This document shows positions 1-64,000 of a stretch of 64,000 nucleotides of DNA, in pieces. The notes under the pieces are model-generated. The model was not told the DNA's origin. It saw only the letters and a program-made list of their open reading frames with translations, and ran no database searches. The stretch covers positions 1,952,001 through 2,016,000 of the forward strand of contig CAVQYR010000001.1 of NCBI GenBank assembly GCA_963718235.1, read 5' to 3'. The stretch comes from an uncultured Actinomycetota bacterium. GTDB lineage: Bacteria; Actinomycetota; Actinomycetes; JAHEKZ01. Both the position numbers and the translations under genes were made by a program. Positions within the stretch are counted from its first letter, which is position 1. Each line of letters begins with the position of its first letter.

Positions 1-742
1 CCCGCTCCGCCACCTCGGCCTGCACCAGGCTCGCCACCACCACGGCCTGGCGCGGGGTCAGCCCGACGGCCCGGCTGCTGGCCACCAGGTCCAGCTCCGC
101 GGCCGCCTGGTCGAAGCGCTGGACCAGCGTGCGCAGCATCTCCTGGGCCGGGACTCCGGGGTCGAAGGCGTACGTCGCGGGGAACAGGAACCCTTCGGCC
201 TCACCCTCCGCGTACCGCGGCAGGCCGAGCGCGCGCGGGGTCTCCAGGGCCCGCTCGAAGTCCTCCCGTGGGAGCCCGGACGCCTCGACCAGTCGGTCGA
301 CCGTCTGTGCCACCCGAAGCCCCTCGGGGATCGTCACCTCGGTCTGGACCCGGGCCTCCGGGTCGAGCAGCCGCTCCAGCGCTCCCTGAGCCGACATCTG
401 CCGGGCCATCGCGTAGATGCCCGGCTGGATGCCCAACGAGCGGTCGTCGGCCGCTGCGGCGTCGACGAACGCGGCAGCGCTGGCCACGACGTCGGCCTGG
501 GCCAACGTCTCGCCGATCGCGCGGGCCGAGTCGCCGGGCGCCACCTCCACGACCACCTCGCCCTCCCCGGGGCCGGGGTAGTCGGCCGAACCGCCGAGCC
601 AGCCGCCCAGCAGGGCGGCCCCCATCAAGGCCCCCGCGACCAGCACCAGGACCAGGACGACGACCCCTAGCACCGCTCGACGTCGACGTACGGCCTGGCT
701 CGGCCCGGGTCTCGCCAGCGGGGCGCGCGGCGGAGCGCTCAC
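1..742 (-). CDS. mltG: Endolytic transglycosylase MltG (YceG family), 3' end outside window
   Basis: Manual translation from GTG at 742 (GTGA overlap with ruvX stop): basic N-terminus, TM helix VLGVVVLVLVLVAGALMG, DYPGPGEGEVVVEV, and EGFLFPATY motif; canonical alaS-ruvX-mltG order. Confidence 0.9.
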   Translation of the reverse strand, partial: MSAPPRAPLARPGPSQAVRRRRAVLGVVVLVLVLVAGALMGAALLGGWLGGSADYPGPGEGEVVVEVAPGDSARAIGETLAQADVVASAAAFVDAAAADDRSLGIQPGIYAMARQMSAQGALERLLDPEARVQTEVTIPEGLRVAQTVDRLVEASGLPREDFERALETPRALGLPRYAEGEAEGFLFPATYAFDPGVPAQEMLRTLVQRFDQAAAELDLVASSRAVGLTPRQAVVVASLVQAEVAER

Positions 743-1212
743 GACGACCCCGAGGACGCAGCGCTCGGCACCACCAGCTGCCCCGGGGGGCGACCGGTGC
801 CCCGCTCGGTGTCCAGGGCCGCCTGCAGCACGACCACCGCAGCCGCCTGGTCGATCACCGAGCGTCCGGCCCGGCTGTCCCGTCCGGACGCCTGCAGCGA
901 CCGGGCGGCCGTCACCGTGCTCAGCCGCTCGTCGACCATCCGGACCTCGATCGGCACCGTGTCGGCGAGCTGCTGGGCGAAGGCTCGGGCGGAGCCGGCC
1001 GCCGCCCCCTCGGCTCCGGAGAGGCTGCGGGGGAGGCCGACCACGATCTCGATCGCGGCCCGCTCGAGCGCACAGCCCGCGATCCGGGCGAGGTCGCCGT
1101 CGCCCCGAGGCACGGTCTCGACGGGCACGGCCAGGACGCCGTCGGGGTCGCTGGCGGCCAGCCCGATCCGGACCTGTCCCGGGTCGACCCCGAGTCGGAC
1201 TCCACGACGCAT
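739..1212 (-). CDS. ruvX: Pre-16S rRNA nuclease / Holliday junction resolvase-like RuvX (YqgF)
   Basis: LGVDPGQVRIGLAASD, VVGLP, VDERLST, IDQAAAVVVLQ motifs; directly downstream of alaS. Confidence 0.95.
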   Translation of the reverse strand: MRRGVRLGVDPGQVRIGLAASDPDGVLAVPVETVPRGDGDLARIAGCALERAAIEIVVGLPRSLSGAEGAAAGSARAFAQQLADTVPIEVRMVDERLSTVTAARSLQASGRDSRAGRSVIDQAAAVVVLQAALDTERGTGRPPGQLVVPSAASSGSS

Positions 1213-3887
1213 CAGCCGGGCTCCACCACCGACCGCACCGACGGCACGACCTCGGCCAGACCGGCCCCGATCCCTGACGGGTCCGTGCCGCCGCCCTGGG
1301 CCACGTCGTCCTTGCCTCCGCCTCGTCCGCCGACCAAGGGCAGCACGGCCTGGAGCAGCACCCGGGCGGACAGCCCGAGGGTGCGGGCCTGCTCGTCGGT
1401 GACGGCCACCACCGAGACCTTGCCGTCGGTGGCGCCGGCGCCGACGACCACGCAGGGCTCACCGGACGCCTTGTCCCTGGTCTGCAGCGCCAGGTCGCGC
1501 AGGGCCGCCGGGTCGGTCCCGTCCGGCGCCCGGAACGCCCAGACCCGGGCCGGACCGACCCGGTCGCCCTCCCCCACGATGGAGCCCGCGGCCGCCCGCA
1601 GCTGCCCCTGCTTGTACCGGTCGATCTCCTTCTCGGCGTCGCGCAGGCGGGTCATCAGGTCGGCGACCCGGTCGGGGATCTCCTCGGGTCGGGCCTTGAG
1701 CTGCTCGGTGACCAGGTTGAGCAGGGTGTGCTCACGGGCCAGGTACCGGTAGGCGTCCATGCCGACGAGCGCCTCGATCCGGCGCACCCCGGCTCCGATC
1801 GAGGACTCGCCGAGCAGCTTGACCACACCGAGCTGCCCGGTGCGCCCGGCGTGCGTACCGCCGCACAGCTCGCGGGTCCAGTCCCCGACGCTGACCACGC
1901 GCACGACGTCGCCGTACTTCTCCCCGAACAGTGCCATCGCGCCGGAGGCGCGCGCCTCGTCGATCGGCAGGTACTCGGCATGGACGTCGAGGTCGTTGAT
2001 CAGCACCTCGTTGACCTTCTGCTCGACGTCGGTCAGCACACCGGCCGGCACCGCGCCCGGGTTCGGGAAGTCGAACCTGAACCGCCCGGGCGCGTTCTCC
2101 GAGCCCGCCTGCGTCGCCGTCTCCCCGAGCAGCTCACGCATCGCCTTGTGCACCATGTGCGTGGCCGTGTGCGCTCGCGAGATCGCCCGACGGCGCTCGA
2201 CGTCGACGACCGCACGTGCCGTCAGTCCCGTCTCGGCGGTTCCGTCGAGCACTCTCGCCCGGTGCACGACCAGCCCCTCGAGCGGCGTCTGGACGTCGTC
2301 GACCCGGACGAGCGCCCCGTTCGCCAGTCGGATCTCCCCCTCGTCGGCGAGCTGTCCGCCGCCCTCGGCGTAGAACGGTGTGCGGTCGAGCACCAGCTCG
2401 ACGACGTCGCCCGCCTGGGCCGCCGGGACGAGCTGACCGCCGCGAAGGATCCCCCGAACCGTCGCCTCGGAGTCGGTCTCGACGTACCCGGTGAACTCGG
2501 TCCGGCCGGCCGTGTCGGCGATGGTGCGGTACGCGGCGGGGTCACCGTGCCCCGTCTTCTTGGCCCGCGAGTCGGCCTTGGCCCGCTCGCGCTGCTGCGC
2601 CATGAGCCGGCGGAACCCCTCCTCGTCGACCTCGAGTCCCTGCTCGGCCGCCATCTCCAGGGTCAGGTCGATCGGGAAGCCGAACGTGTCGTGCAGCTTG
2701 AACGCCTCCTCGCCCTCGATCGTGCTGCGCCCGGAGGACTTGACCGAGTGCGCGGCCAGGTCGAAGATCTGGGTCCCCGCCCGCAGGGTCTCCAGGAAGG
2801 TCGCCTCCTCGGCCTCCGCGACGGCATGGATCCTCGCCCGCTCGAGCTCGAGCTCGGGGTACTGCGGGCCCATCGCCTCGATCGTGGCGCTGACCAGCTC
2901 GCGCACGGTGGGCTCGTGCGCGCCCAGGAGGCGCATCGAACGGATGCTCCTGCGCATGATCCGACGCAGGACGTAGCCCCGGCCTTCGTTGCCCGGGGTC
3001 ACCTGGTCGCTGATCAGCATGACGGCGGTCCGGACGTGGTCGCCGATCACGCGGAACCGCACGTCGTCGGCGTGGTCGGCGCCGTAGCGTCGTCCGGTCA
3101 GTCGGGACGCGCGGTCGATGATCTGCTTGCTCGTGTCGATCTCGTAGATGTTGTCGACACCCTGCAGAACGGCGGCCATGCGCTCGAGTCCCATGCCCGT
3201 GTCGATGTTCTTGGCCGGCAGCTCCGCGGTGACGTCGAAGTCGTCCTTGGCCCGCACGGCACTGAGCTCGTACTGCATGAAGACGAGGTTCCAGACCTCG
3301 AGGTAGCGGTCCTCGTCGACGACCGGCCCGCCCTCTTTGCCGAACTCCGGGCCGCGGTCGTAGTAGATCTCGCTGCACGGTCCACCTGGGCCGGGCACTC
3401 CCATGTGCCAGTAGTTGTCCTTCAGCCCGCGCCGCTGGATCCGCGACTCCGGTACCCCGACGTCGCGACGCCAGATCTCCGCGGACTCGTCGTCGTCGGC
3501 GTAGATCGTGGCCCACAGGCGGTCCTCTGGGAACCCGTAGCCACCGTCCGCGACGCTGTTGGTCAGCAGCTCCCACGCGAACGGGATCGCGGTCTCCTTG
3601 AAGTAGTCACCGAAGGAGAAGTTGCCGGCCATCTGGAAGAACGAGGCATGCCGGGTCGTCTTGCCGACCTCCTCGATGTCCAGGGTACGGACCACCTTCT
3701 GGACGCTGACGGCTCTTCGGTAGGGCGGGCTCTGCTCACCCAGGAAGTACGGCTTGAACGGGACCATGCCGGCGTTGACCAGCAGGAGGGTCGGGTCCGG
3801 GAGCGGGAGAGGCGCCGACGGCACGACCGTGTGCTCGCGCTGCTCGAAGAACCGCAGGAAGCGGCTGCGGATCTCGGCGGACTCCAT
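1212..3887 (-). CDS. alaS: Alanine--tRNA ligase
   Basis: [37 protein letters not shown], editing HTATH and ELCGGTH, C-terminal GGRGGG; 891 aa. Confidence 0.99.
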
Positions 3888-3946
3888 GGTCTCGTGCTCC
3901 TCGTTCGTTCGGCTCGGGTGCTCGACGGTGGGCTGCTCCCGGCCGC

Positions 3947-5347
3947 TCAGCGCTGGGTCGGGCGGCTCCGTGCTGCCTCATCCGACCCTACCGAAGGGCT
4001 CCGCGTCTCCTGGGTTTCGGCGTGGACGACCGACCGCAGGGTGTCGACCCGCTCGCGCAGCCCGTTCTCGAAGCCGTGGGTGCCGGGGGTGTAGTAGCGA
4101 CGGCCGACGACCGGGTCAGGCGCGTACTGCTGGGGTACGACGCCTCGGGGGTCGTCGTGCGGGTAGACGTAACGGCGCCCGTGCCCGAGGTCCTTGGCCC
4201 CGGAGTAGTGGGCGTCGCGCAGGTGGGCCGGCACGGTGCCTACCAGCCCCCGCCGGACGTCGGCCAGCGCGCTGTCGATGGCCACCACCACCGCGTTGGA
4301 CTTGGGGGCGAGTGCCAGGTGGATGACGGCCTGGGCCAGGTTGATCCGCGCCTCGGGCAACCCGACGAACTGCGTGGCCTGCATCGCGGCCACCGCGGCC
4401 AGCAGCGCGGTGGGGTCGGCCAGGCCGATGTCCTCGCTGGCATGGATGACGAGCCGCCGGGCGATGAAGCGCGGGTCCTCGCCGGCCTCGACCATCCGGG
4501 CCAGGTAGTGCAGCGCCGCATCCACGTCGCTGCCACGGATGCTCTTGATGAGGGCACTCGTCACGTCGTAGTGCTGGTCACCGTCACGGTCGTACCGCAC
4601 CGCCGCCCGGTCAACGGCCTGCTCGACGGCGGCGACGTCGATCCTGCTCGACCCGCGGTCCGACGCCACGCCTGCGGCCGCCTCGAGCGCGGTCAGCCCC
4701 CGTCGTGCGTCTCCTCCGGAGAGCCGCACGAGGGTCGACATGGCCTCGTCGTCGACCGCGACGCCTGCCAGCCCTCGCGGGTCGCTGGCGGCGCGGATGA
4801 GCAGCGACTGGATCGCGACGTCGTCCAACGGTCGAAGGGTCAGCAGCAGCGAACGGGACAACAGCGGGGAGACGATCGAGAAGTGCGGGTTCTCCGTGGT
4901 CGCCGCGACGAGCACCACCCACCGGTTCTCCACCGCGGGGAGCAGCGCGTCCTGCTGCGTCTTGGAGAAGCGGTGCACCTCGTCGACGAACAGCACGGTC
5001 TCCTCGCCGGTCGCCAACGAGCGTCGGGCCGCATCGATGACCGCCCTGACCTCCTTGACCCCTGCGGTGACGGCCGAGAGCTCGACGAACCGCCGCCCAG
5101 TGGCCTGGCTGACCAACGAGGCGAGCGTCGTCTTGCCGGTTCCCGGTGGCCCCCACAGGATGAGCGACACCGGACCGGCTGCGGCATCCCCGCCGCCCTC
5201 GACGAGGCGGCGCAGGGGCGAGCCGGGAGTCAGCAGATGGTCCTGCCCGACGACGTCGTCCAGGGAGCGGGGACGCATCCGGGCCGCGAGCGGGCCGGTG
5301 CTGAGCTCCTCGACCGCGGCATCGAACAGGTCCGGCCCTTGCTCCAC
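3947..5347 (-). CDS. rarA: Replication-associated recombination protein A (RarA/MgsA AAA+ ATPase)
   Basis: [49 protein letters not shown]; start set at GTG 5347 behind GGAGG. Confidence 0.95.
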
Positions 5348-5390
5348 GCGAACCTCCTCCTTGGCGGGTCGTGCGCGACTCGCTGAGGCG

Positions 5391-7184
5391 CTAGTTCCGG
5401 CGTTCGTCGGGGATGACCTCGTCACCGGGGCGGTTGGCGACCGGGGCTTCCTTGTCCGCCGGTGGCGGTGCGTCGATGCCGGCCTCGGTGCGCTGTGCGG
5501 CCGTGATCGGGGTCGGAGCCCCGGTGAGCGGGTCGCCACCGGACGCGGTCTTCGGGAACGCGATGACCTCACGGATCGACGCCGCCCCCGCGAGCAGGCC
5601 GACCAGACGGTCGAGCCCGAAGGCGATGCCGCCGTGCGGAGGTGGACCGTAGCGCAACGCCTCGAGCAGGAACCCGAACTTGTTCTGCGCCTCCGCGTGG
5701 GACAACCCGATGATGTCGAACACCCGCTGCTGGACCTCGGGCCGGTGGATACGGATCGACCCGCCGCCGATCTCACTGCCGTTGAGCACCATGTCGTAGG
5801 CGTAGGCGAGCGCCCGCCCCGGCTCGACGTCGAAGGCGTCGACCCAGTCCTCGTTGGGTGCGGTGAACGGGTGGTGGACGGCGGTCCAGCCGCCCTCGCC
5901 GTCCGCTTCGAACATCGGTGCGTCGACCACCCACAGGAAGGCCCAGGCCGACTCGTCGATCAAGTCGCACCGCCGGCCGACCTCCAGGCGCGCGGCACCC
6001 AGCAGGGTCAGCGCCTCGGCCCGCCCGCCGGCGGCGAAGAAGACCGCGTCCCCGGGGGCGGCACCCGCCGCCGCGGTGAGCCCCGCTCGCTCGGCGTCGG
6101 AGAGGTTCTTGGCCACCGGTCCACCCAGGGTGCCGTCCTCTTGCACCAGGACGTAGGCGAGGCCGCGGGCCCCCCGGGCCCGGGCCCACTCCTGCCACCC
6201 GTCGAGCTCCTTGCGGCTCTGCGAGGCGCCCCCCGGCATCACGACGCACCCGACGTGCTCAGCCTGGAAGACCCGGAACGTCGTGGCCCCGAAGTACTCG
6301 GTCAGGTCGACCAGCTCGCAGCCGAACCGCACGTCGGGCTTGTCGCTGCCAAAGCGTTCCATCGCGTCCGCGTAGGTGAGGCGGGGCAGCGGCAAGGGCA
6401 CGTCGTACCCGTGCAGCTCGCCCCACAGTGCGGACACGAGCGACTCGCCGACCTCGATCACGTCGTCCTCGTCGACGAAGGACATCTCGATGTCGAGCTG
6501 GGTGAACTCCGGCTGTCGGTCGGCTCGGAAGTCCTCGTCCCGGAAACAACGGACGATCTGGTAGTACCGCTCCATGCCCGCCACCATGAGCAGCTGCTTG
6601 AACAGCTGCGGTGACTGCGGGAGCGCGTACCAGGATCCCGGCTGGAGCCGCACGGGTACCAAGAAGTCCCGTGCCCCCTCCGGCGTCGAGCGGGTCAGGT
6701 ACGGCGTCTCGATGTCCAGGAACCCTCGGGCATCCATGACGTCGCGGATGACCTTGGTGGCTCGGGCCCGCAGCCTCAGCGCCCGGGCGGGTGCGTCGCG
6801 ACGCAGGTCGAGGTAGCGGTAGCGCAGTCGGGCGTCCTCGCCCACGCTCACGTACTCGTCGATCGGGAACGGCAGCGGCTCCGAGGTCGACAGGATCTCG
6901 ACCTCTTGGGCAATGACCTCGACCGCACCGGTCGCGAGCTCTGGGTTCTCGTTGCCGACCGGTCGGGCCACCACCTCGCCGACCACCTTGACGCAGTACT
7001 CACTGCGCAGCTCGTTGGCCACCTCGGCGTCGCGCACCACCACCTGCACCGACCCGGAAGCGTCACGCAGGTCGAGGAAGGCCACCCCACCATGGTCGCG
7101 ACGACGCGCGACCCAGCCCGCGAGCACGACCTCCCGAGAGGCGTCGGACGCGCGCAGGGTCCCCGCGTCGTGGGTGCGGATCAC
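5391..7184 (-). CDS. aspS: Aspartate--tRNA ligase, probably non-discriminating (Asp/Asn)
   Basis: [60 protein letters not shown]; GTG 7184 overlaps hisS stop; His in RDHGG is typical of ND-AspRS. Confidence 0.97.
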
Positions 7185-8529
7185 GGTTGCTCCCTGTCGT
7201 CGAAGGGTACGAGCCCGATGCTCGGAGCGAGGTCGGCCTCCGGTGGCATCCACTCCCCCGGAACGGCAGGGACCTGCTCGCCGCTGCGGATGTCCTTGAC
7301 CGAGTGGCCCCCGTCGGGCTCAGGGAACCAGACGTAGGGGATGCCCCGCCGGTCGGCATGGCGGATCTGCTTGCCGAACTTGGCGGCCGCCGGCGCGACC
7401 TCGGTGCTGATGCCGCGGTCCCGCAACGTGGCGGCAACCCGTTCCGAGGCCCCCCGCGCGCCTCGTCGACGACGGCCACCAGGACGCACGTCGGCACCGC
7501 CCGGCTCGCCCGTACGAGGTCGCGGCCCACGAGGACAGCGAGCAGCCGGGTCACCCCGAGTGAGATCCCCACGCCCGGGTAAGTGGCACGCCCGTCGCTG
7601 GCCAAGGCGTCGTAGCGCCCGCCCGAGCTGACCGACCCCAGGGACTCGTACCCGGTGACGAACGTCTCGTAGACCGTCCCGGTGTAGTAGTCGAGACCCC
7701 GCGCGATGCTCAGGTCGGCCACGACCGCCCCGGGCATCCGCTCGTGGGCGGCCGCGACGAGCGCCTCGAGCTCGGCCAGCCCTTCGTCGAGCAAGGGGTG
7801 CTCGACCCCGAGGGCACGCACCTCGCCGACGAAAGTGGCGTCCGGCGAGCGGATCTCTGCCATCGCCAGGCACCGGGCGGCGGCATCGGGGGTCAACCCC
7901 GCCTCCTCGACCAGGAGTCCGCCGACCCGCTCCGGCCCGAGCTTGCCGAGCTTGTCGATCGCCCGAAGCGCCGCTGACGGGTCAGAAGCCCCCAGCCCCA
8001 GGAAGAAGCCTTCGGCCAGCTTGCGGTTGTTGACCGAGATGACCGCAGGCGGGCAGGGCAGGGCGCGGAAGACCTCGGCCATGACCAGCGCGACCTCGAC
8101 CTCGTGGTGGAAGGCCAGGCTGTCGCGTCCGACCACGTCGATGTCGGCCTGCGTGAACTCCCGGTAGCGGCCGTCCTGAGGACGCTCCCCCCGCCAGGCC
8201 TTCTGGATCTGGTACCGCCGGAACGGGAAGTCCAGCTGCCCGGCGTGCTGGAGCACGTAGCGCGCGAACGGGACGGTGAGGTCGAAGTGCAGCCCGAGGC
8301 CCGGGTCCGCCTCGTCGGCCTCGGCGTGCAGCCGACGAAGGACGTACACCTCCTTGTCGATCTCACCCTTGCGCAGCAGCTGGTCGAGCGGCTCGACCGC
8401 GCGGGTCTCGATCGAGCTGAAGCCGTGCAGCTCGAAGACCCGACGGACCGTGTCCAGGACATAGAGCTCGACGAGCCGCTGGGCCGGTAGGTACTCCGGG
8501 AACCCGGACAGCGCGCTGGGTCGCGACAT
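7181..8529 (-). CDS. hisS: Histidine--tRNA ligase, with an apparent 1-bp deletion frameshift at ~7450-7455
   Basis: [46 protein letters not shown] in one frame; anticodon-binding domain ([24 protein letters not shown]) continues in another frame after a G6 run. Confidence 0.93.
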
Positions 8530-8532
8530 CGG

Positions 8533-9252
8533 TCACAACCCCTTTCGCGGCGGCGCCGCGACCAGGTCCGTGGCGAGGAACGGGTTGCCCGCGCGCTCGT
8601 GCCCGATGGTCGTCGCCGGACCGTGCCCGGGCAGCACGAGGACGTCGTCGGCCAGCGGGACGACCTTGCGACTCAGGGAGTCCATCATCTGCTCGTAGGA
8701 CCCCCCGGGCAGGTCGGTGCGCCCGATCGACCCCGCGAACAGGACGTCACCGGAGAGCAGGGTCTGGCTGGGCGTCTCCTCGGCCCCCGTGAGCCCGGAC
8801 GGTGCCCCGGGGACTCGGAACATGACCGACCCCGGTGTGTGGCCGGGGGCATGGTCGACGACCAGCTCGAGCCCGGCCAGCGGCAGGGCCTCTCCGTCGG
8901 CCAGCACCCGCACGTCGTCCGGCTCCTGCCACTCCAGACGCCCGCCGAACATCGCCTGGGTCTCGCGGCTGAGCCCCTTCATCGGGTCGGCCAGGAGCTC
9001 ACGATCGGCGGGGTGGATGTAGGCGGGAATGTGCCGCGAGCCGGCGACCGGGACGACCGAGAAGGTGTGGTCGAGGTGACCGTGGGTCAGCAGCACCGCC
9101 ACGGGCTTCAGCCGGTACTCCAGCAGCAGCGCGTCGATGCCCTCGGCGACGTCGATGCCCGGGTCGACGACCACGCACTCCTCGCCCGGGCCGGGAGCCA
9201 CGACGTACACGTTCGTACCGAACGCCGCGGACGGGAATCCGACGACGAGCAC
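8533..9252 (-). CDS. Metallo-beta-lactamase-fold hydrolase (glyoxalase II-like)
   Basis: THGHLDH, HAPGHTPG, SGDVLF, GRTDLPGG, PGHG; conserved position upstream of hisS; GTG 9252 with AAGGGAG RBS. Confidence 0.92.
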   Translation of the reverse strand: MLVVGFPSAAFGTNVYVVAPGPGEECVVVDPGIDVAEGIDALLLEYRLKPVAVLLTHGHLDHTFSVVPVAGSRHIPAYIHPADRELLADPMKGLSRETQAMFGGRLEWQEPDDVRVLADGEALPLAGLELVVDHAPGHTPGSVMFRVPGAPSGLTGAEETPSQTLLSGDVLFAGSIGRTDLPGGSYEQMMDSLSRKVVPLADDVLVLPGHGPATTIGHERAGNPFLATDLVAAPPRKGL

Positions 9253-9407
9253 GAGCGACTCCCTTCCGGACGTTGACGCCGTGGGACGCCACGGTCCCGC
9301 GAGCCTATCGGCGCCAGGGCGCCCCAGCCGAACGGGTTTGCGACCTCCGCACCACGGGCGCCACGCCGTCCCTAGACTGGGGCGCCGTTCGTCGAGAGGC
9401 AGGTCCG

Positions 9408-10214
9408 GTGTCACCCAGCAAGAAGCAGGCCCAGCGTGCTGCCGCGCGTGAGCGGTACGAGAAGTACCTGGAGCGCCGCCAGCGGAAGCTGCACCGCAAG
9501 CAGCTGGTCCGCCGCGGGCTCTACCTCGCGCTGGCCGCCGCGCTGGTCGTCGGGCTCGGCTTCTGGGGCTTCAGCGCGCTCGGGTCCGACGACGAGGACG
9601 ACATCGCCGCCCTCGTGCCGTCGCCCACGACGAGCCCGACCGACGTCGTGGCGGCCAAAGGCTGCCAGCCGGCCACCGTCGTCCCAGTGACCGAACCCCA
9701 GCAGTTCGACGGCGCCGAACAGGTGCTGGAGCCGGGCCCGGCCACACTCACCTTGAGCACGAACTGCGGTGACCTCTCGATCGCCCTGGAGACCAAGACC
9801 GCCCCGAAGAACTCCAACTCGCTGGCATTTCTCGCCGAGCAGGGATACTTCGACGGCACGGCCTGCCATCGACTGACCACGCAGGGGATCTTCGTCCTGC
9901 AGTGTGGTGACCCGACTGCGGCGGGCTCGGGAGGTCCTGGGTACACCACGAAGGACGAGAACGTCCCGGCCGACGGCGTCTACCCTGCCGGGACCGTGGC
10001 CATGGCCGAGCCGAGCACCGGTGACGCGGGGAGCCAGTTCTTCATCGTGTACCAGGACACCACGCTGCCGCCCAGCTACACCACGGTCGGCCAGGTCACC
10101 GAGGGTCTCGCCGCCGTCAAGGCGGTCGCCCAGGTCGGCGTCGAAGGAGGAGGCAGCGACGGTGCACCGGCGCAGCCCGTGGTCATCGACAAGGCCACGG
10201 TGACCCAGCCATGA
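9408..10214 (+). CDS. Membrane-anchored cyclophilin-type peptidyl-prolyl isomerase (PpiB-like)
   Basis: Basic N-terminus, TM helix, YFDGTACHRL, LQCGDPT, GGPGY, GTVAMA, GSQFFIVY; TAGACT -10 at 9373. Confidence 0.9.
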   Translation: MSPSKKQAQRAAARERYEKYLERRQRKLHRKQLVRRGLYLALAAALVVGLGFWGFSALGSDDEDDIAALVPSPTTSPTDVVAAKGCQPATVVPVTEPQQFDGAEQVLEPGPATLTLSTNCGDLSIALETKTAPKNSNSLAFLAEQGYFDGTACHRLTTQGIFVLQCGDPTAAGSGGPGYTTKDENVPADGVYPAGTVAMAEPSTGDAGSQFFIVYQDTTLPPSYTTVGQVTEGLAAVKAVAQVGVEGGGSDGAPAQPVVIDKATVTQP

Positions 10215-11464
10215 GCGACCGGGAGGCCGACCCGACTGCGGGGCGTCCCTGGGGCCGGGTCGACGCCGACGGCACCGTCTATGTGCACACCGCCGAGGGT
10301 GAGCGCGCGGTCGGCAGCTGGCTGGCCGGCGACCCCGCCGACGGGCTGGCCTTCTACGAGCGTCGCTACCAGACCCTGTCGGTCGACATCGACCTGCTCC
10401 AGCACCGCCTGACCGGTGCCGGGCTCTCCCCCGAGGAGGCAATGGCCAAGATCGGCAAGCTTCGGACCCAGGTCGACGACCCGGTCTGCGTCGGTGACCT
10501 CGCCGCCTTGCGCGCTCGGCTCGACGCTCTCGTGGGGGTCGTCGGCGAGCAGCGGGAGAAGAAGGTCGCCGAGCGCCAGGCCGCGCGCGACGCGGCGCGG
10601 GCCCAGCGGGAGACCTTGGTGGCGGAGGCCGAACGGCTGGCCGACAGCACCCAGTGGAAGGCCACCGGCGAGCGGTATCGGGCCATGGTCGAGGAGTGGA
10701 AGGCCGCTCCCCGGGTGGACCGGTCCGGTGAGCAGGAGCTCTGGCAGCGGCTCAGCCACGCGCGAGCGGTCTTCGACAAGCGACGCCGTGCCCACTTCGC
10801 CGAGCTGGAGACTCGCCACCACGAGGCGGCAGCGGCCAAGCAGCGGCTGATCAAGGAGGCCGAGCAGCTCTCGTCCAGCACGCAGTGGGGACCGACGGCC
10901 GCGGCGTACCGCGACCTGATGCGGCAGTGGAAGGCAGCCGGACCGGCCGGCAAGGCGCAGGAGGAGAAGCTGTGGCAGGCGTTCCGGGCCGCCCAGGACG
11001 CCTTCTTCACGGCCCGGTCGGAGGCCTTCGCCGAGCGCGACGCGGGGCAGGCTGAGAACCTCCAGGTCAAGCAGGGTCTGCTCGCCGAGGCGGAGGCGCT
11101 GCTCCCGGTGACCGACCACAAGGCGGCGCGACGACAGCTGCGGGCGCTGCAGGACCGGTGGAACGCGGCCGGGCAGGTCCCCCGCGCCGACAAGGAGCCG
11201 CTCGAGGCACGGCTGCGCGCGGTCGAGCAGACGGTGAAGACTGCTGAGGAGTCCCAGTGGCGGCGCAGCAACCCCGAGGCGCGGGCCCGCGCCCAGGCGA
11301 CCGCTGACCAGCTCAACACCGCCTTGGCCAAGCTGGAGCGGCAGCGCAGCGCTGCGTTGGAGGCCGGGGACGAGCGGCGGGTCGGTGAGCTCGACGAGGC
11401 GATCGCCGCCCGGCGGGCGTGGCTCGTGTCGGCCGAGCAGGCGCTCGCCGAGTTCTCCCCCTGA
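10211..11464 (+). CDS. DUF349 domain-containing protein
   Basis: WGRVDADGTVYV N-terminus and three repeated W..W.RF/LWQ helical units; usual neighbour of rel in actinobacteria. Confidence 0.88.
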   Translation: MSDREADPTAGRPWGRVDADGTVYVHTAEGERAVGSWLAGDPADGLAFYERRYQTLSVDIDLLQHRLTGAGLSPEEAMAKIGKLRTQVDDPVCVGDLAALRARLDALVGVVGEQREKKVAERQAARDAARAQRETLVAEAERLADSTQWKATGERYRAMVEEWKAAPRVDRSGEQELWQRLSHARAVFDKRRRAHFAELETRHHEAAAAKQRLIKEAEQLSSSTQWGPTAAAYRDLMRQWKAAGPAGKAQEEKLWQAFRAAQDAFFTARSEAFAERDAGQAENLQVKQGLLAEAEALLPVTDHKAARRQLRALQDRWNAAGQVPRADKEPLEARLRAVEQTVKTAEESQWRRSNPEARARAQATADQLNTALAKLERQRSAALEAGDERRVGELDEAIAARRAWLVSAEQALAEFSP

Positions 11465-11540
11465 ACCACCAGACCCACCTCTGGCTGACGATCGGGTTTG
11501 CTGGTCCCGACGTGGGTTTGCCGGCGGGTGCGGGCGAGGG

Positions 11541-13844
11541 TCAGGCGCTGGTGATCCGGTAGGCGTCGAACACGCCCTCCACGTTGCGGACGGCGCTCAG
11601 GACGTGGCCCAGGTGCCGGGTGTCGCCCATCTCGAAGGTGAACCGGGACAAGGCGATCCGGTCCCGCGTCGTGGTGACCGACGCGGACAGGATGTTGACG
11701 TGCTGGTCGGACAGCATCCGGGTGATGTCGGACAGTAGCCGGGCCCGGTCCAGCGCCTCGACCTGGATCGACACCAGGAAGACGCTGTTGGTCGTCGGCG
11801 CCCACTCGACCTCCACGAACCGGTCGGGCTCGGCGGACATGGACTTGACGTTGACGCAGTCGGCCCGGTGCACCGACACCCCGCTGCCCCGCGTGACGAA
11901 CCCGACGATCCGGTCGTTCGGGACCGGGGTGCAGCAGCGCGCGAGCTTCACCCAGACGTCGTCGACGCCCTTGACCACGACCCCCGGGTCACCTTGGGGT
12001 CGCGCACGCTCCTTGGTGAGCGTGGGGGTGGTGGCCTCGGCCAGGTCCTCCTCGGCGCCGTCCTCCCCACCCATCGCCTGCACCAGCCGGTGCACGACGG
12101 TCTGCGCGGACACCTGGCCCTCACCCACGGCGGCGTACAAGTGGGTGATGTCCTTCAGTCGCAGGTCGGTGGCCACCGAGAGGAGCGCGGGCCCGCTGAG
12201 GATCCGCTGGATCGGCAGGCCCTGCTTGCGCATCGCCCGCGCGATGGCGTCCTTGCCCTGCTCGATCGCCTCCTCACGGCGCTCCTTGGAGAACCACGCC
12301 TTGATCTTGTTCCGGGCCCGGGCGCTGGTGACGAAGGACAGCCAGTCTCGGCTCGGTGCTGCGTCGAGGGCCTTCGACGTGATGACCTCGACGACGTCGC
12401 CGTTGTCCAGCGGGCTGTCCAGCGGGACGAGTCGCCCGTTGACGCGTGCACCGACCGTTCGGTGCCCCACCTCGGTGTGGACGGCGTAGGCGAAGTCGAT
12501 CGGTGTCGAGCCCATGGGAAGGGCGATCACGTCGCCCTTCGGGGTGAACACGAAGGTCTCGGAGGCGTTGATCTCAAACCGGAGGGACTCAAGGAACTCG
12601 CCCGGGTCCTCGGTCTCCTGCTGCCAGTCGAGCAGCTGGCGCAGCCACTGCATGTCGTTGGGCGAGCCGGCCTGGTCGACCCGGCCGCGCGCCGAGTCCT
12701 CCTTGTACTTCCAGTGGGCGGCAACGCCGTACTCGGCCCGTCGGTGCATGGCGTGGGTACGGATCTGCAGCTCGACCGGCTTGCCCTCAGGTCCGATCAC
12801 CGTCGTGTGCAACGACTGGTACATGTTGAACTTGGGCATGGCGATGTAGTCCTTGAACCGCCCAGGCACCGGGTTCCATCGCGAGTGGATCGCACCGAGC
12901 GCGGCGTAGCAGTCGCGCACGCTGTCGACCAGGACCCGGATCCCGACCAGGTCGTAGATGTCGGCGAAGTCTCGACCGCGGACGATCATCTTCTGGTAGA
13001 CGCTGTAGTAGTGCTTGGGGCGCCCGGTGACGTCTGCGGAGACCTTGGCGGCACGAAGGTCAGTCGTGACCTCGTCGATCACGGTCTGCAGGTAGTGCTC
13101 GCGGCTCGGCGCGCGGACCTCGACAAGGTGCACGATCTCGTCGTACATCTTGGGGTACAACGTCGCGAAGGAGAGGTCCTCCAGCTCCCACTTGATCGCG
13201 TTCATGCCCAGTCGGTGGGCCAGCGGCGCGTAGATCTCCAGGGTCTCGCGGGCCTTCGACGCCTGCTTCTCCTCGGCCAGGAAGTGCAGGGTCCGCATGT
13301 TGTGCAGTCGGTCGGTCAGCTTGATCACCAGCACGCGGATGTCGCGCGCCATGGCCACGACCATCTTGCGCACCGTCTCGGCCTGGGCCGCCTGTCCGTA
13401 CTTGACCTTGTCGAGCTTGGTGACCCCGTCGACCAGCAGCGCCACCTCGGCGCCGAACTCGGCCCGGACCTGGTCGATGGTGTACTCGGTGTCCTCGACC
13501 GTGTCGTGCAGCAGGGCGGCAGCAAGGGTGGGCGGGGTCATCCCGAGGTCGGCCAGGATCTGGGCCACGGCCAACGGGTGGGTGATGTAGGGGTCACCGC
13601 TACGTCGCAGCTGACCGCGGTGCTTCTCCTCGGCGACGACGTACGCCCGCTCGATCAGCTTGACGTCGGCCCTGGGATGGTTGCCGCGCACGGTGCGGAC
13701 CAGGGGCTCCAGCACCGGAAGGGAGGTCCGGGCGCCGCCGAGGCGGGACAGGGCGGTGCGGACGCGCCCGGCGTAGTGGTCGTCTGGGACGTGCGGGGGC
13801 TCACGGTCGCTGCGGACCGCCGGTGGGCTGACCGGATCGGTCAC
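11541..13844 (-). CDS. relA: Bifunctional (p)ppGpp synthetase/hydrolase Rel
   Basis: HD domain ([27 protein letters not shown]), synthetase ([21 protein letters not shown]), TGS, CC zinc region and ACT. Confidence 0.98.
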
Positions 13845-13876
13845 TCGTCACCCCTGCGCAGGTTGGTCGTGCGCCC

Positions 13877-13882
13877 AGTGTA
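13877..13882 (-). promoter_or_regulatory. Probable sigma-A -10 element (TACACT) for relA
   Basis: TANNNT hexamer in the apt-relA gap about 32 nt upstream of the start. Confidence 0.45.
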
Positions 13883-13898
13883 GGCGAGCACGGTCGCG

Positions 13899-14432
13899 TC
13901 AGTAGGTGAGCAGCACCTCGACGTCGACGCCAGGCAGCTGCTGCCGACCGTGCAGGAACTCCAGCTCGATCAGGAAGCTCGCCCCGACGACGTCGGCGCC
14001 GGTCTGCCGGATCAGCTCGACGGTGGCTGCGGCGGTGCCTCCTGTGGCCAGGACGTCGTCGACGACGAGTACGCGCTCACCGGGCGACAGCCCGTCGCGG
14101 TGGATCTCCAGCGTGGCACTGCCGTACTCCAGGTCGTACGCCCGCTCGAAGGTCGTGTGCGGCAGCTTGCCGACCTTGCGGACCGGAACGAAACCGGCCC
14201 CGAAGTGGTAGGCGACCGGTGCGGCCAGGATGAAGCCACGAGCCTCGACCCCGACGACCTTGTCGACGCTCCCCCTGCCGTACCGGGCGACGATCGCGTC
14301 GACCACTGCGGAGAAGGCCATCGGGTCGGCCAGCAGCGGGGTGATGTCGCGGAAGACCACACCCGGCTTCGGGTAGTCCGGGACATCGCGGACTCTGGCT
14401 CGCAGCAGCGACTCGAGGTCCGGCAACGTCAC
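13899..14432 (-). CDS. apt: Adenine phosphoribosyltransferase
   Basis: PDYPKPGVVFRDITPLL, EARGF, VRKVGKLP, LEYG, VDDVLATGGT. Confidence 0.97.
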   Translation of the reverse strand: MTLPDLESLLRARVRDVPDYPKPGVVFRDITPLLADPMAFSAVVDAIVARYGRGSVDKVVGVEARGFILAAPVAYHFGAGFVPVRKVGKLPHTTFERAYDLEYGSATLEIHRDGLSPGERVLVVDDVLATGGTAAATVELIRQTGADVVGASFLIELEFLHGRQQLPGVDVEVLLTY

Positions 14433-14434
14433 GG

Positions 14435-15580
14435 CTACCGCTTGCTGCCCGAGCCGCCCGAGCGTCGCTTGGACGACGGACGTCGCTTCGGCTGGTTCCG
14501 TTGGCCCGCCACGGTGCCGGTGGAGCCAGACCCCTCCGCAGCGACGGTTGCGGTTGCTGCCACCGGTGCAGCCCCTGCACCCGGCTCGGCCTCGACCCCG
14601 CGCGAGGCCCGACGTGCGGTCACTCGGGCGTTCAGCGCCTTCATCGCCGGCTCCCGCTCCTTGAGGTCGGCCAGCACCGGAGTGGCGATGAACACCGACG
14701 AGTAGGTACCCACGGCAATGCCGACGAACAAGGCCAGCGCGAGGTCCTTCAGCGTGCCTGCGCCGAGCACGTACGCGCCCACGAAGAGCAGCGCGGCCAC
14801 GGGCAGCAGACCGACGATCGAGGTGTTGATCGACCGGACCAGCGTCTGGTTGACCGCCAGGTTGGCTGCGTCGCTGTAGGTCATCCGGCTGCCGGCAGTG
14901 AGTCCTCGGGTGTTCTCCTTGACCTTGTCGAACACGACCACGGTGTCGTACAGGGAGTAGCCGAGGATGGTGAGGACACCGATGACCGACGCCGGCGTGA
15001 CCTCGAAGCCCACCAGGGCGTAGATGCCGACAGTGATGAACACATCGTGCGCGAGGGCGACCAGTGCCGCGATGGCCATGCGCCACTCGAAGGCCACCGA
15101 CAGGTAGAGCACGATGGCGGCCAGGAACACCACAAGGCCGGTCAGGGCCTTCTTGGTGATCGACTGGCCCCAGGAGGGCCCGATGACCGTCGTGGACACG
15201 TCGTCGAGCGGTGTGTCGCAGGCACTGGCCAGAGACTCGGCCACGGTGGCGCTGCGTTCGGCACCGAGCGACACGGTCTGCACCCTGATGTCCCGTCCGC
15301 TCGAGCCCTTGACCTCGGTGACGATCGGCTCCTCGGTGGTGACACCAGCATCGGACACCGCGGTACGAGCGGTCTCGACGGTGCAGGTCTCGCTGGGGAC
15401 CGTGAACACCGAACCGCCGGTGAACTCGACGCCGAAGTTGAGCCCGCGAAAGCCGAGTGCGCCCAGCGCGATGATGAGCAGGACGGCCGAGGCCGCGTAC
15501 CAGCGGCGCTGGTTGCCGACGATGTTGAACGAGATGTCACCGCGGTAGAGGTTGTTGCCCAGCTGGGACAGACGTGACAC
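14435..15580 (-). CDS. secF: Protein translocase subunit SecF
   Basis: GLNFGVEFTGG, IGPSWG, GYSLYDTVVVFDKVKEN, QTLVRSINTS. Confidence 0.97.
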   Translation of the reverse strand: MSRLSQLGNNLYRGDISFNIVGNQRRWYAASAVLLIIALGALGFRGLNFGVEFTGGSVFTVPSETCTVETARTAVSDAGVTTEEPIVTEVKGSSGRDIRVQTVSLGAERSATVAESLASACDTPLDDVSTTVIGPSWGQSITKKALTGLVVFLAAIVLYLSVAFEWRMAIAALVALAHDVFITVGIYALVGFEVTPASVIGVLTILGYSLYDTVVVFDKVKENTRGLTAGSRMTYSDAANLAVNQTLVRSINTSIVGLLPVAALLFVGAYVLGAGTLKDLALALFVGIAVGTYSSVFIATPVLADLKEREPAMKALNARVTARRASRGVEAEPGAGAAPVAATATVAAEGSGSTGTVAGQRNQPKRRPSSKRRSGGSGSKR

Positions 15581-15581
15581 G

Positions 15582-17327
15582 TCAGGCCTCCTTCGTGGCC
15601 GACGCGGTACGTCGACGACGCACGTCCGGCGCGGGACGCGCCTTGGCGCCGAGTCGCTCCGGGGACAGCCCGGACCACTTGCTGCCGCTGTTGAAGAACT
15701 TGGTGCGTGCCAGCAGGCTGATGATCGGCTTGGTGAACATGAACACGACCAGTAGGTCGATCACGGTGGTGAGTCCCAGTGAGAACGCGAAGCCTCGGAC
15801 GCCGCCGACGGACAACAGGTACAGGACCACGGCTGCGATGATCGAGATGAAGTCCGCGGCGACGATGGTGCGACGGGCCCGAGCCCAACCGGTCTCGAGC
15901 GCCACCCGAAGCGACCGTCCGTCGCGGACCTCGTCTCGGATCCGCTCGAAGTACACGATGAACGAGTCTGCGGTGATACCGATCGCAACGATGAGACCGG
16001 CCACACCGGCCAGCGTCAGGGTGAACCCGATCGTCTCGCCGAGCAGGACCACCGAGCCGTAGGTCAACAAGGCCGCGATGACCAAGGAGGCGACGGCGAC
16101 GAGGGCCAGGGCGCGGTAGTAGACCAGCAGGTAGACGACCACGAGCAGCAGACCAAGGGCACCTGCGATCAGACCCCCGCGCAGCTGGTCGGATCCCAGG
16201 CTCGGCGACACGGTCTGCTGCTCGCCGACCTCGAAGGCCAAGGGCAGCGCGCCGTACTTGAGCACCGTGGCGAGGTCGGTGGCCTCCTGCTGGGTGAACG
16301 ACCCGGTGATCTGCGCCGTCCCCCCGAGGATCGGTTCGTTCACCTGGGGTGCTGAGATGACCACCCCGTCGAGCACGATCGCGAACTGGTCGGTCGGCGG
16401 AGTCTGCCCGAACAGCCGGGTCGTGGTGTCGGCGAACTGCTTGGTGCCCTTGCCGTCGAAGGACAACGACACCGCCCAGCTGGTGGAGTTCTGGGGCAGG
16501 ACCGCCGACGCCCCGTCGATGTCGGCGCCGTCGACCGCAACCGGTTCGAGCAGGTACTTGGCGGCCCCGGTCTCGTCGCAGGCGGCAATCGGCTTGGTGG
16601 CATCGGTGACCACGCCGGCACCCGCCTTCGCCGGCTTGCTGCAGTCGAGCTCCTGGAACTGCTGCAGCAGGGCGGCGTCTGGCTGGGCCGGGGTGCTCGG
16701 CGAGGCCGAGGGCGACGGCGTGGGGCTCGGGGACTCCGTGACCGACGGGCTCGGCGAGTCACTCGCCTTCGGGCTGGGTGTCGCCGTCTTGTCGACCCGG
16801 GGCAGCGCAGCCCCATTTGCCGTCGGGTTGGCCGACGGGTCGCCCGAGCTGACCCCCTCCGGCTGCTGGTCCTGCTTCTGGCCGGGCTTCTTCTTGGTCG
16901 GGCTCGGGCTCGGAGACGGTTGGGGCGTGGGGGCGCCCGACGCCACCTGGAGCACCGGGCGGAAGGACAGCCGCGCGGTGCGTCCGACCAGCTCGACCAG
17001 GTCGGACTGGGTGACGCCGGGCACGGAGACGACGATCACCGCCTCCGAGCCGGAACCCTGGGCGGTGACCTCGGCCTCCGAGACACCGAAGGCGTTGACC
17101 CGGTCCTGGATGATCTGGACGGCCTGGTCGATGGACTCGTCGGTGATGTCACCGGTGGCGCCGTCGGCCACGCTGGGCTGCAGCGTGACCGTGGTTCCCC
17201 CCTGGAGGTCGAGGCCCAGCCGCGGGGTGTTGACCCCACTGACCAGCATCCACCCACCCAGCAGGGCACCGATGACGGCGAGCACGAGGAGCGTCCGCCC
17301 CGGTCGCACACTTCCGGCTGTCGCCAC
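15582..17327 (-). CDS. secD: Protein translocase subunit SecD
   Basis: LGLDLQGG, FAIVLDG, LKYGALP, GITADSFIVYFERIRDE; Pro/Ser-rich insert in the extracytoplasmic domain. Confidence 0.97.
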   Translation of the reverse strand: MATAGSVRPGRTLLVLAVIGALLGGWMLVSGVNTPRLGLDLQGGTTVTLQPSVADGATGDITDESIDQAVQIIQDRVNAFGVSEAEVTAQGSGSEAVIVVSVPGVTQSDLVELVGRTARLSFRPVLQVASGAPTPQPSPSPSPTKKKPGQKQDQQPEGVSSGDPSANPTANGAALPRVDKTATPSPKASDSPSPSVTESPSPTPSPSASPSTPAQPDAALLQQFQELDCSKPAKAGAGVVTDATKPIAACDETGAAKYLLEPVAVDGADIDGASAVLPQNSTSWAVSLSFDGKGTKQFADTTTRLFGQTPPTDQFAIVLDGVVISAPQVNEPILGGTAQITGSFTQQEATDLATVLKYGALPLAFEVGEQQTVSPSLGSDQLRGGLIAGALGLLLVVVYLLVYYRALALVAVASLVIAALLTYGSVVLLGETIGFTLTLAGVAGLIVAIGITADSFIVYFERIRDEVRDGRSLRVALETGWARARRTIVAADFISIIAAVVLYLLSVGGVRGFAFSLGLTTVIDLLVVFMFTKPIISLLARTKFFNSGSKWSGLSPERLGAKARPAPDVRRRRTASATKEA

Positions 17328-17401
17328 GAATGTCCTATCTCTCGCACCTGGTCAAGCCAAGGAAGTATCCCTGACCAGGCGTGGACACCGGCGCAGCGGG
17401 G

Positions 17402-17713
17402 TCAGTCCGGGCGTGCCGCGTCGTCGCGTTCCGACGCCGGGTCATCTGGCACGGGCGGTGCCGACCGGACCTGGCCCACGGCGGCCTTGACCATCCTCAG
17501 CTCGACGCCCGGTGCCACGCGCAGGGTCACCTCGTCGTCGTCGACCTGGGTCAGGGTGCCGATCACTCCCGCCGTGGTGATGATCTCCTGGCCCGGGGCG
17601 AGGGAGTTGCGCAGCTGCACGGCCTCGCGCTGACGACGCTGGGCCGGGCGGATGATGAGGAACCACAGCGCCGCCACGGGCAGCAACAAGATCAGGATCT
17701 CTGCGCCGCCCAT
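17402..17713 (-). CDS. yajC: Preprotein translocase subunit YajC
   Basis: TM helix LILLLPVAALWFLIIRP, L.PGQEIITTAGVIG; upstream of secD; ATG 17713 with GAGAGGG. Confidence 0.92.
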   Translation of the reverse strand: MGGAEILILLLPVAALWFLIIRPAQRRQREAVQLRNSLAPGQEIITTAGVIGTLTQVDDDEVTLRVAPGVELRMVKAAVGQVRSAPPVPDDPASERDDAARPD

Positions 17714-17795
17714 GGGTTCCCTCTCGGTCTTCGCCGGTCTCTGGCGTCCGGTCCGGCCCGCTACACTGCTCGGTGCCCACCCGGCCGTCTCGAGC

Positions 17796-18905
17796 CTACA
17801 AGCCGGAGTCGAGGTCGGTCGGGTCGAACAGGACGTCACCCACCTGGGTCCCCCTGGGTGGCGCGAGCCCCAGGTGTCGCCAGGCCTCCGCCGTGGCCAC
17901 CCGGCCCCGGGGGGTGCGGGCCAGCAGGCCGCACCGGACGAGGAACGGCTCGGCCACCTCCTCCACGGTCTCCCGCTCCTCGCCGACGGCCACCGCGAGC
18001 GTGGAGGCACCCACGGGTCCCCCTCCGAACCTGCGGACCAGCGCGTCCAGGACCGCCCGGTCGAGGCGGTCCAGTCCTCGCTCGTCGACCTCGTAGACCA
18101 CGAGCGCGGCGGCTGCCGTGGGCCCGTCGACCACTCCGCTCGCTCGGACCTGGGCGTAGTCGCGGACCCGCCGCAGCAGCCGGTTGGCCACCCGGGGCGT
18201 GCCGCGCGACCGCCCGGCGATCTCCGCTGCGCCCTCGTCGGTCAGCGGGACGTCGAGCAGGTGGGCCGAGCGGCGCAGGACGTGCTCGAGCTCCGACGGG
18301 TCGTAGAAGTCCAGATGGGCGGTGAAGCCGAACCGGTCCCGCAGCGGGCTGGGCAGGAGCCCGGCCCTGGTCGTGGCCCCGACCAGGGTGAAGTGCGGGA
18401 GGTCGAGCGGGATGGCGGTGGCCCCTGGCCCCTTGCCGACGATGATGTCGACCCGGAAGTCCTCCATCGCCAGGTAGAGCATCTCCTCCACGGGACGGGC
18501 GAGCCGGTGGATCTCGTCGACGAAGAGCACCTCGCCCTCGCTCAGGGACGACAGCACCGCGGCGAGGTCACCGGCGTGCTGGATCGCCGGCCCGCTGGTG
18601 AGTCGCAAGGGGACCCCGGCCTCGGTCGCGATGATCATCGCCAGGGTCGTCTTGCCCAGACCGGGGGGGCCGGAGAGCAGGACGTGGTCGGGGGCGCCGC
18701 CGCGCTGCTGGGCGGCCTGGAGCACCAGGCTCAGCTGCTCGCGCACCCGGTGCTGGCCGATGAACTCCTCCAGGCTCTTCGGCCGCAGCGCTGCCTCGGC
18801 GGCCTGGTCGTCGGGACCGGCCACCCCGTCGAGCAGTCCGGCCAGCTCGTGAGGGGTCTGCTCGGTGCCGCGCGCGGGCTCGTCCCGGGTGGTCACCGCG
18901 GTCAC
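17796..18905 (-). CDS. ruvB: Holliday junction branch migration helicase RuvB
   Basis: [51 protein letters not shown]. Confidence 0.98.
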
Positions 18906-19513
18906 CGGGGTCCGAGGGTGCGCAGGGCAGAGCGCAGCAACGCGCCCACGTCGACCCGGAGGCCGGACTCCTCGGCGGCCGCCGCCTCGGGAGCCACCGC
19001 CTCGACCGCCTTGGCGGCATCGGCCGGCGACCAGCCCAGCCCGACCAGCGCGGCGTGCACCTGATCCGCCCACTCCGCGGCCCGACCCGGGTCGGTACCC
19101 GTAGGCGCCGAACCCGCTCCGAGCTTGTCCTTCAGCTCGAGCACCAACCGCTGGGCCCCCTTGCGGCCGATCCCTGGCACCGCCATCAGGGCCGTGACGT
19201 CGTCGGTGGCCACCAGACGGCGCAGCACGTCGGGCCGGTGCACGGCCAGCACCGCCTGGGCCAGCCGCGGCCCGACGCCGGACACGCTCTGGAGCTGCTC
19301 GAACACGGCCCGCTCGTCGTCGTCGGCGAACCCGAACAAGGTCAGGGAGTCCTCGCGCACGACCAGCGCGGTCGCCAGCTGCGCGGACTCGCCGTGGCGC
19401 AGCCCGGCGAGCGTGGCGGGGGTGCACTGGACCGCAAGGCCCACGCCGCCCACCTGCAGCACCGCGTGGTCGCCGTGCACCGCGGCCACCCGCCCCGAGA
19501 CGAAGGCGATCAC
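18902..19513 (-). CDS. ruvA: Holliday junction branch migration protein RuvA
   Basis: [45 protein letters not shown]. Confidence 0.97.
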
Positions 19514-20037
19514 GGCGCGACCTCGGCCCGCTGACGTGCGACCGCCTCGTCGATCCGGCGCTGGGCACCTCCACGCCAGACGTGGCAGATGGCCAGCGCC
19601 AGCGCATCGGCGGCGTCGGCCGGGCGCGGGGTGGTCGGGAGGCGAAGCAGTCGGGTCACCATCGCACCGACCTGGGCCTTGTCGGCCCGTCCCTGTCCGG
19701 TGACCGCGGCCTTGACCTCGCTGGGGGTGTGCAGGGCGACCGGGATCCCTCGACGGGCCGCAGCAGCCAGGGCGACGCCGGACACCTGCGCCACGCCCAT
19801 GACGGTGCGCACGTTGTGCTGGCTGAACACCCGCTCCACCGCCACCGCGTCGGGCCGGTAGGACTCGAGCCAGGCGTCGATGACCCGTTCGATCGCGACG
19901 AGCCTCACCGCGAGGTCGGTGTCCGGGGTGGTCCGGACGACGTCGACCGCCACCAGCGTCAAGGGCCGACCCACGCTGCCGTCGACCACGCCCAGCCCGC
20001 AACGGGTCAGGCCTGGGTCGATCCCGAGCACGCGCAC
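19510..20037 (-). CDS. ruvC: Crossover junction endodeoxyribonuclease RuvC
   Basis: [45 protein letters not shown]; GTG 20037 with AAGGAG. Confidence 0.97.
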
Positions 20038-20055
20038 GCAACGACTCCTTCGGCG

Positions 20056-20073
20056 TCCGAACAGGTGTTCGGA
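20056..20073. promoter_or_regulatory. LexA (SOS) box upstream of ruvCAB
   Basis: TCCGAAC-AGGT-GTTCGGA matches the actinobacterial CGAAC-N4-GTTCG consensus; abuts a TACGCT -10 (20073-20078, minus). Confidence 0.8.
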
Positions 20074-20118
20074 GCGTACCTGCGCGGTCGGACGGCCCAC
20101 GGGCGACGCGCCGGGACC

Positions 20119-20880
20119 TCAGCCGACCGCCGCCATCACCTCGTCGCTGACGTCGAAGTTGGCCCACACGTTCTGTACGTCGTCGGAGTCCTCGAGCGCC
20201 TCGATCAGCCGGAAGACCGAGGTGGCCCCGGCCTCGTCGAGGGGAACGGTCACACTCGGCACGAACGACGCCTCGGCCGACTCGTACTCCAGGCCCGCCT
20301 CCTGCAACGCCGTGCGGACCGACACGAGGTCGGTGGGCTCGCTGACCACCTCGAAGGTCTCCCCGAGATCGTTGACCTCCTCCGCGCCCGCGTCGAGCAC
20401 GGCGGCCAGCACGGTGTCCTCGTCGGCGCCCAGGCCGCCCTGCTCTCGGGGCACCAGCACGATCCCCTTTCGGGTGAACAGGTAGGAGACCGACCCGGGA
20501 TCGGCCATCGAGCCCCCGTTGCGGGTCATCGCCACCCGGACCTCGCTCGCCGCCCGGTTGCGGTTGTCGGTCAGGCACTCGATCAGGACGGCGACGCCCG
20601 ACGGACCGTAGCCCTCGTACATGATCGTCTGGTACTCCGCCCCGCCGGCCTCGAGCCCGGCGCCGCGCTTGAGCGCCCGGTCGATGTTGTCGTTGGGGAC
20701 CGAGCTCTTCTTCGCCTTGACGATCGCGTCGTACAGCGTCGGGTTGGCCGCCGGGTCCGCGCCCCCCACCCGCGCCGCGACCTCGACGTTCTTGATCAGC
20801 TTGGCGAACAGCTTGCCGCGCTTGGCGTCGACGACCGCCTTCTTGTGCTTGGTGGTGGCCCACTTGGAGTGGCCGGACAT
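20119..20880 (-). CDS. yebC: YebC/PmpR (TACO1) family protein
   Basis: [39 protein letters not shown]. Confidence 0.96.
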
Positions 20881-20912
20881 CGCTGGACGCCTCCTGACGG
20901 GGGTGGTCGTGA

Positions 20913-21515
20913 CTACTGCGAGACGACCTGGTCGACGAACCACCGGTGGATCCGGGTGTCGCCGGTCAGCTCGGGGTGGAAGCTGGTGGCCACCAGGTTG
21001 CCCCGGCGGACCGCAACGATCGTACCCGCGTCCGAGCCGTCGGGGATCCGGGCCAGCACCTCCACGCCGGCCCCCACCGACTCGACCCAGGGCGCCCGGA
21101 TGAACACGGCGTGGAAGTCGGGCTTTCCGACGGCCGACAGGCGGACGTCGGTCTCGAACGAGTCGACCTGCCGGCCGAAGGCGTTGCGGCGCACGGTCAT
21201 GTCGATGCCGCCGATGGTCTCCTGGTCGTCACGACCGTCGAGGACCCGGTCGGCGAGCAGGATCATGCCCGCGCAGGTTCCGTAGACCGGCAGCCCCGCA
21301 GCCACGGCGGCGCGAAGGGGCTGCAACAGCTCGAAGGTCACCGCCAGGCGCGACATGGTGGTCGACTCGCCACCGGGCAGGACCAGCGCGTCGACGGCGT
21401 CCAGCTCGCGCACCCGGCGGACCGTGACCGCTGTGGCCCCGACCTGGCGCAGCGCGGTCAGGTGCTCTCGGACGTCCCCTTGCAGCGCAAGGACCCCGAC
21501 GACCGGCGCCGCCAT
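20913..21515 (-). CDS. pdxT: Pyridoxal 5'-phosphate synthase glutaminase subunit
   Basis: GVLALQG, PGGEST, GTCAG, RNAFGRQ, FIRAP, SFHPEL. Confidence 0.97.
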
Positions 21516-21543
21516 GCGTTCCCGCCTCTCACCACGTGACGCC

Positions 21544-21571
21544 CCAGGAACCGGTGCGCACCGGTTCCTGG
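21544..21571. repeat. 28-bp perfect palindrome between pdxS and pdxT
   Basis: CCAGGAACCGGTGC|GCACCGGTTCCTGG. Confidence 0.85.
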
Positions 21572-21577
21572 CCGGTG

Positions 21578-22486
21578 CTACCAGCCGCGGTCGGCGTAGC
21601 GCTCGGACTCAGGGAGCGTGTCGATGTTGATCCCGACCATCGCCTCGCCCAGCCCCCGGGAGACCTTCGCGATGACGTCGGGGTCGTCGTAGAACGTGGT
21701 CGCCTTGACGATGGCTTCGGCCCGCTCGGCCGGGTTCCCCGACTTGAAGATGCCCGATCCCACGAAGACACCCTCAGCGCCCAGCTGCATCATCATGGCG
21801 GCGTCGGAGGGGGTGGCCAGGCCACCCGCGGTGAACAGCACGACAGGCAAGGAGCCACGAGCCGCGACCTCGGCGACGAGCTCGTGCGGGGCGCGCAGCT
21901 CCTTGGCCGCGACGAACAGCTCGGTCTCGTCGAGCGTGGTGAGTCGTCGGATGTCGGCCCGGATCTGGCGCATGTGCCGGGTCGCCTCGACGACGTTCCC
22001 GGTGCCCGCCTCGCCCTTGCTGCGGATCATCGCAGCGCCCTCGGCGATCCGCCGCAGCGCCTCGCCCAGGTTGGTCGCCCCGCACACGAAGGGAACGGTG
22101 AAGGCCCACTTGTCGATGTGGTGCGACTCGTCGGCCGGAGTCAGGACCTCCGACTCGTCGACGTAGTCGACGCCGAGGCTCTGCAGCACCTGCGCCTCGA
22201 CGAAGTGGCCGATCCGGGCCTTGGCCATGACCGGGATCGAGACCGCGGCGATGATCTCGTCGATCATGTCGGGGTCGGACATCCGCGCCACGCCCCCGTC
22301 ACGTCGGATGTCGGCCGGGACCCGCTCGAGCGCCATCACCGCCACGGCTCCGGCGTCCTCGGCGATCTTTGCCTGCTCGGGTGTGACGACATCCATGATC
22401 ACGCCACCCTTGAGCTGCTCGGCCATGCCGCGCTTCACGCGGGCGGTGCCGACCTGGTGGCTGGGCTCGGGCGCGGTGCTGGACAC
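21578..22486 (-). CDS. pdxS: Pyridoxal 5'-phosphate synthase lyase subunit
   Basis: [49 protein letters not shown]. Confidence 0.98.
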
Positions 22487-22596
22487 AAGAACCTCACTGG
22501 TGACACGGCGGACTCGACGGCAGGGCGTTCGTGCGGGCGAGGCCCGCGGGGCCATGGTACGCGGGCGCCTGCCCCGCGGCTCGGTCAGCCGCGGGG

Positions 22597-23652
22597 TCAG
22601 CGGTCGATCTGCGGGCTGCTGCCCTTGTCGAGGAGGACGATCCAGATCTGGCCCGGGTCCATCGGAAACGGCTGACCGCGGTAGCCCCAGGTGGTTCCGC
22701 CGTCAGGCTGCGGGCGGCTCCAGCGGACCCGCCACATGCGGCCGTCGCGGAAGACCCAGGCATTTCCCCGCCCGACCGTCTCGATCTTCGGGGTCGCTCC
22801 CCCGTTGGAGGACGTGAACTGCGACGGTCCGGAACGCACCGACTGCACGATCACCGTCGTGGCGCCCAACCGCCCGCCCTCCTCGGCCATCGAGGCGTCG
22901 CCGTCACTCGTCAGCAGCCAGCGTCCGTCGGACCGAGACCAGCGGAAGGAGACCGAGGAGTCTGGCCACCGCGCAGACACCGCGCGCACCCGGCGGCCGC
23001 GGTCCGGAGTGGAGGGGTCGAAGGTGAAACCGATGTCCGGCGGCTTGCGTGCCCGGGGTGCTCGGGACAGCAGCACCTCGGGGTCGCCGAAGAAGTCCCA
23101 AGGCGCCGTCCGGCCGGGCTCACGCCAGTAGCCCTCGCCGCTGACGTCACCGCTGACGTTGAACATCCGGGCCCGCGCGAGAAGCGGCTGCATCCCCGGC
23201 CGCGCACCGGAGTACGCGAAGGCGGGCTTGCCGAACTGGCGCAGGATGTCCAGGTCGCTGATCCGGGCACTTCGGACCGGACCGACCTCGTCGGGGTACT
23301 GCGAGGAGAAGACCGCCATGAACCGGGTCAGCCCGTACTCGACCTCCTCGACGTAGACGAGGTCGGCCGACTGAAGCCCGGCTTGGGGGTGGCTGAACAC
23401 CGTGTTGTCGATCTTGACGGCGAGCACCGGGCCGTCGTCGCCGATCCGCCCGCTCAGGAGGGTGCGCGGAGGCGTGGGCGAGGGCGACGGCGAGGTCGCC
23501 AACGGCTGCACCGACGCGGGTGGCTCGGATCCCGAGCAGGCCACCGCTGCCGGCCCGACCAGGGCGACGGCGACCAGGGTTGCTGCTGTCCGGACGGTCC
23601 ACCGGGACGGTCGGACCGTCCGGACAGCAGCAACCGACGGGGAAGGGGCCAC
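22597..23652 (-). CDS. DUF3048 (YerB-like) lipoprotein
   Basis: Lipobox [40 protein letters not shown]-terminal PGQIW. Confidence 0.88.
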
Positions 23653-23661
23653 TCGTGAAGG

Positions 23662-24219
23662 TTAGGCGCCAGAACCGGGAGAACCGGACAACGACGTCGG
23701 CGGCGCGTCGTCCAGCTCGATGCTCCTGGGGGCCGGGCTGTGACCGGACAACCGGAAGAGGCGCACGAGCGGCCGACCCCGCAGCTCTCGGGCGGCCCGC
23801 ACGGCGTCGTTGTGGAACCGCCGGGCGAGCACGACCCGGTCGCAGGCCTGACGCAGGTCGGCGACCAGCTGCCGACCGACCGGGTCGTCGTTCAGGTCGA
23901 CAGCACCCCCTGCCTCGTCGAGCACCGCCCGCAGGTCCTGGCTCAGGGCACTCTCGGCCGCCTCACGCTCGGGCCCGGACGCCGCCTGGGCGTCGTGGGC
24001 CGCCTGCCCGAGCAGGACGGCGCTCGCCGGGTCGAAGATCCCGCTGGACGCGATCTCGGCGACGACCGCCGACCGCCGCACGAGCTGGGCGTCCAGCGCG
24101 TCATGGGCCGCTTCGAGCCGGACGTTCAGCCGGTCGACCCGGCCGGCCAGTCCCCGCAGGAACAGACCGAGCAGGGCGAGTACACCCACCACCGCGAGCA
24201 GCCACCACGGAGCGTTCAC
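23662..24219 (-). CDS. Conserved membrane-anchored helical protein downstream of pimA (LemA-like; resembles N-terminal part of the Rv2609c-type gene)
   Basis: N-terminal TM, RVDRL..R, LDAQLVRR, ARRFHNDAV motif; position after pimA. Confidence 0.7.
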   Translation of the reverse strand: MNAPWWLLAVVGVLALLGLFLRGLAGRVDRLNVRLEAAHDALDAQLVRRSAVVAEIASSGIFDPASAVLLGQAAHDAQAASGPEREAAESALSQDLRAVLDEAGGAVDLNDDPVGRQLVADLRQACDRVVLARRFHNDAVRAARELRGRPLVRLFRLSGHSPAPRSIELDDAPPTSLSGSPGSGA

Positions 24220-24234
24220 GCCGGTCGTGCCCCC

Positions 24235-25416
24235 TCAGTCATGGCGACCGCCTCGCAGCCGGCCCGCGAACATGCCTGGCCCCTGCCGGTCGTCCTCGCG
24301 CACCGGGTGACCGGGCACGACCACCGTCTCGTACACATCGACGATCTCGGCGGCGACGGTGTCCCAGTCGTAGCGCTGGACGACCTGGTAGCCCCTGGCC
24401 CGGAACGCGTCCCGGCGCGGGGCGTCACCGAGCAGGTCGACGGTCGCGTCGGCGAGAGCAGCGGCGTCCTCGACCGGCGTGAGCACCCCGGCGCTGCCGC
24501 CGTCGAGCACCGCCTCGAAGGCGACGAGGTCGCTGGCGACGACCGGCGCCCCGGCCGCCATCGCCTCCAGCAGGACGATGCCGAAGCTCTCCCCACCGGT
24601 GTTCGGCGTGACCAGGAGGTCGACCCCGTGCAGCATTGCCGCCTTGTCGGCCTCGTCGATCCGCCCGAGGAAGGTGACCCGGTCGTGCAGGGCACGGGGC
24701 AGCAGTCCGCGCGCGTCGTCCTCGTCTCCCGGGCCGGCGACCAGCAGCCGGGCCGACGGGACCCGCTCGGCGATCCTCGGGAAGGCCGCCATCAGCACCG
24801 GCAGGCCCTTGCGCGGCTCGTCGAGGCGGCCGATGAACCCGATCGTGTCGTTGCCGCGCTCCCACCCGGGAAGCGTCTGGTCCCCAGCGAACCGACGGGT
24901 GTCCACGCCGTTGGGGATCAAGACCGCGTCTCCCCCGAGGTGCTGGACGACGGTGCGACGCGCCTCCTCGCTCACCGCGATCCGGGCGCTCACCTTCTCC
25001 AGCGTGGCCGACAGCAGGCCATAGCCGGCGACCATCGGCCACACCCGACCCTCGTACGAGGCGTGGAAGGTGGCCACGATCGGCCCGATCGCCGCCCAGC
25101 ACGCCACCATGCCGATGCTCGGAGAGATCGGCGAGTGGACGTGCAGCACGTCAAACTCGCCCTCGCGCAGCCAGCGGCGCACCCGGGACGCGGACACCGG
25201 CCCGAACGCCAGGCGGGCCACCGAGCCGTTGTGCCGGACCGGCAGCGCGCGCCCGACGCTGACGACGTAGGGCTCCTCGATGGCGTCCTCGTCGCCGGGT
25301 GCGAGCACGGAGACCTCGTGACCCAGCTCGAGCAGCTTCTCGGCGAGGTCGCGGACGTGGTACTGCACGCCACCGGGGACGTCCCAGGCAAACGGGCACA
25401 CGATGCCGACCCTCAT
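24235..25416 (-). CDS. pimA: GDP-mannose phosphatidylinositol mannosyltransferase (GT4)
   Basis: MRVGIVCPF, PGGVQYH, NGSVARL, EPRKG, GESFGIVLLEAMAAG; in pgsA-patA-pimA cluster. Confidence 0.92.
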   Translation of the reverse strand: MRVGIVCPFAWDVPGGVQYHVRDLAEKLLELGHEVSVLAPGDEDAIEEPYVVSVGRALPVRHNGSVARLAFGPVSASRVRRWLREGEFDVLHVHSPISPSIGMVACWAAIGPIVATFHASYEGRVWPMVAGYGLLSATLEKVSARIAVSEEARRTVVQHLGGDAVLIPNGVDTRRFAGDQTLPGWERGNDTIGFIGRLDEPRKGLPVLMAAFPRIAERVPSARLLVAGPGDEDDARGLLPRALHDRVTFLGRIDEADKAAMLHGVDLLVTPNTGGESFGIVLLEAMAAGAPVVASDLVAFEAVLDGGSAGVLTPVEDAAALADATVDLLGDAPRRDAFRARGYQVVQRYDWDTVAAEIVDVYETVVVPGHPVREDDRQGPGMFAGRLRGGRHD

Positions 25417-26333
25417 CGCGATTTCCCTTCGTCTCCTTCATCACCGTCGAGCCAGACCCGTTGCAGCATGTGCCAGTCGGCCGGGTGCTCGGTGATGGCC
25501 CGGCCGAGGACGTCGGCGAACTGCTGGGTGAGGTCGGCCACGGCGTCGCGGAACCGGAGTCCGGGCGACGCCGTCAGCCGCTCGTGGATGCGAAGGTGGG
25601 TGTGGGTCTCGTCGTACCAGGAGGACATCGGGAGCAGCGCCGCGCCGGCCCGCTGCGCCAGCGCGGCCGGCCCACCGGGCATCCGAGCCGGTCTACCGAG
25701 CAGCGTGACGTCGACCGCGCTGTGCGCCAGGTCACGATCGGCGAGCAGGGCCAGGACCCGCCCCTGGCGCAGGTGGGCCAGCAGCTCGGTCGTCAGGTCA
25801 CGGTCACCGGTCAGGGGCAGGATCTGCATCCCCAGCGACTCGCGGTAGACGACGAACCGCTCGAAGAGGCGTTCTGGTCGGAGCCGCTCGGCCACCGAGG
25901 TGACGGCGATCCCCTGCCCGGCCGCCCAGGCGGCCACGTGGTCCCAGTTGCCCAGATGTCCGGCGACGACGACCACCCCCTGACCCTCCGCGATTGCGTC
26001 GTCCAACAGGTCGCGGTCGTGGACGACCATGCGTCGCTCGACCTCGGCCGCAGACCACGTCGGGAGTCGGAAGGTCTCTCTCCAGTAGCGCAGGTAGGAG
26101 CGCATCGCGGCCCGGGTGAGTGCCTCCAGCTCGTGGTCAGAGGCTTCGGGGACGACGTGGGCGAGGTTGCGTCGCAGCTGACCGACCCTCTTCCCGTCAA
26201 GACGGTGGGCGAGGTCCCCGGCGGTGTCGAAGAGGGTGCGCGCTGCGGGTTCGGGCAGTCGTTTCACCGCCGACCAGCCGGTCGCGTACGTGAGGTCGCT
26301 GGCCCGGTCGCGCACGGGCGTGAGCAGGCTCAC
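25413..26333 (-). CDS. Phosphatidylinositol mannoside acyltransferase (PatA-type)
   Basis: SYLRYWRETFRLP, HLGNWD, AERLRP, LLADRD, PADWHMLQRVW; GTGA overlap with pgsA. Confidence 0.92.
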   Translation of the reverse strand: MSLLTPVRDRASDLTYATGWSAVKRLPEPAARTLFDTAGDLAHRLDGKRVGQLRRNLAHVVPEASDHELEALTRAAMRSYLRYWRETFRLPTWSAAEVERRMVVHDRDLLDDAIAEGQGVVVVAGHLGNWDHVAAWAAGQGIAVTSVAERLRPERLFERFVVYRESLGMQILPLTGDRDLTTELLAHLRQGRVLALLADRDLAHSAVDVTLLGRPARMPGGPAALAQRAGAALLPMSSWYDETHTHLRIHERLTASPGLRFRDAVADLTQQFADVLGRAITEHPADWHMLQRVWLDGDEGDEGKSR

Positions 26334-26950
26334 GTGGCCTGGCTCGACGCCTGGCGGCGCACGACGACCATGCGTTGCAGGACGGTGACCCAGGCCACGG
26401 CCGCGAGCACCCAGACACCGACGTCCATGAACACCGGGCGCCACGCGGCCAGCAGTGCGAACACCCCCAGGATCACCAGCCGCTCGGTCCGCTCGCCGAA
26501 GCCCACGTCGGCCCGAAGCCCCAGGCCCTCCGCGCGGGCCCTTGCGTAGGACACCAGGAAGCTGCCGACCAGGGCCAGCCCGCACGCACCGACCATCAGG
26601 ACGTCTGCGTCGGGCTCGGCCTGGGCGTAGTACAGGGCCAGGGCCACGAAGACCGCTGCATCGGTGACCCGGTCGAGGGTGCTGTCCAGGAAGGCGCCCC
26701 AGTCCGACGAGCGTCCGGACAGTCGGGCCATCGTCCCGTCGAGTGCGTCGAAGAACGCGAACAGACCCACCAGCAGCGTCGCCTGCCAGAACATCCCTCG
26801 CGGCAGGAACCACAGCGCCACCGCCGAGGCCGCGACCGTTCCGACCACGGTGACGACGTCGGGACTCACCTTCGCGCGCAGCAGCAGCCTGGCCGGGGGA
26901 GTCATCACGCCACGGATGACGGCGCGGCCCTGTTCGGTGAGAGTGCCCAT
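26330..26950 (-). CDS. pgsA: Phosphatidylinositol phosphate synthase (CDP-alcohol phosphatidyltransferase)
   Basis: SPDVVT, DALDGTMAR..GAFLDSTLDRVTD, VSYARARAE, ERTERL. Confidence 0.93.
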   Translation of the reverse strand: MGTLTEQGRAVIRGVMTPPARLLLRAKVSPDVVTVVGTVAASAVALWFLPRGMFWQATLLVGLFAFFDALDGTMARLSGRSSDWGAFLDSTLDRVTDAAVFVALALYYAQAEPDADVLMVGACGLALVGSFLVSYARARAEGLGLRADVGFGERTERLVILGVFALLAAWRPVFMDVGVWVLAAVAWVTVLQRMVVVRRQASSQAT

Positions 26951-27045
26951 CGTCTGGTCAGCGTAGCGAGGGACCCTCCGGCCCTTGTGCGGATGCCGGA
27001 GCCGGGTGAAGTCTGGGGCGACGATCGATGTCAAGGAGGCACGTC

Positions 27046-29184
27046 ATGGCAGACAAGGGGGCCGCGCCGGGCACACCACCCGTGGCCGACCGACCCGCGG
27101 ACATCCGCAACGTGGTCCTGGTCGGCCACAGTGGGGCCGGCAAGACGACGTTGGTCGAGGCACTGCTGGTTCACACCGGCACGATCGCCCGGGCCGGCCG
27201 GGTGGAGGACGGCACGACCGTGTCCGACTTCGACGACGCCGAGCACCGCCAGCAGCGCAGCGTCTCTCTCACCGTGGCGCCGTTCTCCGCCGAGGGCATC
27301 AAGGTGAACCTGCTCGACACCCCTGGCTACGCGGACTTCGTGGGCGACCTGAGGGCCGGCCTGCGGGGAGCCGACGCGGCGCTGTTCGTCCTGTCGGCCA
27401 CCGAGGACATCGACGGTCCGACCGTGATGCTGTGGGAGGAGTGCGCGGCGGTCGGGATGCCTCGGGCTGTGGTGATCAACAAGGTCGACGCGACCCGCGC
27501 CCACTACGACGACGTCCTGGCCGAGGCGCAGCAGGCCTTCGGTGAGGGCGTGCTCCCCCTGTACCTGCCGATGATGGCCGACGACGAGCGCGTGGCCGGG
27601 CTGATCGCCCTGCTGAGCCAGCGGATCGACGACTACAGCAGCGGGAGTCGCACGGTGCGCGAGCCGGAGAGCCAGCACCTCGAGATCATCGAACCCCACC
27701 GCAACGCGCTGATCGAGGGGATCATCGCCGAGTCGGAGGACGAGACGCTGATGGAGCGCTACCTCGGGGGCGAGGACATCGACTTCGACACCCTGGTGGC
27801 CGACCTCGAGAAGGCGGTCGCCCGTGGGTCCTTCTACCCCGTGATCCCGGTGGCTTCGACCACAGGGCTCGGCGTGGCCGAGGTCGTCGAGCTGGTCACC
27901 CGGGCCTTCCCCTCACCGTTGGAGCACTCCGTGCCGCCGGTGGCCACGCCCTCCGGCGACCCGCGCGGGCCGCTGTCGGCGGATCCGCAGGGCCCCCTGG
28001 TCGCCGAGGTCGTCAAGACCGTCAGCGACCCCTACGTCGGCCGGATCAGTCTGGTCCGGGTCTTCTCCGGGACGCTGCGCCCCGACGTGGTGGTGCATGT
28101 CAGCGGCCACGGCCTCGCCGAGCGCGGCCACGAGGACCACGACGTCGACGAGAAGATCGGAGCCCTGTCCTCCCCCCTCGGGAAGACCCAGCGCACGGTC
28201 TCGAAGTGCATCGCCGGCGACGTCTGCGCGGTCTCCAAGCTGGCCAGGGCCGAGACCGGCGACACGCTGTCCGACAAGGAACAGCCCCTGCTGATGGAGC
28301 CGTGGGTGATGCCCGAGCCGCTGCTACCCGTCGCCATCGTCGCCCGCAGCAAGGCCGACGAGGACAAGCTGTCCCAGGGTCTGGGCCGGCTCGTGGCCGA
28401 GGACCCGACGATGCGCCTGGAGCACAACGCCTCCACCCACCAGCTGGTCATCTGGGCCCTGGGCGAGGCCCACGTCGACGTCCTGCTGGACCGGCTGGCC
28501 AACCGCTACGGCGTTGCGGTCGACGCCGTGCCGCTCCGGGTGCCTCTGCGCGAGACCTTCAGCGGGTCGAGCAAGGGGCACGGCCGGCACGTCAAGCAGT
28601 CCGGCGGCCACGGACAGTTCGCCGTCTGCGACATCGAGGTCGAGGCCCTGCCCGAAGGAGCAGGGTTCGAGTTCGTCGACAAGGTCGTCGGAGGGTCCGT
28701 CCCCCGGCAGTTCATCACCAGCGTCGAGAAGGGCGTACGCGCGCAGATGGAGCGCGGGGTCACCGCCGGATACCCGGTGGTCGACATCCGGGTCACCCTC
28801 GTCGACGGCAAGGCGCACTCGGTCGACTCCTCGGACATGGCGTTCCAGACGGCCGGTGCGCTGGCGCTGAAGGAGGCAGCCAGAGCCGGGTCGGTCCAGC
28901 TGCTCGAGCCAGTGTCACAGGTCAGCGTCCTGGTCGACGACGGCTATGTGGGATCGGTGATGGGTGACCTGTCCGGCCGCCGGGGCCGGGTGTCCGGCAC
29001 CGAGCCGGTCGGGATCGGGCGCACACTGATCCGGGCCGAGGTTCCCGACCTGGAGCTGGTCCGCTACGCCGTCGACCTGCGCTCGCTGTCCCACGGCACC
29101 GGGTCCTTCACCCGGTCCCACGCCCACTACGAGGCCATGCCGCCCCAGCTCGCCGCCCAGCTCCACTCCGACCCCTCAAGTTGA
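27046..29184 (+). CDS. Elongation factor G-like protein EF-G2
   Basis: IRNVVLVGHSGAGKTT, DTPGYADF, NKVD, KQSGGHGQF, AHSVDSSDMAF; lacks canonical RGITI effector motif; AAGGAGG RBS before ATG 27046. Confidence 0.93.
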   Translation: MADKGAAPGTPPVADRPADIRNVVLVGHSGAGKTTLVEALLVHTGTIARAGRVEDGTTVSDFDDAEHRQQRSVSLTVAPFSAEGIKVNLLDTPGYADFVGDLRAGLRGADAALFVLSATEDIDGPTVMLWEECAAVGMPRAVVINKVDATRAHYDDVLAEAQQAFGEGVLPLYLPMMADDERVAGLIALLSQRIDDYSSGSRTVREPESQHLEIIEPHRNALIEGIIAESEDETLMERYLGGEDIDFDTLVADLEKAVARGSFYPVIPVASTTGLGVAEVVELVTRAFPSPLEHSVPPVATPSGDPRGPLSADPQGPLVAEVVKTVSDPYVGRISLVRVFSGTLRPDVVVHVSGHGLAERGHEDHDVDEKIGALSSPLGKTQRTVSKCIAGDVCAVSKLARAETGDTLSDKEQPLLMEPWVMPEPLLPVAIVARSKADEDKLSQGLGRLVAEDPTMRLEHNASTHQLVIWALGEAHVDVLLDRLANRYGVAVDAVPLRVPLRETFSGSSKGHGRHVKQSGGHGQFAVCDIEVEALPEGAGFEFVDKVVGGSVPRQFITSVEKGVRAQMERGVTAGYPVVDIRVTLVDGKAHSVDSSDMAFQTAGALALKEAARAGSVQLLEPVSQVSVLVDDGYVGSVMGDLSGRRGRVSGTEPVGIGRTLIRAEVPDLELVRYAVDLRSLSHGTGSFTRSHAHYEAMPPQLAAQLHSDPSS

Positions 29185-29244
29185 TCATGGAGATGATCTG
29201 CCAGCTCAACCGCTCAGAGGCGCAACTTCTCCATGATCAACTTG
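29177..29244. repeat. REP-like inverted repeat between convergent EF-G2 and HIT genes
   Basis: 17-bp perfect arms CAAGTTGATCATGGAGA (29177-29193) and TCTCCATGATCAACTTG (29228-29244) with 34-nt spacer. Confidence 0.8.
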
Positions 29245-29277
29245 GCCGTGGAGGGCCGGCTGGGAATGGGAGCCGGG

Positions 29278-29793
29278 TCAGGGCGTCGGCCAGGCCTCGG
29301 CGACGAGCGCGCGGGTCTGCGCCAGCAGCTGGGGCAGCACCCTGGTCTGCCCGACGACAGGCATGAAGTTGGTGTCCCCACCCCACCGCGGGACCACGTG
29401 CTGGTGCAGGTGGGCGGCGATCCCGGCACCTGACACCGAACCCTGGTTCATACCCACGTTGAACCCGTGCGCCCCGCTGCACGCCCGGAGCGCGACCATC
29501 GCCTCCTGGGTCAGCAGCCCCAGCTCCAGCGTCTCCTCGGCGCTGCAGTCGGTGTAGTCGGCGACGTGGCGGTACGGACAGACCAGGACGTGTCCGGCGT
29601 TGTACGGGTACAGGTTGAGGACGGCGTAGCACAGCGCACCACGTCGAACGACGAGCCCGTCCTCGTCTGACATCGACGGGGCCTGGCAGAACGGGCACTG
29701 CTCCTCACCGTCGTCGACGGGCTTGTCCTGCCCACGGATGTATGCCATGCGATGGGGAGTCCACAGCCGGTCGAACACCCCCGGGTCGGTCAC
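29278..29793 (-). CDS. HIT-family protein (Ap4A phosphorylase-like)
   Basis: [40 protein letters not shown]; coupled to thrS. Confidence 0.92.
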
Positions 29794-31793
29794 GCGCGGG
29801 CTCGCTCGGCGACCCCGCGCACGATCTCGGCCACGGCGTCCTCGATCGGGACCCCGTTGTTCTGTGTTCCGTCGCGATACCGGAACGACACCGCACCCTT
29901 CGACACGTCGTCGTCGCCGGCGATGAGCATGAACGGCACCTTGTGTCGCTGCGCGTTGCGGATCTTCTTCTGCATGCGGTCGTCGGAGGTGTCGACCTCG
30001 ACCCGCACCCCCTCGGCCCTCAGCCGGGTCGCGACGTCCTTCAGGTACTCGACGTGCTCATCGGTGATCGGGATCCCCACCACCTGGACCGGCGCCAGCC
30101 AGGGAGGGAACGCGCCGGCGTAGTGCTCCAGCAGGATGGCGAAGAACCGCTCGATCGAGCCGAACAGCGCGCGGTGGATCATGATCGGCTGCTGTCGGGT
30201 GCCGTCGGACGCCTGGTACTCCAGCTCGAACCGCTGAGGGCCCTGGAAGTCGACCTGGATGGTCGACATCTGCCAGGTGCGCCCGATCGCGTCCTTGGCC
30301 TGAACCGAGATCTTCGGGCCGTAGAACGCGGCGCCGCCCTCGTCGGGCACCAGCTCGAGGTCCTGCTTCTCCGCAGCCTGACGCAGCGCCTCGGTCGCCT
30401 CGGCCCACTCTGCGTCGGTACCGATCGACTTCTCCGGGTCGCGGGTGGACAGCTCGAGGTAGAAGTCGTCGAGCCCGTAGTCGCGCAGCAGCTCGAGGAC
30501 GAAGGTCAAGAGGCTGTCGAGCTCACCAGGCATCTGCTCCTTGGTGCAGTAGATGTGCGCGTCGTCCTGGGTCATGCCCCGCACCCGGGTCAGCCCGTGC
30601 ACGACGCCGGACTTCTCGTACCGGTAGACCGACCCGAACTCGAACAGCCGCAGGGGCAGCTCTCGGTACGACCGCCCTCTGGCTTTGAAGATGAGGTTGT
30701 GGAAGGGACAGTTCATCGGCTTCAGGTAGTAGTCCTGAGCCGCCCGCCGCAGGTTTCCCTCACTGTCGTACTCGGCGTCCAGCTGCATGGGTGGGTACAT
30801 GCCGTCGGCGTACCACTGCAGGTGACCGGACTGCTCGAACAGCGCCGCCTTCGTGATGTGCGGGCTGTACACGAACTCGTAGCCTCCCTCCTCGTGCCGA
30901 CGCCGTGAGTAGTCCTCCATCGCCCTGCGCACGATGCCGCCTTTGGGGTGGAACACCGCCAACCCGGACCCGATCTCCTCGGGGAAGCTGAACAGGTCGA
31001 GGTCGACACCGAGCCGACGGTGGTCACGACGCTCGGCCTCCTCGAGCAGATGGAGGTACTCCTTGAGCGCCTCGCGGCTGGGCCACGCCGTGCCGTAGAT
31101 CCGCTGGAGCTGCGGGTTGTGCTCGCTTCCCCGCCAGTAGGCCGCCGCAACGCGCATCAGCTTGAACGCCGGGATGAGCCGGGTCGACGGCAGGTGTGGT
31201 CCCCGGCACAGGTCGGTCCAACAGCGCTCATCGGTTCGGGGCGCCACGTTGTCGTACATCGTGAGCTCGCTGCCCCCGACCTCCATCACGTCGGTCAGGT
31301 CGTCCGGGGAGGCCTGACCGCCCTTGAGTCCGATCAGCTCGAGCTTGTACGGCTCGTTGCGCAGCTCGGCCCGTGCCTCTGCGTCGGTGACGACCCTGCG
31401 CTCGAACCGCTGGCCCGCCTTGACGATCCGCTGCATACGCTTCTCGAGCCGAGCAAGGTCGTCGGGTGTGAAGGGTGTCTCCACGTCGAAGTCGTAGTAG
31501 AAGCCATCGGCAACCGGAGGGCCGATCCCCAGTCGAGCCTCCGGGAACTCCTCCTGGACGGCCTGGGCGAGCACGTGCGCCGTGGAGTGACGAAGCACTG
31601 CCAGGCCTTCGGGCGAGTCGATGGCGACCGGCTCGACGACGTCTTCGTCGCTGAGCTCCCACGTGAGGTCTCGCAGCTCACCGTTCACCATCGCGACCAC
31701 GACCGACCGGTCACTGGCGAACAGCTCAGCAGCCGTGGTGCCAGCGTCGACCGCTCGGTGGTCCCCGGCGACGACGACTACGACCTCGGGCAC
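29790..31793 (-). CDS. thrS: Threonine--tRNA ligase
   Basis: [61 protein letters not shown]. Confidence 0.99.
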
Positions 31794-31873
31794 AGCTGCC
31801 TCCGACTCATGGGTGGTCGCGGGGTGGGTCCCCGCCGACTCACTTCGAGCCTAGCCATCTCCGCAAGCCGGAT

Positions 31874-33091
31874 TCAGCGTGCCGTGACCTTCATCCGGTA
31901 GAGGCCACCGCCGTACGTGACCGCCCAGATCTCACCTCGGTCGTCGACGCCGAACGAGGATGGACCGGCGTACTCGCTGCCGAGGCGCTGCGACTGGAGC
32001 ATCGTGCGTCCTCCGGGCCGGTAGACCCAGACCCGCGCGGTGACGAAGTCGCCGAACACGTACCGGCCGGCCATGAGGCTCGCGTAGCGACTGCCCCGGT
32101 ACACGAACCCCCCGGTCACCGACTCGCCTCGCGGGTGCGGGACCACGACGTCTGGACCCAGGTATGTGCTCCGCTTGCCGCACCGGCTGGCGTTGTACAC
32201 GCTCTTGGCCTCGTAGCAGGACCAACCCAGGTTGCGTCGCTTGGGCTGTCCGGGGACCACCGTGACCTCTTCGTAGGCGTCCTGTCCGACGTCACCGACC
32301 CAGAGCGCGCGAGTCCGGGGGTCGAAGGAGAACCGCCAGGGGTTGCGCAACCCGCGCAACCAGATCTCGCCCCGACCTCGCGACGATCCCGCATAGGGGT
32401 TCGACCGGGGAACGCAGTACTCCTTCGCACCGCACGATCGGCGCACGTCGAGCCGCAGGATCTTGCCTTTGAGCGAGTCCTTGTCCTGGGCCGCGTTGTA
32501 CGGGTCGCCCGAACCACCGCCGTCACCGGTACCCAGGTACAGGTACCCGTCAGGACCGAACATGAGCTGGCCCCCGTAGTGGTTGCGGTTCTCCTTGTGC
32601 TCCACGGTCAGCACCTTGCGCAGGGTGTTTCTCGACACGTGCCGCGCCCCCGGGCCAGGCGCCCGCAGTCGGGCCAGCACCAGGTTGCCGTTGCCCTGGC
32701 TGTAGGTGACCCACAGCCTGTGCGTAGCGCGGAACCGAGGGTCGAAGGCCAAAGAGAGCAAGCCTCCCTCGCCCTCGTTCAGGACGACCCGCTTGATGTT
32801 GAGGTAGGGCTTGCTCAGGAGCCTTTCGCCCTGCCAGATCCGCACCGTTCCGGGCTTCTCGACCACGAACATCCGATTGCTGCCGTCCGGAGCGGCCAGC
32901 ACCTGGGTGGGCTGGGACAGCCCCCCGAACACGCTCTGCCAGGTCACCCGGACCCCGGCCAGCCGCGCCTCCTGCTCAACGCCGGATGACCCGGGGTCGG
33001 AGGCGGGGGCGGCCGACGCGCAGCTTGCGATGAGCCCCGACACGGCGAGTAGACCGACCAGGCCGAAGGAGGTGGGGCGAAGGTGCAGCAT
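31874..33091 (-). CDS. PQQ-dependent glucose/sorbosone dehydrogenase family lipoprotein
   Basis: Lipobox LIASC, EGGLLSLAFDP, NHYGGQLMFGPDGYLYLGTGDGG, GKILRLD, GLRNPWRFSFD, GDVGQ, SFGVD. Confidence 0.88.
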   Translation of the reverse strand: MLHLRPTSFGLVGLLAVSGLIASCASAAPASDPGSSGVEQEARLAGVRVTWQSVFGGLSQPTQVLAAPDGSNRMFVVEKPGTVRIWQGERLLSKPYLNIKRVVLNEGEGGLLSLAFDPRFRATHRLWVTYSQGNGNLVLARLRAPGPGARHVSRNTLRKVLTVEHKENRNHYGGQLMFGPDGYLYLGTGDGGGSGDPYNAAQDKDSLKGKILRLDVRRSCGAKEYCVPRSNPYAGSSRGRGEIWLRGLRNPWRFSFDPRTRALWVGDVGQDAYEEVTVVPGQPKRRNLGWSCYEAKSVYNASRCGKRSTYLGPDVVVPHPRGESVTGGFVYRGSRYASLMAGRYVFGDFVTARVWVYRPGGRTMLQSQRLGSEYAGPSSFGVDDRGEIWAVTYGGGLYRMKVTAR

Positions 33092-33201
33092 CATCCGAGC
33101 GTACGTGAGCGGCCCACGGTCGCCTGTGCGCAACGCGGGTGAATCGTGCCCGTGCGCGAGGGGGCTGGTGCGGGGCTCCTCGGTGTCGGAGACTGCCACC
33201 T

Positions 33202-34602
33202 ATGAGAACCTTGGACCAGCACGGTCTCAGCGTGCACAGCTCCGATGAGACGGCGACCGCTCACTACGACCGCGCCCTCGACCACTTGCTCCATTTTCGG
33301 CCTGCGGTCGGCGACGAGGTCTCCGCAGCGCTCGACGTCGACCCCGAGATGCCCATGGCGCACGTGTTCAGCGCCTACCTGGGCCTGCTCGGCACCGAGC
33401 CGGCCGACGCCGCGGCCGCCCGCGAAGTCTTCGTGACCTGGCGATCCGAGATCGACGAGACGATGCTGAACGAACGCGAGCAGCGGCACGTACAGGCAGC
33501 CCAGGCGTGGCTGGACGGGGATCTTCGCGGCGCTGGGAGGCTGCTCGGAGTGCTGAGCGTGGCCTTCCCGCGAGACGCACTCGCACTCGCCGTGGGACAC
33601 CAGATCGACTTCTTCACCGGCGACGCCGTCACGCTGCGTGACCGCGTGGGCGGGGCGCTCACGGCGTGGAACGACGACGACCGGCACCGCTCCCAGCTGC
33701 TGGGCATGTACGCGTTCGGGCTGGAGGAGGCTGGCCACTACGACCGTTCGGAAGATGTGGGGCTGGCGGCCGTCAGCCAGGACCCGACCGACGTGTGGGG
33801 CATCCATGCGGTCGTCCACACCTACGAGATGCAGGGCCGGTTCGACCGTGGGATCTCCTACCTCGACTCCAGGACCGAGGACTGGGGCAGCGGCAACTTC
33901 CTCAACGTGCACAACTGGTGGCACCGCTGTCTGTACGGGCTGGAGTCCGGAGACCATGATCGCGTCCTGAGCATCTACGACGCGGTGATCCACAACGACG
34001 AGTCGGCGGGCCTCGCGATGGAGATGCTCGACGCAGCCGCCCTGCTGTGGCGGCTCTACCTGGAGGGCGACGACCAGACCGATCGGTGGCGGATGTTGGC
34101 CCCGGTATGGGAACCAACCATGCGTCAGCCCTACTACGCCTTCAACGACATGCACGCTGTCATGTCCTACGTGGGGTCAGGCAACTTCGCGGCTGGCGAG
34201 GCGTTGGTTCGGGAGCGGCGCGACTGGTTGACCACTGCGTCCCCCGACGTCACGAACGTCACCATGACCCGTGACATCGGGCTACCAGCCTGCCAAGCCG
34301 TACTGGACTTCGGGGTCGGACGGTACGACGCGGTCGTCGACGCGCTCATGCCCCTGCGGTATCGCTTCAACGAGTTCGGTGGTAGCCACGCCCAACGAGA
34401 TGCCCTGCAGCGGACTCTCGTCGAGGCGGCGCTCAGGAGCGGGAGCACCGCGACCGCCCGTGAGCTGTTGAGCGAGCGGATCAGCCTCAAGCCGTGCAGC
34501 CCCTACAACTGGCTGAAGCAGGCAGCTCTCGCCGAGCAGCTGGGCCAGGCCGCCCAGGCCGCCGCGGCCCGCGCCGAGGCGGACCGGCTGGCCACCGCAT
34601 GA
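33202..34602 (+). CDS. TTC38-like tetratricopeptide repeat protein
   Basis: [57 protein letters not shown] motifs of the TTC38 family. Confidence 0.8.
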
Positions 34603-34688
34603 GGTCGCTCAGCCGCCGAACCGAGGCACGCTTCGGGGTGACGACCCGGCAGTCCGGTCCAGCCCGCTCCCCGGAGGAGGCTGACTGC

Positions 34689-36293
34689 TCAGTCGTGCCG
34701 GCCGCCCGCCAACTGCTCGACGAGCCCTAGCGCCTCATCGCGGTCCAGCCCTCGGGCGACGAGCCGAGCCGGGTCGTCGGGGTCACGTAGGAACACGTGC
34801 AACGTGGCGTCCTGCTCTGCGAGCACGACGTCGGTGTTCTCGCGGCTCCCGTCGTCCCGCCAGGTGGTCGCCGTCACGAGCGCCGTGGAACCACTGGCCG
34901 CGAGGACCTGGTCGGCATCGGCGTCCGAGGGTCCTCGGTCTCCCTCGGGAAGCCGTTCCTCGAGCCGGTCGAGTGCATCGTTGGTCAGTCGCAGCCAGTA
35001 GAAGTGGATCCCCAGCGCGTCGATCATGACCTCGAGGGTCACGCCCTCTGGCTGGGGCAGCAACATGATGCGCCACGGCTCGTCCGGGGCGGTTCCGGTG
35101 AGCCGGGTGTCGAGCCCGATCCTCGAGCGCTCCTGGAAGGCGATGGCGATGCCAAGGTCACCGCGCACCTCGACGTCCTCCCGTCCCGGCGCCGTGGTGA
35201 TCAGGTTGCGCGCGGCCAGCGAACGGACGGCTTCGGCAACCACCTCCGGAGCCGGCTCACGCTCGAGGAAGTCGATGATGCCGTTGACAGCCGCGATCTC
35301 GGCCAGCGTGTATGCCCCCAGGGGCACTGGCCCCGTAGCGACGAGCTCGACGACAGCGTCGATGAGACCGGATGGAACGCCGTCTCGGGTCGGCTCGTCG
35401 CTCATGACGGGGTAGCTCCGTTCTTCGGGGACGGTTGCGGCGGACGGCAAGGCCCAACTCGGTGTCGGCTGCTCCTCGACCAGGAGGTCGCGCGCCTGAG
35501 CTGAGGCGGCGTGGGTGATCCACACGTCAGAGCCGCCGAACAGGCCGGACCCGCGCTGATCGCCACCAACGAACACCAGCTCAGCGAGCGAGCTCGCTCG
35601 ATCGGGAGGAGGGAAGCGTCGGGCCAGGTCGGACGACGCAGAGGTGGTGTCGTCGTCGTCCTCGATCCGATCGAGCGTGGCGGTCAGCTCGTCGCTCGCC
35701 GCCCCTGGAAGTGGCACCCGCGCGCTGAGATCAGGGGACAGGTACATGGGGCGCCGTTCCGTGGCACCGGAGAGACCCCACGGCCCGACGTTGCGCTTGG
35801 TGATGCGGTACACGACGTAGTCGAAGAGGTGCTGGACGTCGTGCCAGTTGGGGAGGTGGAAGCCGTCACCCATCGTCGCCGGAGTCTTCTCGAACTGCAC
35901 CCAGGTGCCCTTCTCGGTGCGCCCGTGGAGCTTCTCGCGGACCAGCGGCCCCCTCAGGCCCAGGTCGGGGTACTTCGACTTGTCGACGTGCTTGTGGTGG
36001 CTGGAGAGGCGTTGGCGGCTCTTGGGAAAGTTCCACGCCTGATACAGCTCGGGGTCGTCGACCAGCACGTGCGCGCCACACAGGACCTCACGCATGCGAA
36101 CGACGTCGAGGCCGTGGCTCTCGAGGTCGGCCATGATGGCGGCCTCAGCAGGTGTCAGGTGCTTCGCCGCACTCAGCAGTCCCTTGCGGAACCCGCCTTT
36201 GCGCGCGGTGATCTCGACGAGGAGCTGCACCCTTCGCCGGACCCGCACCGTCTCGCGCCGGGACGCTGAGGTCTGCCGCTCGGATCTGAGCAC
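34689..36293 (-). CDS. Uncharacterised two-domain protein (possibly two genes; internal ATG at 35405)
   Basis: 534-aa ORF with protein-like composition; TATCGT -10 six nt before the GTG; internal GGAG-preceded ATG starts MSDEPTRDG. Confidence 0.7.
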   Translation of the reverse strand: MLRSERQTSASRRETVRVRRRVQLLVEITARKGGFRKGLLSAAKHLTPAEAAIMADLESHGLDVVRMREVLCGAHVLVDDPELYQAWNFPKSRQRLSSHHKHVDKSKYPDLGLRGPLVREKLHGRTEKGTWVQFEKTPATMGDGFHLPNWHDVQHLFDYVVYRITKRNVGPWGLSGATERRPMYLSPDLSARVPLPGAASDELTATLDRIEDDDDTTSASSDLARRFPPPDRASSLAELVFVGGDQRGSGLFGGSDVWITHAASAQARDLLVEEQPTPSWALPSAATVPEERSYPVMSDEPTRDGVPSGLIDAVVELVATGPVPLGAYTLAEIAAVNGIIDFLEREPAPEVVAEAVRSLAARNLITTAPGREDVEVRGDLGIAIAFQERSRIGLDTRLTGTAPDEPWRIMLLPQPEGVTLEVMIDALGIHFYWLRLTNDALDRLEERLPEGDRGPSDADADQVLAASGSTALVTATTWRDDGSRENTDVVLAEQDATLHVFLRDPDDPARLVARGLDRDEALGLVEQLAGGRHD

Positions 36294-36332
36294 AGGACGA
36301 CGATAGTGCGTCCGGTCCCCGCGGAGGCGCGG

Positions 36333-36404
36333 TGGGCGATACTGGGTTCGAACCAGTGACCTCTTCGGTGTGAACGAAGCGCTCTACCACTGAGCCAATC
36401 GCCC
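36333..36404 (-). tRNA. tRNA-Val (CAC)
   Basis: GGGCGAT..TGGCTCAGTGGTAGAGCG, anticodon arm CTTCG-TTCACAC-CGAAG, GGTTCGAA T-loop, ATCGCCCA. Confidence 0.97.
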
Positions 36405-36436
36405 GCGACGTCGATGCGGCAGCCTATCCCACCCGC

Positions 36437-36892
36437 TCACCGGAGGCTGAGCCAGCCGGTCATTCCCCGCAGTGTCCAGCCGTACGACTCGACGTACCAG
36501 GCCACCAGACTGGCGACCACCAGCGCCACGATGACGAGCAGGGCAATCGTACGCCGACGGTTCTCGGGGCTGAAGGCGTTAGCCGTGGCACTGGTCGCCT
36601 TGTCGCGCGTCGCTGTGAGCAACCGATGAGCCCAGGCGTACTCGGTCGCGAGGACGGCCAGGCCAAGGAAGATGATCGCCCAGCCGGGCCCGGGCAGCGG
36701 AAGCAGGACGATCCCTGCGATGACGATGCCCGCCCCCAGCGCCGTCGCGACCGAGCGCCAGACCAGCTGTCGGTAGCGACTGTCCCCCGCCACCCGTCGG
36801 CGCCATCGGTACAACCAGTCAGGCCCCGGGGCGTCGGGTGAACCACGCCGGTGGGCCGGTGCCTCCGAAGACTCCGGATCCTGGGTAGTCAC
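36437..36892 (-). CDS. TIGR02611 / PGPGW family membrane protein
   Basis: LLPLPGPGWAIIFLGLAVLATEY.WA; next to tRNA-Val as in other actinobacteria. Confidence 0.9.
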   Translation of the reverse strand: MTTQDPESSEAPAHRRGSPDAPGPDWLYRWRRRVAGDSRYRQLVWRSVATALGAGIVIAGIVLLPLPGPGWAIIFLGLAVLATEYAWAHRLLTATRDKATSATANAFSPENRRRTIALLVIVALVVASLVAWYVESYGWTLRGMTGWLSLR

Positions 36893-36912
36893 CCGGCCAG
36901 CCTAGAACGCCG

Positions 36913-38127
36913 TCAACCCAGTGGCCTTCCCTGCGAAGCCACGACCGCACCGGAGAAGATGGTGTGCTCCACGGCTGGAGCACCGAGGTGGGCGACCACG
37001 TCGGACTCGTGGTCGGTGGCGAGGACGACTAGATCGCCGCGCGCGCCGGCCACCACCGAACCCACGTCGTCTCGGCGCAGCGCGGCAGCCCCGCCACGAG
37101 TCGCGGCGCGCAGCGCGGCCTGGACCGGTAGCCCGTAGACCAGGCAGGCCAGCTGGACCGCGTACGGCATGGACTCACACCAGGAGGTGCCAGGGTTGCA
37201 GTCAGTAGCGATCGCCAGCTCGACCCCCGCCTCACGCAGGACCCCCACCTGCCCGAAGGCGAACGTGCGAAGGGAAAGCGTGACTGTCGGCAGCAGCACA
37301 CCCACGACTCCTGCTGCAGCCATTGCGGCCGCATCGGAGGCGCTGACGTGCTCGAGGTGGTCAGCACTCGCACAGCCCATCTCCGCGGCGAGCCCCGCGG
37401 CGCCTGTGTGCGCGATCTCCTCGGCGTGCAGCCGCAGCCCGAGTCCGTGGTCGCGACCCGCGGACAGGATGCGACGGGCCTGCTCGACGGTGAAGACACC
37501 CTCGTCGCAGAACACGTCGACCCAGCGGGCACCGTGCCCGACGGCCGAGGGGATCGTGGCGATGACCTCCGCGACGTAGTTCTCGGGCTCCCGGTCATCG
37601 GGCACGACATGGGCCCCGAGGTAGGTGGGCTCGATGCGCAGCGGCACCCGAGCCGCGAGGGAGGCGATCACGTCGAGATGCCGTAGCTCCTCGGCCGCAG
37701 TCAAGCCATAGCCGGTCTTGACCTCCATCGTCGTCGTGCCCGTGCCCACCGCTGCCCAGGCCCGCTGCTCGGCCAGCATGAGCAGCTCGGCGTCCGGTGC
37801 CGCTCGGGTTGCCGCCACCGTGGTGCGGATCCCACCACCGTCGTAGGTCTCCCCCGCAAGCCGCGCGGCGAACTCCTCTCGTCGGGTCCCGGCCCAGACG
37901 AGGTGGGTGTGGGCATCGACGAACCCGGGAACGATCGCTGCGCCACCCACAGCGAGCTCGGGAAGCACCGGCAGCCCCGCTGGGAGCCGGGAGTCCGGAC
38001 CGCACCAGTCGACCCGTCCGCCACGAATCACGATCGCAGCCTGCTCGACCACGTCGTCGTCCCCCGGCTCACCGACCGGGGACGTCATCGTCAGCAGCCG
38101 GCCGATGTCGCGCACAAGAAGATCCAC
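36913..38127 (-). CDS. hutI: Imidazolonepropionase
   Basis: PGFVDAHTHLVW, GGGIRTTV, EVKTGYGL, LGAH, DVFCD.GVF, LHAEE, SADHLE, ATDCNPG. Confidence 0.94.
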   Translation of the reverse strand: MDLLVRDIGRLLTMTSPVGEPGDDDVVEQAAIVIRGGRVDWCGPDSRLPAGLPVLPELAVGGAAIVPGFVDAHTHLVWAGTRREEFAARLAGETYDGGGIRTTVAATRAAPDAELLMLAEQRAWAAVGTGTTTMEVKTGYGLTAAEELRHLDVIASLAARVPLRIEPTYLGAHVVPDDREPENYVAEVIATIPSAVGHGARWVDVFCDEGVFTVEQARRILSAGRDHGLGLRLHAEEIAHTGAAGLAAEMGCASADHLEHVSASDAAAMAAAGVVGVLLPTVTLSLRTFAFGQVGVLREAGVELAIATDCNPGTSWCESMPYAVQLACLVYGLPVQAALRAATRGGAAALRRDDVGSVVAGARGDLVVLATDHESDVVAHLGAPAVEHTIFSGAVVASQGRPLG

Positions 38128-38158
38128 GCCCTGATGCTCCCACTCCTAGGCTGGTCCC

Positions 38159-39238
38159 ATGCCGATCGACGCCGTCAACATCCGTCAGCTGGAGCAACCC
38201 GCCAGCGAGCTGCTGTCCGAGTCGATCTGGAACTACGTGGCCGGTGGGGCCGGCGACGAGCACACCCTGGCCTGGAACGAGCGGGCCTGGCAGGAGCTCC
38301 GGCTCGCGCCGCGCGTGCTCGTAGACGTGTCAGCCCTCGACACCGGCACCGTGCTGTTGGGCCACCGGCTGGCACACCCGATCGTGGTCGCGCCGACCGC
38401 CGCGCAGCGCAACTACCACCCTGAGGGGGAGCAGGCGACGCGACTCGGCGTCGACGCCACTGGTGGGCTCGCCGTCATGAGCACCTTGGGCTCCACGCCG
38501 GTCGAGGACGTCGGATCTGCGGCAGCTGGGCCGTGGTGGTTCCAGCTGTACGTGCAGTCCGACCGCGCCTACACCTCGGCCCTGGTCGAACGCGTCGTGT
38601 CGTCCGGTGCGAGCGCCCTCGTCCTCACCGTGGACACTCCCCTGCTCGGCGCCCGCGACCGGGACCGACGTCTGGGCGGGCACACCGTCGACGGGCTGGC
38701 CCCAGCGATCCTCGTCGACGCACCGCCGTCCTACGAACCACCGGTCGACCCCAGTCCGGTGGAGCGGGTCTACAACCGCCACCTCGACCCCAGCCTCACG
38801 TGGGACACCCTGGACTGGCTCGTCGACGTCTCACCCGTCCCTGTCCTGGCCAAGGGCGTTCTTCGGGCAGACGACGCCCGGCGCTGCGTCGACCACGGCG
38901 TGGCAGGCGTCGTCGTCAGCAATCACGGTGCGCGCAACTTGGACACCGCCCAGGCCACCGCGGAAGCGCTCCCGGTAGTCGTGCGTGCGGTCGACGGTCA
39001 GGCACCTGTGCTGGTCGACGGCGGGATCCGGCGTGGCACCGACATCGCCAAGGCCCTGTGCCTCGGGGCCAACGCGGTGCTCGTGGGCCGCCCGGCCGTC
39101 TGGGGGCTCACCCTCGACGGGGCCGACGGGGTGCAGTGGGTGCTGGAGACCTTGTGGAGCGAGCTCGCCATGGCCATGGGCCTGCTGGGCGCCCCTACCC
39201 TCGCCGACCTGACGCCTGACCTGATCTGGGGCCGCTGA
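38159..39238 (+). CDS. FMN-dependent alpha-hydroxy-acid oxidase
   Basis: YVAGGAGDE, PRVL.DVS, WFQLY, LTVDTP, SNHGARNLD, DGGIRRGTD, VGRP. Confidence 0.93.
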   Translation: MPIDAVNIRQLEQPASELLSESIWNYVAGGAGDEHTLAWNERAWQELRLAPRVLVDVSALDTGTVLLGHRLAHPIVVAPTAAQRNYHPEGEQATRLGVDATGGLAVMSTLGSTPVEDVGSAAAGPWWFQLYVQSDRAYTSALVERVVSSGASALVLTVDTPLLGARDRDRRLGGHTVDGLAPAILVDAPPSYEPPVDPSPVERVYNRHLDPSLTWDTLDWLVDVSPVPVLAKGVLRADDARRCVDHGVAGVVVSNHGARNLDTAQATAEALPVVVRAVDGQAPVLVDGGIRRGTDIAKALCLGANAVLVGRPAVWGLTLDGADGVQWVLETLWSELAMAMGLLGAPTLADLTPDLIWGR

Positions 39239-39250
39239 ACAGGCAGGCGG

Positions 39251-40939
<1,689 letters not shown>

Positions 40940-41021
40940 CACTGCCTCCTGGTGTGCTCGACCACCTCAGCGTCCACCGAACCCTAGCCCGCGCGAAGGC
41001 GTGCGGTCCGCAGACCTCCGG

Positions 41022-41840
41022 TCACGGATCCGGGGTTGCGGCGCTGCGCTCGGCGAACACGCGGGCCGCGTCCCGGGTCACCGGGCCAGGAGCGGTCTCG
41101 AGCACCCGGCCGTCGATGACCCCGATCGACTGCACATCGCGGGTGGACGAGGTCAGGAACGCCTCCTCGACCTCGGCCAGGACGGTCAGGGGGAGGTCGA
41201 CCTCCGCGGCATCGGTCCACTCGAGGAGCAGGTCCCGGGAGACCCCGGCGAGGCAGCCGCTGGACAAAGGAGGGGTCATCAGTCTCCCGTCCACAACAAC
41301 GAAGATGTTCGAGCCGGTCCCCTCACACAGGCGCCCGGCGGTGTTGGCGAAGATCGCCTCACTGGACCCCGCGGCGTGCGCGTGCGCCAGGGCGACCACG
41401 TTCTCGGCGTACGAGGTCGTCTTGAGCCCAGCCACTGCGGACCGCTCGTTGCGCGGCCACGGCACCGTGCTCACCGAGGTCGTCGTCTCCCACCGGCCCT
41501 CCGGGGCCGCCGCCAGGACCAGCGTCGGTCCCGAGTCACCTCGGTCGGAACCGAGCGGCGAGACACCCCCCGTGTAGGTGATGCGCAGGCGGCCCGCCTC
41601 CGGCTCCGCCTCCAGCAGCGATGCGATGGCCGCACGCACGCGTTGGTGGTCGGGCGCGGGCAGGCCCAGACCCGCCGCGGAGCGGTCCAGACGCTGCAGG
41701 TGCCGGGTCAGGGCGAAGGGAATCCCGGCAACCACCTTGCAGGTCTCGAACACACCGTCGCCGACGGTGAACCCGTGGTCGAAGGGCGAGATCCGCGCCT
41801 GCGCGGCCTCGACAAGCTGTCCATCGACCCAGACCCTCAT
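41022..41840 (-). CDS. Class IV PLP enzyme (4-amino-4-deoxychorismate lyase / aminotransferase)
   Basis: DHGFTVGDGVFET, HLQRL, KTTSYAEN, EGTGSNIF, LAGVSR, EAFLTSS; ATGA overlap with chorismate-binding gene. Confidence 0.88.
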   Translation of the reverse strand: MRVWVDGQLVEAAQARISPFDHGFTVGDGVFETCKVVAGIPFALTRHLQRLDRSAAGLGLPAPDHQRVRAAIASLLEAEPEAGRLRITYTGGVSPLGSDRGDSGPTLVLAAAPEGRWETTTSVSTVPWPRNERSAVAGLKTTSYAENVVALAHAHAAGSSEAIFANTAGRLCEGTGSNIFVVVDGRLMTPPLSSGCLAGVSRDLLLEWTDAAEVDLPLTVLAEVEEAFLTSSTRDVQSIGVIDGRVLETAPGPVTRDAARVFAERSAATPDP

Positions 41841-42898
41841 GAGCCCTCCTCCGAGATGGTCGCCGCGACCCGCAGCAACCGGTCAGCCTTCAGTACGGTC
41901 TCCTGCCACTCCAGCCCGGGGTCCGACCCCCACGTGATCCCTGCCCCCGTACCGAAGCACACCCGTGGCGGCTCGCTGGTCACATCGAGGAAGAAGCTGC
42001 GAATCCCCACCGCGAGCTCGGCCCGTCGCCGGTCCGCGTCGACCCAGCCGACCGCCCCGCAGTAGGGGCCACGGGGCACCGGCTCCAGCTCGACGATCGT
42101 GCGCAGGGCCGAGGACTTGGGTGCGCCTGACACCGACCCTGGCGGGAAGGCAGCCTCGAGGAGCTGCGACCACCCGACGTCGGGGCGCAGCTCGCCGCTG
42201 ACGGTGGAAACGAGGTGCACCAGTCCCGGGTGCGGCTCCACCGCCAGCAGGGCATCGACCCGGACGTCGCCGGTGGCGCAGACCCGGCCGAGGTCGTTGC
42301 GTACGAGGTCGACGATCATGATGTTCTCGGCGACGTCCTTGGCCAACATCTCCTCTGCCACGCGCGCAGTCCCCTTGATCGGGGACGACGTGACGGTCGC
42401 ACCGTCGCGGCGCAAGAACAGCTCCGGTGACGCGCAGGCAACGTGGACGTGGGCGCTCGGCAGGGCGATCACGCCCTCGAACGGTGCTGGATGGCTCGCG
42501 GCCAGCACCCGGCCGAGTCCGAGCAGGTGGGTCACGCCCTCAGGGGCGGGGGCGCTCAGCATGCGACACAGGTTGACCTGGTAGACGTCACCAAGGGCGA
42601 TCCGGTCCCGAACCTCCTGGACGCCGACGAGGTACTCCGTCTGGCTCATCGACGACGTCCACCCGCTCGCCGGTATCCCGGGCCAGGGCACTTCGGGCAC
42701 TCGGACACGGTCGTCTCCGTAGTGGCGGACGTCGTCGAAACGGGCGAACGTGGCCGCCCCCTCGAAGTCGACGACCACAGCCCACCAGCCCGTCCCGTCG
42801 AGGACACGTGGGTCGCTGCTGACCTCGACCAGGTCACGCGCGGTGACTCCACGAAAGCAGGCGATCGCCTCCTGGGTGGTGACCAGGCGTCGCGTCAC
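41837..42898 (-). CDS. Chorismate-binding protein (aminodeoxychorismate synthase component I-like)
   Basis: GDVYQVNL, ASPELF, SPIKGT, KDVAENIMIVDLVRNDL, FPPGSVSGAPK, RGPYCG, GAGITWGS; GTG 42898 overlaps hutH stop. Confidence 0.9.
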   Translation of the reverse strand: MTRRLVTTQEAIACFRGVTARDLVEVSSDPRVLDGTGWWAVVVDFEGAATFARFDDVRHYGDDRVRVPEVPWPGIPASGWTSSMSQTEYLVGVQEVRDRIALGDVYQVNLCRMLSAPAPEGVTHLLGLGRVLAASHPAPFEGVIALPSAHVHVACASPELFLRRDGATVTSSPIKGTARVAEEMLAKDVAENIMIVDLVRNDLGRVCATGDVRVDALLAVEPHPGLVHLVSTVSGELRPDVGWSQLLEAAFPPGSVSGAPKSSALRTIVELEPVPRGPYCGAVGWVDADRRRAELAVGIRSFFLDVTSEPPRVCFGTGAGITWGSDPGLEWQETVLKADRLLRVAATISEEGS

Positions 42899-44454
42899 GC
42901 CAGTGGTCCGGCCACCTGCTCGGCCGCCGAGACCATCTGAGGCAGCAGGGCGTTGGCAGCCACGAGCTGAGGGGCCACGATCCGGTCGACGTCCATGCGA
43001 GGCACCTCGCTCCGTAGGACCTCTGCGGCGGCACTCACCGCGGCGCTGGGGCTGGCGATGTCCCCCCGCAGGTCGAGGGCCTGCGCCGCGCAGACGAGCT
43101 CGACGGAGAGAACAGCGCGCACGTTGTGCACCACAGAACGAAGCTTGCGCATCGAGGTCCATCCCATCGACACGTGGTCCTCCTGGTTGCCCGAGGTGGG
43201 GATGGTGTCGACGCTGCTGGGATGAGCCAGCACCTTGTTCTCGCTCACGAGCGAGGCGGCTGTGTACTGAGCGAGCATGAAGCCGCTGTTGGTGCCGGCA
43301 GCGGGCGCCAAGAAGGGCGGGAGCCCGCGGGAGAAGGCGGGGTCGAGCATCCGGTCCGTGCGACGCTCGCTGATCGAGGCGATCTCGGAGACGGCCATGC
43401 ACAAGGCATCGGCGGCGAAGGCCAGCGGCTCTCCGTGGAAGTTGCCGGTCGACATCACCTCGAAGCCCGGCCCGTCGGCCCGCGGCACGATGACCGGGTT
43501 GTCGACGACCGACGCGAGCTCGATGGTGAGCACGCGCTCGGCGTGGGCCAGCACGTCGCGGACGGCGCCGTGCACCTGTGGCGCGCAGCGCAGAGCGTAG
43601 GAGTCCTGCACTGCGTGCTCGGTGTCGTGCCGGTGGCTGGCCAGCAAACCGGAGCCGGCGAGCAGGCGCCGCAGGTTGTCGGCGCTGGTCAGCTGGCCCG
43701 GATGCGGCCGGATGTCGATGACGCGCGGGTCGTAGGCCCGGTCGGTGCCGAGCAGAGCGTCCAGAGACATGGCGCAGGCCAGGTCCGCCCCCTGCACCAG
43801 GAGCCGGACGTCGTCGATGGCCAGCGTCAGCATCGCCTGCATCGGCTCGGTGCCGTTGATGAGGGACAGGCCCTCCTTGGGGGCCAGGACGAGCGGCTCG
43901 ATCCCGTGCTCGGCCAGGACGTCCGCGGCCGGCCTCCCGGCGTCCGGCGGTTCGCCGTCCACCCGGAGCAGTCCTTCGCCGACCAGCGGGAGCGCCAGGT
44001 GGGCCAGCTGGGCCAGGTCACCGGACGCCCCGACGCTGCCCTGGTCGGGAACGATGGGAAGCAGGCCGTGGCGGAGCAGCTCGAGGAGCTTGCCGGGCAG
44101 CTCGACCCGCACACCGGACAGCCCGACGGTGAGGGTGCGGGCGCGCAGCAGGAGCAGGGCCCGGACGACGTCGTCGGGGAGCGGGTCGCCGATCGCGGCG
44201 GCGTGGGAGCGCACCAGCGCCAGCTGCATGGCCTCCAGGTCGGCTGGCGCGATCCGGGTGTTGGCCAGTGCGCCGAAACCGGTGGTGATCCCGTACATCA
44301 CCCGGTTCTCGGCGACGGCCGAGGCCACCACGTCCCGGCTCCCCGCCATGCGCGCCGCCACGTCGGGACCGAGCTCGGCGTCCGCTCCGTGACGGGCGAC
44401 GTCGATCACGTCGGTCAGGTCGAGGGGGTCGCCGGTGACGGCTACGGTACGCAC
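42895..44454 (-). CDS. hutH: Histidine ammonia-lyase
   Basis: YGITTGFG, GSVGASGDL (MIO), KEGLSLING, QDSYALRC, GNFHG, NQEDHVSMG; start GTG 44454 eight nt after TAGCGT. Confidence 0.96.
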   Translation of the reverse strand: MRTVAVTGDPLDLTDVIDVARHGADAELGPDVAARMAGSRDVVASAVAENRVMYGITTGFGALANTRIAPADLEAMQLALVRSHAAAIGDPLPDDVVRALLLLRARTLTVGLSGVRVELPGKLLELLRHGLLPIVPDQGSVGASGDLAQLAHLALPLVGEGLLRVDGEPPDAGRPAADVLAEHGIEPLVLAPKEGLSLINGTEPMQAMLTLAIDDVRLLVQGADLACAMSLDALLGTDRAYDPRVIDIRPHPGQLTSADNLRRLLAGSGLLASHRHDTEHAVQDSYALRCAPQVHGAVRDVLAHAERVLTIELASVVDNPVIVPRADGPGFEVMSTGNFHGEPLAFAADALCMAVSEIASISERRTDRMLDPAFSRGLPPFLAPAAGTNSGFMLAQYTAASLVSENKVLAHPSSVDTIPTSGNQEDHVSMGWTSMRKLRSVVHNVRAVLSVELVCAAQALDLRGDIASPSAAVSAAAEVLRSEVPRMDVDRIVAPQLVAANALLPQMVSAAEQVAGPLA

Positions 44455-44506
44455 GGTCCCCCACGCTAGTCGCCGCCCCGGCTCCGGAGTAGAGGCGGCT
44501 CCACCC

Positions 44507-44897
44507 CGCCGATTCCGGAGCTGCGGCGTCCTCGAACCCATGGATTCCCACCACAGCTCCGGAGTCGTCGTCAGCCGGCCCAACCCTGCTGCCGCAACGC
44601 GGAGCGGACGGCTCGGGCAGCTCGCCGGGAGGCACAGGTCACGACCCAGGTGGACGGAGGCCCGCGTCCGGAACAGATGGCGAGCGACTTGGTGCTTGAC
44701 GTCGGAGCAGCGCACCGGTCCGCCCGTCAGACGGGGCGGAAGCGTCGGACGTCGAGGCATCCGGGCAGCCTGCGCTCCCCGGAAGCGAGCACCCGCGACG
44801 TCGACGACCGCTGTGGACGACGACGCCGCCCCCACCCGCCGATTCCGCAGTCATGTAGTCGTTTTGCGCCTGTGTGGACACCGAGACTCCGGATTCG
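44507..44897. repeat. Two related imperfect palindromes (REP-like) flanking a degenerate ~260-bp segment
   Basis: CGATTCCGGAGCTG..CAGCTCCGGAGTCG (~44510-44567) and CGATTCCGCAGTC..GACTCCGGATTCG (~44840-44897), both preceded by CCCGCC. Confidence 0.55.
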
Positions 44898-45011
44898 ACA
44901 TCGCCTTCGGGGCGGCACCCGACTTTGTTGCCCCTGAGCGGAGATCGGCTATGGTGAGCGGACTCTTCAGGGTATGGATTGACCTGTGAGGTCGTCGACA
45001 CACGTCGACGT

Positions 45012-45084
45012 GCGGACGTAGCGCAGCTGGTAGCGCATCACCTTGCCAAGGTGAGGGTCGCGGGTTCGAATCCCGTCGTCCGCT
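45012..45084 (+). tRNA. tRNA-Gly (GCC)
   Basis: GCGGACG acceptor, CACCT-TGCCA-AGGTG anticodon arm, GGTTCGAATCC. Confidence 0.97.
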
Positions 45085-45113
45085 CGGAGGGGCCCCGTCC
45101 GGGGTTTCGTCAA

Positions 45114-45184
45114 GGTGGAGTGGCCGAGAGGCGAGGCAACGGCCTGCAAAGCCGTGTACACGGGTTCAAATCCCGTCTCCACCT
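45114..45184 (+). tRNA. tRNA-Cys (GCA)
   Basis: GGTGGAG acceptor, ACGGC-CTGCAAA-GCCGT anticodon arm, GGTTCAAATCC. Confidence 0.97.
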
Positions 45185-45203
45185 CGTAGCATCTGCAACA
45201 CAC

Positions 45204-45278
45204 GGGCGATTGGCGCAGTCTGGCTAGCGCGCTTCCCTGACACGGAAGAGGTCACTGGTTCAAGTCCAGTATCGCCCA
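45204..45278 (+). tRNA. tRNA-Val (GAC)
   Basis: GGGCGAT acceptor, CTTCC-CTGACAC-GGAAG anticodon arm, GGTTCAAGTCC. Confidence 0.97.
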
Positions 45279-45287
45279 CAGAACCGA

Positions 45288-45308
45288 CGGCCGTCCTCGG
45301 GACGGCCG
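45288..45308 (+). terminator. Hairpin after the tRNA cluster (probable terminator)
   Basis: CGGCCGTCC-TCG-GGACGGCCG; no U tail, as is common in actinobacteria. Confidence 0.55.
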
Positions 45309-45396
45309 CAAGACGACGCTCCACCTGGTCTCTTGAACGTCCGACCGTGGCCGTGCTTTCGCCCAAGAACCTGGGTCGGACCGGCGCTCCGCTCCC

Positions 45397-48300
45397 CTAG
45401 GACGCGTTGATCACCCGGATCCGGCGGTTGTTGCGGTCGGCGACCCACAGGTTCCCCTGCGAGTCGAGGACGGTCGCCGAAGGTCGCTGCCAGGTCGAGA
45501 ACACCGGGAAGCCTCCGTCGCCGACAAACCCGAACTGCCCGCTTCCGGCCACGGTGTTGATGTTGCCGTCGTGCACGATCCGAATGCGGTTGTTGTTCGA
45601 CTCGCTGATGTACACGTCACCGGCAGGAGTCACCTGGACGTACTGAGGCTTGTGCAGTCCCGCCTCGACGGCCAGCCCGCCATCACCGTCGATCGTGGCG
45701 ACACCCGTTCCGGCGAAGGTGGAGATGATGCCGTTGGTGTCGACGATCCGAACCCGCTCGTTGTCGTAGTCGGCAATGTACACGTTGCCGTCAGCATCGA
45801 CGTCGACGCTGTACGGGCTGTTGAGCCGTGCGGTCGTCGCCGCAATGTCGTCACCGTTGTAGCCCGCGCTCCCCGTGCCGGCGAAGGTGGAGATGACACC
45901 TGCCGGAGTCACCTTGCGAATCTTGTGGTTGCCTCGGTCGGCGATGTACATCGTGCCGTCAGGGGCGAAAGCGACGTCGTACGGCGTCCGCAGGCGAGCT
46001 GCCGTTGCCTGACCGCCGTCGCCGGTGTTGCCGGCCGTACCGGTGCCAACCACCGTCGAGATGATGCCTGCCGGGGTCACTTTGCGGATTCGGTTGTTGC
46101 TGGAGTCCGCGATGTAGAGGTTCCCGACCGCATCGAAAGCCAACCGCACCGGAGCACTCAGCCGGGCGGCTGTGGCCGGCCCACCGTCACCGGAGTACCC
46201 CGCGGTCCCGGTGCCCGCCACGGTCGTCACCGTGCCGTCAGGGTCGATCCGCCGGACGGCGTTGTTGCCGGCGTCCGCGACGTAGATTCGATCTTGTGCG
46301 TCGATGGCGAGGCCCCACGGGGTGTTGAACCCGACGGTGACCGACTGGCGGCCCTCGCCGGATCCGTACGCGGTCGCTCCGCTGCCCGCCGCGGTCCAAA
46401 GCATGTTCTTGCCGCAGTCCTGCGACACATACGCCGCCGCACGGTTGAACAGGTTCCACGCGACAGAGTTGAACTTCGTGGGGTTGTTGGCGCTGAAGAA
46501 CACTCGGCACGCCACAGCGCTCCCCGCACTCATGGTGGCGCCCTCGTGGTACACGAACTCGCTCGGCTGTCCCGACGGCGTCTTGCGGATGACCTCCGCC
46601 GACGCAGCCGGCGTTCCAAAGCCGGTCTCTATTGAGGCTGTGTTGATCGTCTGGGTGCCAGCCAACGCGACGGACAGGGGGTGCATCGACTTGGCCATGA
46701 CCGTCTGTGTCGTGAGCTCGGTCGCGTTTCCGCCGACCGCGGTCATTCCCATCTCGTCGAGCATCCGGCTGTGCAGCACCATCACCGGTCGATCGAGATC
46801 CCGCAGCCTGCTTCCGAGCTTCGCTTCGACCGTGCTCGGGTAGAGGACCACGTACGAGTAGTCGGGCAAGACATCCGACACCTGAACGGTGTTGTCATCA
46901 ACGTAGGTAATGGTGTAGTTGTCCTCGACGTAGTCCTGCACCTTCTTGTCCGAGCCCGACAGGGCCGCGGGGTTGGCCACGACGGCGAGGACCTTCGTTC
47001 CGCCGACGGGTGGGTTGATGGTCACCGTCTGCGACGACGTGGACGTCAGGACTCCGGAATCGTACGTTGCCGAGCCCGTGAATGAGAACGTCGGCTTCGA
47101 GCCGACCGAGCCGGTCACAAACCGGTCGACATGGCAGTACTTCAGCTCGTTCGGTCCCAGGGCGGCCGGCAGTCCGCACTCGCTCGACAGGTCGCCGAAG
47201 GTGGGACTAGTGAGGCTCGTGACCGTCGTGGAACGCTCGAGGTCGAGGTTCATCATCGTGACGTTGAAGCGGACGGTCGCCCCTGGATAGTTGATCTGAC
47301 CCGGGCCGACCACGGTACGCAGCCGGAAGACTGGTGCCGTCGCAATGACCTGGACGGTCGACTTGTCGCTGTCGGTGACCAACGTGCCGTTCGCGTCGGC
47401 GGTAGCGGTTACCGTCGAGCTCACCTCGGCGGCAGCCACCCCGCTGATGGTCTCGGTTGCAGTGGTGCAGCTGTACATCTCTCCGGGCGCCAGCGTCTGC
47501 GGCAGGGCACAGCTGCCCGACCCGTTCAGGTTGCCCATCCGCTCGTCGTTCAGTGCGGTTACCGTCACCGAGCGGTCGAGGTAAGTGTTCTGGACCCGCA
47601 CCTTGTTGGAGACCGTGCCCGACGGCGCGATGACCCACGCCCGGCTCGGCGCCTTACGCACCTCGATGCCGGGAGATGGCGTCGGCCAGAAGGCGTTGCG
47701 ACCGTGGTTCACCACCCCGAAGGCGTCCCCGTCACTTCCTGCGAACAGACCTGCCGGCTCCAGCTCGACGGTGAGGACCCCACGGAACCCTCCCGCGTTC
47801 GGGATCCAGTTCAGCCCGGCACCGGTCTGAGCATCAACCGCCGCGATCTGGAACCGTGGCTGTGTACGCGTCTCGGTCTCGAGGTAACGGAAGTGGCCGC
47901 TGACGTAGACCGTGTCCTGGTCGGCCGCCACGCCCTCCATCGTGTCCCCGATCTTGTCGGTCCACAGGGGAAGCACGTTGCTGCCGCCCGAGGCCATCGG
48001 GAAGGCGTTCAACGAGTCGCACGCCGGGTAGTAGAAGTGCCCGGCGCTCACCACGTAGGCCTTCGTGCCGTCCGGTGAGATGTCGACGTCTCGCATGAAC
48101 CCGACCTTGCCGCTGCGCGCACAGGGCTGGTCATACAAATCGGTGGTCCAATCGGTCACCGACGGTGTCTGCGTCGCCACGTCGATCTGGGCGATCAGTG
48201 GCCGTTCGATGCCCGCGACCTTACGGAAGTTGCCGATGATCATGAGCCGCGTTTCGTCAGAGGACAGCGCCATAGCACGCAGTCCACCCTCACTCATGTC

Positions 48301-49995
48301 GTTTGTGGGCTCGGTCAACGGCATGGAGAAGTCAGGAAGGGTACCGCCCGTCTGCGCATCGATGGCGACGAGACGACTGGCATTGGCATCATTAAAGATG
48401 TCGAAGTTGCCACCGACGTACACCGTGGACCCGTCGGTGCGGACCTGCATGTCCTTGACGTAGGAGTTCGCCGAGGCGTTGAAGCCGGCCACGTTGTTCC
48501 CTGTTGCGATATCCAACTTCGCGATGCGGCTGCGAGGCGCGCCAGCGATTGAGGTGAAGTCGCCACCCACGAAGACGGCCTGCGCGTTGGCCGAGGCCTT
48601 CACGGTGTTGACCTGGCCGTCAGGGTTGGGGTTGAAGTCCGATCGCAGGGCGCCGGTCGTCAGGTCGTACGCAGCCAGTCCGTTGCGCGTGGTGACGCCG
48701 TAGTCGGAGAAGTCTCCGGCGACCAGGAGCGACGACCCCTGTCGCACCAGTGCAAGGGCGCCGCTAGTCCCGCTCACCGCGGGCCGGGCCAGGGAGCGTG
48801 GTGTCTCGTAGTAGGGCACGAGGGCGGTCACGACGCTGGTCGACAGGGCCACTCGGGCGATGATCGCCGGGTTGCCCTTCTCCGGGGTGATTCGGAACGA
48901 GCCACCGATGAAGAGTCCACCGGCACCGTCGAGGGTCAGGGTGCTCACGTTGCCAGTGATGTTGGTCAAGTTGAGCGGGGTTACGGCACCAGTACCCAGG
49001 TCGACCCCGGCGAGCCTGAGCCGGGCCAGCCCGCCCACCTGCCCGAAGGCACCGCCCAGGTAGAGCGTGTTGGTCGACGGGTCCAGCTCGATGTCGAACA
49101 CCGTCCCGTTGACACTGACGTTCAGCGGCCCGAGTGAGCCGGTGGTGCCGTCGACCTGAGCGAGCCGGTTACGGGTGACGCCGTTGACCTTGGTGAACTC
49201 CCCGGCAAGCAGGACCTCGCCGCTCGGTCGAACCACGATGTCGTTGACCGGGGTGTTGGCTACCCCGGGGGCGAACGCGGTGTTCCGCGTGCCGTCGGCG
49301 GCGTTCACGGCTCCGACGCGACGTGTGGTGACCCCACCGATCTGGGCGAAGTCACCGCCCACATAGACCCGCGTCTCGTCGACGGACAGCGCAACCGTAC
49401 GGACGGCTCCTCCGCTGATCGAGCCACCCCACAGCAGCGCGCCTCCCGCACCGAACGAGGCGATGCCGTTGGCCGCCTGGCCGGCGGCGGTCGAAAAGGA
49501 TCCACCAACGATGACACCACCGGTCGTCGTCGCGGCAAGGTCGAGCACCGGTCCGTTGGGCGCCGGGTTGAACGAGGTGACGGCACCACCTGAGTCGACC
49601 TGGGCCAGGTTCGCCCGGTTGACCCCGCCGACGCTGCTGAAGGACCCACCGAGGTACCAGCCGCCCGACCCGTCGGGCACCGCGGCACTGACCGAACCCA
49701 CGACGTCGGGGAAGCCCGGCTGGAAGCTCTTGCCGGCCACGTCGACCACTCCGGCCGCGCCTCGGGTCACCGGGCCGATCTTGGTGAAGTTCCCACCGAT
49801 GACCACCGAGCCACCCACCTGGGCGATCGTGCGGACCTCGCCGTCGACCGCGTGGACCCCCGCGTCACGAGGCCGCTCCGCGACCGTTCCTGGGCGGGAG
49901 TTCGGGTCGGCCGAGGCTGAGGGGACGGCGAGCGCGCCCAGCACACCGATGGAGACAGCCATGGCGGCAGCGGTGGAACGAACGACGAGCTTCAA
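45397..49995 (-). CDS. Large secreted protein: N-terminal beta-propeller repeats, Ig-like domains, C-terminal NHL repeats
   Basis: Signal peptide ending PSASA; many YVGGDF/GGSF..R..LA repeats; two Cys-containing Ig-like units (CALPQTLAPGEMYSC, CGLPAALGPNELKYC); NHL repeats; TTG start with GGAGGT. Confidence 0.85.
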   Translation of the reverse strand: MKLVVRSTAAAMAVSIGVLGALAVPSASADPNSRPGTVAERPRDAGVHAVDGEVRTIAQVGGSVVIGGNFTKIGPVTRGAAGVVDVAGKSFQPGFPDVVGSVSAAVPDGSGGWYLGGSFSSVGGVNRANLAQVDSGGAVTSFNPAPNGPVLDLAATTTGGVIVGGSFSTAAGQAANGIASFGAGGALLWGGSISGGAVRTVALSVDETRVYVGGDFAQIGGVTTRRVGAVNAADGTRNTAFAPGVANTPVNDIVVRPSGEVLLAGEFTKVNGVTRNRLAQVDGTTGSLGPLNVSVNGTVFDIELDPSTNTLYLGGAFGQVGGLARLRLAGVDLGTGAVTPLNLTNITGNVSTLTLDGAGGLFIGGSFRITPEKGNPAIIARVALSTSVVTALVPYYETPRSLARPAVSGTSGALALVRQGSSLLVAGDFSDYGVTTRNGLAAYDLTTGALRSDFNPNPDGQVNTVKASANAQAVFVGGDFTSIAGAPRSRIAKLDIATGNNVAGFNASANSYVKDMQVRTDGSTVYVGGNFDIFNDANASRLVAIDAQTGGTLPDFSMPLTEPTNDMSEGGLRAMALSSDETRLMIIGNFRKVAGIERPLIAQIDVATQTPSVTDWTTDLYDQPCARSGKVGFMRDVDISPDGTKAYVVSAGHFYYPACDSLNAFPMASGGSNVLPLWTDKIGDTMEGVAADQDTVYVSGHFRYLETETRTQPRFQIAAVDAQTGAGLNWIPNAGGFRGVLTVELEPAGLFAGSDGDAFGVVNHGRNAFWPTPSPGIEVRKAPSRAWVIAPSGTVSNKVRVQNTYLDRSVTVTALNDERMGNLNGSGSCALPQTLAPGEMYSCTTATETISGVAAAEVSSTVTATADANGTLVTDSDKSTVQVIATAPVFRLRTVVGPGQINYPGATVRFNVTMMNLDLERSTTVTSLTSPTFGDLSSECGLPAALGPNELKYCHVDRFVTGSVGSKPTFSFTGSATYDSGVLTSTSSQTVTINPPVGGTKVLAVVANPAALSGSDKKVQDYVEDNYTITYVDDNTVQVSDVLPDYSYVVLYPSTVEAKLGSRLRDLDRPVMVLHSRMLDEMGMTAVGGNATELTTQTVMAKSMHPLSVALAGTQTINTASIETGFGTPAASAEVIRKTPSGQPSEFVYHEGATMSAGSAVACRVFFSANNPTKFNSVAWNLFNRAAAYVSQDCGKNMLWTAAGSGATAYGSGEGRQSVTVGFNTPWGLAIDAQDRIYVADAGNNAVRRIDPDGTVTTVAGTGTAGYSGDGGPATAARLSAPVRLAFDAVGNLYIADSSNNRIRKVTPAGIISTVVGTGTAGNTGDGGQATAARLRTPYDVAFAPDGTMYIADRGNHKIRKVTPAGVISTFAGTGSAGYNGDDIAATTARLNSPYSVDVDADGNVYIADYDNERVRIVDTNGIISTFAGTGVATIDGDGGLAVEAGLHKPQYVQVTPAGDVYISESNNNRIRIVHDGNINTVAGSGQFGFVGDGGFPVFSTWQRPSATVLDSQGNLWVADRNNRRIRVINAS
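45400..46400 (-). repeat. Tandem NHL-repeat coding units (~56 aa each)
   Basis: Repeated TVAGTGTAGYSGDGGPATAARL..P..GNLYIAD.NNRIRK units. Confidence 0.8.
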
Positions 49996-50166
49996 GGGAG
50001 GTACCTCCGGTTGGCGGGCCGCCTCCGGTGCGGCAAAACGCCAGCCCCCAGAAGCCCACCCAGCCTACGCCCCGCTGACCCACTCCCTGGAACAGGTCGC
50101 CGGATTCGCAGCGGACGGTGACCGTGCGTGCACGGTTAGCCCACGCGGGCTACGGGAAGGGACCGG

Positions 50167-50964
50167 TCAGGTCTGGAGTTCCACCCGGGGTAGCTGCGCA
50201 GGTGCGGCACCTGCGTGGTCGCCCGCGCCAGGGGTGTGCACGACGATCCGGGTCCGGTCGGCGCGAAACAGGTCATGGGAGTACTCGATGGGAACACCCT
50301 GCTCGTCGCGCGTCACGCGAGTGACCGACAACAGGGGTGCACCTTCGGCCAGCCCCAGGATCCGGCTCTCGTCGGACGACGCCTCGACGACCTCGATGTG
50401 CTCCACCGCCCCGTCCGGGCGCACCCCGTAGTGCTCCTCGAGCAGCTCGTAGACGGACCCACCGAGCGGGAGGTCCAACAGCCCGGGGAACCGGTCGGCT
50501 GGGAGCCGAGCGTGCTCCAGGGAGATCGGGCTGCGGTTGGCGAGTCGGATCCGCACGATGTCGCACACGAAACCGCCCGGGGGCAGCTCCAGGGCCGCGA
50601 CTGTGTCGTCGTCCGCCGCTACGACCCCGGTACGCACCACGCGGGTTCCCGCGACGATCCCCTGGCTGCGAAGCAGCTGCGGGACGCCGACGACGCGGGA
50701 CAAGTCGCGTTCGACCTTCCCGTGCCCCACGAAAGTCCCCCCACCACGTCCGGGGACGCGGTGCACCGCGCCAGACGCCTCGAGTGCGGCCAGCGCCTGC
50801 CGCAGCGTCGACCGACTCACCCCGAACTCCACTGCCAGCTCTCGCTCGGACCCCAGCCGGTCCCCCGGCTTGAGCTCGCCGCGGTGAATGCGCTCCACGA
50901 TCGTTCGGCGCACCTGGTCGGCCGCCGGCCCCGGGAGCTCCGGAGCCGGGTCAGCATCCCTCAC
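50167..50964 (-). CDS. GntR/HutC-family transcriptional regulator with UTRA domain
   Basis: LKPGDRLGSERELA.EFGVSRSTLRQAL, GGGTFV, SVYELLEEHYG, IEYSHDLFRAD; last gene of the BMC operon. Confidence 0.93.
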   Translation of the reverse strand: MRDADPAPELPGPAADQVRRTIVERIHRGELKPGDRLGSERELAVEFGVSRSTLRQALAALEASGAVHRVPGRGGGTFVGHGKVERDLSRVVGVPQLLRSQGIVAGTRVVRTGVVAADDDTVAALELPPGGFVCDIVRIRLANRSPISLEHARLPADRFPGLLDLPLGGSVYELLEEHYGVRPDGAVEHIEVVEASSDESRILGLAEGAPLLSVTRVTRDEQGVPIEYSHDLFRADRTRIVVHTPGAGDHAGAAPAQLPRVELQT

Positions 50965-50979
50965 GGCCAGCCTCCATCG

Positions 50980-51765
50980 TCAGGCACGAGCCGCGGCCAG
51001 TGCCTCCAACGACTCCGGAAGAACCTGCCCCCCGTCGACCACGATCGACTGGCCGGTGATGTAGCCGGCTTCGTCGGTCGCGAGGAACAGAGCCGCGTTT
51101 CCGATGTCGGCCACGTCACCGATGCGCCCGAGCGGGATCGACGCGGCCATCCCGGCGATGTAGTCGTCGCCCATACCGATGAGACCCTCGGTCATCACGT
51201 TGCCGGGAAGGACCGCGTTGACGGTGATTCCCATCGGCGCCAGCTCGATCGCCGCGGTACGCATGAAACCCAGCTGAGCGGCCTTGCTCGCTCCGTAGTG
51301 GGACCAACCGGGGTAGCCGGTGATCGGCCCGGTGATGGACGACGTCAGCACCACCCGCCCGTGTCCACTGGCGGTCAGCGCATCGATGCACGCCTGGACC
51401 GACCACAGCGTGCCCTTGACGTTCGTGCCGAGCACGAGGTCCCAGTCGGCCTCCGTCATCTCGGCGAGGCGCTTGTCCGGGAAGACCCCGGCGTTCGCGC
51501 ACAGGACATCGATCCCGCCGTGCCGCTCGACCGCGGTCGCCGCCATGCGTCTGGCGTCGTCCTGCACACTCACATCCGCTACGACGTAGGACACAGAGCC
51601 ACTGGACGACGCAAGGTCGGCCACTGCCGCCTGCGCGGCCGACTCGTCACGGGCTGCTATCAGCACGTTGGCCCCGGCGTCGGCGAAGACCCTGGCGATC
51701 CCCTTTCCTATTCCCTTGCTGCCCCCGGTGACGATCACCGAACGTCCTGCGACCGACGTGAACAT
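50980..51765 (-). CDS. Short-chain dehydrogenase, probable 1-amino-2-propanol dehydrogenase / aminoacetone reductase
   Basis: [41 protein letters not shown]; matches the SDR of RMM/AAU microcompartment loci. Confidence 0.85.
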
Positions 51766-51808
51766 TGGACCTCCCTCGGCGTGCCCGGTTCGTCAGGCAC
51801 CGAATCTG

Positions 51809-52828
51809 TCAGGCGAACTGCGACAAGTAGCGCTCCGCCAGCTCACAACTGCCGACCGTATAGCCAGCACCGAGCTCTTGGGCGATCTCGACGGCACTGT
51901 GCGACCCGATCCAGGCCACCAGCAACAGCCGACGGAACATGATGAAGGTCCAGATCTCGTCCTCGTCGGCCTTCGGCAGCTCGAGTACCTGGCGGTAGCC
52001 GCGTACCCACGAGTCGACCATCTCCGGGACCTGCGGGTAGTGCTCGATGAAGCTGACGGCGGTCCCCAGGTCGTACAGGAACCAGCTGAACCCACTGTCG
52101 TCGAAGTCGATGACGCTCACATTGCGGCCTTTGGGAGAGTCCTCCACCAGGAGATTCGCCAGCCTCGTGTCCGCATGCACGAGCCCGAACCGGTCCGGTC
52201 CGGCTCCGAAGGCCTCGAGCCGCCGTCTCAGGGTGTCGTCCAACCGGCCGAGCACCTGGCGCTCCTCGACCCCCACTCCGACGCCCTGCTGCCAACGCCC
52301 CCAGCGAGCCTCCGAGCCGAACGCTGCGTCGTAGTCCCATGCGAAGCGGGTGAAGTCGACGGGACGCACCCACTGCCTGGAGTGCCGGTGCATGCGGGCC
52401 GTGATCCGGCCCAGCTCCTCGAAGTCCTCGACCAGTCGGTCCTCCAGGGGCTCGTGCCCGCCCAGGAACTCGAACATGACCACGTTCCGCGGGTGTGCGG
52501 AGCCGGGGTCGGGCACGGTGACCACCCGCTCGCCGACGGTGGTCGGGATCACGTGCGGTGTGCGGATGTCCGCCTCGTCACGTAGGGCGTCGACCCAGGC
52601 CAGCTCGGACTCGATGGCCTCGCGGGTGTGGTAGTCGAGTCGATGCACGCGCAGGATGTGCTTGTCTCCGGTCATCGGGTCGTCCACGCGGAAGGTCGCG
52701 TTCTCCGACACGTTGAGGAGGGACACCGTGCAGTCCGGCGAGACGTCGTACGCCTCGAGCGCCTGCTGGGCCACCTCGGTCATCCGGGCCAGGACCTCGT
52801 CACCACCCGACAGGTCATGCACCTGCAT
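51809..52828 (-). CDS. APH/choline-kinase-fold phosphotransferase, probable aminopropanol kinase
   Basis: SENATF, LRVHR, VHADTRLANLL, IDFDDSG, YDLG; in AAU-type gene order. Confidence 0.85.
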   Translation of the reverse strand: MQVHDLSGGDEVLARMTEVAQQALEAYDVSPDCTVSLLNVSENATFRVDDPMTGDKHILRVHRLDYHTREAIESELAWVDALRDEADIRTPHVIPTTVGERVVTVPDPGSAHPRNVVMFEFLGGHEPLEDRLVEDFEELGRITARMHRHSRQWVRPVDFTRFAWDYDAAFGSEARWGRWQQGVGVGVEERQVLGRLDDTLRRRLEAFGAGPDRFGLVHADTRLANLLVEDSPKGRNVSVIDFDDSGFSWFLYDLGTAVSFIEHYPQVPEMVDSWVRGYRQVLELPKADEDEIWTFIMFRRLLLVAWIGSHSAVEIAQELGAGYTVGSCELAERYLSQFA

Positions 52829-52846
52829 CAGCCGCCTCCTTCCGCG

Positions 52847-53515
52847 TCAGTGGTCGCGTCCTTCGACCGCCTCGAGCACCTGGGTGATGCCCTCACGCGC
52901 CCGCTCGACCCCCTCAGTGTCCCCCGAGATGAACAGCCGTCCAGCTGCACCGATCATCTGGACGTCGACCAGAGTGTTCTCCGGGGCCACCTTCTCCGCC
53001 TCGTTCGCCGCAACCGCTGCGAACAGCGCTGGCGTCATCTCGTACACCAACAGCGTCTCACCGGGCATGACCATGGACGCCTGGCGGTTCCGGTTCACGA
53101 TGACGGCGTGCTGGTCGGTGATGTCGTGGATCACGTCGGAGTAGAGGACTCGCGGCCGGAGCTGGTCCGACGGTGACGCACCGATCCCGTTCAAGATCGC
53201 GCGCCCCGCGCGCTGGACGTCCTCGAGGTCACGACCGTGCACCTCGAGCACCCCGAACTGGCGCTCGACGAACAGGATCCCGGGTTCGACCGTCGGCACC
53301 GACTTCAGCGCCAGGTCGATCACTCGCTCGATCGCCAGGCCCGGTGCCACCTCGACGATCAGCGCATGGTCACCCTGGAAGGGTGGATACCCCCGCGCCC
53401 GGGTGGGCGTCCCGAGGTACGCAGCGAACTGACGCTGCAGGTCCTCGATCAGCAGGTAGACGCGTAGCTCGGTCCGAGGAGCCTCCGACGCGCCTGCCAG
53501 GGGCGAGTCCGTCAT
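52847..53515 (-). CDS. BMC shell protein, tandem-domain trimer (BMC-T)
   Basis: LRVYLLIEDLQRQFAAY, IVEVAPG, VERQFGVLEVH, AANEAEK, IGAAGRL. Confidence 0.9.
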   Translation of the reverse strand: MTDSPLAGASEAPRTELRVYLLIEDLQRQFAAYLGTPTRARGYPPFQGDHALIVEVAPGLAIERVIDLALKSVPTVEPGILFVERQFGVLEVHGRDLEDVQRAGRAILNGIGASPSDQLRPRVLYSDVIHDITDQHAVIVNRNRQASMVMPGETLLVYEMTPALFAAVAANEAEKVAPENTLVDVQMIGAAGRLFISGDTEGVERAREGITQVLEAVEGRDH

Positions 53516-53518
53516 GCC

Positions 53519-53803
53519 TCACTCTCCCCCGGTGACCTTGAAGTTCTTGCTCAGCTCGGCGTGCGGGCGTGGGATGACGTGCACGGACACGAGCTCTCCG
53601 ATCGAGGCAGCGGTCTCTGCCCCGGCCTCGGTGGCTGCCTTGACGGCTCCCACGTCACCGACGATGGTCACGGCGACGAGCCCGTCGCCCACCTCGTCGC
53701 GGCCGACGATGGTCACGTTGGCCGCCTTGACCATGGCGTCGGCCGCTGCCAGCGCAGCGACGTACCCCTTGGTCTCGATCATTCCGATCGCGTTGTTCGA
53801 CAT
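53519..53803 (-). CDS. BMC shell hexamer (BMC-H, EutM/PduA-like)
   Basis: [36 protein letters not shown]. Confidence 0.96.
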
Positions 53804-53846
53804 CACTCTCTCCTCTTGCAGTGCGCGACGTACGTCGTCGCGGGCT

Positions 53847-54128
53847 TCAGGACTCCGCCCGGTGGGCACCGGTCGGTGCGGGTACGTCGACGTGGTCGAT
53901 GGACCCGATGATCAAGGCATCCAGGGGCGGTGGCTTGCCGGGAAACCAGGCCGCGGCTACCGACCCGGTGGCAACCAGGACGTGCTCACCGACCCCACTG
54001 CCGAGGACGTCGAACGCCACCATGCGGCTCCCGGAGTCCTCCACCTCGACCTCGAGGAACGCACCGTTCGGCAGCTCCTCCAGCCGTCTGGTCGCCCAGA
54101 CGTTCCCGACGACGACTGCTCGCAACAT
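53847..54128 (-). CDS. BMC vertex pentamer (EutN/CcmL family)
   Basis: [35 protein letters not shown]. Confidence 0.93.
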
Positions 54129-54589
54129 CACGGCTCCCTTTCGATGACGACGCCCAGGGCTCGCGCCTTGTCGCGGGCCAACGGCGTCAGAACGGCGCGC
54201 CGGCCGAGGAGCAGGGTCGCCCCGACCCGTGCGGCGTCCTTCACCTGCGCCTCGGTGACAGCTCCCTTGTCGATCCGACGCGAGGGGGGTGTTCGACCCG
54301 GCTGGGACCCGGCGGTCAGAACGAACCTGATCCGGCCGGACACCAGGTCGGCCCGCTGCTTGGGGTTGTCGGCCATGCTCAACACCCGCAGTGCGAACGC
54401 ATGCAGCTCGGTGTCGTCGCGCAAGGACACCTCATGGACGGTCTGCCCTGCGGCAGCGTCTGTGGAGAGCACCGTCGATGTGTCTCGGGCGGGCATCGTC
54501 CCGACGGCGTCTGGCAGCTCGTCCGACAGCACCTGTCGGATCATGGCACGCAGCCCGTCTCGGTCGAGGGAGCCCATGGACGAGGTCAC
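54128..54589 (-). CDS. Conserved BMC-associated protein with N-terminal encapsulation-peptide-like helix
   Basis: LDRDGLRAMIRQVLSDEL amphipathic helix; C-terminal VTEAQV..VLTPLARD motif; embedded in shell operon with overlapping stops/starts. Confidence 0.75.
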   Translation of the reverse strand: MTSSMGSLDRDGLRAMIRQVLSDELPDAVGTMPARDTSTVLSTDAAAGQTVHEVSLRDDTELHAFALRVLSMADNPKQRADLVSGRIRFVLTAGSQPGRTPPSRRIDKGAVTEAQVKDAARVGATLLLGRRAVLTPLARDKARALGVVIEREP

Positions 54590-55188
54590 CCGACCTCCCG
54601 CAGCGCGGCTTCGGCGGCCTCGGCCGCCTGCCGGACGTCGGACTCGGCACCGGCGAGGTACACCCGGCCCGTCGCTCCGATCATCCGATAGTCGACCACC
54701 TTGATCCGAGCGGCCTTCTCGGCTTCGTTGGTCGCGAGAATGGCGTACGACGCCGGCTGCATCTCCAGGACGAACAGCGACTCGCCGGGGAGGGCCATCG
54801 AGCCCATCTTGTTGCGGTTGATCAAGAACGCGTGCTGGTTGTCCAGCATGGTGATGATCTTCGCCGCCAGCACCTGTGGCTTGGTCGCGTCACTCTCCCG
54901 GGCCCCGAGCTCGTCGAGGACGGCGGACGCTGCGCTACGCACCTGAGCGGTGGGCCCGTGGATCTCGAGGTAGCCGAACTGTCGTTCGACGACGAGGATC
55001 CCGGCCGACACCTCAGCGTGCTTGAGCGCGACGTCGGTGAGCGGCTCGATGTCCAGCCCTGGAGCGATCTCGATCACCTGGGCCGCCATGTTGCTGCGCG
55101 GGAGGCTGCCCTTGATCCAGGTGCCGAGGTAGCTCATGGTCTGAGGCTGCATCTGGTCGATGAAGATGAACGAGCGAAGGTCTGCCAC
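54586..55188 (-). CDS. Second BMC-T shell protein
   Basis: LRSFIFIDQMQPQ, IEIAPG, VERQFGYLEIH, ATNEAEK, IGATGRV. Confidence 0.9.
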   Translation of the reverse strand: MADLRSFIFIDQMQPQTMSYLGTWIKGSLPRSNMAAQVIEIAPGLDIEPLTDVALKHAEVSAGILVVERQFGYLEIHGPTAQVRSAASAVLDELGARESDATKPQVLAAKIITMLDNQHAFLINRNKMGSMALPGESLFVLEMQPASYAILATNEAEKAARIKVVDYRMIGATGRVYLAGAESDVRQAAEAAEAALREVG

Positions 55189-55189
55189 G

Positions 55190-56764
55190 TCAGCCCCTGA
55201 TGATCTGGTTGAGCTCTTCGACGATCATGCGTCGGATCTCCTCACGGACGTCAGCGGCTTCGATGGTCAGGTCGGCACCCTGCCGGTGCGCAGCGGCTTC
55301 CGTCGCTGGTGAGGCAGCGTCGAGGTTCGACGCCGTCGGGTAGGGCGGCACGTGTCCTTGCGGATGAACCCACGGCACCATCCCCGAGAACTCGCCGAAC
55401 GGCTCGTCGACGTCGGAGTTGTAGGCGATCCGCGTCCAGTTCACCAGGTGCTTGGGCTGCAGGTTCTCACCCACCGAGGATCGTCCGGCGAATCCGGTCC
55501 CGATGGTCATCGACGGCGGCAGGTTGGTCTCGATCCCCGAGCTACCGAGGCTGTTGCCCACGTTGACCGACACGCGCAGCACCGGCACGGCTGCGCTGTA
55601 GCTCATCACCGTGCGAGCGTCCTTGCTGTGAATGGCGGCCGAGTGGCCAGCGCCGGTGATCCGGAGCACCGCGCGTGCCACATCGATCCCGCGGTCCACG
55701 TTCGGCACGGTCACCAGGCCGAGCACGGGACACAGCTTCTCGTGCGCCAGCAGCTCCTCTGGCACCACGAGGTCGAACGGGGCCAGCAGCACCTTGGTGT
55801 TGGCGTGCACCCTGATCCCCGCCTGGTCGGCGATCCAGGCTGCGCTCTTGCCCACCATGCGGGTGTCGAAGTGACCGGCAGGGAAGAGCAGGGCCCGGAT
55901 GCGGTCCCGCTCGTCGTCCGCCAACAGGTAGGCGCCCTCCCGCTCCATGAGCTTGGTGAGCCGTTCGCGAACCGACTCCTCGACGATGAGGACACTCTCG
56001 TTGGTGCACAGGATCGAGTGGTCGAAGCTCTTGCTCTCGATGATCCGGCGGGCCGCCTTCGCCAGATCTGCCGAGGCATCGACGAGCACGGGGACGTTGC
56101 CCGGCCCCACCCCGATCGCCGGGTTCCCCGACCGGTAGGCGGCCCGGACGACGGGAGATCCCCCGGTCGCCACGATGACGTCGGTCCGCTCGTCGGTCAT
56201 GAGGGCGTTGATCAGGGGGACCGACGGCTCCTCGACAACCTGCACGATCCCGTCCGGGGCGCCGGCAGCGACCGCGGCGTCCGCCATCGTCCGCGCTGCA
56301 TCGGCACAGACCACGCGAGCGAACGGGTGCGGACTGATCACGATGGCGTTCCGGGTCATCAGCGCCAGCAGCGTCTTGAAGAAGACACTGGCCACCGGGT
56401 TCGTGGACGGCGTGAGCGCGAGGACGACACCGGCCGGCCTGGGTACCTCGACGATCTTCGCGGCGTGGTCGATCCGGGGGGTCACGTAGTCGTGGTCGCG
56501 GTACGTCTGGACCAGGCCCCGCGAGCAGGACATGTTCTTCAGCAACTTGTGCTCGGCGACGCCGAAGCCGGTCTCGGCCACCGCGCGCTCGGCGAACTCC
56601 TCAGCCCGCGCCGCCCCGGCCTCGGCCGCGGCTTGAACGACACGGTCGACGGTGGCCTTGTCGTAGCGGGCGTATGCCTGCGCTGCCCAGTCGGCGCGCT
56701 CGACCATGGCACGACCCCGGGGCACCCCGGCGGGTTCCATCACCAGCTCTGCGGTCTCGCTCAC
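55190..56764 (-). CDS. Acylating aldehyde dehydrogenase (EutE/PduP-like) with C-terminal encapsulation peptide
   Basis: ETGFG, PSTNP, ATGG, GVGPGN, SKSFDHSILCTNE, EKLCPVL, GHSAAIHS; tail DVREEIRRMIVEELNQII after a Pro/Ala linker. Confidence 0.9.
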   Translation of the reverse strand: MSETAELVMEPAGVPRGRAMVERADWAAQAYARYDKATVDRVVQAAAEAGAARAEEFAERAVAETGFGVAEHKLLKNMSCSRGLVQTYRDHDYVTPRIDHAAKIVEVPRPAGVVLALTPSTNPVASVFFKTLLALMTRNAIVISPHPFARVVCADAARTMADAAVAAGAPDGIVQVVEEPSVPLINALMTDERTDVIVATGGSPVVRAAYRSGNPAIGVGPGNVPVLVDASADLAKAARRIIESKSFDHSILCTNESVLIVEESVRERLTKLMEREGAYLLADDERDRIRALLFPAGHFDTRMVGKSAAWIADQAGIRVHANTKVLLAPFDLVVPEELLAHEKLCPVLGLVTVPNVDRGIDVARAVLRITGAGHSAAIHSKDARTVMSYSAAVPVLRVSVNVGNSLGSSGIETNLPPSMTIGTGFAGRSSVGENLQPKHLVNWTRIAYNSDVDEPFGEFSGMVPWVHPQGHVPPYPTASNLDAASPATEAAAHRQGADLTIEAADVREEIRRMIVEELNQIIRG

Positions 56765-58051
56765 GACGCCCTCCGACCGAGGTGGGCGACCTCGGCCCGG
56801 GCTTTGGCTATCGCCACCTCGGTCCGGTCGAGCAGCTCCTCCACGATCTCCGGCTTGAGCAGGATCCCGGGCTTGTACTGCAGCACCCGGGGGTCGAGTG
56901 TGGAGAAGATCGCCCACACGCCGTTCTCGTACAGGTTCTTCATGACGTACTTGGCGCCCTGGGGGTGGTCGAACTCAAGCCCCATTACGACGCCGTTCTG
57001 CCGGATGCCGACGAACCAGTCCGGGTACGTCGCCTGGATCTCACGCAAGCCTCGTCCGATCCGGTCGGCGATGTAGTGCACCATCGAGCGGGTCTCGGGC
57101 CGGCTGGAGATCTCCAGGGCCTTCAACGCGGCGATGCACCCCAGCTCGGCCCCGCCGAACGTGGAGATGTGGCCGAAGCCGTCCTCCTCCAGCCACCCGG
57201 CGGCGGCGTCGGTGACCAGGACGGCTGCGATCGGGTACATACCCCCGCTGATGCCCTTGCCGGTGACCAGGATGTCCGGGGTGATGCCGTGCTTGGTGAT
57301 GCCCCACAGCTCACCGGTCCGCATCAGGCCGGTCTGCACCTCGTCGGCGATGTAGAGGGAGCCGTACCTCTCACACATCCCTTTGACGGCCTCGAGGTAG
57401 CCCGGGTTCAGGCAGGGGGAAACCGTAGGTGGCCGGGATCGTCTCCATGATGACGGCCGCCACGTCACGCCCACGCAGCGCGGCGTCCATGGCGTCGAGG
57501 TCGTTGAACGGGACGTGCGGGAACTCCTCCGGCTGGTCGGACAGGAACAGCTTGGAGAACCGGTCGTCACCGGTGGCCACGGCCAGGCCGGTGTGTCCGT
57601 GGTACGCCTTGACGATGGACACGATCTTGCGTCGCTGTGTGGCATGGCGAGCGGTCTTGAGCGCGATGTCGATCGCCTCACCACCGCCACTGCCGTAGAC
57701 GACCTTGGCCAGACCCTCAGGGGCTGAGGTGATCAACGCCTCGGCGAGCGCCGTGCGCGCGAGCGAAGGGAAGTGGTGGTTGCCGATGTCGAAGCGCTGC
57801 ATGGCCACGGTGACGGCCTGAACGATCTCGCTGTTGCGGTGGCCGAGGCTGTAGGTGCCGCCGTTGAGGTGCACGTCGATCAACCGCTGGCCGGACATGT
57901 CGTAGATGAAGTACTCCTCGCGCCGGTCGATGACCAGCGGTACCCCTGAGTCGATCCAGAACTGGGTCTTGCCGGGGTTCCAGAACTCCTTCGACTTCGC
58001 CAGGACGTCGTCCTTGGAGTCGAAGCTGAAGAACCCGTAGTCGAAGGCCAT
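56761..58051 (-). CDS. Class III PLP aminotransferase-fold enzyme (probable aminopropanol-phosphate phospho-lyase); one extra base at ~57401-57406
   Basis: LGH, SGGGEAID.ALK, AYHG in the 5' frame; DEVQTG, GKGISGG, HISTFGG in the 3' frame; removing one base from GAACCCGGGCTAC gives PEPGYLEAVK. Confidence 0.85.
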
Positions 58052-58107
58052 GACCACCGTCCGTCGCCCGGCGTCCCTTCGGTCGAGCGGCCCGTGCCCG
58101 AAGTCGC

Positions 58108-58162
58108 CGTGTAGACCAAATACGAATTGGTACAGACCCAATTGTTACCTGATCAGACCAAA
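58108..58162. promoter_or_regulatory. Candidate GntR operator array in the divergent BMC/permease promoter
   Basis: AGACC at 58113, 58134 and 58155 (21-bp period) in an AT-rich patch; central site TTGGTACAGACCCAA is quasi-palindromic. Confidence 0.6.
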
Positions 58163-58395
58163 ACGGTCAATAGGTCCCGCAAGAGCGAGCCGAAACCGGT
58201 CGAAGACTCGCCCGCGAACCCCTCGAGAAACGCTGGACACTGGGCCGAACGAGTGCCACCATCGGCCCACCCTGTGGCGTAGGTCACAAGGGACGCGGTC
58301 CAGGTTGGCGCCGATCGGGGCGATTCGGTCCGGTCGGTGAGCCACCTTGGCTCGCGCAGGTGTCCAGTAGATCGGCCACGACGAAGGGCGAACTC

Positions 58396-59987
58396 GTGAC
58401 AGCACCCCAGAACCTGACGGGCGACCAGTTCGAACACGCGCCCGTCCCCCGCGCAGAGAGCTCCAACAAGCTCAAGGTCGGCGCCATCGGACTGTTCGGC
58501 GTCTTGTTCATGGCGGTGGCCAACGCGGCCCCGATCACGGCCATGACCGGCAACGTGCCGATCGCGGTCGCCTTCGGCAACGGCATCGGCGCCCCCGCCG
58601 GCTTCCTCGTCGCCACGATCGTGCTGACCCTCTTCACGGTCGGCTTCATCGTCGATGGCTCGGTACATCACCACCGCAGGTGCCTTCTACGGCTTCATCT
58701 CGCACGGGCTCGGCCAGATCTGGGGTATGGCCGCCGGGGCGCTGGCCACCATGGCCTACGTCGTGTTCGAGGGCTCCCTGATCGGGATCTTCTCCTACTT
58801 CGGCAACAGCGTGCTCAACGACTGGTTCGGCTGGAACATCAACTGGCTGATCATCGCCATCATCGGCATCGTGGTCGATCGCGATCTTCGGCTACTACGA
58901 CATCAACATCGCCGCCGCCGTGCTCGGCGTTCTTCCTGTCTGCGAGGTGCTCCTCCTCGGAGCGATCGCCTTCGGGATCTTGTTCCAGGGCGGCGGACCC
59001 GACGGCATCATCACCGAGGCGGTCAACCCGGCAAACGCCTTCAAGAACGGCCCTGAAGGGGGCGGGCTTCGGCATCGAGGGCCTTGCTGCCGGCAGCGCC
59101 GCGATCGGCGTCTTCTTCGCCTTCTGGTCGTGGGTGGGCTATCGAGACGACCGCGGTGTACGGCGAGGAGTCGCGGAACCCGAAGAAGATCGTGCCGATG
59201 GCCACGCTCATCGCGGTGGTCGGCCTCGGCCTGTTCTACACCTTCGTCTCATGGATGGTCATCTCCGGGAACGGCGTCGAGCAGTCGTTCAAGCTTGGCC
59301 CTCACCGACAGCATCGGGATGTTCACCGGGCAGGCCGACGACGTGCTGGGCAGCTGGTCGGTCTACGTCTACCAGTTCCTCATCGTGATGGGTTCCTTCG
59401 CGTGTGCGCTTGCCTTCCACAACGCGGCATCTCGCGTACATCTACGCAGTCGGCCGCGAGCTTCCTGCCACCAAGAACACCCTGGGCGCGACGCATGGAG
59501 TTCACCACTCGCCCCACATCGCGTCGGCGGTGCAGGCGGTGATCACCCTGCTGTTCACCTCGGCTTCTACTTCCTGACCGTCGGGGGCGACGACCCAGTT
59601 CAAGGCGCGTACATCTACCAGTACGGCCTGCTCGCAGTGCTCGGGACGTTCGCGATCTTGATCGTGCAGGCCATCTGTTCGCTCGCCGTCATCTGGTACT
59701 TCCATGTGAAGAAGGTGCACCCCGGCAACATCGTCACTACGGGGATCATCCCGGCACTCGGCGGGCTCGGCATGGCTCTACGTCTGCTACTTGCTGATCA
59801 GAACACGGGAGTTCGCCGGCGGCGGTGCGGCGGGCTCGCCGTTCTTCACCTGCATCTGGTATCACCGTGGTGGGTACTTTCCTCCTCGGCCTGTTCGGGG
59901 CTTTGTACCTGCGCAGCTCCAGCCCGACGTTTCCAGTCGATCGGCCGCACCGTGCTCGAAGAGCGCGCGAACGCGCCTGTCCCCTGA
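58396..59987 (+). pseudogene. APC-family amino acid/amine permease broken by many frameshifts (pseudogene or sequencing error)
   Basis: VANAAPITAM, ITTAGAFY, FFAFWSWVG, AVYGEESRNPK, SFACALAFHN, HHSPHIAS pieces lie in alternating frames. Confidence 0.75.
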
Positions 59988-60065
59988 CCTGACCGGATGC
60001 GAGGTGCGGGAAGCTCTCCGCACCCGCTCTGGCGTCCGGACGCGAACTCGATGGAGTTCCAGCCG

Positions 60066-61091
60066 ATGATCCGTCCAGTTCGGCATGATCGACCGGACGC
60101 CGAGCCGAGCGGCCCGACCTACACCTTCGGCGGGGCGGCGCCGGTGGCCACCATCCGTCCGGGCACGATCCTGTCGACATCGACCCTGGACTGCTTCGCC
60201 GGCAGGGTCCGCACGACGTCCGACCTGTCGTCGCAGGTGTGCGACCCGCGCTACCTGAACCCGCAGACCGGGCCCTTCTACGTCGAGGGCGCCGAGCCGG
60301 GAGACACCCTGGCGGTTCACTTCGTCAGCATCGAGCCCCATGAGGACTGGGGCGTGAGCACGACGGTCCCACTCTTCGGAGCCCTCACCAGCACACCGAC
60401 CACGGCAACCCTGCAGCCCGCGCTGCCCGAGCTGACCTGGATCTACGAGCTCGACCGGCAGGAGCGCCTGGTCCACTACAGCGCCCTGCGCAGCAGCCAC
60501 ACCGTGGCCCTGCCCATGGACCCGATGCACGGAACGGTGGGAGTCGCACCCGGACTCGGAGAGGTGCGCTCGTCACTGGCCCCGGGCGACTGGGGCGGGA
60601 ACATGGACACCCCGGAGATGCGCGTCGGGACGACGTGCTACCTCGGGGTGAACGTCGAAGGAGCCCTGTTCAGCCTGGGTGACGGCCATGCCCGACAGGG
60701 CGAGGGGGAACCCTGCGGGGTCGCGGTCGAGTGCGCCATGGACTCCGTGCTCCTCGTCGAACTCATCAAGGGAGTCCCCACACCGTGGCCGCGGCTCGAG
60801 AACGACACCTTCGTCATGACCACCGGGTCGACCAAGCCGCTCGAGGACGCCTTCCGGGTGGCCCACGTGCAGATGGTGCGGTGGGTCGCCGAGCTGACCG
60901 GGCTGGACGAGATGGATGCCTACCAGCTCGTGGCACAGGCCGCACTGACGCCGGTGGCCAACGTCTGCGACACCGTGTACACCATGGTCTGCAAGGTCGC
61001 CAAGGACTACCTGCCCGGCGCCCAGCCGATGCAGGGCACGCACACCCGGATGCGAGCAGTCGCCGACACCTGGCGTGAGGCGCAACGATGA
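60066..61091 (+). CDS. Acetamidase/formamidase family protein
   Basis: YTFGG, NPQTGPFYVEGAEPGDTL, GTVGVAP, GGNMD, GDGHARQGEGE.CGVAVE; start uncertain (60051 or 60066). Confidence 0.88.
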   Translation: MIRPVRHDRPDAEPSGPTYTFGGAAPVATIRPGTILSTSTLDCFAGRVRTTSDLSSQVCDPRYLNPQTGPFYVEGAEPGDTLAVHFVSIEPHEDWGVSTTVPLFGALTSTPTTATLQPALPELTWIYELDRQERLVHYSALRSSHTVALPMDPMHGTVGVAPGLGEVRSSLAPGDWGGNMDTPEMRVGTTCYLGVNVEGALFSLGDGHARQGEGEPCGVAVECAMDSVLLVELIKGVPTPWPRLENDTFVMTTGSTKPLEDAFRVAHVQMVRWVAELTGLDEMDAYQLVAQAALTPVANVCDTVYTMVCKVAKDYLPGAQPMQGTHTRMRAVADTWREAQR

Positions 61092-61498
61092 CCTCAGTCG
61101 ACCTGGCCTTCGCCCTGCGCATGTGCCGTGCAGCCGTCGAGCGCGCATCCCACCTCGACGCGCTCGTCTCGGTCGCCGTGGTCGATGCGGGAGGCCACCT
61201 CGTCGCCTTCCAGCGCATGGACGGCGCCGAGATCGCCGGGCCGACGCTGGCCACCGACAAGGCGTACACGGCGGTCGCACACCGGATCGCGACCCATGAG
61301 CTCACCGCGCTCACCGCACCCGGGGGCGCGCTGCAAGGCATGTACTCGAACGGTGGGGGCCGCTACATCGCCTTCGGCGGTGGCCTGCCACTGTGGCGGG
61401 CCGGCGGCGTGGTCGGGGGCGTCGGCGTCAGCGGCGGGACCGCGGCGCAGGACCTCGAGAGCGCGCGGTCCGCGGCCGCACTGTGGGACATTGACTGA
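61088..61498 (+). CDS. GlcG/HbpS-family heme-binding protein (PduO C-terminal-like)
   Basis: VSVAVVDAGGHLVAFQRMDGA, DKAYTA, FGGGLPL, GGVGVSGG..QD. Confidence 0.9.
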   Translation: MTSVDLAFALRMCRAAVERASHLDALVSVAVVDAGGHLVAFQRMDGAEIAGPTLATDKAYTAVAHRIATHELTALTAPGGALQGMYSNGGGRYIAFGGGLPLWRAGGVVGGVGVSGGTAAQDLESARSAAALWDID

Positions 61499-61499
61499 C

Positions 61500-63743
61500 A
61501 TGGGTGGGGCGAGGGAACCGGTCGGACGCATCCGGTTCATGGATGCCCAGAACGTCAACCTCGACGGGTTCGCCGTCGAGAACGCCGATCTCGGCCTGAT
61601 CGCACTGCACTCACCGCACGACCCCGAGCCGAGCCTGGTCGTTCGCGACAACCGGGTCGTCGAGCTGGACGGGGTCGCCGAGGAGGACTTCGACTCCCTC
61701 GACGAGTTCATCGCCCGTCACGGGCTCGACCTGTCCGTGGCTGCCGAGGCGATGGCCCTGACCGACCTCGACGTCGCCCGCCTGCTGGTCGACTCCGCAG
61801 TTCCCCGTACCGAGGTCGTCCGGCTGTCGGCCGGCATGACGCCGGCCAAGCTCACCCGCTGCCTCGCCCTGTTACGTCCGGCGGAGCTGGTCATGGCGAT
61901 GACCAAGATGCGCGCCCGGCGCACGCCCAGCAACCAGGCACACGTGACCAACCGACTCGACGACCCGATGCTCCTGGCGGCCGACGCCGCCACCGCAGCC
62001 GCCTTCGGGTTCCGCGAGGTCGAGACCACCGTGCCGGTGCTCGCCGACGCGCCGTCGAACGCCGTGGCGGTGACGATCGGTGCGGCAGTCGGCTCCCCCG
62101 GGGTGCTCGTGCAGTGCTCGGTCGAGGAGGCCCTCGAGCTCGAGCTCGGCATGCGCGGCTTCGTGTCGTATGCCGAGACCGTGTCGTTGTACGGCACCGA
62201 GCAGGTGTTCACCGATGGTGATGACACTCCGTGGTCCAAGGCCTTTCTGACGTCTGGATACGCCTCGCGGGGCATCAAGATGCGCGTCTCCTCCGGTGCC
62301 GGGTCCGAGGTGCTGATGGGTGGGGCGGAGCGCCGCTCGATGCTCTACCTGGAGGCGCGCTGCGTCGCTCTGGCCCGGGCCATGGGTTCGCAGGGCGTGC
62401 AGAACGGCGGCATCGACGGTGCGAGCGTCGCCGGGGCCGTTCCCCGTGGCGTGCGTGAGCTGATGTGCGAGAACGTCATGGTGATGATGCGCAACCTTGA
62501 GTCCTGTTCCGGCAACGACGCGTTGATGTCGGAGTCCGACGTGCGCCGCACGTCGCGCACGCTGCCGATCTTCCTAGCCGGCTCGGACTTCATCTGCAGC
62601 GGCTTCGGCTCGATCCAGCGCTACGACAACATGTTCGGGCCGAGCCAGTGGAACGCCGAGGACATCGACGACTACCTGGCGATGCAGCGCGACTGGGGCG
62701 TCGACGGTGGGCTACGCACGGCCCAGGCCGAAGATGTCGCGCGGCTGCGGCGCCGCGCAGTCGATGCGGTGCGAGCCGTGTACGGGTGGTTCGGGCTGGC
62801 CGAGTTCGACGACCAGCACGCTGCCCTCGCCGTCGACGCGGCTGGTTCGAAGGACCTCGGCGACACCGACGCCATGAAGGTGCTCGACGCGGCTCGAACG
62901 ATCCAGGAGTCCGGCCTCACGATCCTCGACGTCGTCACGGCGCTGTACGAGACGGGGTTCGAGACCGAAGCCGCACGGGTGCTCGAGATGATGAAGGCCC
63001 GGGTGGCCGGTGACTACCTGCAGTCCGCGGCCATCTTCGACGAAGCGATGAACGTCCTGTCCCTCGTCACCGACCCCAACGACTACGCGGGTCCCGGCAC
63101 CGGCTACACACCCACGGCGGAGCGGCAGGACGAGATCGATGCGATCCGTCAGCAGCGGTCGGTCGAGGACCTCCGGGCCGAGCAGCGCAGCCACGCGAGT
63201 GCCGCACTTCGGCAGGTCGGAGTGGCGGGGCCCGGGGCCGATCCCCGAGAAGTGGTCATCGGTGTCTCGCCCGCGGTGGGACGCGACATCTGGCTGACCC
63301 TCTCCGGACTCTCCGTCGTCGATGCCCTCGCCGAGCTGCTGGCGGGCCTCGAGGAGGAAGGATGCGTCGGCCGCATCATTCGGGTCAACGACACCATCGA
63401 CCTCGGCATGATCGGCCTGACCGCCGCACGGCTGTCCGGGTCGGGGATCGGCATCGGCCTGCAGGGCAAGGGAACGGCGCTGATCCACCGACGCGACCTG
63501 CCCCCCTTGGCGAACCTCGAGCTGTACAGCATCGCGCCTGTGGTCGGAGCAGACCTGTACCGCCTGCTCGGCGTGAACGCGGCCCGCCACGCGAAGGGCG
63601 CCACACCGGAGCCGGCCCGCAACCCCTACACCGACGAGGCGATCGAGGCGCGCTACCACACCAAGGTGGTCTCGCTGGTCGCGATCGAGCGTGCTCACTG
63701 CAGGCCCTCTGCGCCACCTGACGAGCTGGAGTCACCGGTATGA
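61500..63743 (+). CDS. B12-dependent diol/glycerol dehydratase homologue, large (alpha) fused to medium (beta) subunit
   Basis: VNLDGF, KMRARRTPSNQAHVTN, GFREVETT, YAETVSLYGT, DGDDTPWSK, GND, YDNMF, NDYAGPGTGY; then beta motifs GLEEEG, SGSGIGIGLQGKGT, LANLEL. Confidence 0.92.
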   Translation: MGGAREPVGRIRFMDAQNVNLDGFAVENADLGLIALHSPHDPEPSLVVRDNRVVELDGVAEEDFDSLDEFIARHGLDLSVAAEAMALTDLDVARLLVDSAVPRTEVVRLSAGMTPAKLTRCLALLRPAELVMAMTKMRARRTPSNQAHVTNRLDDPMLLAADAATAAAFGFREVETTVPVLADAPSNAVAVTIGAAVGSPGVLVQCSVEEALELELGMRGFVSYAETVSLYGTEQVFTDGDDTPWSKAFLTSGYASRGIKMRVSSGAGSEVLMGGAERRSMLYLEARCVALARAMGSQGVQNGGIDGASVAGAVPRGVRELMCENVMVMMRNLESCSGNDALMSESDVRRTSRTLPIFLAGSDFICSGFGSIQRYDNMFGPSQWNAEDIDDYLAMQRDWGVDGGLRTAQAEDVARLRRRAVDAVRAVYGWFGLAEFDDQHAALAVDAAGSKDLGDTDAMKVLDAARTIQESGLTILDVVTALYETGFETEAARVLEMMKARVAGDYLQSAAIFDEAMNVLSLVTDPNDYAGPGTGYTPTAERQDEIDAIRQQRSVEDLRAEQRSHASAALRQVGVAGPGADPREVVIGVSPAVGRDIWLTLSGLSVVDALAELLAGLEEEGCVGRIIRVNDTIDLGMIGLTAARLSGSGIGIGLQGKGTALIHRRDLPPLANLELYSIAPVVGADLYRLLGVNAARHAKGATPEPARNPYTDEAIEARYHTKVVSLVAIERAHCRPSAPPDELESPV

Positions 63744-64000
63744 GCGCGCCTGGACGCTCCGGGCGCCTCGCGCACGAGGTCACCCTCGATGCCGTGCGGT
63801 CCGGTGATGTCACCATCGACGACGTACGCATCCACCCAGACACCCTCGAGCACCAGGCGCAGGTCGCCGAAAGCCACGGAAACCCTCAGCTCGCGGCCAA
63901 CTTCCGCCGCGCTGCAGAGCTCACCGCGATTCCCGACGCCGACGTGCTGCGCATCTATGAGGCCCTGCGGCCCCACCGCAGCACTCCCGACGACTTCGAA
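63740..64000 (+). CDS. Diol dehydratase small (gamma) subunit, 3' end outside window
   Basis: Manual translation MSAPGRSGRLAHEVTLDAV..DVRIHPDTLEHQAQVAE..QLAANFRRAAELT..YEALRPHRS; ATGA overlap. Confidence 0.9.
   Translation, partial: MSAPGRSGRLAHEVTLDAVRSGDVTIDDVRIHPDTLEHQAQVAESHGNPQLAANFRRAAELTAIPDADVLRIYEALRPHRSTPDDFE

Follow-up and report, generated by a model that had tools for sequence, protein, structure and literature searches.

A lineage of fused B12-dependent diol/glycerol dehydratase homologues with a pocket aspartate and a link to amino-alcohol genes

Among B12 radical enzymes, the diol and glycerol dehydratases are textbook cases, and industry uses them as catalysts. As judged from alignment and tree, the enzymes that carry Asp in place of the pocket residue Ser301 are an old, separate lineage of this family. 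One of them is encoded in the window, by which we mean the whole 64,000-nucleotide stretch of actinobacterial DNA analysed here. The substrate of this Asp301 class is probably something other than plain propanediol. Our best guess, a tentative one, is that the vicinal diol it acts on carries a cationic or amino group as neighbour.

The dehydratase and its altered pocket

The dehydratase chain is a natural fusion of 747 aa, with PF02286 at residues 10-556 (E 1.7e-235) and PF02288 in the same chain at residues 606-703 (E 1.8e-24). Among solved structures, phmmer matches it to 9vii_B, the fused glycerol dehydratase of K. pneumoniae, with E 1.6e-201 and to 1dio_A with E 4.2e-163. The alignment to 9vii_B is gapless from query residue 14 to about 547, and query residues 14-549 pair with residues 9-544 of 1dio_A, the two spans being equal. 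With the resulting offset of -5, Q146, H148, E175, E226, Q301, D306, D340, A341 and S367 of the query correspond to Gln141, His143, Glu170, Glu221, Gln296, Ser301, Asp335, Gln336 and Ser362 of the Klebsiella enzyme. All five metal ligands (Gln141, Glu170, Glu221, Gln296 and Ser362) are kept, as are the catalytic His143 and Asp335, and the same seven residues are retained in 239/239 aligned homologues. The sequence-only reading had claimed this retention on the basis of Klebsiella numbering and motifs (QNGSVSC and SSNDQTF). Alignment to 1dio_A and 9vii_B bears out the residues, and 1dio_A, read directly, has the two motifs at 296-302 and 332-338, so that the numbering also holds.

The gene for the small (gamma) subunit follows and continues 99 bases past the window end. 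PF02287 matches this next gene with E 1.5e-38 and its window part with E 1e-29, and the full gene (L002:241-600) covers profile positions 20-130 of 133. A DdrA-like reactivase large subunit (PF08841 and PF18427) is encoded downstream, beside the dehydratase genes; between it and the next, opposite-strand gene there is no small reactivase subunit. Another part of the same genome holds the gene for a PduO-type adenosyltransferase. We predict that the window gene encodes a working adenosylcobalamin (AdoCbl)- and calcium-dependent dehydratase of the diol/glycerol dehydratase family; this prediction of catalysis is made jointly with the whole of our best explanation, and the two together are offered with some reserve. 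It should also be noted that Pdu-type N-terminal targeting extensions are absent. The beta part begins at residue 47 of 1dio_B, after a linker; query residue 14 meets the solved large chain at about residue 9-10; and the gamma subunit, 119 aa in all, starts at Pfam position 20. The N-terminal extension of PduD reportedly has a targeting role. Since there is no room for extensions of the Pdu type, the protein fits an enzyme that acts upstream of the shell and not inside it.

In the propanediol/glycerol enzymes, both those of Klebsiella and the canonical actinobacterial ones, the C3 pocket is formed with Ser301 and Gln336. Both residues are absent here, their places being taken by Asp and Ala (Table 1). 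The substitutions, first pointed out in the sequence-only reading, are real: letters, codons and gapless alignment all agree. Three short-read contigs from public metagenome runs (62260-62460, 62367-62896 and 62419-62569) have 0 differences from the window, which is no independent support, as they possibly come from the window's own sample. Of the 20 runs identified, none was listed as RNA. An AlphaFold2 model built on a 37-row alignment has a mean pLDDT of 82.4, falling below 50 at residues 303-305 and 339-357, which are the two motifs; hence, the position of the Asp306 side chain is not fixed by the model.

The same reading had held that Ser301 and Gln336 shape the pocket around substrate C3, and that their Ala mutants favour longer diols. 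On the second part, Yamanishi 2012 reportedly deals with longer chain 1,2-diols. As to the first part, Ser301 is in contact with glycerol at its C3-OH, and the kinetics are changed in the S301A mutant and in the Q336A mutant (PMC7674605, Table 1; papers given by PMC number, and Sutter et al. 2021, are cited throughout from excerpts).

Table 1. Position and assignment of features in the window
Feature	Positions	Strand	Evidence
GntR/UTRA transcription regulator	50167..50964	-	PF00392 + PF07702
Short-chain dehydrogenase (SDR; aminopropanol dehydrogenase type)	50980..51765	-	PF13561 + PF00106
APH-family phosphotransferase (amino-alcohol kinase type)	51809..52828	-	PF01636 E 7.5e-24
Conserved 222-aa protein, no Pfam family	52847..53515	-	Pfam search; homologue in 24/30 well-flanked loci
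BMC-H shell protein	53519..53869	-	PF00936 E 1.2e-25
BMC-P (EutN/CcmL) vertex protein, 94 aa	53847..54131	-	PF03319 E 1.2e-18
153-aa protein within shell gene block, no Pfam family	54128..54589	-	Pfam search
BMC-domain shell protein, 200 aa	54586..55188	-	PF00936 E 6.4e-10
Aldehyde dehydrogenase, start codon uncertain	55190..56917	-	PF00171 E 8.2e-27
Class-III aminotransferase-fold protein (phospho-lyase type), one frameshift near 57410	56791..58141	-	PF00202, two overlapping frames
APC-type amino-acid permease, at least 4 frames in this assembly	58360..59990	+	tblastn
Acetamidase/formamidase-family amidase, 364 aa	59997..61091	+	PF03069 E 2.9e-24
HbpS/GlcG-like protein, 136 aa, directly 5' of dehydratase	61088..61498	+	PF03928 E 4.5e-33
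Fused large + medium subunit, AdoCbl diol/glycerol dehydratase homologue, 747 aa (P0001)	61500..63743	+	PF02286, PF02288, phmmer
QNGGIDG motif: Gln296 62400-62402; Gly at Ser299 62409-62411; Asp at Ser301 (gac) 62415-62417; Gly at Cys302 62418-62420	62400..62420	+	gapless alignment
SGNDALM motif: Asp335 62517-62519; Ala at Gln336 (gcg) 62520-62522; then Leu at Thr337, Met at Phe338	62508..62528	+	gapless alignment
Small (gamma) subunit, first 87 codons in window; 119 aa overall	63740..64000	+	PF02287

Conservation of the lineage and its gene neighbourhood

Asp301 and Gly299 occur together in 239/239 aligned homologues from two phyla; thus, the pocket variant is not a matter of chance. In the 119 aligned close homologues, G299, D301, A336, L337 and M338 are all invariant. 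The more distant proteobacterial set has D301 and G299 in 120/120, with T, A, S, C or V at 336, followed at 337 by R or K in 119/120 (Arg in 118/120). Ala336 is limited to an actinobacterial/gammaproteobacterial subclade, with Thr, Ala, Ser, Cys or Val elsewhere and Asn or Ser in mycobacteria-like genomes. As for the idea that the Asp/Ala pair marks a lineage, Asp301 (with Gly299) does so, while Ala336 marks the subclade only. Of the cluster representatives, 67 span both positions; 34 of these have Asp at 301 and 28 have Ser, and the remaining 5 look garbled.

In a 35-row tree (543 columns, quick IQ-TREE run with LG+G4, trait columns kept in), the 21 Asp rows form one side of a single branch with an SH-aLRT of 100. 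The columns that split 12 Ser rows from 20 Asp rows are 160 (E>T), 174 (G>P), 178 (Y>D), 181 (F/L>S), 258 (F>V), 299 (S/A>G), 301 (S>D) and 340 (H>E), by which the Asp class has gained three acidic residues and lost one. Two genomes hold a canonical Ser/Gln paralogue alongside Asp-class copies, which suggests that the two enzymes have different jobs. The lineage runs to thousands of database proteins, and Mesorhizobium proteins occur among the Asp-class homologues. In a search of plasmids for close relatives, 0/92 matching records reached 60% identity, and no Paracoccus record was present among the plasmid matches listed. The search did bring up the Rhizobiaceae operons described below.

The genes upstream of the dehydratase make up the RMM/AAUM set: BMC-H, BMC-P, a third BMC-domain protein, aldehyde dehydrogenase, aminotransferase, kinase, SDR, GntR regulator and permease. 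Two of these genes are broken in the assembly. The L012 homologue of the aminotransferase aligns over residues 32-246 and 241-449 in two frames, with an extra G in CCCGGGC, and one short-read contig is one base shorter at 57410. For the permease, an intact homologue matches pieces in frames 2, 3, 1 and 2 between 58380 and 59759 (tblastn), the homologues of L012, L053, L006 and L017 each occupy one frame, and in short-read contigs single bases are missing or inserted at 58651 and at 10 more places as far as 59861. In both frameshifted genes, then, extra bases are missing from the short-read contigs. The methylation motif GTCGAT (two sites) was considered as a cause of the frameshifts and rejected, as the hexamer occurs 104 times in the window, which is what codon usage predicts.

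Linkage was counted in the 30 related loci whose flanks reach 8 kb or more on either side. As the 61 loci retrieved were found with query-derived patterns and are close kin (most 71-82% identical), the counts do not represent independent events. A kinase or a phospho-lyase-type aminotransferase is present in 29/30 and a dehydrogenase in 28/30, while shell genes with an aldehyde dehydrogenase are found in 24/30. The HbpS/GlcG-like homologue lies upstream of the dehydratase in 23/30, and an FmdA/AmdA-type amidase is present in 10/30. Two gene arrangements occur among these loci. Where transporters lie near the enzyme, they are amino-acid permeases or ABC systems with a binding protein. The variant therefore does mark a lineage tied to amino-alcohol genes, as had been suggested from the sequence, by the 29/30 loci and by the tree. 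The locus type is common in soil and freshwater actinobacteria, including Nanopelagicales.

Five of the 30 loci (L006, L022, L038, L053 and L063) keep the dehydrogenase and the kinase although they have no shell genes, and four of these five keep the aminotransferase as well. Two Rhizobiaceae plasmid operons also have no shell genes, the dehydratase lying inside an ABC-transporter operon and being followed by a dehydrogenase, a phosphotransferase, a class-III aminotransferase and a GntR regulator. L078 and L088 show the same shell-less pattern with dehydrogenase, kinase and aminotransferase partners. Exceptions to the linkage are L033, with neither kinase nor aminotransferase inside 10 kb; L077, which lacks amine genes; and L076, where a permease and a PucR regulator are all that is present. 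C-N hydrolases stand beside the dehydratase in some loci, namely an isochorismatase-family protein in L088 and an arginase-family protein with a creatininase in L033. Given that the shell-less loci keep the dehydrogenase, kinase and aminotransferase and not the aldehyde dehydrogenase, a product that enters the aminoacetone/aminopropanol route fits better than 3-aminopropanal.

Candidate substrates

In the lineage the radical and metal machinery is untouched, but the region where propanediol normally places its methyl group (C3) has been rebuilt: Ser301 to Asp, Ser299 to Gly, Cys302 to Gly, Ser or Ala, Gln336 to a small residue (Ala here), His340 to Glu and Tyr178 to Asp. The metal would still hold a vicinal diol, adjoined by a polar and most likely positive (amino) group, so that the simplest candidate would be 3-amino-1,2-propanediol or a close relative. 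The carbonyl product would be handed to the adjacent dehydrogenase, kinase and phospho-lyase-type aminotransferase, the aminoacetone/1-amino-2-propanol route, which would end in propionaldehyde inside the microcompartment. That product would be 3-aminopropanal if the substrate sits like propanediol, and aminoacetone if the hydrogen leaves the aminomethyl-bearing carbon, as when 2,3-butanediol gives butanone. The family does make this ketone from the internal diol (PMC4605612, PMC7674605). Gln337 and Phe375 mutants of glycerol dehydratase with better 2,3-butanediol turnover were looked for in PMC4605612 and not found. It should be noted that aminoacetone formation needs a substituent on the carbon from which hydrogen is abstracted, and that Ser301 is described as facing the substituent of the other carbon (PMC7674605).

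In full, this explanation makes the Asp301 lineage an unrecognised B12 activity, an amino-diol dehydratase that would act on 3-amino-1,2-propanediol, or on a related amino diol set free by the neighbouring amidase-type hydrolases, and give aminoacetone, which dehydrogenase, kinase and phospho-lyase would carry on to propionaldehyde; we regard it as possible, if doubtful. The simple picture of a carboxylate that awaits an ammonium group is weakened by the proteobacterial Arg337, a basic residue that could pair with the Asp; this arginine might neutralise the Asp, or indicate a different, even anionic or zwitterionic, group. Furthermore, 3-amino-1,2-propanediol is not known as an abundant natural compound, and yet the locus is common. 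If the explanation is true, a charged substrate would be seen in the diol dehydratase family for the first time, the near-constant travel of the enzyme with the three partner genes, microcompartment or not, would be accounted for, and the dispute over what the dehydratase does in RMM2 loci would be settled.

Alternatively, the enzyme may be an ordinary 1,2-propanediol/glycerol dehydratase, the propionaldehyde from which joins that of the aminopropanol route at a shared aldehyde dehydrogenase, the 'bifunctional microcompartment' offered by Axen et al. (2014; PMC4207490), or which closes a route from serinol by way of hydroxyacetone and 1,2-propanediol; Asp and Ala would then be tolerated, or would tune the enzyme, for example against inactivation by glycerol. 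Every catalytic and metal residue is indeed intact. In the Klebsiella enzyme, the S301A, Q336A and double mutants remain active on propanediol and glycerol as dehydratases, and glycerol inactivates them more slowly; however, the Km of the double Ala mutant for propanediol rises 40-fold, from 0.06 to 2.4 mM (PMC7674605). Paracoccus yeei TT13 is reported to carry an RMM2 locus and to grow on 1,2-propanediol (PMC8156839), which would count against the amino-diol explanation if its enzyme has the same pocket. The shell genes and an aldehyde dehydrogenase able to take propionaldehyde in 24/30 loci agree with a propanediol substrate, whereas the shell-less loci retain the dehydrogenase, kinase and aminotransferase and not the aldehyde dehydrogenase. 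An invariant carboxylate, presumed buried, next to a methyl group in 239/239 sequences from two phyla is hard to call tolerance. Genomes with the canonical Ser/Gln enzyme keep Asp-class copies too, the nearby amino-acid permeases and binding-protein ABC systems are unneeded for a small neutral diol, and the targeting extensions are absent, though an enzyme that forms propionaldehyde is expected inside the shell. On balance, we consider an ordinary propanediol/glycerol dehydratase fairly unlikely.

The enlargement of the pocket by Gly299, Gly302, a small residue at 336 and the Phe258 to Val change raises a second alternative, in which the vicinal diol acted on is a different one, polar, zwitterionic or larger (for instance a polyol or glyceryl derivative, or what the hydrolysis of an amide or guanidino compound yields), and the Asp serves as hydrogen-bond acceptor or general base and not as an ammonium site. 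Arg337 in the proteobacterial members, the sugar- or polyol-type ABC transporter genes around the enzyme on the two Rhizobiaceae plasmids and the recurring C-N hydrolases (the amidase in 10/30 loci and those of L088 and L033) are consistent with such a compound. The data nevertheless yield no candidate for it, and the constant dehydrogenase, kinase and aminotransferase indicate a 1,2-amino alcohol or aminoketone of small size. Enzymes of this family have, besides, a closed-barrel active site that takes C2-C4 diols. We judge this second alternative unlikely.

Finally, the amine-centred locus and the three acidic residues specific to the class could point to a direct B12 lyase, which would turn 1-amino-2-propanol, 2-amino-1-propanol or ethanolamine into propionaldehyde or acetaldehyde plus ammonia and skip the kinase and phospho-lyase. 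Three large subunits are predicted in M. smegmatis, and the gene for one of them, MSMEG_1547, is only a few genes away from eutBC, MSMEG_1553/1554 (PMC8088520, Table 1). However, the metal ligands are kept in 239/239 sequences and the metal binds both substrate hydroxyls (PMC7674605), where an ammonium group would not coordinate. Position 301 faces C3 and not the O1/O2 sites, and the kinase and phospho-lyase, which would be redundant, are almost always there. A direct lyase is hence very improbable.

Relation to known systems

All characterised diol and glycerol dehydratases that we know of take small neutral diols, and a lineage with an invariant pocket carboxylate would widen the known chemistry of the family. 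Protein engineers would also gain from it natural templates for altering the range of substrates and the resistance against inactivation by glycerol. In the literature searched, from which subscription journals are largely absent, we found no paper that describes the Asp301 pocket or ties the Ser301/Gln336 change to a lineage, and none that assays an RMM2 or mycobacterial fused dehydratase. Searches that paired aminopropanediol with diol dehydratase or aminoacetone returned microcompartment papers only, none mentioning aminopropanediol.

Compared with the PddABC diol dehydratase of Klebsiella oxytoca (1dio and others) and the glycerol dehydratase of K. pneumoniae (1iwp, 1mmf and the fused constructs 9vi*), the window enzyme shares all three domains and is about 49% identical across its large and medium parts; it has a large subunit that aligns without gaps, the same metal ligands together with His143, Glu170 and Asp335, and an adjacent DdrA-like reactivase. 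It differs in the natural fusion of large and medium subunits, in a small subunit of only 119 aa and in its pocket, where the changes are Ser299Gly, Val300Ile, Ser301Asp, Cys302Gly, Gln336Ala, Thr337Leu, Phe338Met and His340Glu. The engineered S301A/Q336A diol dehydratase (Yamanishi et al. 2012) is altered at the same two positions and its Gln336 to Ala change is identical; the natural residue at 301, in contrast, is a carboxylate and not Ala, and it comes with six further lineage-specific changes.

The gene set of the window, with its opposite-strand dehydratase, exactly matches the description of RMM2/AAUM2, a locus type catalogued in 2014 (Axen, Erbilgin and Kerfeld 2014; PMC4207490). The dehydratase of RMM2 was judged unimportant in 2021 (Sutter et al. 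2021). Seen from the enzyme's side, linkage is the rule (29/30 loci), and this reopens a role that the 2021 catalogue had closed. Because its pocket differs, the RMM2 dehydratase here is not of the PDU type, and since it so regularly accompanies the aminopropanol/aminoacetone genes, our understanding of what feeds these loci metabolically is probably incomplete.

Subunit fusion as such is not new: the 'glycerol dehydratases' that Mesorhizobium loti and Mycobacterium smegmatis encode (Liu et al. 2010) are naturally fused and are cited as candidates for glycerol conversion (PMC7674605); MSMEG_0497, MSMEG_1547 and MSMEG_6321 are listed as predicted (PMC8088520). The excerpted accounts found of these enzymes mention no pocket change and no assay. 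Ethanolamine ammonia-lyase, EutBC, resembles the enzyme proposed here in being an AdoCbl radical enzyme that works on a small amino alcohol and passes an aldehyde to a microcompartment. It nevertheless belongs to a different protein family and has no substrate-coordinating metal.

The fused dehydratase and its locus

The dehydratase lies in an RMM2 locus (see table), the microcompartment locus type published by Axen et al. 2014, whose dehydrogenase interconverts amino-2-propanol and aminoacetone (PMC4207490); the compartment has been proposed to convert aminoacetone to propionyl-CoA (PMC8156839). The dehydratase ATG follows the upstream gene's stop by one base, and its own stop overlaps the next gene's ATG (63740). 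Pfam places the large subunit (PF02286, E 1.7e-235) at residues 10-556 and the medium subunit (PF02288) at residues 606-703 of the same chain, with the small subunit (PF02287) in the gene directly 3′, which encodes 119 aa and extends 99 bases beyond the window. Judging from this small subunit and from the alignment to solved chains, space for Pdu-type targeting peptides is absent, which fits a location of the enzyme outside the shell.

Features of the locus around the dehydratase (L002, the region running past the window's end)
Feature	Coordinates	Strand	Remarks
NHL and beta-propeller repeat protein	45397-49995	-	1532 aa; adjoins the locus, seemingly unrelated to the dehydratase
GntR/UTRA regulator	50167-50964	-	upstream, opposite strand to dehydratase
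Short-chain dehydrogenase	50980-51765	-	upstream
APH-family kinase	51809-52828	-	upstream
Conserved 222-aa protein		-	upstream, no family
BMC-H, BMC-P, 153-aa protein without family, 200-aa BMC-domain protein		-	upstream shell block
Aldehyde dehydrogenase		-	upstream
Class-III aminotransferase		-	upstream
APC permease		+	dehydratase strand
Acetamidase/formamidase-family (FmdA/AmdA) amidase	59997-61091	+
HbpS/GlcG-like protein	61088-61498	+
Fused large and medium subunit dehydratase	61500-63743	+	single open frame, 747 codons
Reactivase large subunit	L002:597-2291		564 aa; downstream of small subunit
Fusion of APH kinase, peptidase-M23 and class-III aminotransferase domains	L002:7821-10751		976 aa; ~8 kb past the window's end

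No reactivase small subunit was seen between the large one and the next, opposite-strand gene. Mallette and Kimber reportedly describe a kinase step followed by a phospho-lyase step that leads to propionaldehyde. The 976-aa fusion is a second kinase and phospho-lyase-like pair in this genome.

Two genes of the locus are broken. A single frameshift, caused by an extra G in CCCGGGC, splits the aminotransferase near 57410, and the permease is spread over at least four frames at 58380-59759, its homologues in four related loci (L012, L053, L006, L017) each being single-frame. In short-read contigs of low depth (2-4), one base is missing at 57410 (run X3) and one at 58651 (run X2), and ten further single-base differences from the window lie at 58928-59861, with none listed at 60000-63800. 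Hence, the breaks are most likely clustered assembly errors, at most strain-specific, rather than pseudogenes, and the dehydratase is clean. Contigs from public metagenomes, possibly including the window's own sample, are identical to the window at 62260-62460, 62367-62896 and 62419-62569.

Pocket residues and the Asp lineage

The printed alignment of the query with 9vii_B is gap-free from query residue 14 to about 547, and query residues 14-549 pair with residues 9-544 of K. oxytoca diol dehydratase (1dio_A); given the absence of gaps and the equal spans, the query number minus 5 is the diol dehydratase number. The 1dio_A letters, read by aligning the canonical actinobacterial enzyme of L066 to the structure bank, are QNGSVSC at 296-302 and SSNDQTF at 332-338, exactly the Klebsiella motifs given in the sequence-only reading. 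In these columns the query has QNGGIDG and SGNDALM, and the Asp and Ala assigned by that reading to the Ser301 and Gln336 positions are indeed Asp306 (gac, 62415-62417) and Ala341 (gcg, 62520-62522). The equivalents of Gln141, His143, Glu170, Glu221, Gln296, Asp335 and Ser362, likewise said to be kept, are all present in the gap-free alignment, and the radical and metal machinery is complete. Relative to the K. oxytoca enzyme, the pocket also differs by Ser299Gly, Val300Ile, Cys302Gly, Thr337Leu and Phe338Met.

Among the best word-indexed matches (75-95% identical), G299, D301, A336, L337, M338 and the seven catalytic or metal residues occur in 119/119. G299 and D301 also occur in 120/120 sequences of a second set, which was started from a representative with 51% identity and is dominated by Alphaproteobacteria (Mesorhizobium, Shinella, Agrobacterium, Bradyrhizobium, Hyphomicrobium and others). 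Residue 336 in this set is Thr, Ala, Ser, Cys or Val, and residue 337 is Arg (118), Lys (1) or Ser (1). Of the Asp/Ala pair that the sequence-only reading wanted checked as a clade marker, Asp301, which with G299 is invariant in both sets, marks the lineage, whereas residue 336 varies outside the 119 close homologues. An exhaustive search of cluster representatives gave 1360 matches at E ≤0.001; in the best 150 of these, 67 rows span both positions. Residue 301 is Asp in 34 (residue 336: A 20, T 9, N 2, S 1, C 1, gap 1) and Ser in 28 (A 21, Q 6, R 1), the other five appearing to be frameshifted fragments. By these combinations, the family holds at least three pocket classes: canonical Ser/Gln, Ser/Ala (QNGSISC...NDAIA) and Asp.

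The Ser/Ala enzymes (QNGSISC...NDAIA/NDALA; L072/L079, P0124, P0133, P0139), with Ser301 beside a natural Ala336, are mostly fused, and no characterised member was met in the literature examined. One of their loci, L079, adjoins glyoxalase, SDR, molybdenum hydroxylase and aldehyde dehydrogenase genes. In the same metagenomes, a contig with loose ends at window positions 62376 and 62408 (run X4) continues into letters translating to the Ser/Ala motif, so organisms with this other pocket class share the habitat.

A tree was built from 35 near-full-length large-subunit regions (36 prepared, one row with 201 gaps dropped; 543 columns, trait columns retained; quick IQ-TREE search, LG+G4). A branch with SH-aLRT 100 sets all 21 Asp rows apart from the rest, and another with support 99 does the same for the six Ser/Ala rows. 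On the Asp side, a Rhizobiaceae/metagenome pair (Thr336) is followed by mycobacteria-like enzymes (Asn336, Ser336), L033 (Ser336) and the Ala336 clade that includes the query. The Asp lineage is ancient, and selection acts on its Asp301. Four gammaproteobacterial enzymes (L022, L025, L038, L057) nest within the actinobacterial Ala336 clade, which suggests transfer between phyla; in L022 and L038, a dehydrogenase and a kinase lie 7-10 kb downstream.

When 20 Asp rows were compared with 12 Ser rows (three long or oddly composed rows left out), eight columns shared no residue between classes (Ser > Asp rows: 160 E>T, 174 G>P, 178 Y>D, 181 F/L>S, 258 F>V, 299 S/A>G, 301 S>D, 340 H>E). All lie in barrel strands or the stretches after them in the model's secondary structure, and from barrel topology they would lie on the active-site face.

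Gene neighbours of Asp-class enzymes

Relatives turned up at 61 loci in a one-genome-per-species scan; 59 show 71-82% identity, and the other two (52-57%) come in many fragments. The window proteins were mapped onto these loci by tblastn. Thirty loci have flanks of at least 8 kb in both directions. Among these, a kinase or aminotransferase is present in 29 (kinase 29, aminotransferase 27), the dehydrogenase in 28, the reactivase in 28, shell genes plus aldehyde dehydrogenase in 24, the HbpS-like gene in 23, the permease in 15 and the amidase in 10. When a single long flank is taken as sufficient, 40/45 loci have the kinase or aminotransferase. The loci are not independent, being closely related and retrieved by patterns taken from the query. 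The amino-alcohol block is either divergent upstream or downstream of the reactivase, and in five loci (L006, L022, L038, L053, L063) its enzymes occur without shell genes. The lone exception among the 30 is L033, with arginase-family, creatininase, amino-acid permease and oxygenase neighbours.

Plasmids of Agrobacterium cucumeris and Shinella zoogloeoides (L064, L081) encode a fused enzyme (49% identical, QNGGVDG...SGNDTKT) and small subunit within a binding-protein ABC-transporter operon that continues with a short-chain dehydrogenase, phosphotransferase, class-III aminotransferase and GntR; neither operon contains shell, aldehyde dehydrogenase or reactivase genes. Sampling 400 Pseudomonadota genomes in addition to the centre genome gave three more carriers: L088, with small subunit, isochorismatase-family hydrolase, APC permease, dehydrogenase, kinase and aminotransferase; L087, with dehydrogenase and kinase within 9 kb; and L086, with only the dehydrogenase, 8 kb off. 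The family occurs in 8 of 401 sampled Actinomycetota genomes. In two mycobacteria-like genomes, a canonical Ser/Gln enzyme is accompanied by Asp-class copies, of which L078 adjoins GntR, dehydrogenase, kinase, aminotransferase and permease genes without shell genes, L076 an APC permease and a PucR regulator, and L077 unrelated genes.

The enzyme thus keeps dehydrogenase, kinase and aminotransferase even where shell and aldehyde dehydrogenase genes are missing, yet many RMM loci are described without a dehydratase, an asymmetry as expected if the enzyme lets a further precursor enter the aminoacetone/aminopropanol route. Different C-N hydrolases recur beside Asp-class enzymes, namely the FmdA/AmdA amidase, the isochorismatase-family protein (L088:7755-8453), and the arginase-family and creatininase proteins (L033:7128-8078 and 17355-18116); the true nutrient may be an N-substituted precursor.

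Candidate substrates and known enzymes

Glycerol's C3-OH faces Ser301 in one binding mode and Asp335 in the other, and activity persists in S301A, Q336A and the double mutant, though Km and inactivation change, the Km for propanediol being 0.06 mM in wild type versus 2.4 mM in the double mutant (PMC7674605, Table 1). Residue 301 would thus touch the group attached next to the diol. The invariant carboxylate there, two more new acidic residues and the extra room left by Gly299, Gly/Ser/Ala302, Val258 and a small residue 336 speak for a substrate bearing a group that donates hydrogen bonds and is probably cationic. We tentatively favour an amino diol. Aminoacetone would form from a three-carbon amino diol if the substituted carbon is the one that loses hydrogen, much as the diol dehydratase family turns 2,3-butanediol into butanone (PMC4605612, PMC7674605); propanediol-like binding would instead give 3-aminopropanal, for which the neighbouring enzymes have no obvious use. 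Another polar diol is a rather unlikely substrate, and action directly on amino alcohols seems very improbable.

Several points weaken the amino-diol reading. We know of no natural source of aminopropanediol. In the proteobacterial subclass, Arg337 could form a pair with the Asp. Although confident overall (82.4), the AlphaFold2 model cannot be relied on in precisely the two pocket loops that deviate (pLDDT <50 at residues 303-305 and 339-357). Finally, an RMM2 carrier is reported to grow on propanediol (PMC8156839); that the enzyme is an ordinary propanediol/glycerol dehydratase, against which the invariant Asp301 speaks, is the second most probable reading, though itself unlikely.

Our literature searches found no paper on the Asp301 pocket, the Asp lineage or an assay of any member; three M. 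smegmatis genes are listed as glycerol dehydratases by prediction only (PMC8088520, Table 1; PMC4881515). The roles of Ser301 and Gln336 are already published (PMC7674605), and the same review credits Liu 2010 with noting natural subunit fusion in Mesorhizobium loti and Mycobacterium smegmatis. The query's closest solved relatives are Klebsiella pneumoniae glycerol dehydratase alpha-beta fusions (9vii_B, E 1.6e-201), followed by natural glycerol dehydratase (1iwp_A) and K. oxytoca diol dehydratase (1dio_A, E 4.2e-163); the Klebsiella fusions are engineered, whereas that of the query is natural.
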